Positions 1 to 64,000 of a DNA stretch of 64,000 nt are shown here, piece after piece. The position numbers and the translations under genes are program-made. The notes under the pieces are model-generated. The model saw nothing but the letters and a program-made list of their open reading frames with translations. It ran no database searches and was not told the origin of the DNA. This DNA comes from an uncultured virus (IMG/VR IMGVR_UViG_3300045125_000130) (taxonomy: Duplodnaviria > Heunggongvirae > Uroviricota > Caudoviricetes), in IMG/VR virus record IMGVR_UViG_3300045125_000130; one strand, written 5' to 3'. Position 1 is the stretch's first letter. Each line of letters begins with the position of its first letter.

Positions 1-1063
1 GTTGTGATTCCTCGGGCAGGTTGTTTAACCGTTTTCCGCATTGTCGTGAAACGCTTTCGCGTTTTTCGTGCGCCTTTCAATAGGACGCCCATAGTAGTTC
101 AAGATCTGGCGTCTCACAGGGTTTTTAACAAATCCGCAGCCAGCTTCTCCTTAAACTTCTCAATCCAGTGTCATTGACAAGACTAAAGTCTCATCTTCCG
201 GCGCTACCAATATAGTTTGATAGAGGTTTTAATGGTATTTTCTTCTTTTTGACCATATAATGCCGAGAGGGTGCTTTAATATTGGCTTCTGGTTTTCTTG
301 GTATCTTTCCGAGAGATTTGGGTCAAGCATTTTGAGTAAAATGTCTTGTGGAGGCACATCAGAGAGGATTAGATACACACAATGGATCCTCGGCTCCAGG
401 AGGAGACTAATCATCAACCTTGCCCTTGTCCCCATGTACAGAGATAATCATATCCTGATATTCTTTTTAAGATGAGAATATTAGGACCGTCTGTAACTTT
501 AAGTCTACCGGTTTTAATTCAATTTCCGGGGCCTATTCTCTTCTTTTAACATGTATTCATCTGGCTTAAATGTCTCCTAATATTTCCATTTGAGAAGCAT
601 TTACTTCGCTACAATACCATTATAGAGTTCTTTATTTATTACGGCATTATCTATTTCTTCAAATATGATTATAGAGAACTCACGTCTATACACATCATTC
701 CAATATTCAATATTGGAATTCTGTTAGATTGACTCTCAAAGTTATTGTGAGCGACTGACAGGCTGGATATATAACGTTTAAAATCCTATTACTTTCCACC
801 AATCAATATACATCGATATGTTGGTTTGGAGCGTATTTGAGATCTTACTTACGTTTAAAGTTTTGTGGCGGTACATTGTGGCATATCCATGCCGTACAGG
901 CGACAAAACTCTTCCATTTCCCATTGACATTGCAGATTTATTTCATTTTCTGTTTTCTTGTATCTTGGGTTTTTGGATATGTGAATACCGGATCAACATT
1001 ACTGATGTGATAGTCGGAATAGTTGCCTCCGTATGCATCGGGAGATAAATAATACTTAAACAT
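1..1063 (-). CDS. Family A DNA polymerase-like protein (frameshifted; runs off the left edge)
   Basis: Stitched frames read MFKYYLSP..., KTGRLKVTDGPNILILKKEY (TGRL/PN motif), xxLEPRI (motif A region), LGIIxGQ (motif B region) and ILNYYGRPI, in PolA order. Confidence 0.65.
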
Positions 1064-1121
1064 GTTTTAAGCATAACATAATGTTTATTGCATATAATAT
1101 GTTTAGTTTTATCGGATAATA

Positions 1122-4100
1122 TCATGTCTGCGGTAATGCTGCTATGCGAGGCTCGGACGCCGCCCCATCACGAGGAGTTCTTCAAGTTCCAGAACTCAAG
1201 CCACTCTCGTCTATTAGCAGCTAGTTCTACCCGCCCTTCACCACCGGCCCGCCGGAGTGGCCCCCCCCCGCAGCATCATTTTCTTCACTCTCGATTTTTC
1301 ATCAATTCTATCGATTGCTTCTCTAATTTCACGTTCAAGAATATTCTATATCTAGTATAACCGGAGATTGGTCTAAATTTAATATTAGTGGTATATTTTC
1401 CTGGTTCAAATCACGCTTAGATGTTGATTGACATATACTATATCATCTGCGGTTGTACCTGTATTTAAATCAACAAAATATTGGGTACCAAATCCAGTCA
1501 ACGGACAACCATATATGTTGTCATAGACATTTCAACCGGTATAATCTGTAATGGTAAGTTTCCAGGTTCTTCGCCGTTAGGGGAAATAAGTTCTGCGGTT
1601 CTTGGAGAGTTAACAAGATTTAACGTGGCTGCGGCTTCATCTTGTAAGAGGCATTAAACTAACACCTTTGTTAAAGATTTTGCATTCCAGAGATTAGATG
1701 AGGCATATTATTCATAATAAAATCTTTAATTGCTCTAGAACCCCACAGATCCACAAATCTGTTAGTATTTGGGACTGGTTTTATAATACCAGCCGAGCTA
1801 GCAGCTTCTATTAATCTTTGTCGATAACTATTCCATTGCTCTGACAATGGAGTAGTTGCATCAGTTCCAGCCTGCCTAGCTTAAAGATAAAGCTCTATTT
1901 CTTTCTGTAACAGTATTTCACCGGTACCAGCAATACCTGATGCTTGTTGATCATATAGTGTATTTTTAAAATATTTTTATTAGTATCTGGGTTATCTTTT
2001 ATTGGAAGACATTCTGTAAATAATCTAAGTTGTGGAGGTCTAAATTCTCAGTTGGAGTAACGCCGTTAGCAAGCAATGTTGCAATTCTTCCATTTAAAGT
2101 TGTTTCATCATAAGCTGGCTCTGTTAGATATCTGGTAGTTGCATCCGGATTATCTCCCGCCATTCAGTTCTTCTTGAGCTGGCATCGGTCTATAAAAAAC
2201 TACCATTATTATCCCAAAGACCATAAGAAGTTGCAGCCGGATTATCGATGAAGTTTGTATTTATAAAACTCCAGAATTCGCCAATGTCATAGTTGCTGAT
2301 CTAGAAGTATTAGCTAATCGATATTCAATCAATAATTCTGTAAGCATTCTAAATTAATTTCGAAAATTTCCAATATTCATTTTTGATGCATACGCTGCAT
2401 TTTCATTAAAGGGATAAAATATCAATTGGATCTCTTCATATGTGCCAGTTTGAAGAAGAGGCTGGGCTACAAAAATTAGCCATTAATGTAGCCAAACTAA
2501 CGCTGTATTGATGTAAACCATTTCCAAAAAGCTCCCCGGTTCTTAAGTACTCTGGCAAAGCATTATCTCTCTGCACCTTCACTAACTCTTGGTATTTCTA
2601 ATCCCCTCCTCCACCCTAATAATCCACGTAATCCTTCCGGTCTATTATTTGGATTTTCAGGTGGTACAACTAAAGGATCGATTGGCTCTGATTCTTCTGG
2701 CCATGCAACTACATCGCCCGTCGCCGGGCGCCCCAAACAATACTGTCTTAAATCATTTATTTGATTTTGTACGTCTCTTCTTATTTCTGTTTCAACTGCA
2801 CTAGCGGCACCGCCGGTACCATTGGAACCATTCCATATACTGTTTAGCGTGTCACGTACTTGAGTTAATATAGCTGATCGATCTACTCGAGTTCTGCTGC
2901 TCCGGCGGCACGACCAGTTCTAACCTCACCACTTAAAGATTCTATTAAGGTACTTAGATTTCTTTGTTCTTCTTCTGATAAGCTAAATCCTGTACGAAAT
3001 GCATCAGAGGCAGCATATAAAACTTCTGTTCCACGAATTTCAACAGAAGGGGCACCAGAGCTAGAACTACCTTCTTCAGATGTTAAATAGTTCTAGCTAA
3101 ATAATTGCCGAGCTTGTTTGTAAACTTTCTAATCTGGAAATTGCTCCTGCTAAATCTGAATTTGGATTTCTTATTATTAGCTCGCTAGCTAATTGTGATT
3201 GTCCTAACGTTACTAAATCTAGATTTATATCCACAAATTCATTTTCTCTAAATGAGAAAGCAGAATTTCTTATTTGAAATCTTTTCTATTCTTCTCATTC
3301 CATTGATTAGGTCTACGTATGGAGAAGCATTATTTCGTCTGGCTCTTATGAGTTCTTCGCCCTCTGGATGATGCCACCCATATTCAACTTTTACGTGTAG
3401 TTCCACGCAAATCTGCTCTAAAAAATGGAGCGAAATCTGGCATCCTTGAACGATCCATTAAAGCCATGTTTAGAGTTGCACTTCGATAACCATACATTGC
3501 AAAAGAAGGAACTTCGGCGGTGCTACGTTGTTTTATTGTTAATAATGGTCTTGTTGGGTCTAAAACGTTATTTGCCCTAATATCTGATGCATCGCCGCTA
3601 TATCTTCTGTTAAGAAGGGTTTGAGGAGTTAAAAACATTTCCATTCCTAAATTGTAATTAATTAGGATGAATTCTGTCAATTTGAAGAACTATTTGCGTT
3701 TTGCATTGACCACAATGGAGTATCCGGATTAGCTTGCACTCCTCCTAACATAGCTTTGTATATTGATGGAGATAATAGTCTGTTATTTTCATCTAATGCC
3801 GGTATTGGAGAATTGAAATCAACTTCGACATATGGAACAGCTTTAGAAATTTCAATTGCTGGCACTCCATTTAAAAATAATGAAACCGGTTTTGCGTACC
3901 GATTTGATATGTTTAAATTTGGACTAGTAATCAAAACAACGTACATTTTTTTATCGACGAGCGCCGCACGTTCTTCTGAACTGAGTTTAACAATTGGAAC
4001 GCAATTATTGCTGTTATCAAATATAGAAACGTTTTTAATATTATTTTTATAACTTCTAACTAAACCAATTTGATTATCTTGTGTTGGGTAATGCTTCTGA

Positions 4101-4489
4101 AATTACAACTTGAGGAGTATCACCTATTACTTGCACAATATCTCTAATTGGAAATTGCATTATGTATCTAAATCAGCTAAATCCCCATTAAATATATTAT
4201 TTAAAGTGGTTGCCAGAGTTTCAATAGGAACGGCTCCACTGGAGAATTAAATAACTTGCTAAATATTTCTGTTATTGTTTCTTGGGTTTGATCAGTCACT
4301 ACAATAGTTCCAGGATCTGCCGGTGCGGATTTCCAGCAGTACCTCTAGGCACTACTCTATTCAAGCTATTTATTACTCGATCAACAACAGCAGATATATC
4401 TTGCGTTGATGTTCTAATGGCATAATATTTTGCCAATTATCAACAGCATCAAATAAACGTTGTTCTCTTTCTCTAGATGAAATAGTCAT
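1122..4489 (-). CDS. Large baseplate hub-like structural protein (frameshifted, ~1100 aa)
   Basis: Starts MTISSREREQRLFDAV and includes ORF fragments 3677-3946 and 3384-3680. The C-terminus reads GCPxxGFGTQYFVDLNTGTTAD..VYVxxI..FEPGKYTTNIKF, the beta-rich ending typical of hub proteins. Lies directly downstream of the LysM/wedge gene. The 3' end is uncertain. Confidence 0.5.
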
Positions 4490-4490
4490 A

Positions 4491-4784
4491 TTATCCTACA
4501 TACTTTACAACGTCTTCCAAATATGGATTAGTAATCTTGTATTCGAAGGTACTTGTAATGCCCATCCAATATTACTACATGAAGCAATAAGCCACCACAA
4601 AGTAGAATCATTATATCGATCTCCAGCAATAATATCCAATCTTTCATTTTCTTTTGTAACATATAAATCTGATCTTATGTTACCGTTATTTAATCCATTT
4701 CTTAACGTTAAGATGGTTTCAGATGTACCATAACGTCTATTAAATCCATAAACACTAGTTCTAGAATATCTTCTTCATTGTCAT
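4491..4784 (-). CDS. LysM-like baseplate wedge protein (gp53-like)
   Basis: RRYSRT...YVTKENERLDIIAGDRYNDSTLWWLIASCSNIGWALQVP, a typical phage LysM/gp53 signature. Confidence 0.8.
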
Positions 4785-4798
4785 ATCATGTGTCCTTA

Positions 4799-7700
4799 TT
4801 ATTCATTAGATTCGCCTGTAATTGGACCGGTGCCGTCTGGAGCAATAGGATTAATATCGGTTGTTATATTTGCATATCTTCCAACTGGATATACAGGAGC
4901 GGTCATGAAACCATCTGAGTCGATGCCAGGAACAATATCGTGTATTGGTAAGAATAGAAAGTTGTATTTTACATGCCATTGGCGCTCTTGAAGAATTTCT
5001 TTGAGAGCGATGATATTCAGTTTCCCATGTTGATTCTTTCCAATCAAAATCTAATCTAGTTATAAATCCAGCAATACCTTTACCTTTATTATTTTCAAAA
5101 GATTGCATTATTGGATTGGCACCCGCACCTTCTGAAGAAAAGAAGTCTCGTATTTGTGTTTTTATATCTTCTATAGATGTTGTTGGTGTATTTGGCTGAT
5201 ATCCTGTAATGCTTTTTTAACACATTCATAATCGATAGACATTTTTAATGACAAAGAACTATAAGCAACGGAACGTTGCCATAAGTCTTCAGTTGGAGTA
5301 TTTTGAAATGCCGAAAATTATCTGTGGAAATGATTCAGCTAAATCTAATGTCAATCCACTTTCTAAAATATTTAAATTTGCATATCTTAATACATAATTT
5401 CCGTGCCCTCCCCGCCGCTCGGATTAACCAACTTCGATCAAATTATATTGTTTTAAAATCCCTAATTGGGTCGAGGTTGTTACTACTTTAAAAGCATATA
5501 GTCCAGGTGATAAATTTGGTTTTCCTAATTCACGAGGCGCCGCAAGTATCGGTCCTCGTCCAAATACCTGATTATCTATGCCTTCATGATAAGAAAATTA
5601 ATATATGATCGCCAATCTCAAAATTGGCAGATAACATCCTTGTTAATTTTGTTTCATAAAAATCGACTTGGCTTATACTTGTTTCATTTAACTGATTAAA
5701 AGTATTTTCATCTAGATTAAATTCATCTTTGCCAAGTCCAAACAATCTCATGACGTTAAATTTACTATAGTTGCTTTTCCAAACGTCTCCAACTCTCATA
5801 CGAATTAAAGGAGAGGATCCTATTAACTGAGAATATGGTTGAATAAATTTTTGTTTTACTGATGGAGTACCACTAGTTTGTACTGATAGTGGACGACCTT
5901 TAGTATATTGTGGATATACAAATGTCAGAAGTTTATTGATTTTTAAGCCACATTGCGTCATGGTCAGATGGATTTGTTGCAATAACCCAAAAATCTATAG
6001 CCATTGTGCGGCTTGTACTTTTATATATATGAGTTGGTTCAACTCTTCCAAATCCGGTTTCGCTTTCATAATCTGCTTGAAATTGATCTTGCATATTTTC
6101 TATGAAAGCGTGAAATGATAATATTTCTCCAGTTCTCATATCTTGAAAAGAAAATGGCATATAACTGGATTCTAGTTGTTCTTCAAATTGCTAATTTGTT
6201 GTGGACTAATTTCATTTAGCGCATTTAAAGACAAATAATCGTTTAGTTTATTTAAACCTTCTTGTCCGTTAACGGCATATGCAGCTTTTTTATTGAATTA
6301 GGCAACAAATACAACGAAGGAGTTATATCAGTACCTACGCTAATGGTCCTGCTCAATCAGTACCTTGCACATTTGATTTCAATCTGGATTTTACAATCAA
6401 AGATTTTAAGTCGATCTCGAGTAAAAGTATTTGTATTCAAATTCATTAGAAACGGTACCATCGTTAAAATTATCGATAAAAGATGTCTGACTTACAGTTA
6501 AAGGATATCTTTTATTATTGGCAGAAGAAAGACCTTTTTTGCCGGTTTAATTAATACCGGATTGTCTACACGGTTTGTTGTTGGAATAACTTGATTTTCT
6601 CCAACTTCTGCTAACATGTTAACGAATCCAACTATTTTAGAGTTAAAAAACAATTCAATTATTTTTGCTGCTGCACCAACGATATTACCATCAATACCAT
6701 CGCTATATATATCAACACCGGTACGATTTAGAGACCCAGTATCGGCATTGAAGTTACCAGTAGCAGCTCCTACAAATACTCCTCGAGATATTTCTTGAAA
6801 TAAATTTTTAATAAAGCTACGAACAACGGTACCATACCAACCGGTTTCATTTAACATTCGATCACTAACAATTGCCGTTGCAACTGCTGTTACAAAACTG
6901 AGGGATCTGTAACGTCCCTGGGCGAACTTAAACCAAAGAAAGAAGATGAAATCCAGCTCTAACAGATCTGAATACGTATCCTTACCGGTTATTCTTTGCA
7001 ATGATTCTGCAACTGCTACAACTATAAGAGATATGCACCCACCATTATAGCTAACCCTGGCATCTGGGATAATCTTCAATACTATCAAATGGAACAATCC
7101 AGTTATTGTAGCTACCATATGAGTTAATTGGCTCTACGAAGCTAAATCTGGAAAGTTTGATGTTTTGTTAAGTTTTTTATCTTGTTTTAAAACGCCGTTG
7201 AAATCATTATCTAAAACTACATTAGGCGTCATTTCTTGAACAGGAACACGTAAGCCTATTCGTGCAGCACCAGGAACCAATGCTGCGGCACGTGCAGCCA
7301 ATATTTGTCCGGGTGTCTCATCTGTTTTGATTTGGTCCAAACTTAGGAACGTATAGTTCTCGGATCCCTTTAAGAGGCAGTCGAAGACCCATGTGTAAAA
7401 AATCTTGCTGTAACAACGTTGTTTCACCAGCAAAACCATCATTTCCTACACACGTTGTTCAATAGCGTGGTAAAGTTTTTTTGTAGGATCCTAGTGTAGA
7501 TTGTGCTTAACTCGATTTACATTAGATCCAACTTCTTGCTGTCCCGATGCTACATATAAATTTGTATTACCATCTGTTTCCGGATAGTTCGATTATTGCT
7601 TATAAGCGACTGTCCTATTTTTGAGGGTGATCGATCAATGAGTTTCATAGTCAATGTCATTTGGACCCGGGTTTGTTTTTCCCTTTATTACTCTTATTCC

Positions 7701-8133
7701 TTGATCAGTTCGATTGTTTGATTTGGAATAAAGAGATGTATTGTTATTATATACCTGGCTCAGACAAAGAATAGAAATAAGTTCGTGCGGTTGGATCTAA
7801 ACCGGTCTAGAACCCAGAAACGTTTTATTTGTATCGCCACCTGGCGCATCATCCGATATGGTTGCGGAATTCCTTCTGGTGTAGTTAATGAAACATTATT
7901 ACTGTTAATATTCGGATCAATCTGATATTTTGATTTGCCATCTTTAATAGTTGCTACTGCATATGATTTTACAACTTTAAGAGTATGTTCGTTGAAATCT
8001 TCTCCATCTACAAATGATATTGTTTTATTGTGCCAAGAGGCTTTAAAACAATTGTTACTCTATCATTAGGAACGGGAGGGTCTGTAATCTCTGATAAAAC
8101 TTCTAAAGTTTCTTTTGGTAAAGAATTTGCCAT
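4799..8133 (-). CDS. Baseplate/tail-tube initiator-like protein with long N-terminal extension (frameshifted, ~1100 aa)
   Basis: Starts MANSLPKETLEV. The C-terminal half has PFSFQDMRTGEILSFHAFIENMQD...GFGRVEPTHIYKSTSRT..F...WLKINKLLTFVYPQY...SPLIRMRVGD...GIAGFITRLDFDW...PMACKI, a tube-like baseplate domain. Confidence 0.65.
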
Positions 8134-8144
8134 GTAGATAACTA

Positions 8145-8356
8145 CTAACCATCTTTAATTTCTATAACATCATTTTTTTCAATTGTAGTTGATATAACAT
8201 TAATTGCTTCTTGAACAGGTTTTAATAATTTGTTTTCAGTTTCATCCATCAGATTTTTGATGCGTTCAATTAGCAATGGTTTTTGATCGTCTGGAAACTG
8301 ATCAAATATTTTACGATTTATTGTTCATTTTTCATCAATTCATCAAACATTGACAT
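8145..8356 (-). CDS. Small hypothetical protein downstream of tape measure
   Basis: MSMFDELMKNEQ..., preceded by an AAGGA SD; one frameshift. Confidence 0.5.
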
Positions 8357-8369
8357 ATGTATTTCCTTA

Positions 8370-11300
8370 TTTCATGGAGTAATCGACATATTAGTTGGAG
8401 TGTAAATGAAGTACTTGTAAATCTTCATCGGTAACGTCCTCTTCGACAGCTCGCTGGTAAAATACTTCTTCAAATGTACCGGCGTCGATTACTACACGCA
8501 TGTTTATTGTTAAATTGACATTCTACATTAGTAATTGTGTATGCACCAACACCTGATAAACCAAGATTATTACTAAGTGCTTCTAAGGTTGTTGACAAAT
8601 TAATTGCATCTAAACTGCTAACTGCATCAACAGTTTGACTTATAGTGTCTACCAAGTCTAAAACTCTGGTTTTCAGTTCATCAGTAACGTTATTACCGAT
8701 TGGTAACAATTACTTGCAATGTTTCCTAAATATTCTGTTGCTTGAACTATTTTGGAGCAAACTGTGAGTTAAATCTACCTAGGTTTGTCAAAATTTGTGC
8801 GCCTTCGCTACCACCAACTAATGATCCTAATGCAGTTCCAATCCCACTTAAAAGGCTAGTTAATGTACCGCTAGTCATAGATCCGCGCCTATGAAATGTA
8901 TCTAAATCACCCATTACAGGTTCTAATGCAGTACGTGACGTGTTAAGACTTTCTAATGATGAAGTTATGTCTGCCAAGTTTTCATGCAGTTTTTGTTTTC
9001 GTAAGATTTGGTATATTACTTACATCGATTGTTCTTAAACCTTCAATTGCTGTTCCGAATTATACTAAAGATATTTGGTGTACCGGTCAAATAACCTGAT
9101 TTAATTGGAATGGCCGCCGCCCGTAGACATAGTTGGAACTTGTTCACCTCCAGTATCAAATCTACGCAATGCAATTGCAAAGTCGATAAAAGATGTTAAC
9201 ATTCCTATTATATTGTTTAATGCATCTGTACGACGACCCAACGTTGAAACTGAGACACCTTCAAATGCTGCATTAATGTTGCTAACTAAATCTGGAAGAA
9301 TCTCTTGTAACTGTTCAAAAACACTTCCGATATTAGTCATGAAATCAGTTAAGGCAGTTGTGGATGATACATCGGGTGCATCTTCAGCTTGTTCAGTCAA
9401 TGGTGCTAATACTCCACCAATTGTTCTCATTAATTCCGCCAATCCACTTAATAGAGATGTTATTAATCCGGCTGCCGCCTGCAATACAGCAGCTTGATCC
9501 GCTTTTATATTCAATCCTATAATATCTGTTATCATAGTTTTGATATGTGTCATCATTCCTGTATCCGGATCAAATATTAACGTTGCCATATCTGAGACAA
9601 AGTTTTTGATCCGAGTAATTCTTTCGGACGCATTTTCTGCACCAGCAGCTTCTAGAAGTCCTGGACTTAATATTGTTTGCATAATGCCATTTGTAGCTTC
9701 AAGGATGGCTTCTGCCATGTCTCCAATCGCTTCGCCAATTACACGTATTTCTTCTGGAGGTCTACCAAAAAACACATCAGATGCTTCTAATACTGTACTA
9801 ATAAACTCTCCTAAAGTTGTGAATATATTTTCTAATCCATTAAGGTCAATGCTACTAGTGACTGTTTGCGCTTCTTCAACACCATCTGTTATGTTATTTG
9901 TTGTCTCGGTCTTAAATGCATCTTTTAATGAAGTACCAATGGTAGCTAATATGGTTGCGGTACCTTCCAACAATGGACGTAGAGAACCAATTGCTGTTAT
10001 ATTAGCCGGATCGATATTCTGAGCCGAATTCCATGAACACCTGTCAATAAATCTCCAATTCCAGTTAAAACAGCTTCTAGAACAGATTGTATACCAGGCA
10101 AATTAAAAAGTTGTTGTGCTAGCCGTTGAACTTGAAGAAGATGAAATTAATCCTCCGGAAGCTTCTGATGTGTTTTGCGTTGTGTCAGCAAGACCTTTTA
10201 TTGCGTCCATCATTGGAATAAGAGCATCTTTGAAAACATTCACAATTGTCGATATTGTATCTAGTCTGTTTTTTAAATCTTCTGGAGACAAATTACCAAC
10301 TACACTAGTGGCATTAATTAAACGTGGGATTTCTGTCGCAAAAACATCTGATATTGCAGATATCATGTTTGTAAGTTGTGTAATTGGACTATTTTCCGGT
10401 GCTTCTCCGGTTAAAAGCCGGTTCGTTTGTGCCTCCAAAAATCATTCCAAAAAAACCTTCTTCTGCAACTGCGTCTGCTAGTACAACAGCATCCTGCGCT
10501 GCTTGACCGGCGACTATTGATCCCATTCCAGAGATTAAACTACCAACTGCTGTCATTATGGAAACAATTGCGCTAAGTGCTTGCCCAAATCCAGCAACAT
10601 CAGTTGACATATCCATAATTCTATCAACTTGCATCTAATATAGCATTCATTGGACCATCAGCAGCAGCAAAATCTCCAATTGCTTTAGATAAATTAATTG
10701 AAAACTTCCCTGTAAGAACAGTAATAAATCCAGCAAAAGCAGCAGAACCTAATAAAGCTACTACTGATCCTAGCCCATCTACGCTAATGTCTGATAGAGC
10801 ATATATTAATCCACCAACTAATGCCGGCAGCGATCATCGCTCCTGATGCCATAGCTACGCTAGATGCTGTTAAACCTTCATCTTGCATTTTTTTAGCAAA
10901 AGTAAATAAATAATCAAACACTTGACCTAAACCTACAACACCAGCCCCGATTGAGACGACGTTTGCAGCTAGCGTTTCCTATATGTTTGCAGTACCTGCT
11001 ACTTCTTCAGCAGCGCCCGCAGCTTCTACCAATCCTCCGGCACCTCCAGCCGCAGCGGCACCGACAGCCCCAGCTCCTCCTCCTCCTTCCTAGACCACCA
11101 GGAATAGCTTCTGCAATCGCTCCTGTAAATAAACTACCAAGACCGGCAGAAAGGGCGCCCATTAAAGGACCGGCACCAAACCAAGCACCAAGACCTAAAA
11201 CAACTGTTCCCCAACTCTCTTGTAACCAGGACCAATACGTGACATAATGCTGGTTCCAAGTTCAACAAACGCATTCCAAATATCTTCACCGTAGTGATCC

Positions 11301-13326
11301 CAGAAGGCGGTTAAGAATGTTCCTGACTCAGTCAACCAATCTCAACAAATGTTCCGCTTATATCATTCCACAGTCCTGAAAATCGATCTCACTCCTCCGG
11401 CTCGACCATTAATCAAATCATTTAAATATCTAATTCCATCTCTAAGTGCTTTTAACAATTCTGGGACAATTACTCGTACAGCAGCTACTAAGGTTCGCAA
11501 AATAGTGCCAAAGAATTTTTTTAAATCCTTCTATTAATCTACTTCCTCCTGATTTTGAGGCATCAAAATTGTTAAAGAAGATATCTTGTAATCGTTTAAA
11601 TAAAGTTCTTAACCAGCTTCGGATTTGTTTCCACTTGTTTGAAAGAAACTTTTGAAAGCATCAACAATGCCCCTAAACATGTTTCTCCATCTACTTGGAT
11701 TAAATAAATCTCCAAATCCTCCTAGGATACTTGTATCTTGGGAACATATCAACGAAAACTCTTCCTAGTTCTCGTCCATATCTATCGACTACTTTGGAAT
11801 ATTTGGGCTACTTTGGAAAATTTGTCCTCATTTCCCTACTATTCAGACATTCCTTCAGTAAAGCCTTTAAAGAAGTTGGCGAATATGCCATCTCTCATTT
11901 GACTTCCTGGTTGCACCAACGTTCAATGGCATCTGCCAATTTATGCATTACATCAACTTGTGTAAGTTGTTTCTTTCTGCTTCGGCAGATTTTTTCTTGA
12001 TTTGGTCTAGGGATAATCCACGATTTTTTTCATTGAACAAAAGTTCTGCTTCGGCTTCACTTATATTAAGCTGATTTGCAAGATAGCTCTTGGAACGTCT
12101 ACCAAGATTTGCATATGATACACCTGCGGCATTCAAACTATCTCGTAACATATCAGCACGTCGAGCCGGATCTTCTTCCCTTAACATATCCAACGTTTCT
12201 AGCTGAATACCAAACTGTTGATTTAATCTGCAGCAGCATCAGCCGCATTATCAAAGTTATCAAATGTATCCATGATACCGGCAAGTGTTTTAACTTCAGT
12301 GCCAAGTTTTGTGGCGTATACAGTTGTTTCAGCAAGAGTTTTCTTTGATAGTCCACCGAAACGTTTCATATCGTTTTCCATCTCTTGCATACCTCGACTT
12401 ATAACCATCGAAGATATACCAAAAGATTCGCCTAATTGAATTGCATAATCTTGCTTGCTCTTGTAAAACGTCATCAATTGTTCTGCCACTAGTTGTAGCA
12501 ACTCTTGCAGCAGTTTTCATCGATTCATCACTTAAATCAAGAGCTTTTTTAAATGCTATAACGTTTCCGGCATTTTCAATTAATCCTTGATTAAAAACCA
12601 TATTCAATTGACTACCAAATGATTTTGATAATTCAAGCATTGACCTTTAATTGTTCTGCTGGCAGTCCCAATATTCTTCTAGTTCGAAGTCCGGTATCTC
12701 CTGATCTCTCTACCAAGACTTTTAAACATACCAATTACGGCTGCGCCCTCATTTGTTGACAAGCTGCCGAATGTTTTTCTTACTTCCTCTATGTTTTCTT
12801 AATTCGTTGCTACTAGGTCCATGTGCAGCAACTAAACTAAAAGTGTTTCGAAAGGCGCTAAAACACCAGCAAATATAGCTTTACCTAAATCCATTATTCC
12901 GGAACCTACGGTTTCAATCGATATTTCGGCACTTATAAATCCTTCTATAGCGGTATCCAAACCTTTTTGCATACTCAAGTATTGCGCCTGCCTGCGCCTA
13001 AACGTTGAAGATTATCTCCTGCACTAACTAATGCGCCGCTCAATCGATTAACGGAAGCTGTGTGAACCATGCTGCACAGATGTAAACTGCTCCCATTGTT
13101 CTGCTAGATCTGCTACCAAGACTTTTCATTGCAGCCTCGGCTGCTTCAATTCTCGTGTGCTTCAGAAAATGCATCGGTTACTCGAGTGTCACTCATTCTA
13201 CCCATGACTTCTGCTTGGGCTTCCATAACAGCTAATTGACCACGTAAGCGTGCTTGTACTTGAAGCTGCTGATCCTGAGATTGAATTCATGTTTCGTAAT
13301 GCTGTAGCTATTTCTAATTCATCCAT
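8370..13326 (-). CDS. Tape measure protein (frameshifted, ~1650 aa)
   Basis: Long Ala/Gly/Ile-rich helical fragments (ORFs 9101-9973, 10103-10438, 11948-12193, 12223-12640) in one orientation, starting MDELEIATALRNMN. Located between tail chaperone and baseplate genes. Confidence 0.8.
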
Positions 13327-13403
13327 ACAAGTTACGTTTTCTAGTTTTTTTGTTAGGTTTCCAATAATTAGAAACAAGATTAAAATTTATATTAAGGTTT
13401 TAT

Positions 13404-13775
13404 ATGAACGATAACAAAGATTTAAAATTAGGCACGCTAAAAGAATATAGACTAAGTTGGGCAGGAAAACTATTTTTTGCCGGAGTTGCCGCCAAATTAC
13501 TTGGTAAAGTATTCAAAGAAAGAGTGGCGGTTTGAGTGAACAAGATTTAAATCCAGAAATTAATTCCTTCTGAAGATCCTAGTTCATTATTTCCATTTAA
13601 AACTTCAAGGCACGCCGAACAGCTTCAAGCAGCAGTTGAAGTAATAAAAGCATCACAAGATTTTAAGAAGAAGTTAATCGTGACGGCGCCACCGTCGAAT
13701 CTGTTATGCAAAACTTAATATCCAAAATCTGCAAAAAAGCCTTGAAGAAAAACTGGTAAACCCTAGCCACTCTGA
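13404..13775 (+). CDS. Hypothetical protein (frameshifted)
   Basis: MNDNKDLKLGTLKEYRLSWAGKLFFAGVAAKLLG...; divergent from the tape measure gene. Confidence 0.5.
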
Positions 13776-13786
13776 TTGAGAAATAA

Positions 13787-14352
13787 ATGAGTAAATTATC
13801 CACATTGATAAAATATCTTCTTTCCGAATCTGTAGAAGAAACAGAAATTGATGCATCTCCAGAACTTGAAGATGATATTAAACATTTACAACATTTCCGA
13901 ACTTCAGAATGGTCTACCGATGAAGAAGATGTAGAGTGTTTAGAAAAACTTGAAGCAGCAGAAACAACTGAAGAATTTGAAGAAGCTCTCTAAGTCATGA
14001 GTATTTGGCTCATGATTTTGGTGATAGACTACATCAAGTTGCTGAACTTATGAGTGTTGCAAAAATGCTAAACAATGATCCACTTAAATCCAAGGAAGGC
14101 GTAGAAGAAGAAAAAGGTTATAGTGGTCCAAAGAAATATAAGAAAGTAGTTGGATCTGTAAAAAGAAGAGAACAGTTAGATACGGTGCCAAAGGTTATTC
14201 TATAGCACCAGGAACATCAAAGGGAAACAGCTATTGTGCCCGTTCTTATGGGCAAATGAAAGATCATCCCTTCTGCTGCTAAAGATCCTAACAGCCCGCT
14301 TCGTCTCTTCCAGAAAGAAATGGCGTTGCTCCGGCAAATACTCAAAACATGA
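13787..14352 (+). CDS. Phage protein with acidic N-terminus and basic DUF6321-like C-terminal domain (frameshifted)
   Basis: The C-terminus stitches to TVRYGAKGYSIAPGTSKGNSYCARSYGQMKDHPSAAKDPNSPLRLSRKKWRC, a recognisable small basic phage domain. Confidence 0.55.
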
Positions 14353-14870
14353 AAAGATTAAAGAAAAACATCTATCTTTCCTTCACAAACCAACTGGATA
14401 TAAGAAACGAGAGTCATTCAAAAGACTTTCTTACTTCCAGATGGTCGTCATACACATCATTCATAGAAAGAACTAATGATAGTGTCAATATCTTTCCTAT
14501 GACAGACGATGGGCAAAAGTGTGCTCGTAAAACAGTTCAGACCGGTCTGAGCAAGTAGATGGAACTACCGGGTGGTATGATAGACCCCGGAGAAAAGCCT
14601 TCTAGAGCCGCTGGAGAGAATTATTAGAGGAGACAGGTTATGAGGGCAACATAGAGTTCTTATCCTGCCCGTAGCTACTCTCCTTACTCTGAAGGCAAGA
14701 GATGTATTTATATTGCTACCGGCTGTAAGAAGATATCTGGACAAGATTTAGATATGGACGAATATGTTGATGTTGCTGAGTTGATATGGAAGATTTAGAA
14801 AATCTTATATGACGGCAAAATAAGAAACCCAGACGGCGCCTATATGGCATTGCATCATCTGGTCTTCTAG
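14349..14870 (+). CDS. NUDIX hydrolase (ADP-ribose pyrophosphatase-like)
   Basis: ELPGGMIDPGEKPSRAAxRELLEETGY Nudix box; downstream IATGCKKISGQDLDMDEYVDV. Confidence 0.85.
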
Positions 14871-14882
14871 ATTAGATTTTGA

Positions 14883-15150
14883 TCACGTGAAGCGTTGAAG
14901 CTTGGCTGGAGCACCTGGTCTAGTTTTATTAGTTAAAGCTCGAGTATCTGGTGTATTATGATGCATTGCTTTACTTGGTATATCTTTACCAGATTTTCCT
15001 GCCTTTTGTACTTTTTCTATTCTTTTATTAGCCATCTTTTATATGCAACAGGGAAATTATAATATGTTTCCCAATTCATTCCAAAGTAATAGCCTAGTAA
15101 GAAGAAAGGTTCAAGAATTATTGCTTCTTTATCTGTTGTAGTGAGGCCAA
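14883..15150 (-). CDS. Tail assembly chaperone downstream (frameshift-extension) reading frame
   Basis: FGLTTTDKEAIILEPFFLLGYYFGMNWETYYNFPVAYKRWLI... has no start codon or SD of its own and begins at a T-run at the end of the gp26-like gene. Confidence 0.6.
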
Positions 15151-16019
15151 AAAAGCTCGCACCCATTGGTAGGGTGACCTCCTCAAAGTGATCGCACAGT
15201 TGCATTTAAAATCGATTTTCATATCAACGCCTGGTTCATGTTTATTGATATATTCACGTAAAACTAAAGAATCACGTGCTGGCATATATTGTACAAATCT
15301 TGAAACTAGACTTTTATTTTCATTGCCATCAATTGCAACGATTGAACGTAATAGACGACCCGTTACAAGATTTGAATTTAAGAAGCTCTTCTCTTTTTCT
15401 CGTTTCGGTGTCTGAAAGTATTTCTTCTTCTTCTTTTCCGCTTAAGAATTTAAATGTAACAGTCTTTTTGATAGCTTGAAGTTTGAAATCAAAGGCATTA
15501 GCTCCAGGATGATTTGACTGGTAATCGCAATGGTTTACTCCTAGTTGATTAAGATCAACATTTAGTTCATTTCTAATCTATATGAAGGGCAAGCTATTAG
15601 TGGAGTATAATCTGAACCATATCCGATGCACGAATTGCAATCATGAGAGCATTTCTGTCACCAGATAACAAAGTCGAAACATCAATATCTTTATTAATCA
15701 AACATGATTTAATAAGTTCAGCTATAACTGTACCACGTTTATTAAGAGCTTGAGACATAAGAATGTCTTCCTCTTTTGCTGTCATTGCACGATATTCAAC
15801 CGTTTCACAATTATGAAGCGGGTGTCCTGATGCATAAACAAGACTCTCTAGACGGAAGAGGCACAGCATCTACCGAATTCTCAACTCCAAGTTCCTGTTT
15901 GGCATATTGTAGTTGTTGTAATAGGTTGTGTTGGATCAGTAGACCCATTTACATCTCTGAGAAGCTGCTTGTGCAGCTAGGATTGCATTTCTTAATCTTC
16001 TATTATCATTTTCTGACAT
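15128..16019 (-). CDS. T4 gp26-like baseplate hub assembly / tail assembly chaperone
   Basis: VPLPSRxLVY...VEYRAMTAKEEDILMSQAL..GTVI..LIKSCL...LLSGDRNALMIAIR..GYG, ending in a Cys-containing segment and EEVTLPMGASFF; GGAGG SD upstream. Confidence 0.8.
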
Positions 16020-16089
16020 TATTTTTCCTCCACTGATATAACTCTTCAATTGTATAACGTCAGCTTACATTGTATAGTTCAGAATATCT

Positions 16090-16710
16090 AATCAAATTAT
16101 ACGCCTGGAGGATTTCGCAACAATAATCTTTGTTTCATCATGACCGGCAATGCTTTTGTATACCAGCCATTGCCATATGCGATTCCTTTCTTCTGGATGC
16201 TTGCCATGCCATCTTAAATCTTTTATTTAGTAGCAAAGTTTTCTTTACTGTCTCTTCATCGTCAACAGTTGGCATTCCCATTTTGCTTACAAGAATATTT
16301 GCTGGTGCTCCAGAAACTTCTATCCATGAACCATTTTGATTAAAAATGAATTCGATCATATCTCTTGATTTAAGTTTTGATTCTGGACCACCATCTGTAA
16401 CAAGAGCAGAAGCCTTTTTAGAGCCTTTCCAATCAGTATAAAGAATACCTGCGTCTGGCTCCGGATCTTCACTCTACATCAGACAAATAAAAATCTGTAA
16501 ATCTGTTTAAGACACCTTCTGAGTATCTGCGCCTGGGAATCCTCCCATACCTCCATATGTCTTATTTACCAAATCCGAAACGTCTGGAGCTACAGTTCTT
16601 GCAATGTCATTATCAGTTGAAACGTTAACAACATCTCCCTTTTTTGCTGGCGCTAGTTTAGGAGCAATGTCTTCTACTAATAGTTTGATATATTCTTTAA
16701 TCAAAGACAT
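16090..16710 (-). CDS. Hypothetical protein (frameshifted)
   Basis: ORF fragments 16507-16710 (MSLIKEYIKLLVE) and 16138-16359 join into one gene. Confidence 0.5.
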
Positions 16711-16711
16711 A

Positions 16712-17017
16712 TCACTAACGTCTTTTGTCCTGCTTCAAAACGTCTAGATAATACTCTTTAACTTCTTTACGTTCTTCGTCACGAGTTAACTTTGCATCCA
16801 AGAAGATGTTTATAACCATATCGGGAACAGGTCTATAACCCTTTACGGCTTTGTATCTTCTTTAAGGCTTGTAGATAGCGTAAAGTTTCAGAAGGTTCCA
16901 TACCCTTTTATGAGCTTTTATACAAGCTTTGTAATCTTCTGAGCATCTGAGAATAAACGAGGATATCCCCTTACGTATACGTTCATATTGTTCCATAGTT
17001 TCTTCTGACATGTGCAT
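16712..17017 (-). CDS. Hypothetical protein
   Basis: MHMSEETMEQYERIRKGISSF..., preceded by TATTTA; broken by indels. Confidence 0.4.
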
Positions 17018-17083
17018 ATACTATAAATAGGAAACCCAGAGATATCTCCAGGCTTCTTCTTGTAAGCTGAATATGATTTTAAA

Positions 17084-17609
17084 TCAGAATTGAAGTACGC
17101 AATTGTCGAAGCGTATATCTAGCTGAATTCTAGACAAATCATCGCCGTCATAACCTAGCTCTGACCATTTAGCAGACTTGCAGAAAGGCACCTTTGATAT
17201 CCCAAAGCTGAACTACTGATACAATCAACTGGATCTAACATCTTGATTTGGATATCACGCTTGGTAGAAATCGTGGACACCGAGTCAACGACCCAGATGC
17301 GGATTCAGCGCAAAGACGAACCGCATCTCCATTTACTTGTCTGGTAGCGCCAGATGGAGCGATTGGATCATAGATTGCTTACGTTGATAGCATCCCATTT
17401 CTACCTTTACACCAGCGATGTAACGGTCTGGCTGTTGATCCATGTGTATTTCTTTTTCTTCAAAAGTCATTCGCCAAGGATCGAGCAGCGGCTTTGATGC
17501 AGGAATGCAATCGATGCCTTCTATAGCAAAAAGACGAACCGATTTTTTCTCAACGGTTCAAACTTCGTAGGTAACGACATCTGTAACTTCGAATAGTAAG
17601 CTGGGCCAT
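17084..17609 (-). CDS. Tail tube protein (T4 gp19-like)
   Basis: Stitched: KFEPLRKNRFVFAIEGID...WINS..YIAGK..WD....YDPIAPSGA......RDIQIKMLDP...WDIKGAF...ELGYDGDD...IRFDNCVLQF*. Confidence 0.85.
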
Positions 17610-17664
17610 AATCCTACCCTTCATTTCTTCTTGTAAATATATTACATCTGGCAAAATTCTCTTT

Positions 17665-18197
17665 TATTCAAACTACGTTTTCAATCTTTAAGCAACGTCG
17701 CTCATCTTCTTTAATCCACTGACGAAGCATCTGAAGATCACTTGCTTCAACTCTACCATATCACTCATCTTGATCAAGTTTATCTCAGATCAGCCCAGAA
17801 GTTCTTCCTCAACTTCTTCTTTCATCCATGCTCTCAACAAAGCTTCTGCACGTGGCGGCTAAATTGCCTCTGCAACAACTGAAGCCTCCAGAAGGTGCCG
17901 GCGCTCCTCCAGGTCCGTCGGTATTGTTGCAGCGTACTTGTGTAGCCGGTATACAGAGCCACCGTCATGCGAGGAGTAGACGTTTCGCCTTCTTCAAGCA
18001 TATCTTCGTACCGATGCCTTCGGCTATGATATAACTTTTGCTGGCGCCGCTTCGCTATCTTCAGGGAAACCACGCATTTCTGCTTCGTCACCCCAAGAGC
18101 CTGCCATACCACATTCATCTACGCCATATCCGCATTCTTTTTAATTCACGAACACGGTCTTCAGTTAAGATACCATAGTTTGTAGTATAAGTTTCAT
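17665..18197 (-). CDS. Acidic hypothetical protein between sheath and tube
   Basis: Glu/Asp-rich coding-like sequence starting MKLILQ; heavily error-damaged. Confidence 0.35.
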
Positions 18198-18201
18198 TTT
18201 A

Positions 18202-21200
18202 TCATCCTTGTCCAAAGTTGCTTGGATTGTTGATTACGAAGTCTACAGACAAGAACTCGAGGGTACGTGTTGGTTGTAAGAAAATCTTACCACGAATTGT
18301 CTTGTTCTCAAAGTCTGCTTGAGTTGTTGTAGAGGTATCGATAACGAATGAGGAAAACGATCAATACCCTTCTGATCTTGGTACACGCTTAAGGATTGGG
18401 TTAACGCCGTGAGAAGCGTGCAAGTGTCTCTGGTAGAGTTTGTTCGAAGAGACTGCGGCTTGCAACTTGACGAACTTGTCTACGGATAGAGAGAAGTAGA
18501 CGACGAACGTTTACATGGTCTAGAGCAGATTGTTGTGCATACATGGCCTTCGACCCCAGATTACCAATCCTTCAGAACCAGCAAAGGATACGATTGGATT
18601 GATATCTACTTGTATAAATCATCCATATTCTGTCTAGAAAGCTCTATTGTAGCTTGCGTTGTTGCAAGAGCGCCACGAGTTGTCGATAAATCTCCGCCGG
18701 AGCAAACCATGGTGAAGGCTGTCAGAAAGTCATTATAAGAATAAGCTCCAAGAGCTGCTGCAACTCGATGGGCGCTGGTGGCCTCGACGTGCCGTGATTT
18801 GGAGTTATATTATCTTGCATGATTACGTCTTGGGAAGCAGCAAGCTCCGCAAGCACTATTGATACCACGATCACGGAAATGCATTGGCAGTATTTCTAAC
18901 AGAGATTATTTGATCGCTTCCGGATACTAGACCGTTAGCTGCAAAATCGCTATTTTTCAATATCCATGATAAAGATCGCACCAAAGCGATTTTCAGCAAT
19001 CTGAAGGGCCTCGTCAGATCAAAACAGGATTCGGTTATACCTGGTATTACAAACGCTTGAATATCTACTTCTGTTGCATCGGACATTAGGTTAAGTGCGG
19101 CATTAGGTGGCAACTACCGCTGGAAACCTTCTTGCAATCCTACGTGAAGGGCATTCTAGTTCTGGTATTAACCGCTAAGTTGGCTAGATAACGTTCTGCT
19201 TTGATCGTAGATATTAACACCGTCAAAACCACCTGTGCAACGAACATGTTGAACTTAGCAAGCTGACGTGTTGTTGGATCAGCTAAATCAGCTACAGCCA
19301 AACCTCTTGTTTGATTAACTCAAATCTGGTGTAACGGATCCATTTCTAACGTAGTTCAGCTTACAACGTTTAATGTACCTGGCAATGACGTTGTTATTGA
19401 TGCGCTTAGATTTGAATGTTTTCAAGAGAGAAAGCATTATTGTTAAAGCGATCGTATCTAGTATACCTATTTGCCGCTGGATCTGGAGTTCCTGATTGTC
19501 CATTGGCGACAAAGTTCATTGTATCTGGTTGAAATCTGGGGAAATATGAAGCAAAGCTGTCGACTGAAGTTTCTTATGTTCGAAATATTTGTTTGAACAG
19601 CATTGATGTTATGTTCAAACTGTACACCCACAATATAATCCGGTGTCAACTGTAAGATTTGGTGAAAGACCTCTTGTGAGATTTTGATGGAATGGTACTG
19701 GCATCTGTACAACATCTCTTAATGGATTTGCTACAGAATAACCAAACTCATCTTGAGCATCAAATGCCTGTAATGGTGCAGAACCTGATGTAACTAAATG
19801 TGCTGGTCCACGGAAACCAACAGGAAGCGCTGTTGGGTCAACATCCCACGCATCGACTGCATCTGCAACTTCTACACGAATGTATTTAGAGTTATTAGTG
19901 TAGTTACCTACAGTTACTAACTTATCATCTCCTTCATTAGCGTCAAAGTTGTGAGAACGTGGTAATCACCTATTACACGTGCAACGTGATTTGGAGAAGT
20001 TGGATCAAGAGATAAGCCACGGAAAGCTTCTAATACCACTCTCATTCTTTATCGTTGTCAGCAAAATCTCTTGCAAGAAGATCAAACGTGCCAGAAAGAT
20101 AGTATAATCCGCCAAACTTGGAGTACGATTCTCGGTGGTAATTTTGAACTTTATTATCTGCATAATCTCCATCATCAAGAGACGTACGCGGTGAAAGATT
20201 TACTGGAAATCCACCAAACTTTTGAGAAGTGATCCATGGACTTTTTGGATGTGATATCTATCTTCGAAGTTTTCGCAATTTGGAGCAGTTGTGGTAATCC
20301 ATACATTTCTGCTTGAGAACCGGTAACAAGAAATGCAACGTTCCATATCCGTGCACTTTATGCCAAGACTTCAGAAGAACCTGAAGTAAGAGGAACCGGT
20401 TGGTAATGCAAAGGTTGGATGAATAACCCAATCTGTTTGAAGAACATATCCAGCTTCTCTCAATCGTGAATGGATCCTCTCATTGAAAAAGATTACCTAG
20501 ATAGTTAGGTGCCGTAACGTCAAATGAAGCAGCATAGAACGTTTTCGGATATGAAACGTTTGTGCTTGTCTGTCCGGAAACAAACATTACGATACTCCTT
20601 GTAAAGAGCCGACTTACTTTAGGATCCGGTTACAGATTGATCACTTGAGCGCTTGCCGCCAAACGCTGAAGAAAGAAAAAGTTGAGTTCCTGATGCGGCA
20701 AAAGGACTGCACGAATAACCGGTACAGCAGCCGCAGACTTTCCAGCATCAGTAAATATTGTAGAGCTGACTACTGTGTTTGCACCATCAACTTCGTATTG
20801 GCTCATAAATGCGCCTAAAAAGTACGTTCTTCCTTCTGGATTTCCGGCTACAGCATACGCATTATTTCCCAGAGCGCCGCCTACACCACTATCTCCTTGT
20901 GGAAGTTGTTGTCCTACGACGGAAACCAGCACCATTTACACGTCCTCGTGGAGAGGTTGTTTGTCTACACTTCCATTTCCGGCACCAAGAACACGTATGA
21001 AAGTTGCGGCCTGTCGCATTTTTATAACCATTCTGAAACGGCTAATGGAACCAACATATACGCCATTATTTGTTTCGCCAAACGCTGCGCTAAAGTCATT
21101 AACTGTAGCTGGTAAGGTTTCAGGAACAAATGCTGGACCAGCGATTGCTGTTCCGATTATACCGGCTGGTATACCGGTTGGTTGAATAGCGGTTGGTCCT

Positions 21201-21256
21201 GTTAAATTTATGGTTCTAGCTGAAACACCGGCTGATTTAAATGATATCTGTGTCAC
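18202..21256 (-). CDS. Tail sheath protein, paralog 2 (~1000 aa, frameshifted)
   Basis: N-terminus ISFKSAGVSARTINLT...PAGIIGTAIAGPAFVP; C-terminus NVRRLLLSIRR...LFEQ...IDTSTTTQADFENKTIRGKIFLQPTRTLEFLSVDFVI. Confidence 0.85.
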
Positions 21257-21305
21257 TGTTTATATGCCTTTTCTTAATTTAACCTTCTTCATCTCTTAAC
21301 TATTA

Positions 21306-24300
21306 TCAGCAACATAATTGAACACCTGCTCTGGTGATAATAAAGTCAACTGCTGTGAATTCAACTCGCCTTGACTGGAAGCAAGTAATTCTTGCATTCA
21401 TTCTCATTAAGTTTTCACGATTCATCTCGTATTGTTTGTGCTTATCGCAAACAACTTTAAACTGTCTCAAACCAATTCCACGATTTTGAACTAATGCCAG
21501 TACTGGCGTTACTCTCAGCAACGAACTCTTGGATAAAGATGCTGGTGTAAGCTGTTGCCAAATCTGATCCAGTTGCCAACATCGTTAACTCGTCTCTGCA
21601 CGTCCATTACCATGCGTTGAACATTGATACTATCTAGAGACGTCTGATCATGATCTCAACGTTTTTTGCGCAAAGATTACGGTGAATCCTTCATTTGGGA
21701 TTCGACTGGCTGGATTTATTCTTACTTGATATAGTTTCTCACGTTCGTACCTTCGATTAACTCGTTCTTGTAAGAGATACGAAGTTTAGCGCAGCACGAT
21801 TAAATCCGGCTGGAGCAAACCATGGATAAGAGAACTTTGTCAGTATAATCCGAACTCGCCGTGCGACGATGCAACAGTAGAAGGTATTGTAACCTTTTTC
21901 CATCAATGCGTGGATCATTAATAACTACATCTGGGAAATAAGCAGCTACGAATGTATTATTAATAGGACGGGTATCGAAGCTTGTAGCCGTATTTTGTAC
22001 GTTAATATAGCTTAGCTGTGCCTGTAGTTGTGCCATCAAATATTCTGGTATCGGAAGAGTTGTAGTTTGGTGCATCCATAGATATCGAGCTAAACCATAA
22101 TTGCGCGGCATCGCTATAATCGTTACGAATGGTTCACGTTGTCCGGGAAGTGCCAATATATTGATATTTGAAGCTATTGGATTTGTTATGATATCTGTAG
22201 CAATCATAAGAATTAATCGGTTGTTAATAATGCCGCTACCATTTTGATTAAAATAAAACTGGACTATCATAACTTGGATTTGCACCACCAAATCCACCAA
22301 CACCGGCTTCTGTTGATGTTGATTGATCATCAAAGTTAACAGCATGTTTATCTAGGATATTAACTACCATCAAAACCGCCGTATAAGAATGCGGTAATTT
22401 TTGCAAAGCTATTATATCTATTGAACTCGACCGGTTGTGTACCAGAGTGTATTAAGCTAGCAAAAGTTAACTGATTACACATTACACAGCTACCCGTAGC
22501 TGTATATGCTTGTTGGATCAACATTACCGTTTCTTAACATAGACTGCAGTTTTTCATCTGTGTTTGCACAGAAGACGTTAGCTGATTAAATGAAGTTACA
22601 CCAAGTGCAACTCTTGCTAAAGTAAACTTATTATCGTTAAATTCATCAACAGACGATCCGGTTACTAGTACGTCTAATTCTCGATACCAGAGAACTTAGT
22701 AAACGTAGGAATAATGTTGTTCAATTCAATTGATGTTTTGTGTTCAATACATCGTTATTATTGCGCTCAAACTTGACGCCCCAGTATAATCTAGCATCAG
22801 AAATTTCCTGAGCACCAGGCAAAGATACTAAGCCGCTACCGGTTACTGCTCCTCTATGTAGCTTTGAAACGATATGGTACCGGAGGTATAATAGCACCTT
22901 CACAACCAAACGTTTCAGCAGAGCACTACCAGCTAGGCGTAGCGTTCGCCAGAAGAACCAGATATATCGGTAAATGTTGGATTTGTGTTAATACTTTGTA
23001 GCTACGAAACCGAATAAGATATACAGTTGCCGGAACTTTCTTTTCCTCAACTTGTTGGTTCATTACTACACGAATGTAGTTCGAACGATTTTGGATACTT
23101 GCCAGAACGTTCAATCTTTACGATCATTTGGATCTTCTACATCGTAATTATAGAAAGCCTTTGCATCACCAATAACTTTAGCAATATACTTGTCGCTTTC
23201 TGGATTTAGAGTAAGATCCGTATATTGTTCTATTACTTCTAAGTTATAATCGTTATCAGTAAATCTACGTACTGCTAATGAGAATGTGCCATATGGATTT
23301 GTTGGATTAGTTGAAGCAAGAATATTTTGAATAGAGATTTTAATCTTATCGTTAGAATATGCACCATCATCAATTGCTTCAATATGAAATACAAATCATA
23401 TTCTGTTGAACCATATGGTTGTGAAGTAAAGCTCGGGGTTTTGGTGATTTAAATCTAGTATCGAAACGTCCAAAGAGCTCTAAGAAGTCGGTTGTTGAAA
23501 GACCCAGACGTTGTAGATGTATTTGCAGAACCGGAAGCAATGAAAACACCGGAAACAGTATTTTGTACAACCGTTGCGACTTCATCATCAACAGCATAAT
23601 CTGCACTTTAAAAAGTGTTGCTCTTGTTCGAACTTAGCTGGATCGGTATTAAGAAGCTTGCCAAAGTAGAGGTCTGAGGTTGGATTAAAAGATGCAGATA
23701 ATATTCTAACACCAGGTAATCCATCGGCTGTTCCGAAAGCAGTTCCGAGAGAAGTAGATATTACTAACTTAAAATAAGGTTCATCGGGCTGTTAGATGGA
23801 GTGCTATATACTGCTGTATCATCAAGCAATGGAGAAAAGCTTTCATTGCTAGCAGACATAATAACAACTCTAAGAGAGCCAGAAGCAACAAATAATACGC
23901 CACGGATAAGATTAACATAACCAGCTCCGTCCGCTGCATCAGCAAAACTGTCATTGTTTGTAAACATTGGGAAGCCGACTGCTTGTTCAGCTTAGTGGTT
24001 CATGGCGAGCCACTAAAAACTGTACAGCTCCATCGCCACGATTACCATTATTAGTGCCTACAACTCCACTAACCTTAAATCCTGCATTTTTTAACATACT
24101 CCCGGCGGTGCGAGTTGCATCGATATCTGCTGTAATATTAGATCCGGCTCCAAGCAATTCTTACAAATGTGAGAGCATTACGATTTTGCAAAAACTTATC
24201 TACCGCATATGGAATAGGCAATTTCGGATCATAACCACCAAACTTCGTTACAAAGTCGTTAAATGAGCCAACCGTATATGGAATAAATGCTGGACCTTTA

Positions 24301-24418
24301 AGAGATGCACCCACCAAACCAGCAGGAAATCTCAACGGGACCGGTTGATCTTGCGGTAGAGATCGATTTCACGATCACAATAACCTGGGGAAGAAATTAA
24401 AAAGTTTGCTGCTGGCAT
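21306..24418 (-). CDS. Tail sheath protein, paralog 1 (~1030 aa, frameshifted)
   Basis: N-terminus SPGYxDREIDL...PAGLVGASLKGPAFIPYTVGSFNDFVTKFG; C-terminus WFAPAGFNRAAL...INVQRM...FKVVCD...VEFTAVDFIITRAGV. Confidence 0.85.
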
Positions 24419-24500
24419 TGATTTTATCCTTCTTATCTATAGTTGAGATAGCTGCCTTTTCTTTTTCTCAATTAGAGCAACTGTCCCTAGTCTTTCCTGT

Positions 24501-25729
24501 TTATTTAGATGATATTAAATATTCTTCTAATGTTTCAATATCTGAAGCTGCAAAGACTGTCTCACCTTTCTTTTGATTGGTATCTAAAATAGATACGTAT
24601 TTTTTTCTCTTTTTTCCAGTTATGGGATCGATTATTGTTTTATTAACAGCATATCGGTGCATAGTAGTGGACGTTTGTTTAGTTTCTGGACTTATATTAA
24701 TATCCGTTAGTGTAAAACCATCATGCACAGTATCTTTCTGAGGCGGTCTTTCTAAATGTTCTTTGGGCTGTATATCGCCTGCTATAGCTACGTCAAACAC
24801 TATATTTGGACAACTTATCCATCTTCTTACAGGTACAGCATCAGTAGGAGCTTGAGCTGCTAACAAATAACCTTTAACATTGATTGTAAAAGTATATTTT
24901 ATTAAACGCTCATCTCCCTCAAACTGATCTATGTTCTCGCCATTGCTAAAAGTATCCTCAGTATATGCTAAAAACCAATATCCTTTATCCGTCTCTAACT
25001 TATGACCTCTAAACTGCGGCAAAAATGAATCTTATACGTCTGTATGGAGATAAGTCATATGTTGAGTATAGTTTGTCCAAAATACTACCTCATACTTTGC
25101 TGTAAAGAACTGTGGTTGCGGGACGGTTATAATCTCATATATATTATTGGCAGATAATCGATCTTGCAATAGACCACCTTGTACAACCTCGAGTTCTCCT
25201 TTGTCATCTCCAGTAGGTCTGGTAGTAGCCGGCAATCCAGACAAAACATTCTGTAAGTGTTTAAGACCCTGTTTGTTAACAAGATTTTGATAGTCTCTAT
25301 CTTCTGGGGACAACTTTCTTTTGATAGTAAGAACTCCAGTCTTACCATTTAGACCACGTGCTATGATATCATCTTTAGATTGTTCTATTGCTGTTCTTCT
25401 TATAGAGATAGCCGGCAATATTAATACTTTATTTTTATCCCGTGGAGGCTTCAATCTTTTAGCTAACGCAAATCTTTCACCGGTAGCAAATATAACATAT
25501 GGCTTTTTATGTTCTGTGGACCTTTATTAGCACTCATCATAAATGTGTTAAAACCAATGGTCTTATCAAATAAACGATGAATTGCAATATCAATATCCTC
25601 AATACCAACTGGAGGGATAGTAAAATCTAAAGACGGAGAATTCTCAAACCCGCTATCCAAATGATCTTTAGGATTTCTTGGATCTTGTGGTATGTTCTGC
25701 CGGGTTACATTCTCTTTTGGATCAGCCAT
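24501..25729 (-). CDS. Tail terminator / sheath stabiliser (T4 gp15-like), frameshifted
   Basis: IPPVGIEDIDIAI...VIFATGERFA...RDKNKVLILPAISIRRT...PQPQFFTAKYEVVFWT...ERLIKYTFTINVKGYLL; position upstream of the sheaths. Confidence 0.7.
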
Positions 25730-25752
25730 ATATATCTAATTATCAGTCTTCA

Positions 25753-26486
25753 TTATAGATATCTCACTGGCTCCGCATATGTTGGACTATTATTATCAAA
25801 AGATGATGCTTCTTCTGGCTTATGTGTTGGATCTGGATCCCCATCTACATTAATAATACGGGCGCCCTCGGCTAATGCAATAGGTGCCATATCCTCTGCC
25901 AATCTATCACGCATCTGACGACGATCAAGGGTTTCTCCCTCGATATTCTCTGTAAGACCACGTTGCTGCTGCAAAACCTTAGTAACATTGCTATCAAGAT
26001 ATTTAACGCCTTGGTCTTTAAGCATTTGTTTAAAGATATTAACGTCAAATCATGTCCCTTGCGAGCTACTTTACCTTCTAACTTATACCCAGTTGTATAC
26101 TCTACTTGACCATATATGTTGGTTATAGGCACGAAGGTCACTAATTCGTATGAATTGGTCGCCATAAAGGAAAAAATCGCCCTCGCTTAACTTATAACCC
26201 TTATCCAGAGATCACGGGCTTGAACATATAACTCAAACTTGTTGACTTGTTCATTACCAAACTGGTTCCATTTTGTTTCCCAGTTAGGTTGACCTGCTAA
26301 TACGTCCAATCTTATCGGATTTTCAAATATCTTCTCTATGGCTTCTTCGTAAACTGGGTGAACTTGTGTTTTCATAGTAGAGATTGGGTATTAGATGATC
26401 TGTTGACCAATAACATCTTTGATTACCTCTTTGATAACATCATTGATAAACTGTATCTCTCGACTTGATATGAATAATCTTGCCAT
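25753..26486 (-). CDS. Head completion / neck protein (T4 gp14-like), frameshifted
   Basis: MARLFISSREIQFINDVIKEVIKDVIGQQIIxYPI...VYEEAIEKIFENPI...EGDFF...YEL. Confidence 0.7.
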
Positions 26487-26490
26487 ATGT

Positions 26491-27651
26491 TTACTTTACG
26501 CCTGGAAACTGTTTTTTATTATAATATTCTTGTGCCACATGATATCGGTCCAATAACATGTTATATAACTGAAATAATCTTATTAATGCTGATTTAACTT
26601 GCGGAGTGTTATAGCGATGTTTAAATTCGTAATTTTTTAAACCGGTTAATCCAACGGATTGTTTATATTCTTCCAATATTGTATCTGCTATTTTCTCTGG
26701 ATTTTCTATACGTAATCCTTTAGAAACTTTCAATGAAATATTGTCATTTATTTCCTATTGCCAAGTTCTTCTTCATCCTCGGCTGATTGTTTATATTCTA
26801 TCGTTCAGGGTAAGCACCAAATAGGACCATCTTGAACAAATCGTTTTTTCCTATGTAACCAACAAAACTAAAGCTCTTTTAATATCCGCCGGATATCTTG
26901 CATAATATTTTTTACCAATCAATCCAGGTGCGAACTCCGTGCCGGTAACTGCTTTATGAAAGTCGAGGGCTATCGTGCGGACTCCGAAATGATCGAGTCC
27001 CTTATCGATGATTGGTTCCTGGAACTCTTTCATGAACCATTGTGCATATTCGTCAGATTTCATCGTGAAAGGTTTGGTAAATGCTTCTTCTGGTAAACGA
27101 AAACCAAATTCTTTTTCAAAAGCATCATTGATTTGATCCTTTACTTTGCGATCAATGGTTATTTTATTAAATCTTGATGGAGATATTTTATAGCGCCCAT
27201 TCTTCTCTACTGATTGTCTTCTTCTACCAAATGCTTTAGCTATGTTAACCGTAAAAGCATGAACAATATCATGAGTTTCATCAAAACTGCTCATTTCTGA
27301 ATGTTTTGACGTTGGATCTAGATATAGTTTGAAGCTATTGCCGCTATATTGAAAACTCATACCGCCACGAATCCGCTCGGTCTTTGTTGTCATGGGAGCA
27401 GATTTTAGTTGTACACCAGCATCTATAATATCAATAGGAACAGCTCCAGGCAAAGCATTGCCTTCATAAATCAACTTATTTATCGCTTGGGCAAAAGCAT
27501 ATATGCCAATCATGTTAGAAGACAGATATTCAATATTAATATCTTCTTCTAACTCTTCCTTATGATTATTAGGCGGATATATTCTTTTAATAGTTTCATA
27601 TGGTCTTCTTTAATTGGTAGCGTTCCATTTATCAAACAAATCAGAGGGCAC
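26491..27651 (-). CDS. Hypothetical protein inserted between neck genes
   Basis: GTG start MPSDLFDKW; ORF fragments 26851-27513 and 26491-26733; contains ETHDIVHA. Confidence 0.5.
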
Positions 27652-27655
27652 TTTT

Positions 27656-28936
27656 TAAGAATATCCGATAAATAGATTATATTTTGCTGGCATTGGCAGA
27701 TGCTGCAACATTTTCATTTCATTTTCAGCTTTATTAGCTTGTATCTCCGAAAGTTTATCATAAGTTAGGGCATCAAGCTTTGTTATAATTCCAGTATCAC
27801 CGGTTAACAAATCTTTCTTATCTTCTCTGCCTTGAGATATAAGGTCTTCACCATTAAGAGTTAGCTCTGCATTTGAGTATTGGAATACTCTTCATCTTAC
27901 TTCTTACCAAACCAGAAGTTCTTTGCATAGAGCAAGAGTAAAAAGAATAATCCAGTTTCTGCTCCAAGGGTTTAGAGAAGAATACGCTATAAAGCCCATA
28001 GGAAGGTTTACGGTGGCTGTTGACACCGAATATCACAGAGGACGGAGTAGCGGGGTTCTGGAGGCTTCCAGATGCCTGCAATGACCCGCAAAGTAAGTTC
28101 CCATGATGCCGGGAGAAAGCAGAAGGAGGGAAACCAACTCGGATCCATAATTTGTCGTTATAGAATGGAATAAGATTATTTGGAGTTGGGAATAGACGTA
28201 TAGCTGTACCAGCAAGTTTATAAAGAGTAATGAGAACGTCTTACACGGGATGCTGCATCTAACATGCTTGCTCTTAATACGTCTTCAAACAGGGGAAGAA
28301 CATAGAAACGTGTATCTGGGATATAACTCTCTACAGGTAAACCGGTAGCTATGAAGATTAGATGCAAGATTACTATTGAATACGTATTGAATTGGAGCAT
28401 AATGATAAACTTCAAATATTTTCATTCTGCCACGAACATCAAGAGAACCGGTTCCCATATATGCAGCCAATCGATTACCAGCTTCATCTTTTAATTCATT
28501 ATATATATCATAATCTTGGCGTCCAACTTCTAAAGTAATAGAACCAGAATATGATCTGAAGAGATTGACCATATCCTACTTCACTTGCATATGGTTCTGC
28601 CCGTCTTACAAGATATTCAGGTTGGCGCTGAACATAATATGTTAACAAGATTAAGTTGATATTTGCCGGTTGTGGGATCTATAGAACCGGTAGGAGAACC
28701 GAGAAGATAAGCTAAGTTTGATTTAGCCTGATATTCGATCATGATAGCATTGAAATAGAGGGTAGCCTCTTCGAAGCACGCCCAAATCATCTTTTTTGTT
28801 AATTCGACGCTTAATACGTCTTCCCCAAGTTTTCTCAATACAAATGTGACAATTTTATCAGCATCGCTTTGGAAAGCCGGGTCGAATCGAAATACCCAAA
28901 TGGTGTTGGGTTCATTGTGGTAAGGAATGTGCTCAT
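27656..28936 (-). CDS. Neck protein (T4 gp13-like), frameshifted
   Basis: MSTFLTTMNPTPFGYFD.DPAFQSDADKIVTFVLRKLGEDVLSVELTKKMIWACFEEA...GLVRSK..SIPI.N..L.LNGEDLISQGREDK. Confidence 0.75.
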
Positions 28937-28949
28937 GTAGCTAATTAGT

Positions 28950-29528
28950 ATGAGCACTGAGCAAACAACTATTAAAAGCCTATATTCAGGAAATCATCAA
29001 AGAAACATTACAAGCAGAAAAAGCTTCGATGTGTTCGATCTTGACGATCACTCTTCGTTATAACAAATAGCAAAGATTCATATTACCAAAGCTTCTGGAA
29101 AGATTATACACTAACTCCAGCAGAATATGCAGGTTTATGAAAAAGAACCGGGAGATAACTTCGACCATAGCGACTTTTCAAGGTTTAGTAGGTCGCAGCA
29201 GCGCTAGCATGGACAGCCGAAATTCTTAAGAGAGTTATTCATGTACATGGGACAGATGCAGCCGTTATTCTTACTGCTGGATCGTCAGAAGAACCAGCCG
29301 AAGAAGGCCTTCCCGTGTCAATGATATTCCGGAGGGAAATTCCGGTTGTCTGCAGCTAGGAAACCGGCGATCCAGAAGCGAAAGCTCAATGGATTAAAAT
29401 GGTTGCCGCTGAAGTTTGGTTATAAAGAAGTGAGATTAGCTTTGATGATTAGTCCCAAAAATATAGCCGCCGTCAACGTCAAAGTCCCCGGTGTTAAAAT
29501 CATTGCTCGATCATATTAGTTCAGCTGA
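28950..29528 (+). CDS. HAD-superfamily phosphatase (polynucleotide-kinase/RNA-repair HAD-like)
   Basis: VFDLDDTL-type motif I, LTPAEYAVYEKEPGD.FD.SDF, ILTA motif II, DPEAKAQWI (Lys motif III) and FDDSPKN motif IV, across indels. Confidence 0.65.
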
Positions 29529-30709
29529 TTTCTGATCGAGCACCACGACCGATACCATGTTCTTTCGCTCCAAGCCAGCCAGCTAACTCAAGCACATAAC
29601 GACCAAGGACGCTTTTATTTTACACGTTCTTTCATCGTCTGCTATTAACCTATGCCACTCCACATAACTCTCATATCTTCATCTAAAAGGTATAAGAATC
29701 CAAAATCAAGCGGGACGTTCTGCATCCAGAAACCTAATTGTCTTGGCTGGGGATAAACGAAAAAAAAGCCCAGAACCCATCATCAGGTTCCGGCTCAAAC
29801 GCAAATCACTGCCAGACAATTGCTTCTTCGGGACTAACTAATAATACTCTTAAACGTAATGGAACACCACCTAAAGAGGCTTCTGAATGCTCCGCTGATT
29901 CCATATCCGGAATATATCCCTCGCAGTCTGCATAATCCGCGTAAATAGTTCCCTCGCCGTGATAAGCCTTGATATGCGTATCGGAGGATTGATAGTCAAA
30001 TCACCAAATAGGGTAGTAAATACCGTATTATCGTAATCCTTTTTACATATTAGATATTAATACTGTTCTGAGGAAGCCACTGCGCGAGCCATCTTACACG
30101 AAAATATACGCCTACAACGGTATTGGGACCCAAATCTCTATACCGGGAGGATGCTTCGCGCTGCCATGCCTCCCACACGGAGATCATTCTTCATCTTCAT
30201 ATATATCTTTCCCAATCAGAAAAAATAAGTGGCATCCTTATCTTACGGGGACGCCAAAATAAAGATTGCAGAATTCTTCGCTACTTCTTCTGTAAAGCTA
30301 TCGATAGCAGCACTGGCTATGGCGTTCATATTTAGCTCCTCCGTATTAAGTGGCTTAATCGCGAGAAACGCGAAGGCAAGAAAGAAAACAAAGAAAAAGA
30401 GGAAAACGATAAAACGTGCAATCAGTAACAACCTCAAGAAAAAAACTCTGACAAGATGCCTCCCCGCCCTGATGGGACAATCTCATACGCACTGGAAAAT
30501 ATCGAAAATACGACGATTACGACCTACCGAAAAAACCATATCAGTCTCATACAATAGCGACAGCAACACTGCCCATTCGTCTGATAATCCCGTCCAGCAT
30601 TAGGACCACTCTCAACACGTCTGCAGGGCGAGCGCCTTACGATACGTCCAAATACCGACATCGAGCAGGAGATATACGGGTTCCGCAAAACGAAACCGTT
30701 CACCCACCT

Positions 30710-31186
30710 TCACGGAACGAACGAAAGATAAAACGTATTCATATCTAATACCCTACCGGAAAGCGTGGCAGGGGCCTTCTCACCATCACGGCAAAGGCCA
30801 GCATGCCTTCCCTCACCGCCTGAGCGATAACAATGCATTCCAGTCCAGTCCGCGCGACCCGTAGCTGCGACACACGCCGTAACCTGCCCACGCTCGTCAA
30901 AACCAATTGCTCTTTCTGCATTCTTCACTGTCGCATCCAGCCCTCCGCCGCAACTTTCGAGATCGCTATCGTAGAAGGGCAGACCGATATGCGATCCATC
31001 ACTCGTATGCCAGGGACATGCAGCCCTTCACCACGCACATTGGAAGCCGCCGTAACTTGCGGGCACGGACCAGGGGAAGCGTAGCACTGCGAGAGATCCT
31101 CCGAGCCAGACTTCATGCCTACCGCTACCATCGGCATAGCGCCGCACACGAACCTGAACCCACGAACCAACCTTGACGTTCTTCAT
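30710..31186 (-). CDS. GC-rich hypothetical protein (putative early gene)
   Basis: MKNVKVGSWVQVRVRRYADG..., directly after a sigma70-like promoter; frameshifted, 3' end uncertain. Confidence 0.45.
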
Positions 31187-31192
31187 ATTATC

Positions 31193-31221
31193 AGCATAAC
31201 ACGGATTATGGAATATTTCAA
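31193..31221 (-). promoter_or_regulatory. sigma70-like promoter, leaderless
   Basis: TTGAAA-N17-TATGCT-N6-ATG. Confidence 0.65.
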
Positions 31222-31729
31222 AGGGATTATTTTAAGCCCTAAAATCAAGAGGTATTCCTGTATACATGCCGCGGCGGCTTTCATTGCGATTCTTGTTTTC
31301 TAATGAACAACTATCTGTGCCGACCAAGCCTGCACAAATAAGACGCATGCTCTCTCCAAGAATAATAAGCACAAATGCAAGGCTCATATGACATTCCGGA
31401 GGTGCGTCTACTGGCGTTTCTTCCGCCATGACCAGCCGGGAGTGTATATTGTTTCATCTTCGCCTGTACTTCCTAATTACTCATAATTCTTCCGCTGTAT
31501 ATGAGGACAGGATCACGGGTTTTAAACAACCAGGAAACAAGAAGAAGAAGAAAGGGAGTATAAGTTTCCTCATACTCCTAAATATGCCGTTGTTAGAGTT
31601 ATTCGCCGCTTCGCCAGCCGTTCGCTTCTAGCCGCAGCCTCAATATCCATGCCGATAACCATTACAATACTTACCTGTAGCTCCCATTAATCCACACCGA
31701 CGGCTCATGATGACGAAGCAGAGGATGAT

Positions 31730-32262
31730 CCTACCCTTCTTTCTTACCAAGCAGACCCTCAATATCTTCCTTTAGACGAACAAAGTCAGGTCAAAATGAA
31801 GCATGTTCCATGATCTTTGCAGTTCGCTCCACGGCGCTCTCGTCTGCCCGCTGTACGAAGCTTCCGCCTCGGAGCGGGCTGTCTTGATTAGAGCACGCTG
31901 CTCCGGAGGAAGGGCATTAAAATTCCTCACGACGCTGATCAAGCCGCCTACGGCGGCAACCTTCCACTCCTGCTGGGCAGCGATAAGAGCCTGATTAAGT
32001 TCACTGTGGTATCGTGATAGTTGCCCGATCTGCGTGATTAGTGGAGGATGGAAGGACAAATGCTATTTTCTTCTAGCCAAAGTCTGTCCATCATCAGGAA
32101 ATGAACCTTCGAGCGACGCTGCTCTGCTCGCTTCCCAGGCAGGCACGACTGTCCATAAAACGGTAATCACCATGAATAGTTTCGGTATCTGGCGCTTCGG
32201 CAAACACCTTAAATGATGAAGTATCAAAGACGATGAACAGGGGCACTAGGATTATAACTCAT
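31730..32262 (-). CDS. Hypothetical protein (frameshifted)
   Basis: MSYNPSAP... continuing into ORF 31772-32059; preceded by TTGATA-N18-TAATAT-N8-ATG. Confidence 0.4.
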
Positions 32263-32990
32263 ACCTTTTTATATTAACATAAAAGGACTTTAAATATCAA
32301 CTATTTTATTTTCCCCTTACTTTATAGGGTTTAAATTCTGCTTTAATAAGCATTAATCGTGTTCAACTCATTAGGCGAAGGGACATCTGGTTTCCCTTCT
32401 GGAACATGCACCTTTACGGTTTTGCTAAAGCGTTCTAAATCTTTTCCTATATTACTTTCTTCAAAGCTGTAAGGACAACGAGTTAGGTTCAAGAAAGAAT
32501 ATTCTTCTAAATCTGGTTCCATTTCTCTTTATTATAACCCGCCGTTTCATCATGTAACAAATACTAGCCCATTCTCCTTTTTCGGTTTTCATACTTTCGA
32601 AATCCATATGGTGCAGGAGTAATCAGAGGATGATATCTGTTGGCACGTCTTCATTTAAGGGTTTCCCCATTAGGCAAATAATAGTATCAGCTATTTTTGC
32701 ACCATTGTATACAAATAGAAAAGGACGCAGAGTGTTTCTGCTATAATTTGATTTCATTATCTATCAGATAAAGTTCGAGTCAAGGACATTACCTGATTCA
32801 AACAAAGTCATTACGACCATTCCTCTACTATGCCGCTATGGCGGGTCATTACGCCCTTACGTGGGTGAGTCCTCCTGAGGCGTAGATGGCTGGGTAGATC
32901 CATTGAACATGGTACATCGATATAACCAGGACTCAAAGGACGTGTTTACCAGCAGACCGATAGGATCTTGTTCTTCAGGAAATATGGATC

Positions 32991-34660
32991 TTACAAGACA
33001 TTAACAGTTATTGAACGCGTACCGACGTTTCTGCCTACAGTTATACTGTCACGAACTTGATATCTGGTCCGGAACGTCAAAGCTGGCTTCTGGTTCAAGA
33101 TGCTCAGGATGAGTTTTGACGTCTGGTACGTGACGAGGAAGTTTGCCGGAACCTGAAGGGTCTTCTTTGTAGATGTTTTGCAACGTCAAGTTGTGTCTCG
33201 ATAAGTGTCTGGTACCACTCGCCGGACGTTGGTAGTGCCGTGAAGATCCCATGGAAGTGAAGGCCTACCGACCTCTGCGCCGGTGACTTGTTGACGGTGT
33301 CTGCCTGGAACTGCGGGACCAAATAAAGTTTGCGCTCAAACTTGGTAAGAAGGTCATTAAGGATCTCCACGGTCAGTTTTGAGGTGATCATCTCAGAGAG
33401 AATGTTCGCTAATCGACTGAATATCAGTCAGGTAAAAAGGCAGTGGTCACCGAAACATCTCTGGTGACCAACGAGCACGAAGCAGGTCATTGATTACTGG
33501 GATTCGATTCGATACGGATATCAACTGGGATAACTGGGCTAGTGCGTGAAGAGAAGTTAAACTCGAGAAAGGATGGGATCGTGAGGATCATATCAGGGTT
33601 AACTGATTCTGCATCTGTTGAGTTGCTGCGGTCGCGGCTGCTGCGGTACTGCTTTATGAACTGCGCCAGTGTATTATTACGAAGAACGAACAATACGTGG
33701 GAGCCGTTAAGTGGGTCTGGCGTAAAGACAGAACCATTCCAGTTACCGCGGCGGTTCAACTTACGGGTGAGTACGCCGGTACCACCTTGATATTGCTCGC
33801 CCCCATGCTGCAACGCCGTTAGCTGTTGGGAAGCGCCTGTAAGAGCAACTTGGTCAAGATTTGCCAGATCCGGCGCCAGCTGCGTACCCTGATGTGCGAT
33901 TTGTGCTGCTGATACGTACATGAAGCAGTGAATCTGAAGCGCGCCGTCCCGTGAGATCGGTGCTCAACCTTCACCATCGTAGTTGCAGCGTAGCGTGCAT
34001 TGAAGCCAACGAAACTCTGCTGCTGTTGCAACGGTGTCTGCTGCCGTCAGGTTGCGCCTGTTGCGCCCCATGCACCGATATCGGCATTAGAAGCTGAAAA
34101 GGTTTACGAAGGAGCGATGAACCTTGGAGTACGGCATTGCCGACGAGGATCGCCCACATACCACCAGTTGCAAGAGATCCAGAACGGACGCCTGCCTGCA
34201 GTAGTTCATATGGAGTGATTGACCATCGGTGTATGCAGATGAATACTGCACCTTTCAGTTGATTAAGCACCTGCTGCATACCGACGTTATTACCGTAGGT
34301 GTAATCGAGGTAGAAAGTAGATGGCTGGAGCTCCATTGGCTGAACGGATACGATCAGTTGGCGGTAAACCAGCGATACTCTACGAACAAGTTAAGGAAGA
34401 ACGTAACGTTTGTGAAGACCTTCCATAATGAAGGAAGCAGTGAGAAGCACCACCACCCAGTGAAAGTGAGATTTTGGTTTTCTTAAGGCTCTACCTGTAG
34501 TTTCAAATGGGCTGAAGCCCATGTTGTGCTTAATGATTCCCTTAAGACCTTCGGGAAGAATTTGGTTTGTACCCTTTTCTTCATAAGACGTGGGGCATCT
34601 GCATGAAAGGGAACGACGGTGAACGCCTTCAGCCTATATTAACGATAATGTAACGTTTCT
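32991..34660 (-). CDS. Major capsid protein (T4 gp23-like), badly error-damaged
   Basis: LAEGVHRRSL...GFTNV.F..VRRV.AGL.AN..VSVQPM..P....FYLDYTYG; IPVDIRIES; ITSEI..EIL.DLLT; EWYQTLIET; AAGAGGAG SD at ~34670. The start codon is corrupted in the read. Confidence 0.8.
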
Positions 34661-34689
34661 TTCTTTATACTCCTCTTAGTTTTATTTAA

Positions 34690-36740
34690 TTGACTTTAAT
34701 CGTACTTTCAATTGTCAGCTAGGATCTGCCGTTATACCAAACGTTCCGATTACCGGATCTGCGGAGACCACCTGACTGAGTTGCAGCTCTTGTGACGCTC
34801 TCATTGAGGCGTTGCGCTGCAGCAGATCGTTGGCTTTGATGCCGAACCAACTACAGGAGACAGTTTGCGCTTTGCCGCCTTCATCGAACTTTTTAATACA
34901 ATCTTTCCGTAGATATCCTTTAGCTTCTGTAGTAGTCGATGAAGCACGATCAAAGGTTGCTCTACGATTTGTTGCTTAACCTTGCGGCCTAAGGTCACTT
35001 CTCTCACAAGGGAACTTGTTTCGAGATCGCTCGAGCTTTGGGAGGAAAAGGTTTGTCTCTGCCATTTCAGTCTTTAAGTGTGGCAGCTTCTGCACGCTTT
35101 GCATTCTGCAAGAACGGCGTGCCCCCAACTTCACGGGTACGAGCTTCAAGAAGGGCTTTACGAACCCGGCGGAGATTCCATCAAGGAACGCTTCTTCCAT
35201 CTCCTTCTGTACCTCGCCCTCTTCGTCAGTAAGAAGCATTTCTTCTTCTTCTGAGCCCATATCTTCGCCTTCTTCATCGGAAGAACTTGCCATCTAGAAT
35301 CAGACTACTTCTTCTTCGGCGCCATCTCTTCGTCCTCTTCACCGGAGAACATAAGATCGACGCTGAGGTCCTTCGTCAGCAAGCTGTTCTTCTACTTCAG
35401 ATGGAGCTCAACTGAAAGAACCATATCTTCATCCATGCCAGCAACGGTAAGTTTCGTGTCTGCACGACCTTCACGGCTTTGCTACAGCCTTACGGAGAGC
35501 GGCTTCATTTATTTCAAAGTAACCAGAATCTTTAACTGCTGATGGAAGTTCTTCTGGACGTTCTTCATGTGCATCAAGTTCATCACGAAGTGCAGCTTGA
35601 ATTTCTTCCATAGAGCTTCTTCCCATGCGCCCTCTTCTCCTTCAAGTCCTTCAAGTTCGGATGCATCTACTGAACCAGCAGCGGGCATGATGTTTCAACA
35701 GTCTTGCTACCAGCTAAATAGATCAGCTTGAACGCCGTCTACTTTTTGAGCGTGAGCTGTTGCCTTTTGTGAACTGGTACACCAGTTTCACCAGAAGATT
35801 TACTATCTTGTGCAAGACGTTCTTCGTCTGCGCTTTCGAAAAGTTTTGCTGCCTAGAATTCTTTGAGAGTTGTCATAGTTGTGTCCTTATCCTTTGTTTT
35901 ATAACTATTATTCAAATTTGCTTCTTTCAAATGTAAGAACAAAAAATTCAATCTATTTTCATTCAATTGTGCTTGTCTTGGCGTCATTGCCTTATTCGCA
36001 GCAAGTTTATCAAGCTGCTCTAATAATGAAAAAAGCTTGGTTTTATAGGCATCTTTTGTAAGAGCCGAAACTTTTGTTGTGTATATGCGATCAATCTTTA
36101 CTGCCATTTCAGCAAGTTGACGTTCGCCATGTTTGCTGTTTTTATTTCAGCCAACGGTGCTGGCGCTACTGGGTTTGGCGTCACTTCTTCTTCAGCAGCC
36201 GCACCAGCAGTTTCTGGAGCAGGTGGAGGTCCAGCATCTGCTGGCGGCTCGGCGCTCGGTGGTTCAGCGGAGGTGGAGGCAGGAGAACTGCTTCAGTAGA
36301 TCAGTAAGAGACAATCGGAGCTTCGGTTTCAGCATCCATTGAAGACGTGGTATCCATTCCTTCCGGACTTACTATTTCTTCTGAAGGTTTGTCAGCAAAT
36401 AAATCATCAAAATCAATAACTGGTTTGCCTCCGGAGGAGGCTCTCCCTGAGTTACATCAACTTTGTCTCCATTGTCTCTCACACTGTAGCTGCTTAACTG
36501 GAACTTCACTCGGTTCGGCGTTTCCGAAGATGCGGCGAGGCTTCAGGCGCTGCTTCCTCTAGCATCTGAAGAAATTGGTTCTTCTTCGTTCCAAGGAAGA
36601 ACATTCAGAAGCATGTGCCATTATCATTTTTTAATATATGGAGATATTTGTTCTAAGATTGCATTTTTTGCATCTTGCTCTGCAATATCTCTAATTTCTT
36701 GCGGCGTCTCGCTATCGCTTTCTTTGTATATATCACTCAT
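34690..36740 (-). CDS. Prohead scaffold/core protein (acidic, frameshifted)
   Basis: MSDIYKE...EIREIAEQDAKNAILEQISPYIKKMI; Pro/Ala- and Glu-rich middle; C-terminal EMAETNLFL...KVKQQIVE.LD.A....EAKDIY; directly upstream of the capsid gene. Confidence 0.65.
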
Positions 36741-36754
36741 TTTTCCTCCACTGA

Positions 36755-37251
36755 TGTGCGGAGTAGAAGTACCCTTGAAAGTAAGCTTCCAACCTTTGAT
36801 TTGAAATAACTACTGTCGTATCTTTTGGTTTTGCTAATCCGAAAAAATCGCCTGGGAAAAGGCACCGCCAGATCCTTTGGCAAGTTCTGTAGGCTTCAAC
36901 ACCGGAGGCAGGAATGTCTGCTGATTTTGTCCAGTTGGAGGAGGAGGCAATATTTGGAGCGTATGGAGAACCGGGAAGTCCTCCACCACCAACTTCTACA
37001 TCTGCCACTATTTGGGGCGCCGGTATAACTTAAATCAACGGTTCCAAAGCATCGTCCACCATCATTAACTAATGTTGCATCAGTAACAATATTCATATAT
37101 CGATTTTTTGCAAGCGTCATCGGTTAAATCTCCGGAATAAACAGGAGAACCAGGAAAAGCTGCTTGAAGAACAGCTAAATTAGATTTACCAGAACCTCCA
37201 GTCATTCTGTCGGCGGGCGGCTCTACCATTATTTGTCTACGTGCTGGCATA
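36755..37251 (-). CDS. Hypothetical head-module protein
   Basis: MPARRQIMVEPP...AAFPGSPVY...VGGGGLPGSPYAPNIAS. Confidence 0.55.
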
Positions 37252-37318
37252 TATCATTCCTTTACTAACAACTAAATATGTTTCAAATATAACTGGTTGC
37301 TAACAAATGATTATTTAT

Positions 37319-37843
37319 TATATTTACCAAATGCTAATTAGCCCAATGAGATACGTCTCCAGATGGAGCAATCGTAGCACTTGTGGAGCAACTTCTTCTT
37401 GTACGCCTTGCATACCAGCAGCAGCCATTGACCATAACCACCAGTTTCTTGATGGATCTTGTGCCATTTGTTGTGGAAGAGTATTTATCCGTTGTCATCT
37501 GCAAAGATGCCGCATAAGCATTTGCTGCTTTGTATCACCTTTACTCATTTGAGAAGAAGTAGTTTCAATAAGCTTTTAAGATTTTCATTCATTGGCATAT
37601 CTGATACTTCTTCAGAGTTACCAGAGAATTCATTGTATCCTGCCATACGAGCTGCTAAACTCCTAGCTCTTGCGACATCAACAGGATTTTTTTAGATACC
37701 ATATCGTTTGAAGCAACTCGAGGGTTTGATTTTACAGCATTTGAAATTTCTTCGGTTAAAACTTCATTAAATGCACCTTCTTTTACCAGTTCACGGATGC
37801 ATTCTTTAATCATGGATTTAAGTTCTGTCTTAGTAAGCTTCAT
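37319..37843 (-). CDS. Hypothetical head-module protein
   Basis: MKLTKTELKSMIKECIRELVKEG ... IFADD ... GDVSHWANLAFGK*. Confidence 0.55.
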
Positions 37844-38444
37844 AGACGACCCTTCTTAATTCCAAGAATATCATTTACAATTCTATCTAAACGATCACTC
37901 TTGGAGAATATTTTATTAAGAATACGAGGATCTACTTCTTTTGCCTCACGCATCATATATGCACCCAGGAGTTGATGGTTCTGAAACCAAGTCCCAACAG
38001 ATAAGATGAAGGTCATCTTGAACGATATCTGCATCTCCACGGCTTCTTACAGAACCAAGAGCACGAGATGAAATACCAATCTTTACATTACTTTCAATAA
38101 GATTACGTGCAATGTTACCCATTGGAGTTGGAAGAATTTCAATCTTGCCAAAGATAACTTCATCATCTGCCCAGATATCTGTGATAAGATGGAAACATTC
38201 TTTAAGTTAACAACTGGATCGTCAGCATGATCAAGTTCACCCATAGCTCGGCGCTCCTGCACTACTTTACGATAATTTTCTACTTCCTTGAAGAGAATAT
38301 CTTTTGGATAGATACGTCCGTTCTGGTTAAGAGTATCTGCACGCTGAATACGCCTTTAACAAATAATTTGCCAGGGCGACCATCAACTGCATCCTCTTTG
38401 ATGATCTCATAGTTAAATTCCTTAAATTCTTTTAATAGCTTCAT
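37840..38444 (-). CDS. Prohead maturation protease (T4 gp21-like)
   Basis: VKGVxQRADTLNQNGRIYPK...AMGELDH...VNLKNVSH...GKIEILPTPMG...GISSRALGSV...WDLVSEPSTPGAY. Confidence 0.9.
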
Positions 38445-39334
38445 ACTTTACTTTCCATCTCTTCCTTAAGTTTTGCAATCGACAAATAAAAAGTAATGTT
38501 TTCATCATTGTGATTAGTTACATTTGAGTAATCATTTTCTAGTAAATGCAATATATCATTCATTTTTTTACGTAATGGCAATTCGTATCCTTCAACAATC
38601 ACAGTTTTTTTCAACGTACTAATAAGACTATTACGCAAATTTTTCCAAAAAAAATGACTGTCGGCTCTTTTTGTTTTTTTGATGTATTTCGTTCGGAAAA
38701 AGTATATAGATTAATAATGAGCCTTGTGTTTCATTTAAAAATATAGCTGTACTTTGCATTAAATTTTTTCGGTCATCAGTTTGAGGACCAAGTTATCAAC
38801 TTGCTCAGAAGTAACTCCGGAAGCATCAATCGACGTATTGTTTTTATTTTCCTGCGTACCATGATTTAAAACCGGATTTCTTCTAATGAAATTAATCTTG
38901 ATAAATCCTCCTTAAATCCTGTAGCCTCGCCAAGCGTTCATTAATACTTGTATCGATGCGTAAGATTTATAGTCGGGGATATTTTTTCAAAAAACAACTT
39001 ATCATTCAATAAACTATTAACTTCATTTATTAGTTGTTCTTTTTCTTTATCTAACGCATTTTGCTTTTTGATTTTTACATATATTTCTAGTTCTTTCAAA
39101 AAGACTTAAAGCCAATTCTTTAGAACCAACATTAGTATCATGTAATGCATTAAATATTTGAAGTTCTTTATAGGATTCTGAATTAGGATGAACGTGCGTT
39201 TCCCATATTTTTTTTGCTTTTTCGATATCATCATGACGACCATCTAGAAAAGCTTCACCTATATAGCGGGAAAAGAACTCACTTAATAATCCAATGTTAC
39301 GTTTTTTATTATGCTTAATTTCCATTAAAATCAC
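38441..39334 (-). CDS. Conserved head-module hypothetical protein between portal and protease
   Basis: MEIKHNKKRNIGLLSEFFSR...PDYKSYASI...; ORF fragments 39047-39334 and 38441-38638. Confidence 0.65.
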
Positions 39335-39388
39335 CTATTCTTTTACAGGTCAATTCTCTTATAAATAGAGAACTTATATTAAAATATA

Positions 39389-41525
39389 TCAATCTTCTAG
39401 GTTGCTTAAATCAATATCGTCCTTGTCAGAAGATTGTTCCAGAATTTTGCAAAGCCTCTACAAATATTTCATTTTCTGTCATTTTCATCTCAAATATAAG
39501 TTCTTCATCGGTATTCGAACGGGATTTTAAGTCATCAAAACTAACGTCATTTTCAGTCAATATTTTTTACGTCTTTGTCCAATGGAATTGAAATATTCAT
39601 CCAGTTTACTTTTAAGACGCAATATTTCATGACTTATAACTGGCGGAGCCTTATAAACCTGTTCTTCCGTGTCAAGTTTAAAATCAATGGTTTCAAGTAA
39701 TTTTTACTTTGACTTAAATTTATGGTTTCTTTATCATTAATATCGGTCATATAACGATTATTGGCAGAAACCATATCTTTTAGATTTGGCATGGCAATAT
39801 TGTTTTTACCACCTTGTCCGACACGGCGGCGCTCATTATGGCGAGCTGCTGAAATAAACGGAGTAGCTTTGATTGGTAAAGTGTTTGATGCTGCATCTGG
39901 AGAAGCTGAAGGCTGTCCAGCAACTTCGACGCCACTTGTTGCAACAGCTTGCATATCAGTAGAAATATTTGTTGGTTGTTGATTTGTGTTTGCATCACCA
40001 CCAGTGGTTCTCCAATAGGAGGATTTTTCTTAACACCGGCTCCAGGCATAGTGTAGTTGCTTGGATCAAATGGATCTGTTGTTGGATTTTTCTGTGGAAG
40101 ATTTTCTTTAACAGCTATAGCCTCAATTTCAACTTCACGTATACGATCTCTACGTATACCTGCTTCAATTTGATTATATCGTCTTCGGTAAGATCAAGTA
40201 TTTTCTTTTGTATCCAATCTTGATCAACAATCTTGGTTTCTTTTGCTTTTGGCGGCAATATCAAACTTAGTTGACATTGCTTCCATTTGTTGCATTGCTA
40301 CGGTGGACGGATTGCTTAACTTAAGTTCAAAAGCAATAAGATCCTCACCATCAAATCCTTTGGAGTAGAGATGAACCATTGCCAACTTATTAAGCTCACT
40401 TATAATAACTCTCTGAAGAACAGACACCGTTCTAGAGAAACGAATATCCTGTTGGGCAAGAGATGCTTTAGCAGACAAGTTTTCGTCAAAGTTCAAGTAA
40501 GGCTTTGGCACTTGAATAGCAGCAAACAACTTCTGCTGAAGATACTTTACGTCATCTACGGCGGTGGCGTTTTGTCCACCAGCTAGGGTTTCAATCTTTG
40601 TTCCAGTTTGACCGCCACGAACAGGAATGAAATAATCTTCGATCAATGCTTAATGGATTATAACGTTGATCCATTCTACCATTAGTTCTGTCTACAACGT
40701 CTCGAGAACGCATGGTTTGTTTAACAGCTTCCATATATGAAGGGACATCATTAGGCGCTACGTTACCAACGTCGATATAGAAAACACGACGTTCGGGTGA
40801 ACGAACAACACGATAAACTAACATGCTGTCTTCCATCATCATAAGCTGACGCCAAATTCTTCTTGCTGGTTCAAGTATTGAAGTACCATATGGCAAGAAT
40901 AAATCATTGCCAAGAACTCTCATATGAGTTACTTGCCAGTTCTCAAGGTACCTATTCCCTCTTGTAAGCCATTTATAACGAACAGCATATGGATCATGCT
41001 GATCAAATCCTTCCTCACGTTCTAGCTCGTTTGCAGGGATTGGCTGGACATTAACAATACCAATATCCGGAATAACTTCGTTATAAAGAAAGAAATCTCC
41101 ATATTTGACCATTCCGGATCCAAGGACGAAGATTAAAGTCTATATTAAGAATATAGAACAACTCTTCAAGAGCTTCTTTAACTTCTGGGTTCTTTGAATA
41201 TAAGTGAAAAGCTTTTCCTTTTTCGTCGCCGGCAGCAGTTTCATCTGCGAAAATATTTAGGGCAGCAGCAATCTCTGGCTGATATTCCATTTCAGCAATC
41301 TAGAGTAACGAGCCATACGGTCAAGAATACCATATGCTCCGAGAACAGAGAAGGGAGAACTTTCACGACCAAATGGGAATGGTCCACGATAACCTAGATT
41401 ACCACGGACAAGCTGATTGTCGTAATAGCTCTTATAGTCATATCCTTTGACACGACGTTGAATTGCGGGTCCAGACCGGAATACTTCGGTTAGTCTGGAG
41501 AAAATGGATCATTTCGATTGGCCAA
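39389..41525 (-). CDS. Portal protein (T4 gp20-like) with long C-terminal extension
   Basis: MEYQPEIAAALNIFADE, MVKYGDFFL, PYGTSILEPARRIWRQL.MMEDSMLVYRVVRSPERRVFYIDVGN, EDYFIPVRGG..GTKIETLAGG. Confidence 0.92.
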
Positions 41526-41558
41526 TGTCAATTACTTCTTCGTGAATGTAATTATTGA

Positions 41559-42968
41559 GTGAAAACGAGTGGAGTGTCCAAAGTGAATAAAAAGTCAATT
41601 TAGAAAAGTTACCTTGAGCTTTTTTACGAAAATGAAGCTTCAGAAGAAAGACCAAAAGGTTATTGATGTTCAAGGCGGCAGCGAAGATTGATACGGGAGA
41701 AATAGTTTCCGCTCCGGATTCTGCACAAATGGATACTGAAGAAGCAGAAAACCTAAAATAGCTGATCAAATTAGTAACGATATTGCTCAGGCAGTTGATA
41801 GCATGGTTCCAACTCCAGAACAAATTGAAAACATAAATTGCATAGCAATCCAGATGCCGAGATTTTACAAGAAAAGAAAAAAATAGATATCGATTTAATA
41901 TTCGAAGCTTCACGTGGAGGCATTGCTGAACAAATTAAAATCGGTGAAAAAATTGTACAACTGGTCAAAGCAAAAACCGGAAGAACGGTAAATTTTGAAT
42001 CAAACAAAGCCGGCTCTACATTACCAGACGTAAAGATATTAGATCAAAGAGGTAATCCAATAGCGCAGTTTGAATCCAAATCATCAAAAAGTGCCAATAA
42101 CGAAGTTTTCTTTTGATCAAACGTTAGATGTAAATGTAAATCGTGAAGAAACGTTTGGACCACTTCTAAACTTATAGCGGAAACAAATGGTCTAAAATTT
42201 ATCAAAAAACACCAAAAGGCACATTTGAAGAAATACCTCCTGCAAATTTATAGCGACGTAAGCACATTAGCTCATGCAATGATAAATCAAGCAAGTAAAA
42301 AGGCGGAAAACCCGGCTGCGGAAAATATGGAGAACTAACAGCTCCAATGTTTGGTAACGATAATGGCGGTTTTGAATATTAGTAATATGGGTGCCGCTGG
42401 ATATCCGGACTTGTGGTGCAGTCATGAGTTCGATATGTTTAAAGATCCGGAAACTAAGCAACAAGATGTAATATTCTTTAAGCCAAATCCTATGGCTACT
42501 CAAATACATCCTGACAGAATATTCTTCTACGAAGCAAAAGATGACGTTGAAGTTTATAAATATACCACTATAGTTGGGAAAATAAAAATAAAAGGAAAAC
42601 CATATTTCTGGATTAATAAACTTAACAAGAGAAGTGCTGGAGATGCAGGAACTTTGGCATCAGAGTGTTTCAGAGTTAACAACATGGATAGTCTACCGGT
42701 CGAAAGGTCAGCAGCAATAAAACAAGCTGCATCATTAATAATAACAGACCATTTAAAAGAAGGGGAGATCACTATTTCGCTGTTGTTAAACCGGAAAATA
42801 TTTATATATTTCAAACTGGACTTGGAAATCCTTTGAGATTAAATGCTCCAGTATTGGGTCCAGAACACTTTGTTACGGTTGGTTTCGGAACATACGGCGT
42901 TGGAGGACACAACCTTATAAGAATGGCATTAAAGTGCCGTCTAAACTTAAATGGTGTACCTACGTTAG
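41559..42968 (+). CDS. Putative PD-(D/E)xK nuclease-fold protein (frameshifted)
   Basis: AGSTLPDVKILD...IAQFESKS matches PD...ExK spacing; ORF fragments 41838-42116 and 42351-42836. Confidence 0.45.
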
Positions 42969-42975
42969 ATCAACT

Positions 42976-43543
42976 TTAAAATTCGTTAAGACTTAAACGC
43001 TCATATATATCCGGTCCATAGATTCTAACTGGCTCTGGTAATCCGGATATAAAACTTTCGGCTTTGCCTTGAGCCAATGCCTTACGCATGACTGTTCCAG
43101 AGATACCTTTCACCTGTCTCTCCACGATCAACTATATGCAAGTATAACCTGTTCATTCTCTACAAGACGAGAAGTTCCAGTATTTCATCTGCATGGCATC
43201 ATTATATGATTTTTGCATATCCTCTGGATCTGAATAAACAACATATGTGTTCATGTTACCTTCATCTGCATTAGCATCAATAAGAAGCTCATAGAATCGA
43301 ACGTATTGGCTGTTTAGCATATACCACGTCTACATTACCTAGTTCTGTTATGACCGGCTCCAGTATTCATTCCATACCGGCTGCATCTGTGCCCAAGTAA
43401 GAGGAAGTTCTCCTTCACGCTTTCTATCGCCAACAGAGACAAAAGTTTAACCTCGTCGCATTCACTTGAAGCCTTTTTGAACTAAATTAATGACCAGCAA
43501 TGGGTTTAAATCCACCAGCTATAAGACAGGTGTTTGCGAGCAC
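42976..43543 (-). CDS. Cytidylyltransferase-like (HIGH-superfamily) protein
   Basis: LIAGGFKP..AGH..LV..AS.ECDEV..FVSVGDRKR ... VSGTVMRKAL (KMSKS-equivalent SGT motif). Confidence 0.7.
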
Positions 43544-43603
43544 TTTATAGTTAACCTTCTCTAATTGGTAGGGTTCCACAAACTATTTATGGATAATAAT
43601 AAC

Positions 43604-43950
43604 ATGAATAAATATGACAGCATACCGGATAAGATTTGGGAAGCTATTAATTATGTAATGCAATATGCCAATGAGTCTGAGGATTGGTTGGCAGTTAAAA
43701 GAAATATTGTGGTTATTAAACAATGAATATCGTCATTATTTCTCCGTAGGCATTATGTGACTAGAAACATTCCCTAAATGATTTTGAAAAACTTGTGATA
43801 GAGTATTGGAAGAGTGAGACGAACCCAAAAGTTAAAATCAACTGATAACGTTATACATAATCCTGAATGGGTAAGGCACCGTAGGGGTTGGGGTCTTAAG
43901 AAATACAACCGAGAGAGACAAAAAAATGCACTCAAAGAAAAAGAAACATA
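43604..43950 (+). CDS. Hypothetical protein
   Basis: MNKYDSIPDKIWEAINYVMQYA..., preceded by TATTTA; frameshifted. Confidence 0.45.
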
Positions 43951-45290
43951 ATTCTTATAATGTTCTTTATAGAGAATATGTTAGTTTAAGAACAAAAAAT
44001 CTTATGAGAGAAGATGCCGGTGGCGATCAATATTATTACGGAGATAGCAGTTATGGTATGTATTCTGCTGGCTCTGCTGAAAAAGAGATATGGATGTAAT
44101 ATTATCTATATTCGGTATTAAAAAGTCTTCAAAACATTGGAAGAGTAGCTTTAGGCGTTGGAGAAGCTATTATTACTCGAGTTTTTGGTGAGCTATACGT
44201 GTTTGCTCAAAGATTATGGCATCTAATTAATCCATATTATTGGGCCGAATCTCAGCGAAGACCTTAACGCTTTGACACAGCAAACCCGAGCTTCTATAGA
44301 AGGAAGAATATCTAGAGCAAATGCTGGATACGCCGATGTAATGCGTGAAAGTGATAGAATAATAGAAAGAATGAGCCCTGATTTTAAAATTTTTGCAATG
44401 TTTTTAGCCAATCCAGCTAGTGCTATGGCATCATCTGCAACATCGGAAAGTGTAGGTGGATTATATAACGTTTATCACCGAATTAGATACTTGTTGGACC
44501 ACCGGGCGCCCCGGGAATTACGCCAACAGGTACCGATGCAACTTTAGCCGCTCGTAGAACCGATTTATTTAATCGGGCTCGAAGCAACTGATACTTCTCG
44601 TGGTACCGGAGGTAATACATTGCAAGCAGTCGCCCGGACATACTCTTGGGAGAAAATGCATCGGAAGAAGATATAAATCAATTAATATCTTCTTCTGGTA
44701 TGATTAATGAGCCGGCGGCGCTGTACCAGAAGATAATGCCAGACCTTCGGCACCCGGACCCAATAGAGCAACTAGAACATCTACTATGTCTCCTACTTCT
44801 ACTGATCCTCAAGTTCAAGCTTTGCTTAACCAAGCAAGACAATTAAATCAAAGTTACGTTAACTTTTTGAAATCACCTGAAGCAACATCTGGTTTGTTAA
44901 ACAATCCAGGAGTAAGAGAAGGTCAACAGCATTGGTCAACGTAATTGTCAACAATTACCGAAATCAAATCCGAGATTTATCATTTGAAAGAATGCGATCT
45001 GAACATCCAGAAGAATTTGAAAGAATAGAAGAAGAGGCTCGTCAACAACAAGAAAGAGCTTCGGAAGCAAATGATGCAGAAGAAAATAATTCAGATGAAC
45101 GTTCAGAAGAAAATGAAACTTCTATACTTTTTGATACCGAAGAAAAAGAAATGCATTTGTCGCATACGTAAAACAACAAATGGCTGTTCCTTCCATAGCA
45201 CAATTACAAACCTTAGCACAACAAACGCCAGAGTTAAGAACCGCCGTTGATACTGAATTCGGCAATCAAAGCTTAGCTAGCGCCCGATGA
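43926..45290 (+). CDS. Hypothetical protein (frameshifted)
   Basis: Co-oriented fragments 44272-44547, 44646-44846 and 44932-45171; N-terminal REYVSLRTKNLMRE. Confidence 0.45.
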
Positions 45291-45341
45291 ACATTTAAAC
45301 GTTAAGATAATATCCTCAATAAAAACCAAGGAGGATATTAT

Positions 45342-45623
45342 ATGGCATTAGATGCAGCAGAACGTCAACCCGACGAGATTAATGAACTAACCGCTCTTGT
45401 CGTTGAATTTGTTGATCGTTTTAAGAATATAGAAAATGAGATTACTCTTCTTAAAGAAAGTCAGAAAGAGCTTCTAGAGGAGTATAGTGATCGCCTTGAT
45501 GTAAAGACCTTACAGGCGGCTATGAGAACTGTTAAGATCAAAAAGAAGGTTTCCTACAAGGATACCTTTGATACATTTGTTGATATCTTAGAAGAGAAAG
45601 AAAGTATATGGAGCATCAGCTAA
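45342..45623 (+). CDS. Small dsDNA-binding protein (GapR/DUF2312- or T4 DsbA-like)
   Basis: VEFVDRFKNIENEITLLKESQKELLEEY...LDVKTLQAAMRTVKIKKK; GGAGG SD. Confidence 0.65.
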   Translation: MALDAAERQPDEINELTALVVEFVDRFKNIENEITLLKESQKELLEEYSDRLDVKTLQAAMRTVKIKKKVSYKDTFDTFVDILEEKESIWSIS

Positions 45624-46024
45624 AGCAGTAAATAAGCAACCACAGTTACCAGTTATTCTTTATGAAGAACCGTCTGGTAAAAATGATCGTGGTATTTCAA
45701 TGCCTTACATCGAGGTACCAAAGGGTGGACAGATGCCACCGATGCTTTTCATATTCGAATACAAGCATACTGGAGAAACAGAACCAGATGACCGAGGAAG
45801 GGAAGTTGCTATAGTTGATCAAATTCCACACAAGTACGTTGATATGGAATATCTTAAAGATAGACCTCACCAGAGTTAAATGATCAAATTCGTGTTGCAC
45901 TTGGTATGAAACCACTTCAAGTTGCAAAACAAGAAGGTCAAAAGATAATGGACAAAGTAATGTTCCAGGTTTCTATCACAAAGCGATGAAGCCGAAAAAA
46001 AAAAGAAAGAAAAAGAGAATTAGT
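45608..46024 (+). CDS. Hypothetical protein
   Basis: MEHQ...LPVILYEEPSG...MPYIEVPKGGQMPPMLFIFEYKHTGE; frameshifted. Confidence 0.45.
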
Positions 46025-46061
46025 CGCTCAAGACTAGAAAAGAAAACCAAGGAGAAGACAC

Positions 46062-46247
46062 ATGAAATTACATCCAGCAGTTATCGATAAATTAATATAT
46101 CTTTACGAAAATTATGGCGGACATTTAAACAATCCAAAGCTACGTGCCCATTTAAATAATATTGATTTATCAGCTTATGAACGTAAAACCGGCGAACAAG
46201 ATGTTGTTCTTGCTCTAACAGAAGAATATGGTAAAAGCTCTACGTAA
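46062..46247 (+). CDS. Hypothetical protein
   Basis: Intact 61-aa ORF with GGAG SD. Confidence 0.55.
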   Translation: MKLHPAVIDKLIYLYENYGGHLNNPKLRAHLNNIDLSAYERKTGEQDVVLALTEEYGKSST

Positions 46248-46257
46248 GTGAGTAAAA

Positions 46258-46840
46258 ATGCCTTTAGGACAAAATAGTAGTTTAAAAATAGGTCCAAAAA
46301 TAATATATGTGCTTTCAAACAAGGCACAAGAAATTATTCCAGCTATCGTTGTTGAAGAAATGACCGTTAAAGAAGTCTGATGGAAACGAAGTTTCTTGGA
46401 AAGTTTCCGTTGGACCAACGGGAAAAAGAAAAAATAATTGACCTCAAAACGTTTAGATGGCAAGATACTATGTCCATCATTAGATGGTTAAAAACATCTT
46501 AAAGAAAGATTAGAACAATTTATAAATACCATAGTAGAAGATGCTGCTAAAGAAGCTGATGCATGGTATGGTTCGAAAAGAAATGCAAATAGTAGAACAA
46601 TCACAGAATGAAGATAAAGTTGATCCGGATTCATTAGTAGAAGAAGATATAGCTTCTGCAACACCAAAAATAACAGAAATAAAAAAGAAAAAGCCGGTTA
46701 TATCTAAAGCACAAGCAGCTAAAGAAGCTCGAAACAAACTCACTGCAGCAGCTATGTCTGAAGAACCACAAAAAGTTCTGAGTGCATAGTGAATCAGAAG
46801 AAATTAAATGCAGATGGTCAAGTAGTAAAGGTTAATATCA
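46258..46840 (+). CDS. Hypothetical protein
   Basis: MPLGQNSSLKIG...IYVLSNKAQEIIPAIVVEE; frameshifted. Confidence 0.45.
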
Positions 46841-46844
46841 GAAC

Positions 46845-48560
46845 ATGAGCAATCAAACTCCTAGTCAACGAGTTGTTTTCTTTCCTAAAGCCATGAAGAA
46901 CTTTATAAAGGAGCTACAGTCATTACAAACTTTTCTTAGCTTCTACCATGGGTCCATCGGTCACTCCGTTATTATCGATATGGAAACCGGTCCTCCGCTT
47001 ATAACAAGAAGCAGTTACTGTAGCAAAATCGATTAATCTTAAAGACAAACTTCAATCTATGGGAGCTGAACTCCTTAAAGAAGTTGCATCTAAAATAAAT
47101 GATATTGCAGGAGATGGTACCATAACCGCTACTGTATTAGGTCATGCTATCTTCACAGAAGGTCTTAAGATGATTTCCACAGGACGTTCTGCTATCGATA
47201 TTAAAAAAGGAATGGATTATGCTACGGACATTGTTATCAAACATCTTCGACAAACTTCTATCCCTCTTTCCTCAAGAGGATATCATTAATGTTGGAACAA
47301 TCTCTGCTAATGGTGATCGTTCTATCGGTGAGTTATTGGCTACTGCAATAGAACGTGTAGGCAATGACGGCATAATAACAGTAGAACCAGCCAAGAGCGT
47401 TGAAACGACCCTTGATATTGTCGAGGGTATGCAAATTAGACAGCGGCTATGTTTCACCATTCTCATTACAAATTCAGAACGTGCTACATGTGAACTCCCA
47501 AAAGAGACCCATACGTTCTAATGACGCCTAATAAGATATCTTCAATACAAGATATTGTTGGTTTATTAGAAGGCGTTCTTAAACCTCACGTCCCTTCTTA
47601 TTATCGCAGACGATGTAGAAGGTGAAGCACTTCATACCCTTATCGTTAACAAAACAAAGGAGGATTGTTAGGTTTGTACGATTAAAGCAAGCTATGGTGA
47701 GCATCGTGCAGATATTCTTTCCGATATTCAAACGTTAACAGGCGGTTTAGTATTTAATAGCGCAACTGATTTAACTCTTAAAAAGGCAAATCTTAATCAT
47801 CTTGGTTCCGCTAAAAGGTTATTGTAGGACGTAATACAACCACAATCATTAGCGACCTTGATGGAGATCGTAAGACAGCTCTAGAAGACCGTATAAAGGC
47901 TCTTAGAACCTCTTTGACAGAAGATAAGACCTTGGATGCCCTCCACACGTTGACAAATACCGTAAAGGCTTTGAAGGCTCTCTGGTGGCGTTGCTGTGAT
48001 TAAGGTTGGCGGTTCAACCGAAGTAGAGATTTTAGAAAAGAAAGATAGAGTGGAGGATACGTATTAAATCGACATTGGTACTTCACGCAAGAAGGTATTG
48101 TTCCTGGGGTGGTACTGCTCTTTACTACTCTGCTAATACTCTCCAGAGAACGTATAAAAGCTATATCTACTTTTGCATAACCAAGATGAATAGCTGGTAT
48201 GGAAATTATCGCCAACGTTTGTGAATATCCGCTTAACTTCATTATTCAAACATGCAGCGCCTCACCAGACGTTTGTTAAACAAAGATTAAACTGATATAC
48301 CGGACATAAGGTATTCTATATCGATACAGAAAATGCCGATGTAGAAGATTTAGTTTCTGCTGTAAGACATTTAGTAAAATGAACACAAAATAAAGATGAA
48401 CGTCGTTTGGTTATAATGCTACTAAAGGAACATATGGAGATTTGGTAGCAGAAGGTATAATGAATCAGTTAAGTTTTAAGATATGCATTGGAGCACGCAG
48501 TTAGCGTTATTGGTCTAACTCTATCCTGTAACTCTGTAGTAAACGAAGAGGAAGAATTGA
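46845..48560 (+). CDS. groEL: Chaperonin GroEL (frameshifted)
   Basis: [109 protein letters not shown]. Confidence 0.92.
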
Positions 48561-48561
48561 T

Positions 48562-48908
48562 ATGAAAGGTGATGATACAAATCACATCAGGCGCAAATTC
48601 ATACTCCAGGCAGATGGTATTGCCGTATATGGTCCAACAAAACTTGGTAATGGACAACTTAAAGAAAGTTATGATGGTTCATTTGAATTTCAAAGATTAG
48701 GTGGAGTGAAGCTGGGACAACCGGAGTTATTCAGGGTCCACCACTTAAAATTCATCACTGGCACACACTTACAAATGCACCAGCGACAATACATCTAGGT
48801 GGCACAAATGATTTTGTTAACATGTTTCCAATATATTTGGATCAATATCAACAAATAGGATGGTTTCCATCAGATCATATCGAGATTGTTTCGGGTGACA
48901 TTTTAAGA
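48562..48908 (+). CDS. Hypothetical protein
   Basis: ORF 48562-48798 plus a frameshifted tail. Confidence 0.4.
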
Positions 48909-48911
48909 TGA

Positions 48912-49415
48912 TCAAACTCCAACAATTCTTTGCTTAAGAAGATATAAAACTCCTTCATGTTCATCTAGAATGGTCCCTAATAATTGCTCAGCTCCTCTTT
49001 GTTCCCGTATGACCCTGGCTTTTGAGTTGATCCGTCATTTTTTCGCCGGCTGTTGCCGACGATTTTCCGCAAGGAGAGATCGTTTTGCCATTTTAAGAGA
49101 AATACACCATCGAAATATCTCCATCTTCAACAGCTTCTATATAACGACGCATATTCTCTGGTAGGTGTCTTGGCATAACCAGTGATCTGAAGAACCTAAT
49201 CCAGCTGCCTTTTCTCCAACTGAAATCGAATTTGACCATCAGCTAATTCATATAATCTCTGATAAAGAAGATGATCTCCCATAAAATGTGGACCCTGTGT
49301 TTGCCAATGATGGGTATGATGCAACATCGAAAGAGCACGTAACAAATCAATAAACACTCCAAGCTCTGCATATTGCATCGCCATAAGTTATGAATAGGTC
49401 TTCTAATTTAAGCAT
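48912..49415 (-). CDS. Dps/ferritin-like protein
   Basis: LHHTHHWQTQGPHFMGDHLLYQRLYE..DGQID...EK (HW...H...E..D..E ferroxidase-type pattern); C-terminal LDEHEGVLYLLKQR. Confidence 0.7.
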
Positions 49416-49417
49416 TA

Positions 49418-49810
49418 TTATTTTCCTTTTGCCTTTAAGATATTCTCTATTAGTCGTTTTAATACATTTTCCACACTTTTACATATTTCATATGCTTCTG
49501 TAATATGACGCTTTATAGCTTTATTTCGCATATGACCTTTATTTGTAATCGTAGCCCCATATAGTTCTTGTGTCCAGTTTTCATATAATGTTACAATGTT
49601 TACAATGTTCATAGGAATTTTCTGAATTCTTTTGGAAAACTGCCGCAAAACGTTAGGCGCAATCTGTATAACATTCTCTTCTGGATCACTTGGATCTTTA
49701 CTCTCTGAATTATAATTCATTTATATCTTTGAGCATTGCCGCTATATCTTGCACTTTTTCAGCAAGACCACAATCTCTTTCTTTGTTAGTGTATCAAAAC
49801 TCATTTCACT
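49418..49810 (-). CDS. Hypothetical protein
   Basis: ORF 49418-49720 with a frameshifted upstream part; TATTTA upstream. Confidence 0.45.
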
Positions 49811-50062
49811 AACGCTTAAATATATAAAAACACAAAAGCCAAAGCCGCGAAGGTGGCTTACATCTGCTATTATATCACTTTTCATTTCGTGATCTACTTC
49901 CCTCATATAATCCATTGTTTGTTCGATCGGCGTTTACCGGTGGAGGAGCACTTGGTATAGGCAACTGTACTCTATTTGTAGAGGCTGTTGCTGTTGCTCT
50001 CGCTCTCTTATCGTATTCTTTACCCATTCCCAAAAATCTGGATTATCCATAACACCCTCCTA

Positions 50063-50622
50063 CTATAAGTAGGAGAGTGCTGCACGACGAAGTGCTTTGC
50101 AAAACCAATATCATATAGAGCAATTCCACAACTAATGCTCACATTATGAATCGTTATTCAACCCAAGAATAGGAATGGTTACAACGCTATGACTAACGTT
50201 AAGAATAGGATCTGGAACACCAGACTTTTTCACTACCAAAGAATAGAATAGGATTATCCGGATATCGGAAATGTCGAATATCATGGCTTTCCAAAGTTAT
50301 CACGCCGCTCGAAAGAAACAATGTTCCTATCCTTCATGCCCTCAATAAAAGCATCAAGAGTAGCCCAACGCTTAAGATGCCGCTTTTCAAGAAAGCGTCA
50401 GAGTAGATAGCGCACCCTTCTCATGGAAACCATTCAACCTCCACTAGATATGAATATCTCGCACAAGAAAGTTATGGGCGGTTCTAATCATGCCGCCGAT
50501 ATTAAACTCATTCTTTGAACCGAAGATTACGCAACGCTTACAGGTTGCCTGCGCTTCATCCAAGGCATCACCTGGAATGGCCATCACGGGTTAGTCCAGA
50601 AAGATCCAGGTCCGATTGACAT
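50063..50622 (-). CDS. SpoU/TrmH-family RNA 2'-O-methyltransferase
   Basis: SKNEFNIGGMIRTAHNF (motif 1), ILFFGSEKSGVP (motif 2), VTIPILGLN..HNVSISCGIALYD (motif 3). Confidence 0.8.
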
Positions 50623-50657
50623 ACTTTATCTCTGCATTATTCCAATAAGGGGTTTTC

Positions 50658-50925
50658 TTAAAACGTTCTGAAAAAGACTGAAAACTGTTCTGTGGATAGT
50701 TTGGCAGAGTTTGGGGTTTTCTTATTGAAGTTATAACGAAAATCTTGAATATATGCTCTACAAATACAAAGAGCGGCTTCTATACGATGCCGCTCCTTAT
50801 ATGTTGGCTTAAATCCACCGATTACCAAACAAAACTGTTTAGGCTCAATCGTCGTCCCGATCTCGGCTTCGGGGTCCACGGGACTTATTGCGTCGGGCGT
50901 TATTATCACGGCGGAAGCTTCATTG
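50658..50925 (-). CDS. Hypothetical protein
   Basis: 83-aa ORF between infA and the TrmH-family gene. Confidence 0.4.
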
Positions 50926-50929
50926 TTCT

Positions 50930-51200
50930 CTACCGAAGCGCGTAATTATCTCGGGCAGCGTTAATCCGGAAAGTATTACGTCCCATGCTCGTATCATATG
51001 GAGAAACCTCTAGCTTAACTCGGTCCCCTACCTGCAAATCAATCTTATTCTGTCGCATCTTGCCAGAAAGCTTTGCAGTTACCACCTGATCGGTGCCCTC
51101 AGCCCGAACACTGAAAAATATCCCGTAGAATGATCCAAAACCACACCAACCATTTCCATACGATCCGTCATTTATCTGCTTGCCTTTTCTATCTTTCTTT
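50930..51200 (-). CDS. infA: Translation initiation factor IF-1
   Basis: FSVRAEGTDQVVTAKLSGKMRQNKIDLQVGDRVKLEVSPYDTSMGRxTFR, the S1/IF-1 signature. N-terminus frameshifted. Confidence 0.88.
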
Positions 51201-51216
51201 TTGTTGTTAACCGAAA

Positions 51217-51292
51217 CGTTCCCGGCAGGATTTGAACCTGCGACCAACGAGGTAGAAGCTCGTTGGCTCTATCCGGACTGAGCTGCAGGAAC
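51217..51292 (-). tRNA. tRNA-Arg(UCU)
   Basis: GTTCCTG acceptor; anticodon arm ACGAG-CTTCTAC-CTCGT; T-arm GCAGG-TTCAAAT-CCTGC; no encoded CCA. Confidence 0.9.
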
Positions 51293-51340
51293 CTGATATA
51301 TCTAATCTAACAGATGCCAAGATCAAATATATACCATTAT

Positions 51341-51722
51341 TCACCACCGATAAATGTAGCTATCTCCCTCATAAACCGGATCCAAGTTATTGCTATATCA
51401 GATTAGCATTAATCAGAACGTACATCCAGGCGGGTTCACTTTCATCCCGAAGCTGCACACTACTCGATTATAAAAATGACCATTACTTTCAAGTCGATCC
51501 AGACGAGCCAGCGTCATATCATCCACTTCATAGAAGCTCCCCATAAATAGAAGCAGAAAGAGCGCCATGATACTCCTTAACCACTCCTGGGAAACCACCA
51601 AGCGAACGCATAATCCAAGTTTCATCCTGGGTAATACGCTCTCCGATAAAACGGCTTTCACAAAGTAGCTGATTATTATGCCGCCCTCGCTTCAAACTAC
51701 CATATACAAAAACCCGATGCAT
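51341..51722 (-). CDS. Gamma-glutamylcyclotransferase (GGCT/AIG2-like)
   Basis: MHRVFVYGSLKRGRHNNQLL...LGGFPGV...IYGExYEVDDMTLARLDRLE...FYNR. Confidence 0.88.
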
Positions 51723-51824
51723 TCAGATTCTCCTGGCAGGGCTCAATCTTAACGTAGCCCGCCTAATCATATCATTAACAAACGTATTGGCGTTGGTGGA
51801 TTTGCGGAGATAGTCTCAAAAGCC

Positions 51825-53061
51825 TTATAAGCCCCTTTCTGCCACTTCCTCCATATGAACCCTGACGCTCGGAGCGTTCGTTAGACTGTCAATCCAAAGC
51901 CGCTCCACAAACTCCCGGTGATTAGCGGCTCGGATATCCCAATGAAAGAACCGATAAATCACGACGCAAGCTCCGCAGCACGCTCCTCGATAGTAGCTCA
52001 CGACACCAGCCGACAGACCACGAAGCGCCGTGTCACCAGCGGGAACGCTCGGCATGGTCGCCGCCGAACGAACACCACCAACGGGCGTGCCACTCTGCAC
52101 CTGCGCCTGGATTTCAAGGAAACGGCTATTGCTAACGCTAACCGAATAGGTGTTCCAAATGCGGCTCTTACGGACGGTGATGCCCCACTTGCGGCGGATC
52201 TCGCTCATGCACGCCGGGATGCTCGCCGCCGAATAACCCGAAATCTCCGCAAGACGGCTCGAGGGTAAGGCTCGGATAATCATTGACAAGAGCGTTAGAG
52301 ATCTTGAACAGACCCCTTATCACGGGCGTTCGTGCGACCGGCAGGACGACCACGACGCAGGGCGGGCGACCGCCGGAGTAGCAGAACGCCACAAGCTGAC
52401 GGCTAACCTCAACGAAGTTAAGGACGAAAAGAACCCAATTACTCCAATCTTGGTGCTGCTCACCGTGCCGCTGTGCTGGCGGAACTCAATGGTATTCTGG
52501 CGAACGTAGGCAGCGAGGTTAACCTTGAAGTAACGATCCCAGATTCGGGCGCTCATTGCCGCCGTGTTAGTGCAACCCGCAAAGCGCCGTGCCGTAGTTA
52601 CGCATCCGGTAGCCCATACCCTTGAGGTGGGTGTTATTATCCTGGCGACGGCTAATCGGCATGAAGCTATCGATCACGCTCTCATGCTCGGCGTAACAGC
52701 TTGACCCGATCATCTTGATCTCGTCAATGTTAAGATCGGGAAGCGCGCCAACGCGTGAACGTGAAGCCCACTGGGTCTTGTTAGCGGTAGCGCCAGCAGC
52801 GTTAAGCGCATCGGCAACCTTCTTAAGCGCCGTGCATGCCGCAGCACCACGGAGGATAGGGAAACAACCTCAATACCAGCGTTTCCACGGTTATCACGCA
52901 CTGGACGCATCCGTAACGATGCTTGCCAATGATTGCGGGTATTGTGATTGTAGCCTTCGATCTGCGCTCGGCCAGCCAGCGCACGGATAGCCTCACAAGC
53001 CGCCTGCCGGCAATCCCGATACACATCAATCTCAACACCAAACGTCCGAATTCGTCATCAT
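51825..53061 (-). CDS. Putative amidoligase (COOH-NH2 ligase, Amidoligase_2-like) with C-terminal HTH-like region
   Basis: FGVEIE-like start, W.IVTDAS, IEVVSPIL, GLHVH, RYFKVNL...TIEFRQHSGT; C-terminal SRLAEISGYSAASIPACMSEIRR. Confidence 0.82.
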
Positions 53062-53069
53062 ATGTATAC

Positions 53070-53098
53070 AGAATAGCAGATGTATCAGATTTTTTAAA
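53070..53098 (-). promoter_or_regulatory. sigma70-like promoter of the amidoligase gene
   Basis: TTTAAA-N17-TATTCT-N8-ATG. Confidence 0.5.
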
Positions 53099-53756
53099 GG
53101 TATTTATTTTTCCCTGTTTTTATGGGGTTTTATGAGATTTTGAGGTATCAAGTAAGCGGAAAATCGGACCTCGAACCGACAACGGCAACTTTGGAAGGAG
53201 TTGAACTCTACCGATGAGCTATTTCCGCAGAGGAGTCTTGATTTATTGCGGGTGATGGGTTTGCACCACCACGATCTTTGCGTTATAGAGCGCAACAGAC
53301 GCGCTACTTCTCCAGCCCGCTATATAAAAGATAGAACGGGTCTATCTTTTGTTGCAAGCTCTCCCGTAGTCATCTTCATATCTTCTTATATCTTTTTCAT
53401 CACAGACACCCATTTGAACTTCAATAAGTACTAAATCTTTGGCTGCTATGGCGTCCTATGTTTATGTTTTTTTGGAATAAAAATATGCACCACCAGTACC
53501 TATGTGGCGTTCCATTTCATCAAGTTGAGTGAGACCAAAACCACTTATTACAACCCACAATGTTCATCTCGTTGAGGAATGTGATTGTAAAGATATTCTG
53601 CAACCTTTTTTTATGAAAAGCTTTTTTAACTTTATAATTTTTCACCCTCATGGATGGTTTTCAAGCCATCCCCAAGGTCTTTCTTCACGATTAGATACTT
53701 CAGATGTCTCTTCTTTTTTTACTGACTTTTGATTTTGCCATACAGCTAACTAAATA

Positions 53757-54792
53757 CTATAGAACGATCAACAAAACTTAAATCATCTGCACCTTCCGAG
53801 AAAGCAATATGGTTCATATCCAAAGAATATGTCTTACGATCTATTAATTTTTGAAATTCTTGTTTGAACCAGTCAGATTGTCTCCTCATTTTCAATTATT
53901 CCCCAAGCACCAACCTGATTAATACATCGCCCTTGTTAACAATAAGGGTATTTACACCATTCATACGGATACCACGTTCAATGATATTCCAGTTTAACCA
54001 GTTTACCTTCTACCAGTAGTAGCACCAAACTCCTGTCCTGCACCTCTTGGATGCGGTTAAAAACGTCTCCCTGCGGGCTGGAACTGCTTGGCTCCTACAT
54101 ATGTGTCATAAGCCTTTACAACGCCATAAACGTTTCTTGCGTGACTTATGATTTAAAGCCGTTGTTTAACAAACCTCCTATACCACAATGGCTGCTGGTA
54201 ACATAAGGATAATCGCCCCAATCAATGTCCAAATCAAATGATTGAGCACCTTCTGCCAATATTCTAACTGGCTTGCCGGTATAGGAACTCCTGATACATA
54301 TCTGTTATATAAGATTGTAGAACAGGATCGGTTTCTGCTCTTAAACCTTTACGAGAGTATTTTGAAGAATAAGCGGGACCATTGCGGTTTTGGTTGTTCC
54401 AATACGTGTATCGCCGCTATCTTCCAGTCAAATGATCATCGGTAACAAGATGGACATTATTAGCTTCAATACCAACGACCAGCACCTTCTTGCCGAGACT
54501 GTCCACTCTAAATACTTGATTTCCTCGAGGGTAGATTTAGAGGTTTCTGCAACGCTACCGGGTCCAACAACGGAACGGACTCCATGAAATACTCCGGAAG
54601 GAACAAGATGGGTAACAAACTGCCTTCCATTCATGGTATGTGGTGTGACCTGCATTGCCACCACCATTAAATCTTCAACAATGGGTTATATTTCACGTTT
54701 AGCAAGTAGGGCCGTGAGATACTTTACCTTTACGCTTTATCACCGTGTGCTAAATCTATTACAACATCGATCTTAATATATTTGTGTTCCAT
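53757..54792 (-). CDS. purA: Adenylosuccinate synthetase (short type, ~345 aa, frameshifted)
   Basis: HGDxx[52 protein letters not shown]...NWLNW, VNKGDVL. Confidence 0.88.
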
Positions 54793-54836
54793 GCTGCACA
54801 AGAATACATGAAAGATTGGTAAATGTTTTAACTGTA

Positions 54837-54916
54837 TCGAGGTAGCAGGACTCGAACTTCTGCGCTTTCTTGTGCACCCCAAAACAAGTGCCACTTAGCC
54901 GCTAGGCGATACCTCG
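54837..54916 (-). tRNA. tRNA-Pro(UGG) (with apparent read errors)
   Basis: CGAGGTA/TACCTCG acceptor with A73; anticodon arm CTTGT-TTTGGGG..ACAAG; GTTCGAGTC T-loop. Confidence 0.8.
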
Positions 54917-55249
54917 TTATACATCCGAAAAAATAATGCAATACGTCAACTATACTTCTTACAAGATGTATAGAGTGACCCTAAGAGGCTAGCAAAAGTT
55001 CAAATTGAATAATAAAAATATCTTTTGGATCCACAACACACTTTGCTCAATCATGTTGCACCATTACCGGAACAATCGGGTTTTCGAACGCATTCTTTTG
55101 TTAGAATGTCTGCAATATTGCCTTGCGCTGCGGCAGCGGTTTCCTGCGGCGGTTGCTGCACCTTTAAGAGCTCTACTTGTATCACGCATAAGCAGCTTGT
55201 TTCTATCTAGGTCTGTGTCTCGGCATCACGTAACCTCTCTGCGGAGGTT

Positions 55250-55624
55250 GCGGCTTGATTAACGTTAGTTTGTATGTCAGCATTTGCCTTTTGAACATCT
55301 CGAGTTCTTATAGACATTCTTGTGGCATCGCCTTTCATAGTGTTAATGCCTTTTTCTACATTGAAAAATTTTTTCTACATATCAGAACTTTTTGTTCAAT
55401 ATTTTCTAAAGCAGAATCAGCTTCGCTTTCTCTTTCAGAACGAGAACCGGTACCTGTTCTAGCTGTCGAAGACGTTGCAGTTGTTTGACGACCACCGGTA
55501 GTTGAACTAGTTGTAGTTGCTCCACGGATTTACTTGCAGTAGATACTGTTGATATGGCTTCAATCTCTTTCAAATAGTTTCTAACAACTATAGAAACATA
55601 TTCTTTTAATAATGATTTGTTCAT
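55250..55624 (-). CDS. Hypothetical protein
   Basis: MNKSLLKEYVSIVVRNYLKE..., Thr/Ser-rich; TAATTA 6 nt upstream. Confidence 0.5.
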
Positions 55625-55648
55625 AACCATTAATTAGCTGGGTTATGT

Positions 55649-56910
55649 TCAAAACTGTTCTGTTTCCGTACTATCTTTCAATGCTACCGTTGAAGCTCCA
55701 TTTTGAACCGTATTCTGAACATAATCAAAATATCCTGTTCCTACAAAGCTTTGATGCTTAACTGCACGGAAACCTTCATCCTGCATTGCACAATTCTTCT
55801 TTGCTGCAATTCAGAGAAACCTAACATACCATTCTTCTTATATGCTTTACTTAACTCAAACATAGAAGTATTAAGGGAATGAAAACCGGCAAGAGTTATA
55901 ATTGAAACGATATCCCATAGCAGCTAACTCTTCTCGGAATGTCTGCATCTGACCACGATCCAAATATTTTGACCAATTAAAACTTGGGTGAGCAGTTATA
56001 AGCAAGTAGCTTACCTGGATACACCTTATGAATACCTCTGCAAAGGCTCTAGCAACCTCTAAATCGGTTTGCTTGTCTCCATCCATAAAAGGTCCAGCAT
56101 AAGGCGCATAAGCCAATCCACGGGCTATACAGCTCTCTAATCCATTACGGATACGATAGAAGCCTTCTGCTGTTCTCTCTCCTGTAAGGAACCGCTTATC
56201 ATTTTCATCATGATCGCTGGTAATAAGATTTGCAGCCTCTGCATCTGTTCTGGCAATAACAAGCGTTGGAACGTCTAATACGTCCGCCGCTAATCTTGCT
56301 GCAATAAGCTTCGCAATAGCTTCTCCGGTTGGAACAAGAACCTACCACCTAAATGACCACACTTCTTTGCGCTGGATAGTTGATCCTCAAAATGAACACC
56401 GGCAGCGCCGGCCTCAATCATCATCTTCATTAACTCATAAGCATTTAGATTGCCACCAAAGCCGGCTTCTGCATCGGCTACTATTGGTTGCATCCAATCC
56501 TTGCTATTATCCCCATTTACGCTATCAATCTGTTCACAACGTAAGAGGGCGTTATTAATCTTTTTACAACAGCAGGAACGCTATCGATTGGATAGAGAGA
56601 TTGATCTGGATACATTTGACCAGCGAGATTGCATCTGCTGCTACTTGCCAGCCGCTCAAATAGATGGCTTCTAATCCAGCAGCTACTTCTTGAATAGCTT
56701 GATTACCAGTTAAGGCACCAAGAGCAGCTACGTATGGTTGATTATTTAATCGGCGCCAAAGTTTATTTGCTCCAAGTCTGGCAAGGGAATGTTCTACAAT
56801 AACCTTACCACGAAGTTTTAAAACATCTTCGGCTGTATATGGACGCTTGATCCCGGTCCAACGTGGGTTCTCTTCCAATCTTTTTCTAACGTTTCTTTGT
56901 TATAAGTCAT
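55649..56910 (-). CDS. aceA: Isocitrate lyase
   Basis: [82 protein letters not shown] (catalytic KKCGH), [29 protein letters not shown]. Confidence 0.95.
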
Positions 56911-56916
56911 GGTGGT

Positions 56917-56945
56917 ATTATGCTACAACGAGATATATTTGTAAA
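56917..56945 (-). promoter_or_regulatory. sigma70-like promoter of aceA, leaderless
   Basis: TTTACA-N17-CATAAT-N6-ATG. Confidence 0.65.
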
Positions 56946-56977
56946 AGAAAACCCCAATGCGATTAAACATTGGGGTT
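56943..56977 (-). terminator. Intrinsic terminator after tRNA-Asn
   Basis: ACCCCAATG/CATTGGGGT stem followed by TTTCTTTT on the minus strand. Confidence 0.75.
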
Positions 56978-56981
56978 AAAA

Positions 56982-57101
56982 CTCCGACCTTGGACCCGAA
57001 CCAGGGACCATTCGGTTATCCTTGAGGTTTTTGGGTTTGCACCAACAGAACACGTATTCAACCTCCACAGCCGAAGGCTCTACCAACTGAGCTAAATCGG
57101 A
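56982..57101 (-). tRNA. tRNA-Asn(GUU) with a 48-nt insertion (57019-57066) inside the anticodon
   Basis: TCCGATT acceptor, G73, D-arm GCTCAGTTGGTAGAGC, anticodon arm TTCGG-CTGT[48 nt]TAA-CCGAA, T-arm CCTGG-TTCGGGT-CCA. Confidence 0.8.
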
Positions 57102-57169
57102 ATATAAACCCAGCATAATACTCATTACATTAAAATGTTCAAACCCATTAGTATTATGCGGGGTTATAA

Positions 57170-57489
57170 AATGATAGATACAAGTTCCATAAACAATAAA
57201 AGTAGGCTTGCTTGCTTAACGCTTCTATCTGCGTTCTCTTTCCCGAGAAGGGGCTTTGTCACCATTACTATCTAGAAAGGTATCTAAATCTTCACGGCTA
57301 GTCAGGTCGCTTCTGACCATCCCTAATCATCATGTTAGAGCTTAATATTAATATAACCGGCTTGGCAGACTTTTACCTCTGACTTTCTGTATTACCATTA
57401 TCACCGATAATACATACTTACGGCACCTTTATCCCATTGCCTTATCGGACCTCAAAGACGATGAACGGTCCATCGGATAGGATATCAAA
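57170..57489 (-). ncRNA. Candidate large structured ncRNA (~320 nt), family unknown
   Basis: ORF-free gap between two tRNAs with at least 8 short helices and 3-4 loop-to-distal complementarities (see findings). Confidence 0.6.
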
Positions 57490-57505
57490 TATTCAGTTTT
57501 CAAGA
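57490..57505 (-). promoter_or_regulatory. boxA-like antitermination element
   Basis: TCTTGAAAACTGAATA just 3' of tRNA-Ala, resembling the (T)CTTTGAAAACTGAAT boxA of bacterial rRNA spacers. Confidence 0.55.
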
Positions 57506-57512
57506 TACCAAG

Positions 57513-57585
57513 TGGACGAGATCGGGGACGATCCGACAACCCCCGGCTTGCAAAGCCGGTGCTCTCCCGATTGAGCTACTCGCCC
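57513..57585 (-). tRNA. tRNA-Ala(UGC)
   Basis: GGGCGAG/CTCGTCC acceptor with G3:U70 and A73; anticodon arm CCGGC-TTTGCAA-GCCGG; atypical T-loop ATCGTCC. Confidence 0.9.
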
Positions 57586-57601
57586 ATCACTTCACTCTCT
57601 A

Positions 57602-57630
57602 AATATAGTAGAGGAAGTTAAGTTTGTAAA
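57602..57630 (-). promoter_or_regulatory. sigma70-like promoter for the tRNA-Ala/ncRNA unit
   Basis: TTTACA-N17-TATATT. Confidence 0.65.
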
Positions 57631-57726
57631 CTATTTTTCAGTTAACCCAAACAGCCATTGCGGTTGTAAGAAAAACTGCAACACCAACAATAATCAACAT
57701 CATTCTATCTTCTATATTATATCCTT

Positions 57727-58581
57727 TCATTCCTCACCATTATCGACAAGCTTCTTAACATTCTTTCCGCCAGGAAGCCGAACCTTCTTGTTAAGACGCC
57801 GAGTATTACGCTGCTGCGTGTAATTGAAATGACGGAAAGCACTTTCTACTTCTTGAAACATCTTTTCTGCCTCATACTGCGTAGTAACACTACCAATCCG
57901 GCTACGATAAGTTTCAAGCTTTCCAGTTAGAACACCAACAGCCATTGCAATATCCATGATAGCCTGTGTATGCTGGGCACGCTTTGCTGCAATGAAATCG
58001 TTAACACTATCGGTATCAAGAGTAGCTCCTTTAATCTCTGCAACCTTACGGCGCTTTAGATCAAGCCAAGCATTTTCATACTGCTTGAATAGATACCGCA
58101 AAAGCTTATCATGCTCGGCATTACTGCCCCACGACGTTTTAACACCATGACGAAGAAATGCCTTGATATCACGCTCAATATAGGCATCGCCATTAGGAAC
58201 AAAATCAAAAATGGGACCGTTAAAGTTATCCGGATCCAAACGGTTTCCTGCGGTAAATGAAAGCACCGAATATCGGATGGTGTATGCAATATCACCGGAA
58301 CCTACATACCGACACGTGATCGGATTGCATGGCTGTCCCTGCCACCGAATAGGATTAAATGTCACGGTCTTTCCAGGCTGATCATTGATAACGTTATCCA
58401 AGATACTGGTAGAACCCCATCGATATAGACCACGACGGGAACGATACTTGTTTAGATACTCAATCTGTTCCAGGGCGGTCTTTGAGGTAAACTTATCTTC
58501 GGAACAAATGAAATTAAGAAGATCGCTGGAATTGATACTATATACAGACTTTGAACGGGGCATTTTCTTTTCTTTCTTCAC
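57727..58581 (-). CDS. Hypothetical protein (284 aa)
   Basis: Intact ORF; no recognised motif. Confidence 0.75.
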   Translation of the reverse strand: MKKEKKMPRSKSVYSINSSDLLNFICSEDKFTSKTALEQIEYLNKYRSRRGLYRWGSTSILDNVINDQPGKTVTFNPIRWQGQPCNPITCRYVGSGDIAYTIRYSVLSFTAGNRLDPDNFNGPIFDFVPNGDAYIERDIKAFLRHGVKTSWGSNAEHDKLLRYLFKQYENAWLDLKRRKVAEIKGATLDTDSVNDFIAAKRAQHTQAIMDIAMAVGVLTGKLETYRSRIGSVTTQYEAEKMFQEVESAFRHFNYTQQRNTRRLNKKVRLPGGKNVKKLVDNGEE

Positions 58582-58886
58582 TTAAGGGGGGAACAATAAC
58601 AACGGGGACTAAGGCGATGTGAAAGATGGATCCAACCACTCTTTTCATTGCAAAGAATATTCAACTGATATGAACCAGCAAGAGTGTCACCACTTATACC
58701 GCCAATTACGGTCTTATAATCAGGCTTTGCAAGTAGCATAAAAATGCTACCCTTTTCAATACGATGCCGGGGCTCTTGACCCGGAATAAAAGGGTTAAAT
58801 ACGTTATTATTAAGCCAACGGATATTATTACGTCGGTGCGTCTTTTGCTTAACCTCAACCAAATCGGTCTTTTGGCTATATAGCAT
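58578..58886 (-). CDS. Hypothetical protein
   Basis: Intact 102-aa ORF overlapping the next start. Confidence 0.6.
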   Translation of the reverse strand: MLYSQKTDLVEVKQKTHRRNNIRWLNNNVFNPFIPGQEPRHRIEKGSIFMLLAKPDYKTVIGGISGDTLAGSYQLNILCNEKSGWIHLSHRLSPRCYCSPLK

Positions 58887-59010
58887 AACGAATCCTGTAA
58901 GCTGATAAAGGCGTCCTACCTTCCAGAAACGCTTGCCGCCTGAATATGATCAACATGAGCCAATCGCCCACGTTGAGGAAAGTTTTTAGTGGTAGGACTA
59001 TCCATATGGA

Positions 59011-59157
59011 TCACCAGTTATCGGGATTGCGATATTCGTGCTTCTTTGCCTTCTCACGGCGGAAACGACGATCACGCATCGGTCCACCCTTGAGATTGAA
59101 AAGCATAAACTCCGTCACAGCGGAACGTCGCTTGGGCATGGTATTCTTCTTTGCCAT
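59011..59157 (-). CDS. Small basic hypothetical protein
   Basis: MAKKNTMPKRR...GGPMRDRRFRREK; leaderless promoter TTGAAA-N17-TATATT-N7-ATG at 59165-59193. Confidence 0.6.
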   Translation of the reverse strand: MAKKNTMPKRRSAVTEFMLFNLKGGPMRDRRFRREKAKKHEYRNPDNW

Positions 59158-59297
59158 AATAGTCAATATAACATATTGATGGAGATATTTCAACCAATCA
59201 TTTTATTCCTCAAAACCAAGCATAGAAACGGTTAAAAATGGATAAACAAATGAAAACCCAAACAAAACGTATCGATTGTCTTTTAGAACGTAAAAGC

Positions 59298-59328
59298 AAA
59301 AAACCTATCCAAGCTAAAGGATAGGTTA
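59298..59328 (-). terminator. Probable intrinsic terminator downstream of tRNA-Glu
   Basis: ACCTATCC/GGATAGGT stem followed by a T-run on the minus strand. Confidence 0.6.
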
Positions 59329-59362
59329 ATGCCATAAGGACTAATGAGAGGTAGTATAACAT

Positions 59363-59434
59363 TGACTCTACGGGAATCTGAATCCCGATAGCAAGAGTGA
59401 AAATCTTGAGTCCTAACCGTTAGACGATAGAGCC
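59363..59434 (-). tRNA. tRNA-Glu(UUC)
   Basis: GGCTCTA/TAGAGTC acceptor; anticodon arm CAAGA-TTTTCAC-TCTTG; promoter TTTACA-N17-TATATT at 59450-59478. Confidence 0.88.
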
Positions 59435-59478
59435 GTTGTTTATGTATTCAATATAGCAAAGGTGTTCTGGAATGTAAA

Positions 59479-59685
59479 CTATTTTTTTGCTGCCCACCAA
59501 ACTAATGCCCAATAAAGTATGGCAGAGCAACAACTCAATCCGGAAACAAAAAAAGTAATGGCGGCTGTATTATCTCCTTGAAGATATTGACTAACCGCCA
59601 TTACAAACTGAAACATCATCATTAATACGTTGATTGAAAGATTTAAGCCTGGATGCTTTAATATCTTTAACAACATATCCCGCAT
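59479..59685 (-). CDS. Small membrane protein, holin candidate
   Basis: 68 aa, two hydrophobic stretches, basic C-terminus (AAKK), MRDM possible dual start. Confidence 0.45.
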   Translation of the reverse strand: MRDMLLKILKHPGLNLSINVLMMMFQFVMAVSQYLQGDNTAAITFFVSGLSCCSAILYWALVWWAAKK

Positions 59686-59693
59686 GTATTTAA

Positions 59694-60338
59694 TTACTCA
59701 GGTAAACTCCAAAATTGATTTAAAGTTTCTCCGCATTCTATTGGTGTCCAACCTCTTCTTATAAGAGTATTTCTACGGAAATATCTGGCACCCCAATGAT
59801 CTATTCGAACATTACAAGGATTTTCCGGATTTGTTCTTAATAAGGTTCCAACGTGCTCATAAACTTGTCGGAAACCTTCTCGTCTGCTGGACCAAGGAAT
59901 TGTTGTTGTTTCTCTCCAACCTCTTGGTTCTCTTAAATCTGGACGCAAGTGAGCAACCCACCTGTGATTGTCTGTTCTATTAAGATTGAATGATAAAGGC
60001 GCATAGGCTCTCATAATGCCTAACGTTACTTCTCCTGTTCTACTTCTTGTGCGAAGGGCATGGTATATCATTGTGCAATCGTTTGTTCTTGTTTGAAAGC
60101 CGGCTTCGCTAATACAAATGCGAGCAAGAGCTAAATGAACATTTCTATTAACCGGGATTGGTTCTGGAACCGGGGCATCTAAACTTGGATCATAGCAAAC
60201 ATGTTCGCTGTTATCATAACATGTAACCGTTAATGGATCTGCTGGTGGCGTTACCGTTGCTACTTCATCACGATAACCTGTGGATGATCCACCTATTAAC
60301 ATTGATGTAGCTATTATAGCAAATATTAGTTTTCTCAT
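59694..60338 (-). CDS. Secreted cell-wall hydrolase candidate (SleB/Hydrolase_2-like)
   Basis: Signal-peptide-like N-terminus MRKLIFAIIATSMLIGG; LALARICISEAG resembles the SleB catalytic Glu helix; GGAG SD. Confidence 0.5.
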   Translation of the reverse strand: MRKLIFAIIATSMLIGGSSTGYRDEVATVTPPADPLTVTCYDNSEHVCYDPSLDAPVPEPIPVNRNVHLALARICISEAGFQTRTNDCTMIYHALRTRSRTGEVTLGIMRAYAPLSFNLNRTDNHRWVAHLRPDLREPRGWRETTTIPWSSRREGFRQVYEHVGTLLRTNPENPCNVRIDHWGARYFRRNTLIRRGWTPIECGETLNQFWSLPE

Positions 60339-60429
60339 ATTTTATCTCCTAAAAAGCAAAAAACAGGCTACTTTTTAGGGTTAGCCCGCTTTCAGCTATT
60401 TGTTGGTTCCTTTTAAGTATATCCCACGA

Positions 60430-61753
60430 TCACGTATTTGACTTTAGTGTAGGGAAGAATACTACATCCCGTAGATTTGGGACACCGAAAGAAGAGAATC
60501 AAACGATCAATGCCAACGCCACAACCACTCTGCGGAGGCATACCGTGCTCCATACATTCAAGATAATCTTCCTCAATCATCATGGCTTCATCATCACCAT
60601 TTGCTCGCTCCTGCATCTGCTGCTCAAGTAGCTGCCGCTGTAGGACGGGATCGGTAAGCTCTGTGTAGCACTTGACCACTTCCCAGCCTTCTACAATAAA
60701 CTGCCATTGCTGAACCGTATTAGGGTCATTGGGATGCCTTGCAGCCATTGGAGACATATGAGCCGGATAATCAGTCACAAATACCGGATCAATAAGCTTT
60801 GGACGAACTGCGGTCTTAAATAGCTGATCTGCTTCCTTTGCACTCATATCATCTGGATTACGTCCAGTATGTTCCTTGAATAGTTCACGATATTCTACAA
60901 CGGGTGCCTGTGCCCATCGATCAAGCTTTGAACGTGGTTCATCACCAATATCATCAAATCTTGACCACGTAGCCTTCCAAAGATAATAAAGCATATTCCG
61001 GAAAAGCTTCATATTGTCGCAATAATCCCAATATGCTGCATACCATTCAAGAGAAGTAAACTCTTGCAAATGGGATGGATCGATACCTTCATTACGAAAC
61101 TGCTTGCCAATCTCAAACACACGATCAAAACCAGCAACAGTCATACGCTTAAGATAAGTCTCTGGCGCAATACGAAGATAGAAATCTGCATCAAGAGCAT
61201 TATGGTGAGTAATGAATGGACGAGCCTGGGCGCCACTTGCTTGCGGCGTTAGGATTGGAGTTTCTACCTCCATAAACTGCTGTTCTTCTAGATAACTCCG
61301 AATAATACTAATAATCTTACTTCTGTTTCTGAATAGCTTGCGGCTCTCCGGATCTGTGGCACATTCCAGCCAACGCTTGCGCCTTACAAGCTCTGGATCG
61401 GTCATACCATGCCACTTGTCAGGGAAACCTACGGAAGCCTTTTGGAGCCTCTGGAAGCCCTTATTGACCAATACAGTCTTTTCTCCGGTAGAGGTAGTCC
61501 ATACTTCGCCAGTAACGGCAACAATATCTCCAATATGGGGAATAGCAGACCACTCCTTAAAGTTTGCTTCATCCATCATCTTCTTATTAAAAGCAAACTG
61601 GATCTTTGCATCGCTATTATCGGAAATATGACCGAAGGCTACACCACCCATTTTACGATAAGACAATACTCTGCCAATAACGTGAACTGGCTCACCGTCG
61701 TTATATTGGCGAATATGTCGAGCAAAAACCTGATCTTCTGTATTAGAAAACAT
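60430..61753 (-). CDS. lysS: Lysyl-tRNA synthetase (class II)
   Basis: OB-fold GRVLSYRKMGGVAF, FMEVETPIL, GAQARPFITHHNALD, YLRIAPETYLKR, FEIGKQFRNEGID.SHLQEFT.LE.Y, GMPPQSGCGVGIDRL. After one indel it ends NLRDVVFFPTLKSNT*. Confidence 0.95.
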
Positions 61754-61768
61754 ATATCCTAAAACGTT

Positions 61769-61794
61769 AAAACCTGCTATAAGCATAGCAGGGT
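61769..61794 (-). terminator. Hairpin terminator overlapping the putative lysS -10 box
   Basis: CCTGCTAT-GCTT-ATAGCAGG followed by TTTT on the minus strand; TATGCT lies within the hairpin. Confidence 0.5.
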
Positions 61795-61817
61795 CGGTTT
61801 AGAAAATAAACTTTTAT

Positions 61818-62261
61818 TCAGCCAGCAGCCAGGAAATGACCACGTGCATTATCCCGAAGGCGATTAAAATTATCGGGAAACACTCTACGAAAAAGATTAA
61901 CGCTCCATACGCACGCCTTATGCTCGCTTGATCCCTTGAGAACATGACCCCACTCGTGTAGAAAAGTTAGAACCGAAAGCTTACCGTGAAGCGTGATAGT
62001 CTTATTGAGAGGATCAAAGTTAGAACGCCCGCTGCCCTCATTCAGTAGGACGCTGGGATCAAACTTCAATTCAATATCCAAACGATAAATCCGGCAAAGC
62101 TCAATATGAAGCCACCCAAACTTATCCATGCGACTGATAAGATCCCCCTTCCAGGGGTAGAAACGCTTGAAGCGGTTTAGAGCCTCTAGCGTTTCACTCT
62201 TATACTTTACATCACGGATAACCTCGTCCAGCGAAGCGGGATAATCAGCGAGGCTTGACAT
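61818..62261 (-). CDS. Zincin-like metallopeptidase domain protein
   Basis: TFLHEWGH (HExxH) followed by SEHKA. Confidence 0.7.
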   Translation of the reverse strand: MSSLADYPASLDEVIRDVKYKSETLEALNRFKRFYPWKGDLISRMDKFGWLHIELCRIYRLDIELKFDPSVLLNEGSGRSNFDPLNKTITLHGKLSVLTFLHEWGHVLKGSSEHKACVWSVNLFRRVFPDNFNRLRDNARGHFLAAG

Positions 62262-62315
62262 AATCTAAAACCGCTCCGGATCCGAGAAAGAAAAACAGGA
62301 TAAGGAACAAACCCA

Positions 62316-62789
62316 TATCAATCGCCGCTATCAATCTCAAACTTCGCACCGCAATCATTGCACTCATAACGATTGTAGCAGCGCCCGAGGTTAGCAATAT
62401 GCCGATAGCTATTGTGCGCGGCACCGATTAAGCACATCACGACGGAACGTGTCGAGAGTATCAAGCGCCGAAGCGATCTCCTCCGGAGCGGTGACGGTGA
62501 CAGACTTAGACGGCGGGCTCATACCGGGGCCGCTAATCTGCACACTAAGACGGAGCCCACCAAAACGGTTAACACCGCCGGATGCCGCATACACCGGATA
62601 ACAACTAAACTGCCACTCCGGAACATAATACGGTCGGGCAACCTCGGCAGCATAGAACGGGGTAAAGGTCTTATCATTCCAGGGCTGCGGAGCAGGGCAC
62701 GGCAAAGCAACATCGCCACGCAGGCGAAGCGTAGCAAAGGTGTCGGTGAGGGCGTCAGCGTACTGCTCAATGTTTTCGATCTTGTTCAT
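62316..62789 (-). CDS. GC-rich hypothetical protein with C-terminal Cys/His (Zn-finger-like) tail
   Basis: MNKIENIEQY.... After one indel it continues C.HNSYRHIANLGRCYNRYECNDCGAKFEIDSGD*; leaderless promoter TTGAAA-N17-TAATAT-N7-ATG at 62797-62825. Confidence 0.6.
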
Positions 62790-62830
62790 GCTTAATATAT
62801 TAGCATAAGAAAAGATGATTTTCAAGTAAT

Positions 62831-62855
62831 AAAAAAGCCCTATAAAATAGGGCTT
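62831..62855 (-). terminator. Intrinsic terminator after tmRNA
   Basis: AAGCCCTAT/ATAGGGCTT stem followed by a T-run. Confidence 0.8.
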
Positions 62856-62858
62856 AAA

Positions 62859-63224
62859 TGGAGATATCGGGAGTCGAACCCGAGGTCCAGAAGAGATCCA
62901 AATGATTTGTTGTCACATAGCGTAGCCCTTTTATAAATTACCCATCATAAGCTTAACCAAAGAGCGGGTTGTATATGATATGGCTTCAAAGTTTAAACCT
63001 TGGCAGTAGAAGCTATCCCTACAAGGTCGAGTTTGTTTAATAACAATCTAATAGATCCTCAAACGGCGTATCTATTAAACCGCTTGCTGTCAAGCAGCAA
63101 GAGCGTAAGAGCTATAAGAACTATCGTTTGCACTTACTTTTGTTTACGGTTTTTGAGCGGTCATAAACGCCCGCTGCTATGCAAATCAATTATCACTTCC
63201 CCTGTCGAAACCAATATTATCCCC
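62859..63224 (-). ncRNA. ssrA: tmRNA, tag peptide ANDSSYSSYALAA*
   Basis: 5' GGGGATAATATTGGTTTCGACAGG, 3' GGACCTCGGGTTCGACTCCCGATATCTCCA with G3:U pair; resume codon GCA after AAGT; tag ORF at 63090-63131. Confidence 0.95.
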
Positions 63225-63591
63225 TTTTCTTTTCTATATACGGAAAGATGCTATAAGTAGTTCCATGTTTCTTAAAGACCCATGTACCTAAAACTGTTCC
63301 ATAAACTACCGATTTAGATTTCAATACAGCCGCAAGACCACTTTGGTTCATCCAGTATCTTGCTCCTGTTTGGGTATCTTCCCAAAGTATCTTACCACCG
63401 TAATACATATTGATAAACTTTAAATTGGCATCAAATATTTCATTTTCACGCCACTCATATTTCTGCTCCCAATTTGGTTTTCGCATTTCATATAAAGTAA
63501 TTTGATGTGGAACACTACCTGCTGGAAGATTGTTAATCTTATCGGCTTCCTTTATAAATGGTATTTTGTAATCTACTTTTTTACGAGGCAT
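63217..63591 (-). CDS. Hypothetical protein
   Basis: Intact 124-aa ORF whose stop overlaps the tmRNA 5' end; TACTTA upstream. Confidence 0.7.
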   Translation of the reverse strand: MPRKKVDYKIPFIKEADKINNLPAGSVPHQITLYEMRKPNWEQKYEWRENEIFDANLKFINMYYGGKILWEDTQTGARYWMNQSGLAAVLKSKSVVYGTVLGTWVFKKHGTTYSIFPYIEKKRG

Positions 63592-63619
63592 ATACTTCTT
63601 ACCTACGTATAAGTAGTGT

Positions 63620-64000
63620 TTATTCTAGAAGGCTAATCTTCGGCAAAGAAATAGTAAAACGTTTCCATACCCATCTTCTCCACTTACGAAGAACACGTCT
63701 TAACCACCATAGGGGTCTACGTTCATATCCATCCTTCTTTTCATGGCATGGAACACAAAGAGGCTGTGCATTGTCTGCTGTATTCGTGCCACCCTGATTT
63801 ATTGGAATAATATGATCCAAGGTAAGCTTATGCCTACCTTTAACGTTACAAACAGCACAACCCCACTCGGAAGCTTCTAATACCATCAACCATTGACGGG
63901 TAGAAATACGACCGGAGGGCTTCTCTTATTTCTTTTGGAGCGATTATTGGAACGCAATCTTAATCTCTCGGCGTTCCAACATTCCCAACATATATGTTCA
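63620..64000 (-). CDS. HNH endonuclease (5' part outside the window)
   Basis: CAVC...LTLDHIIPINQGGTNTADNAQPLCVPCHEKK. Confidence 0.88.

Follow-up and report, generated by a model that had tools for sequence, protein, structure and literature searches.

The DNA analysed was a stretch of 64,000 nt from an uncultured virus (IMG/VR record IMGVR_UViG_3300045125_000130; hereafter the window), the source of which is a freshwater jumbo phage; the setting is bacterial-viral, with a tmRNA and a T4-like portal present. A tRNA-Asn(GUU) gene lies on the minus strand at 56982-57101 and is interrupted by an insert of 48 nt (57019-57066), which splits the anticodon between bases 35 and 36. Exon 1 (57067-57101; tRNA nt 1-35), delimited by alignment with the genes of loci L007, L015, L008 and L017, ends in the letters CUGU (C32 U33 G34 U35), and exon 2 (56982-57018; tRNA nt 36-73) begins with UAA. 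An earlier note, made from the letters of the window, had read the loop as CUGU-48 nt-UAA in a tRNA with U1-A72 and G73, and all of this was confirmed, the gene being on the minus strand. The gene ends at the discriminator G73, CCA is not encoded, and the precursor of the natural allele is 121 nt in length.

The gene belongs to a conserved order (Glu, two ORFs, Ala, Asn) in which its upstream neighbour is tRNA-Ala(UGC) (57512-57585, minus strand); a 284-aa ORF of unassigned function (57727-58581, minus strand) was used as the synteny anchor for fetching related loci. A promoter-like site (TTGAAC-16 nt-TATTAT; 57115-57142, minus strand), recognised by consensus match only, ends 13 nt before the tRNA, four such sites being found compared to 2.2 in shuffled sequences. 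Directly after the tRNA is a terminator-like hairpin of the intrinsic type followed by a T run (56950-56977, minus strand), the stem of which is kept in the L001 counterpart through two double (compensatory) changes. A 457-aa class II synthetase at 60413-61786 was considered as a neighbouring AsnRS and was identified as LysRS (NCBIfam). Among cultured phages, only tRNA-Ala gave matches as relatives.

The interrupted gene was missed by ARAGORN under default settings and by Rfam on positions 50000-64000. When introns were allowed, as the earlier note had advised, ARAGORN placed a tRNA interrupted by an intron of 48 nt at c[56980,57103] and named it Ile(GAU), because the cut chosen by the program sits 1-2 nt earlier; this identity was rejected, as the syntenic insert-free genes in L006, L007 and L015 are tRNA-Asn(gtt). 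No tRNA was found on the precursor in the mitochondrial mode of the program. Removal of the insert places the anticodon GUU in the 7-nt loop CUGUUAA, as in the intronless orthologues, which read CTGT/TAA at this point (the stroke marking the bond). Insert-free relatives with the same gene order carry tRNA-Asn(GTT) with nearly identical exons (L007 and the corrected window exons differ at 4 positions), which bears out both the asparagine identity and the 35/36 position proposed from the sequence. The boundaries of the insert are fixed by comparison with the unbroken tRNA-Asn of relatives in which the gene order is the same, and they were also confirmed in 2 of 4 sequencing runs (X1 and X13), where DNA contigs skip exactly 57019-57066. 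Splicing was considered for these contig joints and rejected, since they are DNA contigs of intronless alleles; in X20, a run flagged 'RNA?', the unspliced form is present as a contig and the run is probably DNA, and among the runs listed as containing the locus none was an RNA run. Genes of this kind escape tRNA finders at their default settings and are therefore undercounted in inventories of phage tRNAs.

In the letters of the window, the gene has three defects in the T arm and acceptor, namely A58G, a C50:A64 mismatch (G64A) and one missing base, and because of these the Rfam tRNA model scored the window copy at 17 bits (E 0.31). The copies in L005 and L009 scored 51.4 bits across the insert (threshold 29), and 21 of the 21 expected stem pairs form in the L005 copy. 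The defects are probably assembly errors, since an 821-nt short-read contig otherwise matching the window and its flanks is canonical at all three places, A58 was read in 4/4 runs examined, and the portal, isocitrate lyase and other genes of the window are in fragments as judged by Pfam matches. Stop-codon recoding was rejected as the source of the short ORFs, as no single reassigned stop opens the frames and indel errors are indicated instead. The description of a normal tRNA body given in the earlier note therefore holds for the natural allele and does not hold strictly for the window letters. In a window so prone to error (fragmented genes, a defective T arm), the insert itself might be suspected of being an assembly or sequencing error; this is refuted by independent assemblies, short-read contigs among them, in which it is identical (two IMG/VR contigs, one ENA metagenome contig and the contigs of 4/4 runs), and the probability of an artefact is negligible. 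The earlier judgement that the insert is not read noise was correct.

Eight lineages were informative with regard to the insertion site. It is empty in three (L006, L007 and L015), holds an intron of 206/207 nt in two (L008 and L017) and holds the 48-nt insert in three (the window, L005 and L009), with the bond CTGT/TAA common to all inserts of either kind. The comparison of orthologues which the earlier note had recommended therefore returned, in related phages, tRNA-Asn genes which are intact, carry a group I intron or carry the same 48-nt insert, and a tRNA-Asn was kept at this position in every relative examined. Rfam assigned the L008 insert to the group I introns (RF00028, 66.9 bits, E 6e-15). 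It matches that of L017 at 191 of 208 aligned columns, compared to only 54 of 73 for the exons, and since the introns are far closer than the exons, inserts at this site move between diverged tRNA-Asn genes.

Genes for free-standing HNH homing endonucleases were found beside these tRNAs, and the locus is a hot spot for them. In L005 and L010 the tRNA with the insert is directly adjoined by an HNH gene of 129 aa (phrog_2255, 2.2e-31), and the insert is 21 nt downstream of the HNH cassette. The tRNA with the group I intron in L008 has a homologue of 187 aa at its side (46% identity over 85 aa), and a 227-aa HNH gene on the opposite strand adjoins the intronless tRNA in L006. In L005 the gene lies within a 429-nt cassette with a perfect 18-nt direct repeat at both ends; the repeat consists of 4 upstream nt plus tRNA nt 1-14, and is as such a copy of part of the target. 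The cassette is absent at the same place in the window and in G002, and the adjacent HNH gene, present in L005, L010 and L008, is absent in the window and L009. Matches covering at least 80% of the L005 HNH protein came from 47 records. The surroundings of its homologues were examined for 14 phage records besides these loci; in 9 of the 14 the gene is no more than 70 nt from an intact tRNA-Asn(GTT), and in 4 it lies between other tRNA genes. In the tenth record, Lak-B5, the homologue lies beside a tRNA-Asn which is split at 35/36 by 141 nt with no group I match, the one further instance of a non-group-I insert at this bond, Lak-B1 and Lak-B3 being identical; a second, intact tRNA-Asn is present 5.3 kb away in Lak-B5, and a dead copy is therefore favoured there.

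It is considered somewhat more probable than an even bet (roughly 0.55) that the phage tRNA-Asn gene is the target of a homing-endonuclease system in which the 48-nt insert serves, at the DNA level, for protection. Genes for free-standing HNH enzymes belonging to one family adjoin tRNA-Asn genes in many phages, and from the position of these genes we infer that, in mixed infections, the enzyme cuts the intronless tRNA-Asn at or close to its anticodon loop. An insert between U35 and U36 would break the HNH target, as a result of which the insert allele would be spared and copied into cut genomes by recombinational repair. In this phage group the bond holds one of two occupants, a self-splicing group I intron that has no ORF or the 48-nt element, and in the window and L009 the insert is present and the nuclease gene absent, a deletion of exactly the sort that the 18-nt repeats would permit. 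Presence/absence polymorphism at one site, with an insert more conserved than its surroundings, is the pattern of an immunity insert. The missing HNH neighbour in the window and L009 counts against the immunity reading, and the nine intact tRNA-Asn genes beside HNH homologues imply that the insert is not required for self-immunity.

A likeness is seen to the mobA/gene 60 cassette of phage T4, on which the original work is reportedly that of Bonocora et al. 2011. In gene 60, nicking by MobA is prevented by a 50-nt insert situated about 20 bases from the nick site, and in some phages the endonuclease has been lost and the gene 60 insert kept (bioRxiv 10.1101/2022.08.31.505936). The two systems share a free-standing HNH gene adjoining a conserved target gene, a cassette in which part of the target is duplicated, an insert of about 50 nt at a distance of some 20 nt (the protection here being putative), relatives without the nuclease which retain the insert, and close genomes without the element. 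Unlike the T4 system, the insert described here has a tRNA-like fold, and the likeness is one of arrangement; furthermore, ribosomal hopping cannot rescue the present target as it can gene 60, because it is a tRNA gene. In collaborative homing, an allele becomes immune through the presence of an intron at the homing site (PMC3984707); in L005 the 48-nt insert takes the place of such an intron, but differs from it in having no ribozyme and no self-splicing. Nuclease genes situated between tRNA genes, that for T4 SegB among others, reportedly favour inheritance of their own tRNA region (compare PMC2988022, PMC13096335). The nuclease genes described here are likewise lodged within a phage tRNA cluster. 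SegB is a GIY-YIG enzyme, and to our knowledge no protective insert inside a tRNA has been described for it.

Homing endonucleases settle in conserved genes only if the accompanying insertion is made harmless, and the ways of doing so that are known to us are splicing by the intron itself, inteins and, in T4 gene 60 alone, ribosomal hopping. The same evolutionary problem is met here in a tRNA gene, where a self-splicing intron and a 48-nt non-ribozyme insert occupy one bond. Group I introns occur in the anticodon loops of bacterial tRNA-Leu, fMet, Ile and Arg; the present insert resembles them in its position in the anticodon and in the existence of alleles with and without it, whereas they are at least about 200 nt in length, possess a catalytic core, are preceded by a U and have G as their last base, and the insert is 48 nt and ends in A. 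Exon 1 does end in U, as group I introns require, but nowhere in the insert is there a segment that could pair with GCUGU; in the L008 intron, by comparison, GCAGC is present and the last base is G. There was no match to RF00028 at E up to 10 on L005 or on the window stretch, in agreement with the earlier view that this is not a group I intron. A degenerate remnant of such an intron would account for the bond shared with the L008 and L017 introns; given the missing Rfam match, the terminal A, the lack of a guide sequence for GCUGU and ends unlike those of the L008 and L017 introns, together with the absence of intermediate lengths in IMG/VR and metagenome searches with these exons, a remnant is very improbable.

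With archaeal and eukaryal tRNA introns the insert shares its short length, its place in the anticodon loop and a presumptive need for an endonuclease and a ligase, but it differs in lying at position 35/36 rather than 37/38, in its bacterial-viral setting and in having no bulge-helix-bulge. For the latter, two 3-nt bulges and a 4-bp helix were sought at the junctions fixed by orthology; the 4-nt strands by the bulges pair at 0-2 of 4 positions, and at no more than 3 of 4 in the mirrored geometry, so that the motif, of which the earlier note saw no clear instance, is absent. No splicing-endonuclease or RtcB-type ligase domain was found in the 120 window ORFs of at least 75 aa, nor were RtcB, Rnl1-type or Rnl2-type ligases found in four related contigs which are 14-25% complete; the ligase search with PF09511 was uninformative, as control genomes also gave nothing. 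No ribozyme or other Rfam family matched the insert, a plastid 3'-UTR family hit over the T-like hairpin described below (19 bits, E about 2) being at chance level. A possible short ORF with its start inside the insert (GGAGG, 8 nt, GTG) was considered and dropped as unsupported.

The fold of the insert was examined in turn. In the earlier note it was drawn as a three-way junction with an outer stem GAGGUU/AACCUC; the outer stem is robust, occurring in all near-optimal folds, but the junction is only one among several such folds (-9.1 compared to a minimum of -9.3 kcal/mol for the insert alone), and its small hairpin GAAU-ACGU-GUUC (insert nt 8-19; 57048-57059, minus strand) occurs in some of them. 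The other hairpin, described as having a GNRA tetraloop, is better read as UUGG-UGCAAAC-CCAA with a T-loop-like loop of 7 nt, and on that reading the whole insert becomes a mimic of the acceptor/T-arm half of a tRNA. Taken in order along the minus strand, insert nt 1-7 (GGAGGUU; 57060-57066) form the 5' strand of an acceptor-like stem of 7 bp, of which 6/7 pairs form with nt 38-44 (AACCUCA; 57023-57029); this 3' strand continues with no linker from the T-arm-like hairpin (nt 21-37; 57030-57046; a stem of 5 bp with 4/5 pairs and the 7-nt loop UGCAAAC), and a single-stranded tail of 4 nt, AGGA (nt 45-48; 57019-57022), stands in the place of the discriminator plus CCA. The insert is thus predicted to fold as a tRNA 'top half' which starts and ends at its own boundaries.

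The strict top-half geometry with ends at the insert boundaries (loop pattern U-N-C-R-A-N-N) was reached by 0/200,000 mononucleotide and 1/50,000 dinucleotide shuffles, and a relaxed version by 33/200,000 and 21/50,000, respectively; these frequencies overstate the significance because the geometry was noticed, and the pattern chosen, after the sequence had been seen. For the precursor as a whole, folding is no better than for shuffled sequences (z -0.68), 49/200 of which fold as well. Position 55 of the T-like loop is G, as it is in the phage's own tRNA-Met, and the hairpin has a 13-nt exact match to the T arm of the window tRNA-Met (53256-53268; E 0.097). The score of a local alignment between the insert and the G001 tRNA-Met was reached by 6/500 shuffles, and matches of the insert to the D arm of its own tRNA and to other tRNAs, tRNA-Met excepted, were no better than shuffles. 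At the 5' junction, U at -1 and G at +1 were read directly.

The leading guess for the fate of the RNA, suggested by the fold, is that tRNA-processing nucleases cut the insert out. Loss of the tRNA as the outcome is given close to an even chance, rejoining of the halves into a working tRNA-Asn is put only slightly lower, and other fates, for example a functional unspliced transcript or released 48-nt piece, are improbable. A doubtful though specific proposal is that the insert is a 'mini-tRNA intron', a third route, besides ribozymes and bulge-helix-bulge enzymes, by which a tRNA insertion would be rendered harmless. As the insert mimics the acceptor/T-arm half from end to end, the cell's own tRNA end-processing nucleases would excise it, and the nick left in the anticodon loop of an otherwise held-together tRNA-Asn would be sealed by an ATP-dependent ligase of the tRNA-repair type; a homing-endonuclease cassette would in that case have invented a protein-dependent tRNA intron in a bacterial virus.

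In a broader form, which overlaps with the immunity reading and is regarded as possible though on balance unlikely, the insert exists mainly as an intron of a new kind, removed from the RNA to give a functional tRNA-Asn. The 5' cut, at U35/G1, would be made by RNase P and the 3' cut, behind the AGGA tail, by an enzyme of the RNase E or Z type; each would give a 3'-OH and a 5'-phosphate, and a phage or host ATP-dependent RNA ligase would seal the nick. In keeping with this, exact removal of the 48 nt restores the loop of the orthologues, all natural copies have a perfect cloverleaf, a promoter-like site precedes the gene and the terminator behind it is conserved by compensatory changes, the top-half geometry ends at junctions with U at -1 and G at +1, the insert is invariant, and no second tRNA-Asn was found in the 64-kb window or in related contigs of 53 kb and 50 kb. 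The last point is tempered by the portion of each related genome seen, about 14%, because of which a second tRNA-Asn may lie elsewhere, and by Lak-B5 with its spare intact copy. CheckV puts the complete genomes of insert-bearing phages at about 400 kb. The compensatory pair which separates insert-bearing lineages (A5-U68 compared to C5-G68) points the same way, but may predate the insertion, since A5-U68 is found in the intronless L007 too. No enzyme is an obvious candidate for the 3' cut, the tail is AGGA and not NCCA, and an RNase Z-type cut after the discriminator would leave GGA on exon 2. We know of no bacterial or phage pathway that removes such an insert, and a literature search, for which subscription journals lay outside coverage, returned neither a short non-group-I tRNA intron in a phage nor an HNH family specific to tRNA-Asn. 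Should the insert prove to be excised from the transcript, a short tRNA intron which does not splice itself would be on record for a bacterial virus for the first time, and with it a new use for tRNA-processing and RNA-repair enzymes.

Conservation of the insert was assessed between lineages and across sequencing runs. Between the window and G001 there were no changes in the insert (0/48), with 5/74 to 13/73 positions differing in other tRNAs of the same cluster, 4 real differences in the Asn exons, including the compensatory pair at 5:68, and intergenic flanks about 78% identical or unalignable. No other letter was read inside the insert in 4 runs, and 19 runs from 15 studies contain at least half of the sampled words. 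Invariance is weak evidence by itself, the chance of no change in the insert being (72/120)^4 = 0.13 if the 4 exon changes post-date the insertion and exons and insert change at equal rates. Searches of IMG/VR with exact or gapped insert patterns returned only the same two contigs; within these exons, inserts of 4-34 nt were present in 0 IMG/VR contigs and inserts of 35-65 nt in the same 2 only, and in metagenomes inserts of 30-60 nt were confined to L010. The insert was not found in the genome_contigs set, nor was there a second copy in the fetched loci, and no decayed insert-bearing copy was seen among those examined.

These data bear on the immunity reading, in that a plug acting only as DNA could have any sequence and would therefore explain neither the tRNA-like fold nor the full invariance, unless its spread was very recent. 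Since positions 26 and 43 of the exons are different, recent spread would require conversion tracts that extend for less than 9 nt to either side; tracts just as short are seen with the group I introns (L008 and L017). They bear equally on the idea that the gene is disabled, the insert never being removed and the tRNA-Asn being lost, with the allele persisting through homing-endonuclease hitch-hiking or protection and the tRNA-like shape being the relic of a tRNA fragment or of a reduced nested tRNA gene. No unknown enzyme is needed in that case, phage tRNAs are accessory genes, the Lak-B phages combine a split tRNA-Asn with an intact second copy, the 13-nt match to the T arm of the phage's own tRNA-Met hints at an origin in tRNA DNA, and recent spread would explain the intact exons and the invariant insert. 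A relic should decay, yet the insert shows 0/48 changes across lineages about 20% apart in DNA, is also unvaried across 4 runs and keeps 6/7 acceptor-like and 4/5 T-like pairs; decayed copies bearing it were not seen, the defects of the window probably being errors. In addition, the tRNA-Asn seems to be valued, because every relative keeps one at this position. A disabled gene is held to be a possible but rather unlikely account; if the insert is indeed not removed, a selfish nuclease system can drive a disabled tRNA allele through natural phage populations at many freshwater sites.

A further alternative, which is given a small probability, is that a stable unspliced tRNA-like RNA has another job, possibly serving as a decoy towards an anticodon nuclease or an enzyme that modifies or charges tRNAs, or that a released 48-nt mini-tRNA is the product. 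Nothing ties the insert to any defence system, no partner gene co-occurs with it in three genomes, and the shared insertion site and the nuclease genes would be left unexplained. Consistent with such a role, the gene appears to be its own transcription unit by virtue of the promoter-like and terminator-like sites, and the insert is invariant. It also keeps U33-G34-U35 in place, and a second CUGUU motif is present at insert nt 19-23.

The tRNA-Asn gene was found on the minus strand as a 35-nt exon 1 (57101-57067) ending in CUGU and a 37-nt exon 2 (57018-56982) which starts with UAA and ends at discriminator G73, with the 48-nt insert (57066-57019) between them. The gene was missed by default ARAGORN and by the first Rfam pass; the window copy scored only 17 bits in Rfam, and the tRNA body of its relatives is a perfect cloverleaf scoring 51.4 bits. 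When introns were allowed, ARAGORN did call the 48-nt intron described in an earlier note on this sequence, but set the cut 1-2 nt earlier and named the tRNA Ile(GAU) instead of Asn. Related contigs were fetched using a neighbouring 284-aa ORF as synteny anchor; seven of the eight reach the tRNA-Asn position (L018 ends earlier), and the order Glu, two ORFs, Ala, Asn was observed in all contigs, except L008, where no tRNA-Ala was called. In three of the seven (L006, L007 and L015) the tRNA-Asn(GTT) is uninterrupted and reads CTGT/TAA, which fixes the insert between U35 and U36 and excludes both the Ile and the His readings; comparison with orthologues in related phages thus bore out the Asn identity and the 35/36 position given in the earlier note.

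The same insert was recovered letter for letter from two IMG/VR contigs and one ENA metagenome contig, and contigs of all four public runs compared with the locus carry it, with no variant letter within 57019-57066; it was identical in these independent assemblies and is therefore not sequencing noise, which the earlier note had thought unlikely. At least half of 17 sampled words were present in 19 runs, drawn from 15 studies of freshwater, sediment and estuary metagenomes. Contigs from two of the four compared runs skip exactly 57019-57066; as these are DNA from the same samples, splicing was rejected and they were read as intronless alleles.

An 821-nt short-read contig matched the window, including the flanks, and was canonical at exactly the three T-arm and acceptor-stem places at which it differed, so these defects of the window were treated as assembly errors. 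The window sequence seems to contain many indel errors. Only three ORFs of at least 250 aa were present in the 64 kb, and stop-codon reassignment was rejected as the cause of the short ORFs as no reassignment restores the frames. Portal, isocitrate lyase and other genes are fragmented in the window and intact in relatives. The fragmented genes include a T4-like portal (2 pieces), Cpn60, adenylosuccinate synthetase and isocitrate lyase (2 pieces), with fragments at 40224-41112, 54428-54667 and 55871-56878 (minus strand) and at 47059-47289 (plus strand); intact copies were seen for isocitrate lyase in L007 (6424-7689, 421 aa) and for adenylosuccinate synthetase in L005 (7355-8374). In the tRNA-Gly(UCC) of the window (53155-53228, minus strand) the anticodon loop is 8 nt long and the T loop has one additional G, and the window's tRNA-Met (53245-53322, minus strand) was missed by both ARAGORN and Rfam; these oddities are probably also indel errors, because the copies in the related sister contig G001 are canonical in length.

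The 48-nt insert is not a group I intron, since it gave no Rfam match at E = 10, ends in A rather than G and lacks a 5'-exon guide, nor is it a bulge-helix-bulge intron, the central helix reaching only 0-2 of 4 pairs with the junctions fixed; on both points the earlier note was upheld. No other Rfam family matched. A second copy was found neither in the window nor in related contigs or other IMG/VR contexts, which rules out a repeat, and the insert was absent from the genomes of 185,579 species.

Apart from the window, two of the seven related contigs carry the 48-nt insert, and two others (L008 6119-6399 and L017 4301-4580) have an insertion of 206/207 nt at the same bond. These are ORF-less group I introns at tRNA-Asn 35/36; that of L008 matched in Rfam with 66.9 bits (E 6e-15) and shows a GCUGU/GCAGC pairing and a terminal G. 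The two introns are identical in 191 of 208 aligned columns (92%), whereas no more than 54 of 73 exon positions match (74%), with exon differences already 6-9 nt from the junction. As the introns are more alike than the exons, it follows that an insert at U35/U36 moves between diverged tRNA-Asn genes with little flank carried along. No inserts of intermediate length bridging to the group I intron were found. In bacteria, tRNA-Asn is not known as one of the classic tRNA genes to host such introns.

Free-standing HNH endonuclease genes accompany these alleles. In L008 a 187-aa HNH gene immediately precedes the intron-bearing tRNA, a 129-aa HNH gene, with 46% identity to the L008 protein in its HNH core, abuts the tRNA with the 48-nt insert in L005 and L010, and a 227-aa HNH gene stands on the opposite strand beside the intronless tRNA of L006. 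In L005 the gene is within a 429-nt cassette with a perfect 18-nt direct repeat at both ends, made up of tRNA bases 1-14 and the 4 bases that precede them, and the insert lies 21 nt downstream of the cassette end. The cassette is missing at precisely that position from the window and from G002, the second sister contig; if the two repeats recombined, the nuclease gene would be lost, giving the arrangement of the window.

A tblastn search with the L005 protein returned 366 phage records, 47 of which cover at least 80% of the query. The 14 homologue-bearing records examined fall into about five phage groups and are therefore not 14 independent observations. The homologue lies at most 70 nt from an intact tRNA-Asn(GTT) in nine of them (Yersinia fHe-Yen9-04, Erwinia Kaldavass, Xanthomonas XbC2, Cronobacter CR3, Klebsiella KP13-7 and phiKp_21, Escherichia WPEC5, Lak-A1 and Lak-C1) and between other tRNA genes in four (DAC15, a Vibrio phage, an Aeromonas phage and FelixO1). 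In the remaining record, Lak-B5 (MK250024.1), it is 5 nt from a tRNA-Asn (L034 1281-1496) split at U35/U36 by 141 nt; this insertion gave no group I match, and Lak-B1 and Lak-B3 are identical to Lak-B5 at this gene. Members of this small HNH family (about 115-180 aa) were always between tRNA genes in the 14 records, the closest ones adjoining tRNA-Asn in enterobacterial jumbo phages, Cronobacter CR3 and Lak megaphages.

According to PMC3984707, a homing site has the insertion site at its centre, and an allele with an insertion there is immune; the pattern seen here is the one that this paper describes for homing endonucleases. The closest parallel is the T4 mobA/gene 60 element (bioRxiv 10.1101/2022.08.31.505936). 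Besides an HNH gene and an element-borne duplicate of part of the target, it has a 50-nt insert which lies about 20 bases away from the nick site and prevents nicking; certain relatives have kept this insert but lost the nuclease. We infer that tRNA-Asn DNA is the target of these HNH proteins and that the insert protects it from cutting. The best-supported account is a homing-endonuclease-linked protective insert that would match, in a tRNA gene, the T4 gene 60 insert; here, a group I intron is its alternative at the U35/U36 bond.

In the Lak-B 141-nt insert, a T arm of canonical form (loop TTCGAAT) is accompanied by an 8-bp acceptor-like stem ending one base before the 3' junction, and Lak-A1 and Lak-C1 have an uninterrupted gene where Lak-B has the split copy. 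ARAGORN also called unannotated tRNA-Asn(GTT) genes in Kaldavass (L030 2412-2486) and WPEC5 (L036 1145-1229; 85 nt, an odd length) and, with introns allowed, a tRNA-Ala(agc) with a 114-nt intron in Lak-A1 (L042 2139-2325) and a tRNA-Glu(ctc) with a 6-nt intron in Cronobacter CR3 (L032 1965-2044); the latter two could be false calls or additional split tRNAs.

The window and G001/G002 share 73-85% DNA identity over the shared region. Against G001, differences numbered 5/74 in tRNA-Arg, 8/74 in tRNA-Ala, 10/72 in tRNA-Gly, 12/73 in tRNA-Met and 13/73 in tRNA-Glu; the tRNA-Asn exons differ at 4 real positions (5, 26, 43 and 68), all cloverleaf-compatible and including a compensatory change (A5-U68 vs C5-G68), and the insert at 0/48. 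This invariance can be read in two ways, and both fit the data. One is constraint at least as strong as that on the tRNA. The other is recent spread with conversion tracts below 9 nt, made plausible by the intron pair of L008 and L017. The chance of no insert changes is 0.13 if the four exon changes postdate insertion and rates are equal.

Of the fold proposed earlier, the outer 6-bp stem was common to all near-optimal folds, while the interior was ambiguous; the whole precursor was not more stable than shuffles. Read nucleotide by nucleotide against tRNA geometry, the insert is predicted to be a tRNA 'top half' from first to last base: an acceptor-like stem (insert nt 1-7 with 38-44, 6/7 pairs), a small hairpin (8-19), a T-like stem (21-25 with 33-37, 4/5 pairs) which runs into the acceptor-like 3' strand with no linker, a loop UGCAAAC (26-32) that fits U-N-C-R-A-N-N, and a tail AGGA (45-48) in place of discriminator and CCA. 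The strict geometry arose in 0/200,000 mononucleotide and 1/50,000 dinucleotide shuffles, and the relaxed geometry in 33/200,000 and 21/50,000, frequencies which overstate significance since the pattern was defined after the sequence was seen. The T-like hairpin has 13 exact bases in common with the T arm of the window's tRNA-Met, whose T loop is UGCAAAY in the window and G001, with an unusual G at position 55; 6/500 shuffles aligned as well to the G001 tRNA-Met, before correction for the seven tRNAs tried.

This fold gives a concrete processing route by which the insert might be removed from RNA and the tRNA rescued: RNase P would cut at the U35/G1 junction, and an enzyme of the RNase E or Z type would make the second cut behind the insert tail. 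The ends left by both cuts, 3'-OH and 5'-phosphate, could be sealed by an ATP-dependent RNA ligase. Such rescue is possible, if somewhat doubtful. The gene forms its own unit, with a promoter-like site and a terminator (kept via two compensatory changes), the tRNA-Asn exons are intact, every relative keeps tRNA-Asn at this place, and no second tRNA-Asn was found in the 64-kb window or two related contigs; however, there is no clear enzyme for the 3' cut, and no pathway for removing such an insert is known. Lak-B5 has a second, intact tRNA-Asn (L045 307-378) 5.3 kb upstream of the split copy, as expected if the latter is dead there. Loss of tRNA-Asn function has close to an even chance; that the insert represents a new class of tRNA intron is unlikely, and another RNA role more so.

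The window is from a large T4-like phage, with portal and baseplate fragments, tmRNA, LysRS, an IF-1-like gene and a tRNA cluster, and the related contigs represent 14-25% of a genome (CheckV), which gives a genome of roughly 400 kb. Near the tRNA cluster, all on the minus strand, are the IF-1-like protein (50930-51247), a class II lysyl-tRNA synthetase (60413-61786; NCBIfam 442 bits) and the tmRNA (62856-63224; tag ANDSSYSSYALAA), and just past the latter an 89-aa ORF with an HNH domain (63620-63889, minus strand; Pfam 6.6e-12), another free-standing nuclease. None of the phage tRNAs seen encodes CCA, and L006 has a 682-aa protein (6420-8468) with a poly(A) polymerase/CCA-adding head domain about 0.9 kb downstream of tRNA-Asn. 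Between G001 and G002 the Glu, Asn, Pro and Gly tRNAs are identical, while tRNA-Ala (L019 10267-10340 and L022 19115-19187, respectively) matches at only 46/74 positions, which suggests allele replacement (mosaicism) inside their tRNA cluster.

Follow-up and report, generated by a model that had tools for sequence, protein, structure and literature searches.

The DNA analysed here (64,000 nt from an uncultured virus, below called the window) carries on its minus strand two tRNA genes separated by a gap without open reading frames. A preliminary description of the region had reported this gap and its co-orientation with the flanking tRNAs, and both are real. Upstream lies tRNA-Ala(UGC) at 57512-57585 (called by ARAGORN; 59.4 bits in Rfam), and downstream an interrupted tRNA-Asn(GUU) at 56982-57101, recognized by alignment with intact relatives. 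ARAGORN misses the latter because a 48-nt insert (57019-57066) interrupts the anticodon. Identically interrupted tRNA-Asn genes in two related stretches (L021, L001) score 51.4 bits with the Rfam tRNA model, the copy in the window only 15.7 bits; no means of removing the insert is visible. A sigma-70-like promoter, TTTACA-17-TATATT (57602-57630, minus strand; 10/12 consensus matches), precedes tRNA-Ala, and an intrinsic-terminator-like hairpin (56950-56977, minus strand; 11 pairs, five of them G-C) with a following TTCTTTT lies after tRNA-Asn.

The same region encodes a tmRNA (62856-63224; 118.5 bits), a LysRS-like enzyme and an IF-1-like protein. A T4-like portal gene within the window, together with relatives that are IMG/VR contigs, bears out the phage origin assumed in the preliminary description; the cultured phages nearest by portal share at most 42% identity with it. 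Because CheckV rates related IMG/VR contigs of 89-103 kb as 24-25% complete, the genomes should measure roughly 370-410 kb. The isocitrate lyase and portal genes of the window are split across frames.

Homologues and coding status

We collected 12 homologues of the gap region from viral and metagenome contigs, which with the window give 13 members. The shared order is LysRS-like gene, p214, tRNA-Glu, p102, p284, (tRNA-Ala), RNA, tRNA-Asn and isocitrate lyase. As far as the contigs reach, every member lies directly upstream of tRNA-Asn (12/13; the L024 contig ends before that point) and usually downstream of tRNA-Ala, which was called in 8/13; in L008 only its 3′ end is visible at the locus edge, and in L004/L026 an atypical tRNA-Ala was identified by eye. 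The tRNA-Ala gene occurs in unlike versions among the relatives. The preliminary description had linked the RNA to tRNA-Ala; this we correct in favour of the downstream tRNA-Asn, which is the tighter partner. At least one side of the RNA has a tRNA gene within 100 nt in all members except L024, where the nearest upstream tRNA is about 670 nt away and the RNA has a promoter-like site of its own. The TTTACA-17-TATATT motif recurs at −132 to −139 in 7/13 members.

The distance from the RNA to tRNA-Asn is 0, about 47, about 70 or about 470 nt, the last in L001, with foreign DNA between. In the window the two are 70 nt apart, and this spacer contains a hairpin and a promoter-like site; in L003/L023 the model match described below stops exactly where the tRNA starts or overlaps it by 1-4 nt. 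We rejected the idea that the RNA and the 48-nt insert are connected, because the RNA is present with intact tRNA-Asn (L002, L025, L003, L023, L007, L026), with insert-bearing copies (window, L001, L005, L021) and with copies that carry a group I intron (L004, L008).

A covariance model of the family (R1) matches all 13 members end to end with 274-389 bits. Its sole match within the window is at 57166-57491 on the minus strand (cmsearch: 328 bits, E 1e-77), which begins 22 nt after tRNA-Ala and includes a structured core at 57172-57484. The RNA is 321-360 nt long across members. It occurs singly at every locus, and the four whole viral records searched likewise carry a single copy each. The preliminary description had proposed a non-coding RNA, and no protein ORF is found at the locus: all six frames contain stops in 13/13 members (2-15 per frame in each of the 12 homologues), and insertions and deletions across the region are not multiples of three. 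We conclude that 57172-57484 (minus strand) specifies a structured RNA that is conserved and does not encode protein.

The 13 sequences represent about seven lineages and an effective sequence number of 1.85, which makes the alignment shallow. Pattern and protein scans of viral contigs returned the same six or seven contigs repeatedly, and one further scan added the stretches L030 and L035; scans of genome contigs gave no stretch and then two (L036, L037). These four and L020 were excluded as chance matches within ordinary coding-looking DNA, nhmmer finding only a 23-nt seed in L036 and no match in L020, L030, L035 and L037. L008 and L022 are one contig and count as a single member. Fourteen DNA runs (10 freshwater or sediment studies) contained at least 0.60 of the words sampled.

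Fold and covariation

All coordinates in this section are on the minus strand. About eleven helices make up the fold: besides stem-loop I there are a three-way junction bearing two variable hairpins, hairpins IV and V, the small hairpin VII, a long-range closing stem, and a stem whose inner hairpin loop pairs back to the linker that follows stem-loop I (PK1). The RNA sequence of the window by itself folds no better than chance in the comparison with shuffled controls that the preliminary description had proposed. Its minimum free energy is −78.4, compared with −75.4±4.9 for shuffles (z=−0.61; 29/100 shuffles fold at least as well), and z is −0.92 for the plus strand. It is thus the comparison with the 12 homologues that provides the evidence for structure.

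That comparison, also proposed earlier, gave a clear result. Among 71 pairs tested on the covariance-model alignment, 30 change on both sides (shuffles: 13.7±2.4) and 94.8% of cells hold standard pairs (shuffles: 85.5±0.6), values reached by 0/500 shuffles in either case, where the shuffle control is one that mere kinship among 13 related sequences (about seven lineages) could beat without structure, and where alignment A4 was fitted to the proposed structure, so that the counts are biased towards it. An independent MAFFT alignment yields the same helices. When partners were slid by one to three columns, 32-46% of cells were paired and 5-10 pairs changed on both sides. The invariant core, the CCG/CGG stem and pseudoknots inside the core are beyond the reach of covariation. 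We counted 70 G-U cells against 14 A-C cells, and standard pairs fill 94.8% of cells on the minus strand as opposed to 88.7% on the plus strand. The G-U excess from which the minus strand had been read as the RNA is thus confirmed, and this strand is also that of the tRNAs.

Stem-loop I (57431-57483) has an outer stem (57475-57483/57431-57441) and an inner GGACC/GGUCC stem (57467-57471/57447-57451), with changes on both sides in 3/9 and 2/5 pairs and pairing in 90.6% and 100% of cells, respectively; L004/L026 are misaligned by three columns in the outer stem. Its 15-nt loop (57452-57466) opens with a near-invariant GUUCAUC. The three-way-junction domain (57357-57423) would be closed by CCG (57421-57423) with CGG (57357-57359), a pairing that covariation cannot address because it is invariant in 13/13; the junction strands are UAAGUA (invariant) and GAAAR. 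Within the junction, variable hairpin II (57388-57414) corresponds to the helix UGUAUUAUC/GGUAAUACA of the preliminary description and is kept as a hairpin of variable length: when the segment is folded with RNAfold, most homologues form it from unlike sequences, the minimum-energy fold deviating in L008, L026 and L024. Hairpin III (57366-57381), with the earlier CAGA/UCUG pairing, is a stem-loop in 12/13 RNAfold folds, and in L024 UAAC/GUUA can be seen by eye.

Hairpin IV (CUCUAA/UUAGGG; 57321-57340) has the loop CAUGAUGA (57327-57334), and 4/6 of its stem pairs change on both sides. In hairpin V (GGUCAG/CUGACU; 57300-57318) this holds for 2/6 pairs, with 100% of cells paired; its 7-nt loop reads AAGCGAC (AUGCGAC in L003/L023), and UCAGA.GCGACCUGA is invariant at this hairpin. 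Stem P5 (GCC/GGU) and P5a (AUUUAG/CUAGAU), together at 57261-57298, show such changes in 2/3 and 5/6 pairs, and the loop of the P5a hairpin carries the 3′ strand of PK1. The 3′ core that follows, GACAAAGCCCC-UUCUC-GGGAAA-GAGAA-CGCAGAUAGAAGCGUUAAGC (57213-57260), is invariant or nearly so in 13/13 members, the invariant part spanning about 45 nt. It contains hairpin VII (57245-57249/57234-57238), where the one compensated pair is that of UUUUC/GAAAA in L024. The closing stem P7 (GAUAGA/UCUAUC; 57224-57229/57173-57178) has one pair changed from A-U to U-A in three sequences, and P7a (GCAAG/CUUGU; 57211-57215/57180-57184) one changed from A-U to G-C in six; both are 100% paired, and the P7/P7a region (57173-57229) encloses a 26-nt loop.

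Eight of the nine nested helices of the preliminary description are retained in these alignments: besides the two junction hairpins, they are UAUCCUAU/AUGGGAUA, GGACC/GGUCC, CUCUAA/UUAGGG, GUCAG/CUGAC, AUUUAGA/UCUAGAU and UUCUC/GAGAA, all with compensatory changes. The ninth, CGGUUA/UAGCCG, is not conserved, since UAGCC pairs with GGU instead (with compensation); the simplest partner for CGG is the invariant CCG (57421-57423).

The pseudoknot PK1 first emerged from our own all-against-all scan of alignment columns. It joins AAAGGUG (57424-57430), in the linker after stem-loop I, to UACCUUU (57276-57282), in the loop of the hairpin inside stem P5; both sides change in 6/7 pairs, and pairing holds in 97.8% of cells. 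AAAGGA/UCCUUU is replaced by UCAAUC/GGUUGA in L003/L023 and by AACGAG/CUCGUU in L024. The UACCUU/AAGGUG loop pairing suggested earlier is this same pseudoknot and is strongly supported. In PK2, UGAUGA of loop IV (57327-57332) pairs with UCAUCG of loop I (57459-57464) in 100% of cells; two of its pairs change on one side only, the pair always being kept. The other three of the four loop-to-strand pairings suggested earlier fare less well: GUUCAU/AUGGAAC is weak (three pairs, one compensated in one lineage, 2/39 cells broken), and GGUAAAAG/CUUUUAUU and GGUGAUA/UAUCAUU are absent in the homologues, each involving the loop of a variable hairpin in a pairing specific to the window. Three of all 13 pairings first described are thereby not conserved. 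With at least one covariation-proven pseudoknot and a fully conserved loop-loop pairing, the description of the RNA as multiply pseudoknotted holds.

A compact H-type pseudoknot CCC/GGG around hairpin VII and an AACGC/GCGUU pairing are possible but beyond the reach of covariation, all their bases being invariant, and were set aside. We also dropped an AAGU/ACUU pairing between the junction and the 3′ loop, which consists of only four invariant pairs with flanks that lack compensation. The CAUG in loop IV is palindromic in 9/13 members only, and no conserved self-complementary loop was found among the 13.

Comparison with known RNA families

Using cmscan with Rfam 15, no family was found for the RNA at the gathering threshold or at E≤10, as judged on 56900-57700 of the window and on six homologue loci; three further loci gave none at E≤0.1. 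The same scan detected the tmRNA, the tRNAs and group I introns (RF00028), the last interrupting the tRNA-Asn genes of L004 and L008 and scoring 66.9 and 67.4 bits. Models of RNase P RNA (bacterial A/B, archaeal, nuclear and type T) and of GOLLD and ROOL, which we take to be RF01998 and RF03087, gave no hit in that scope. The earlier statement that neither RNase P nor a group I intron could be matched therefore stands, and the check extends it to tmRNA, GOLLD and ROOL. By blastn, the RNA had no match in 50,697 phage records (the region matches only through its tRNA-Ala part), in E. coli genomes (E≤10) or in plasmids (E≤0.01). A literature search, covering material short of full texts, returned no account of such an RNA. 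The new class suggested as a possibility in the preliminary description is borne out: this is a new, narrowly distributed RNA class, confined so far to one lineage of uncultured freshwater huge phages.

Several families were also rejected on architecture. The RNA resembles bacterial RNase P RNA in size, in having pseudoknots and in being a stable RNA concerned with tRNA genes, but its pseudoknot joins a linker to a hairpin loop, its ends are not paired and Rfam finds no match. We compared it with what we take to be the P4 and CR-I/CR-V elements of RNase P: by eye (alignments A3/A4) a GCCCC is seen without a P4 partner, no end pairing is conserved, and the GAAAR stretch leads into a local covarying hairpin. 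A likeness to the specificity domain was discarded, the motif not being conserved. A group I intron was dismissed for lack of an RF00028 match on the RNA, which interrupts nothing and sits between a complete tRNA-Ala and tRNA-Asn, and tmRNA because the phage has its own copy elsewhere and 57170-57489 gives no match. The strands of the three-way junction do not fit the hammerhead core, and a T-box with an Asn specifier was rejected since AAC is not conserved.

Motifs of the C/D-box type do occur: loop IV contains AUGAUGA or GUGAUGA (ACGGUGA in L024) and hairpin V contains CUGA, to be set beside a consensus that we take to be RUGAUGA / CUGA with tandem sheared G-A pairs. The sole Rfam hit here is snoU43, with 17.9 bits against a cut-off of 45. 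We favour the loop-loop helix over a C/D box because both changes in L024 keep Watson-Crick or wobble pairing with loop I.

The nearest analogues, by context only, appear to be T4 rnaC/rnaD and GOLLD/ROOL. The T4 RNAs rnaC (species 1, 139 nt) and rnaD (species 2, 119 nt) are small stable RNAs of a phage that likewise has a T4-type portal, annotated within its tRNA cluster immediately beside a same-strand tRNA gene; they are made from tRNA precursor transcripts and have no known function. There is no homology, however: model R1, run with filters off over 68500-74500 of NC_000866, reaches at best 5.9 bits (E about 1), blastn finds nothing, and the RNA described here is about 2.5 times longer and pseudoknotted. 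ROOL is roughly 580 nt long, and GOLLD, ROOL and OLE have recently been shown to be RNA-only assemblies. A study of ROOL and GOLLD describes these phage and prophage RNAs as ‘often near tRNA islands’, as containing several pseudoknots and as lacking a known protein partner, and many GOLLD members as having 800 nt or more (10.1101/2024.12.08.627333). The same study reports that linker-loop pairings found by covariation, J6/8-L8 in ROOL and L20-J13/15 in GOLLD, form bridges between molecules (10.1101/2024.12.08.627333). The RNA shares with both a place in phages next to tRNA genes (12/13 members), many helices and pseudoknots, a covarying linker-loop pairing and the lack of an adjacent partner protein of known family, and with GOLLD also an invariant 3′ part and variable 5′ hairpins. 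It differs in matching neither profile, in being shorter (321-360 nt) and in comprising 13 sequences from one phage lineage.

RNA libraries, biogenesis and candidate functions

Four freshwater metatranscriptome runs from three studies contained contigs of 401, 402, 330 and 319 nt on the region, with ends at 57124, 57159 or 57172 and at 57466, 57469 or 57511. Identity to the window is at least 99% for three of them and 95-99% for the fourth, and all four have a 1-nt deletion relative to it at 57364. Strand, level and true ends cannot be read from such contigs, and their presence is not proof of transcription because DNA carry-over is possible. The check for a discrete RNA species gave cover of the region in four RNA runs and showed no read-level ends. 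At 57172 and 57466, two contigs end in what we take to be Illumina adapter, which implies short inserts that end 1 nt past the closing stem and inside stem-loop I. The contigs contain the RNA without tRNA-Asn, the one ending in adapter at 57172 stopping 71 nt short of the tRNA; neither joints nor cleavage products are seen in them. The flanking protein genes (56400-57103, 57616-58300) gave no contig from these runs, an observation that carries no evidential weight.

We consider it most probable (roughly 70%) that the locus encodes an uncatalogued family of stable, compactly folded ncRNA that derives from a tRNA operon and acts in trans through its 3′ core, where the functional part of the explanation is drawn from context and analogy. 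Transcription would start at the promoter ahead of tRNA-Ala in most members, and in L024 the promoter-like site of the RNA itself may drive it. Co-transcription with tRNA-Ala and release by tRNA processing, as proposed in the preliminary description from the layout, are plausible. We lean towards release by the enzymes that mature the tRNAs, with RNase P cutting where tRNA-Asn begins, 3′-end processing of tRNA-Ala on the other side, and trimming to the closing stems thereafter. In L003/L023, cleavage by RNase P at tRNA-Asn would create the 3′ end of the RNA, since the model match ends there. In the window, RNase P alone is not the maker of the 57172 end because of the 70-nt spacer. The folded RNA would then act in trans, the invariant 3′ core and the invariant loops serving as its working surface. 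As to the mode of action, we tentatively suggest a scaffold or decoy that binds or sequesters a conserved protein or RNA of translation or tRNA metabolism. A less favoured option is a new compact, self-sufficient functional RNA, either a mini RNA-only assembly with linker-loop bridges between copies or a ribozyme on the co-made tRNA transcripts; the rest falls to other modes.

The first of these self-sufficient forms, an RNA-only homo-oligomer of the ROOL/GOLLD kind, would have its copies joined via PK1 or via loops I and IV into a closed assembly, which might hold or present the tRNAs made alongside. The tRNA context, the pseudoknots and the strongly covarying linker-loop pairing speak for it, as do the invariant 3′ part with variable 5′ hairpins and the linker-loop bridges reported for ROOL and GOLLD (10.1101/2024.12.08.627333); covariation is blind to whether a pairing lies within a molecule or between copies. 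We nevertheless think it unlikely: neither model matches in the window and nine homologue loci, a length of 321-360 nt is about half that of ROOL and well under the 800 nt or more given for GOLLD, and a conserved self-complementary loop was not found, the CAUG palindrome being limited to 9/13.

We regard as improbable a new ribozyme that would act on neighbouring pre-tRNAs or on itself with the 3′ core as its active site. Such a contiguous near-invariant core of about 45 nt within a freely covarying scaffold is the conservation pattern of catalytic RNAs, and the RNA has a tRNA gene on either side within a region of translation-related functions, next to a tRNA-Asn that may carry a group I intron or the insert without visible means of removal. 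No ribozyme family of Rfam 15 matches, however, and the RNase P P4 elements could not be placed by eye; moreover, the RNA accompanies intact as well as insert- or intron-bearing tRNA-Asn, and the contigs show neither cleavage products nor joints.

Equally improbable, in our view, is a cis-acting 5′ leader of pre-tRNA-Asn that steers its processing, stability or read-through. The tRNA directly downstream in 12/13 members fits a leader, and in L003/L023 the RNA runs straight into it. Yet the complexity, pseudoknots and invariance of the RNA are far beyond those of known tRNA leaders, its distance from the tRNA varies widely (0 to about 470 nt), and the RNA-library contigs hold the RNA without the tRNA, one ending in adapter at 57172.

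It is very improbable that the RNA is a highly divergent RNase P RNA, group I intron, tmRNA, GOLLD/ROOL or T4 rnaC/rnaD missed by the profiles. Its size suits RNase P RNA, a run CCGAUGG-hairpin-CCGAUAAGG...GCCGUAAGUA resembles the specificity domain, and there are weak sub-threshold Rfam hits such as snoU43, but cmscan is silent on these families in the window and nine homologue loci while finding tmRNA, tRNAs and group I introns (67 bits), the CCGAUGG run is not conserved (UUGAUGA in L024, UUAAUGA in L004), the T4 region yields no R1 score above 5.9 bits and blastn finds no match in the phage, plasmid and E. coli collections. A protein-coding gene obscured by assembly frameshifts, to which the split genes of the window and the shared 1-nt deletion at 57364 might point, is scarcely credible, as 12 homologues from other assemblies also carry 2-15 stops per frame, hairpin lengths change by other than multiples of three, and substitutions are compensatory in stems and not of the third-codon type.

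Large structured RNAs without known function are few and have repeatedly opened new biochemistry. At about 320 nt, this one is of a size amenable to probing, cryo-EM and mutational scanning, and the covariation-proven pseudoknot and unusually invariant core offer a clear target. Many DNA data sets from freshwater contain it, as do RNA libraries, and it is located in a translation-related island (tRNAs, tmRNA, LysRS-like, IF-1-like) of little-studied phages of about 400 kb. From its function one could learn how huge phages manage their tRNA supply or host defences against that supply. Under either self-sufficient reading, if true, the invariant 45-nt core would represent a functional RNA motif not seen before.

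The neighbouring genes suggest no partner protein: p284, p102 and p214 match no Pfam or PHROGs family, p284 and p214 have none in NCBIfam, and p284 has no tblastn match in phage records. Among the relatives, the identity of p284 falls to 40% while the 3′ core of the RNA stays invariant.

Homologues and non-coding status

The window is phage DNA, with a T4-type portal in two pieces (40224-41112), an IF-1-like protein (50930-51247), a LysRS-like class II synthetase (60413-61786; 442 bits, slightly below the 468-bit cut-off) and a tmRNA (62856-63224; tag ANDSSYSSYALAA), all on the minus strand. The phage also encodes tRNAs and isocitrate lyase (~55600-56878, minus strand). An Rfam tRNA call at 53155-53228 (minus strand, 45.3 bits) has no ARAGORN counterpart. 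Open frames are short throughout the window, the isocitrate lyase and portal genes are broken across several frames, and alternative stop-codon readings did not restore long frames. These frame changes point to many indels, and the window looks like an assembly of long-read type rather than a collection of real pseudogenes. At position 57364, one base is missing in all four RNA-library contigs and the relatives are likewise one base shorter, so the window probably carries a surplus C.

Because the assembly is indel-rich, the caveat in the preliminary description that a protein frame might be hidden here merited a test. Stops occur in all six frames of the RNA region (57172-57484, minus strand; covariance-model match 57166-57491) in 13 of 13 family members, which makes the non-coding reading independent of window quality.

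Using a 284-aa neighbouring protein as lead, we obtained five related IMG/VR contigs, and searching for exact matches to conserved blocks brought in a further two viral and five metagenome contigs; scans that used different blocks, or a second protein from the neighbourhood, led back to these contigs. With the window, the RNA family comprises 13 sequences from ~7 lineages in a single synteny. Among 185,579 prokaryote genomes, scanned twice, the only matches were chance ones in coding DNA, and blastn against GenBank phages, plasmids and E. coli gave no match except through the tRNA-Ala part. The RNA stretch is common in DNA sequencing of freshwater and sediment, with 0.60 or more of its sampled words present in 14 runs (10 studies). 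CheckV completeness was 24-25% for the 89-kb and 103-kb contigs of relatives, indicating genomes of the order of 400 kb.

A covarying, pseudoknotted fold

The single-sequence folding energy, proposed earlier as a check, was no better than chance (z=−0.61 for the minus and −0.92 for the plus strand). The decisive evidence for a structured RNA is comparative and not energetic. RNAalifold, run on a plain MAFFT alignment of eight sequences, gave 66 pairs, 18 with compensatory changes, and a blind search over every pair of columns singled out one long-range pairing in which six of six pairs covaried. We built a covariance model and aligned the 13 members to it, counting 71 pairs in 13 helices. Standard pairs filled 94.8% of cells (shuffled: 85.5±0.6) and 30 pairs changed on both sides (shuffled: 13.7±2.4), values reached in none of 500 shuffles, in an alignment that is fitted to our own structure and holds related sequences with an effective number of only 1.85. 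Sliding the partners by 1-3 columns as a control left 32-46% of cells paired and 5-10 pairs with changes on both sides. Hairpin III was paired in 46% of cells owing to misalignment; folded singly, 12 of the 13 sequences form it, and in the thirteenth (contig locus L024) it was read by eye. G-U cells outnumber A-C cells on the minus strand (70 versus 14), which identifies this strand as the RNA.

Stem-loop I has a 15-nt loop that starts with a near-invariant GUUCAUC. In the long-range pairing PK1, the linker AAAGGUG (57424-57430) pairs with the hairpin loop UACCUUU (57276-57282) ~150 nt downstream, in a hairpin borne by stem P5, and six of seven pairs are compensated; the pairing of UACCUU with AAGGUG claimed from the window alone is thereby proven. 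A three-way junction, closed by an invariant CCG/CGG, carries one hairpin of highly variable length and one short covarying hairpin, with an A/U-rich linker on its 3′ side. PK2 consists of two complementary loop sequences, UGAUGA in hairpin IV (57327-57332) and UCAUCG in loop I (57459-57464); 100% of cells are paired and all five changed sequences keep the pair, yet by one-sided changes only. The loop of hairpin V reads AAGCGAC (AUGCGAC in the loci L003 and L023). A near-invariant core, GACAAAGCCCC-UUCUC-GGGAAA-GAGAA-CGCAGAUAGAAGCGUUAAGC, lies 3′ of stem P5, and each part of the long-range closing stem (GAUAGA/UCUAUC and GCAAG/CUUGU) contains a single compensated pair.

Comparison with the homologues upheld eight of the nine nested helices of the preliminary description. 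The ninth, CGGUUA/UAGCCG, fails; UAGCC partners GGU. Among its other loop-strand pairings, GUUCAU with AUGGAAC is weakly favoured by the comparison, and the remaining two rely on loops of variable hairpins that are absent from the relatives.

Identity and proposed function

Searches of Rfam 15 returned no family for the RNA at the gathering score, at E≤10 in the window and six homologue loci, or at E≤0.1 in three further homologue loci, in keeping with the possible new class suggested earlier; tRNAs, tmRNA and the group I introns in tRNA-Asn of L004 and L008 (67 bits) were detected in the same searches, the introns serving as a positive control. The accessible parts of the literature yielded no description of such an RNA. 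We conclude that it is outside every catalogued family. The T4 tRNA-cluster RNAs rnaC and rnaD were compared and are unrelated. A seeming likeness to a motif of the RNase P specificity domain was rejected, as the motif varies in L024 and L004 and P4 cannot be drawn. For the box-C-like AUGAUGA in loop IV, the loop-loop helix seems the likelier reading, since L024 keeps PK2 pairing through both of its changes there. With known ornate phage RNAs it shares pseudoknots and a position beside tRNA genes, and it provides a clean, small and testable example of the kind, with a narrow distribution.

The scaffold covaries freely and ~45 contiguous nt and several loops are invariant, whereas the neighbouring protein drops to 40% identity. 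The RNA also sits within an island of translation-related genes. From this conservation pattern, this position and the analogy with tRNA-adjacent phage RNAs, our preferred reading is that the folded RNA acts in trans and would bind a conserved partner through its invariant surface. That partner would most likely belong to the translation or tRNA machinery, for which the RNA would serve as scaffold or decoy. RNA-only self-assembly of the kind known from ROOL and GOLLD, large ornate phage RNAs, ranks next by analogy; according to a preprint, linker-loop pairings first detected in them by covariation were later found to join separate copies (bioRxiv 10.1101/2024.12.08.627333). A catalyst or a purely cis-acting leader is less likely than either binding or self-assembly.

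Hints of expression and the flanking tRNA genes

Four RNA libraries (three studies) each contained one short contig (401, 402, 330 and 319 nt) on 57124-57511, three at least 99% and one 95-99% identical to the window. Two contigs end, at 57172 and 57466, in what we take to be Illumina adapter, and therefore derive from short inserts; they share orientation, and one insert stops 1 nt past the closing stem. These contigs hint at, and do not prove, a discrete, abundant RNA, as they carry no strand, level or true-end information and DNA can contaminate RNA libraries.

In minus-strand order, a sigma-70-like promoter (TTTACA-17-TATATT, 57630-57602) and tRNA-Ala(UGC) (57585-57512) are followed by an A/U-rich 22-nt spacer, the RNA, a hairpin-bearing 70-nt spacer, the tRNA-Asn(GUU) gene (57101-56982) and a terminator-like hairpin (56977-56950). 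The promoter is conserved at equal distance in 7 of 13 members, and tRNA-Asn lies downstream in 12, the thirteenth contig ending before that point. In L003 and L023 the RNA directly abuts the first base of tRNA-Asn, so that RNase P cleavage there would generate its 3′ end; the 70-nt spacer of the window would imply extra trimming or a separate end. Judging from the layout of L024, where no tRNA lies within ~670 nt upstream and a TTGACA-type site sits just ahead of the first helix, the RNA may be a primary transcript.

ARAGORN misses the tRNA-Asn of the window because 48 nt (57019-57066) are inserted within the anticodon. This single polymorphic site (CUGU|UAA) is empty in L002, L025, L003, L023, L007 and L026, holds a ~200-nt group I intron (RF00028, 67 bits) in L004 (6145-6341) and L008 (438-636), and carries the identical 48-nt insert in the window, L001, L005 and L021. 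The insert is too short for a group I intron, its 3′ end is not G, and its conservation exceeds that of the variable hairpins in the adjoining RNA. A T-stem mismatch and 1-nt gap in the window copy may be assembly errors.

In L001 (5337-5811), ~470 nt of extra DNA, bordered by a degenerate partial copy of the 5′ end of this tRNA, separate the RNA from tRNA-Asn, as if left by an insertion at the tRNA gene. Close relatives have two unlike versions of tRNA-Ala; L007 (598-680) has a complete tRNA-Ala and then the 3′ remnant of a second type. L004 (4940-5045) and L026 share, upstream of the RNA, one tRNA-like sequence that escapes ARAGORN; it has a UGC anticodon loop and ends in GGUCCA.

The spacer before tRNA-Asn (57110-57165, minus strand) holds the hairpin GCAUAAUACU...AGUAUUAUGC and then a conserved GCUGGGUUUAUAUU, with a different, imperfect hairpin at the equivalent place in relatives. 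A promoter-like TTGAAC-16-TATTAT (57142-57115) overlaps this hairpin, which may be a terminator, a processing site or a tRNA-Asn promoter. The tRNA-Ala promoter block TAGTTTACAA...CTATATTTA (57602-57640) also precedes tRNA-Glu in relatives (L003:3116-3152 and L004:3098-3137), suggesting one phage promoter type common to tRNA genes.
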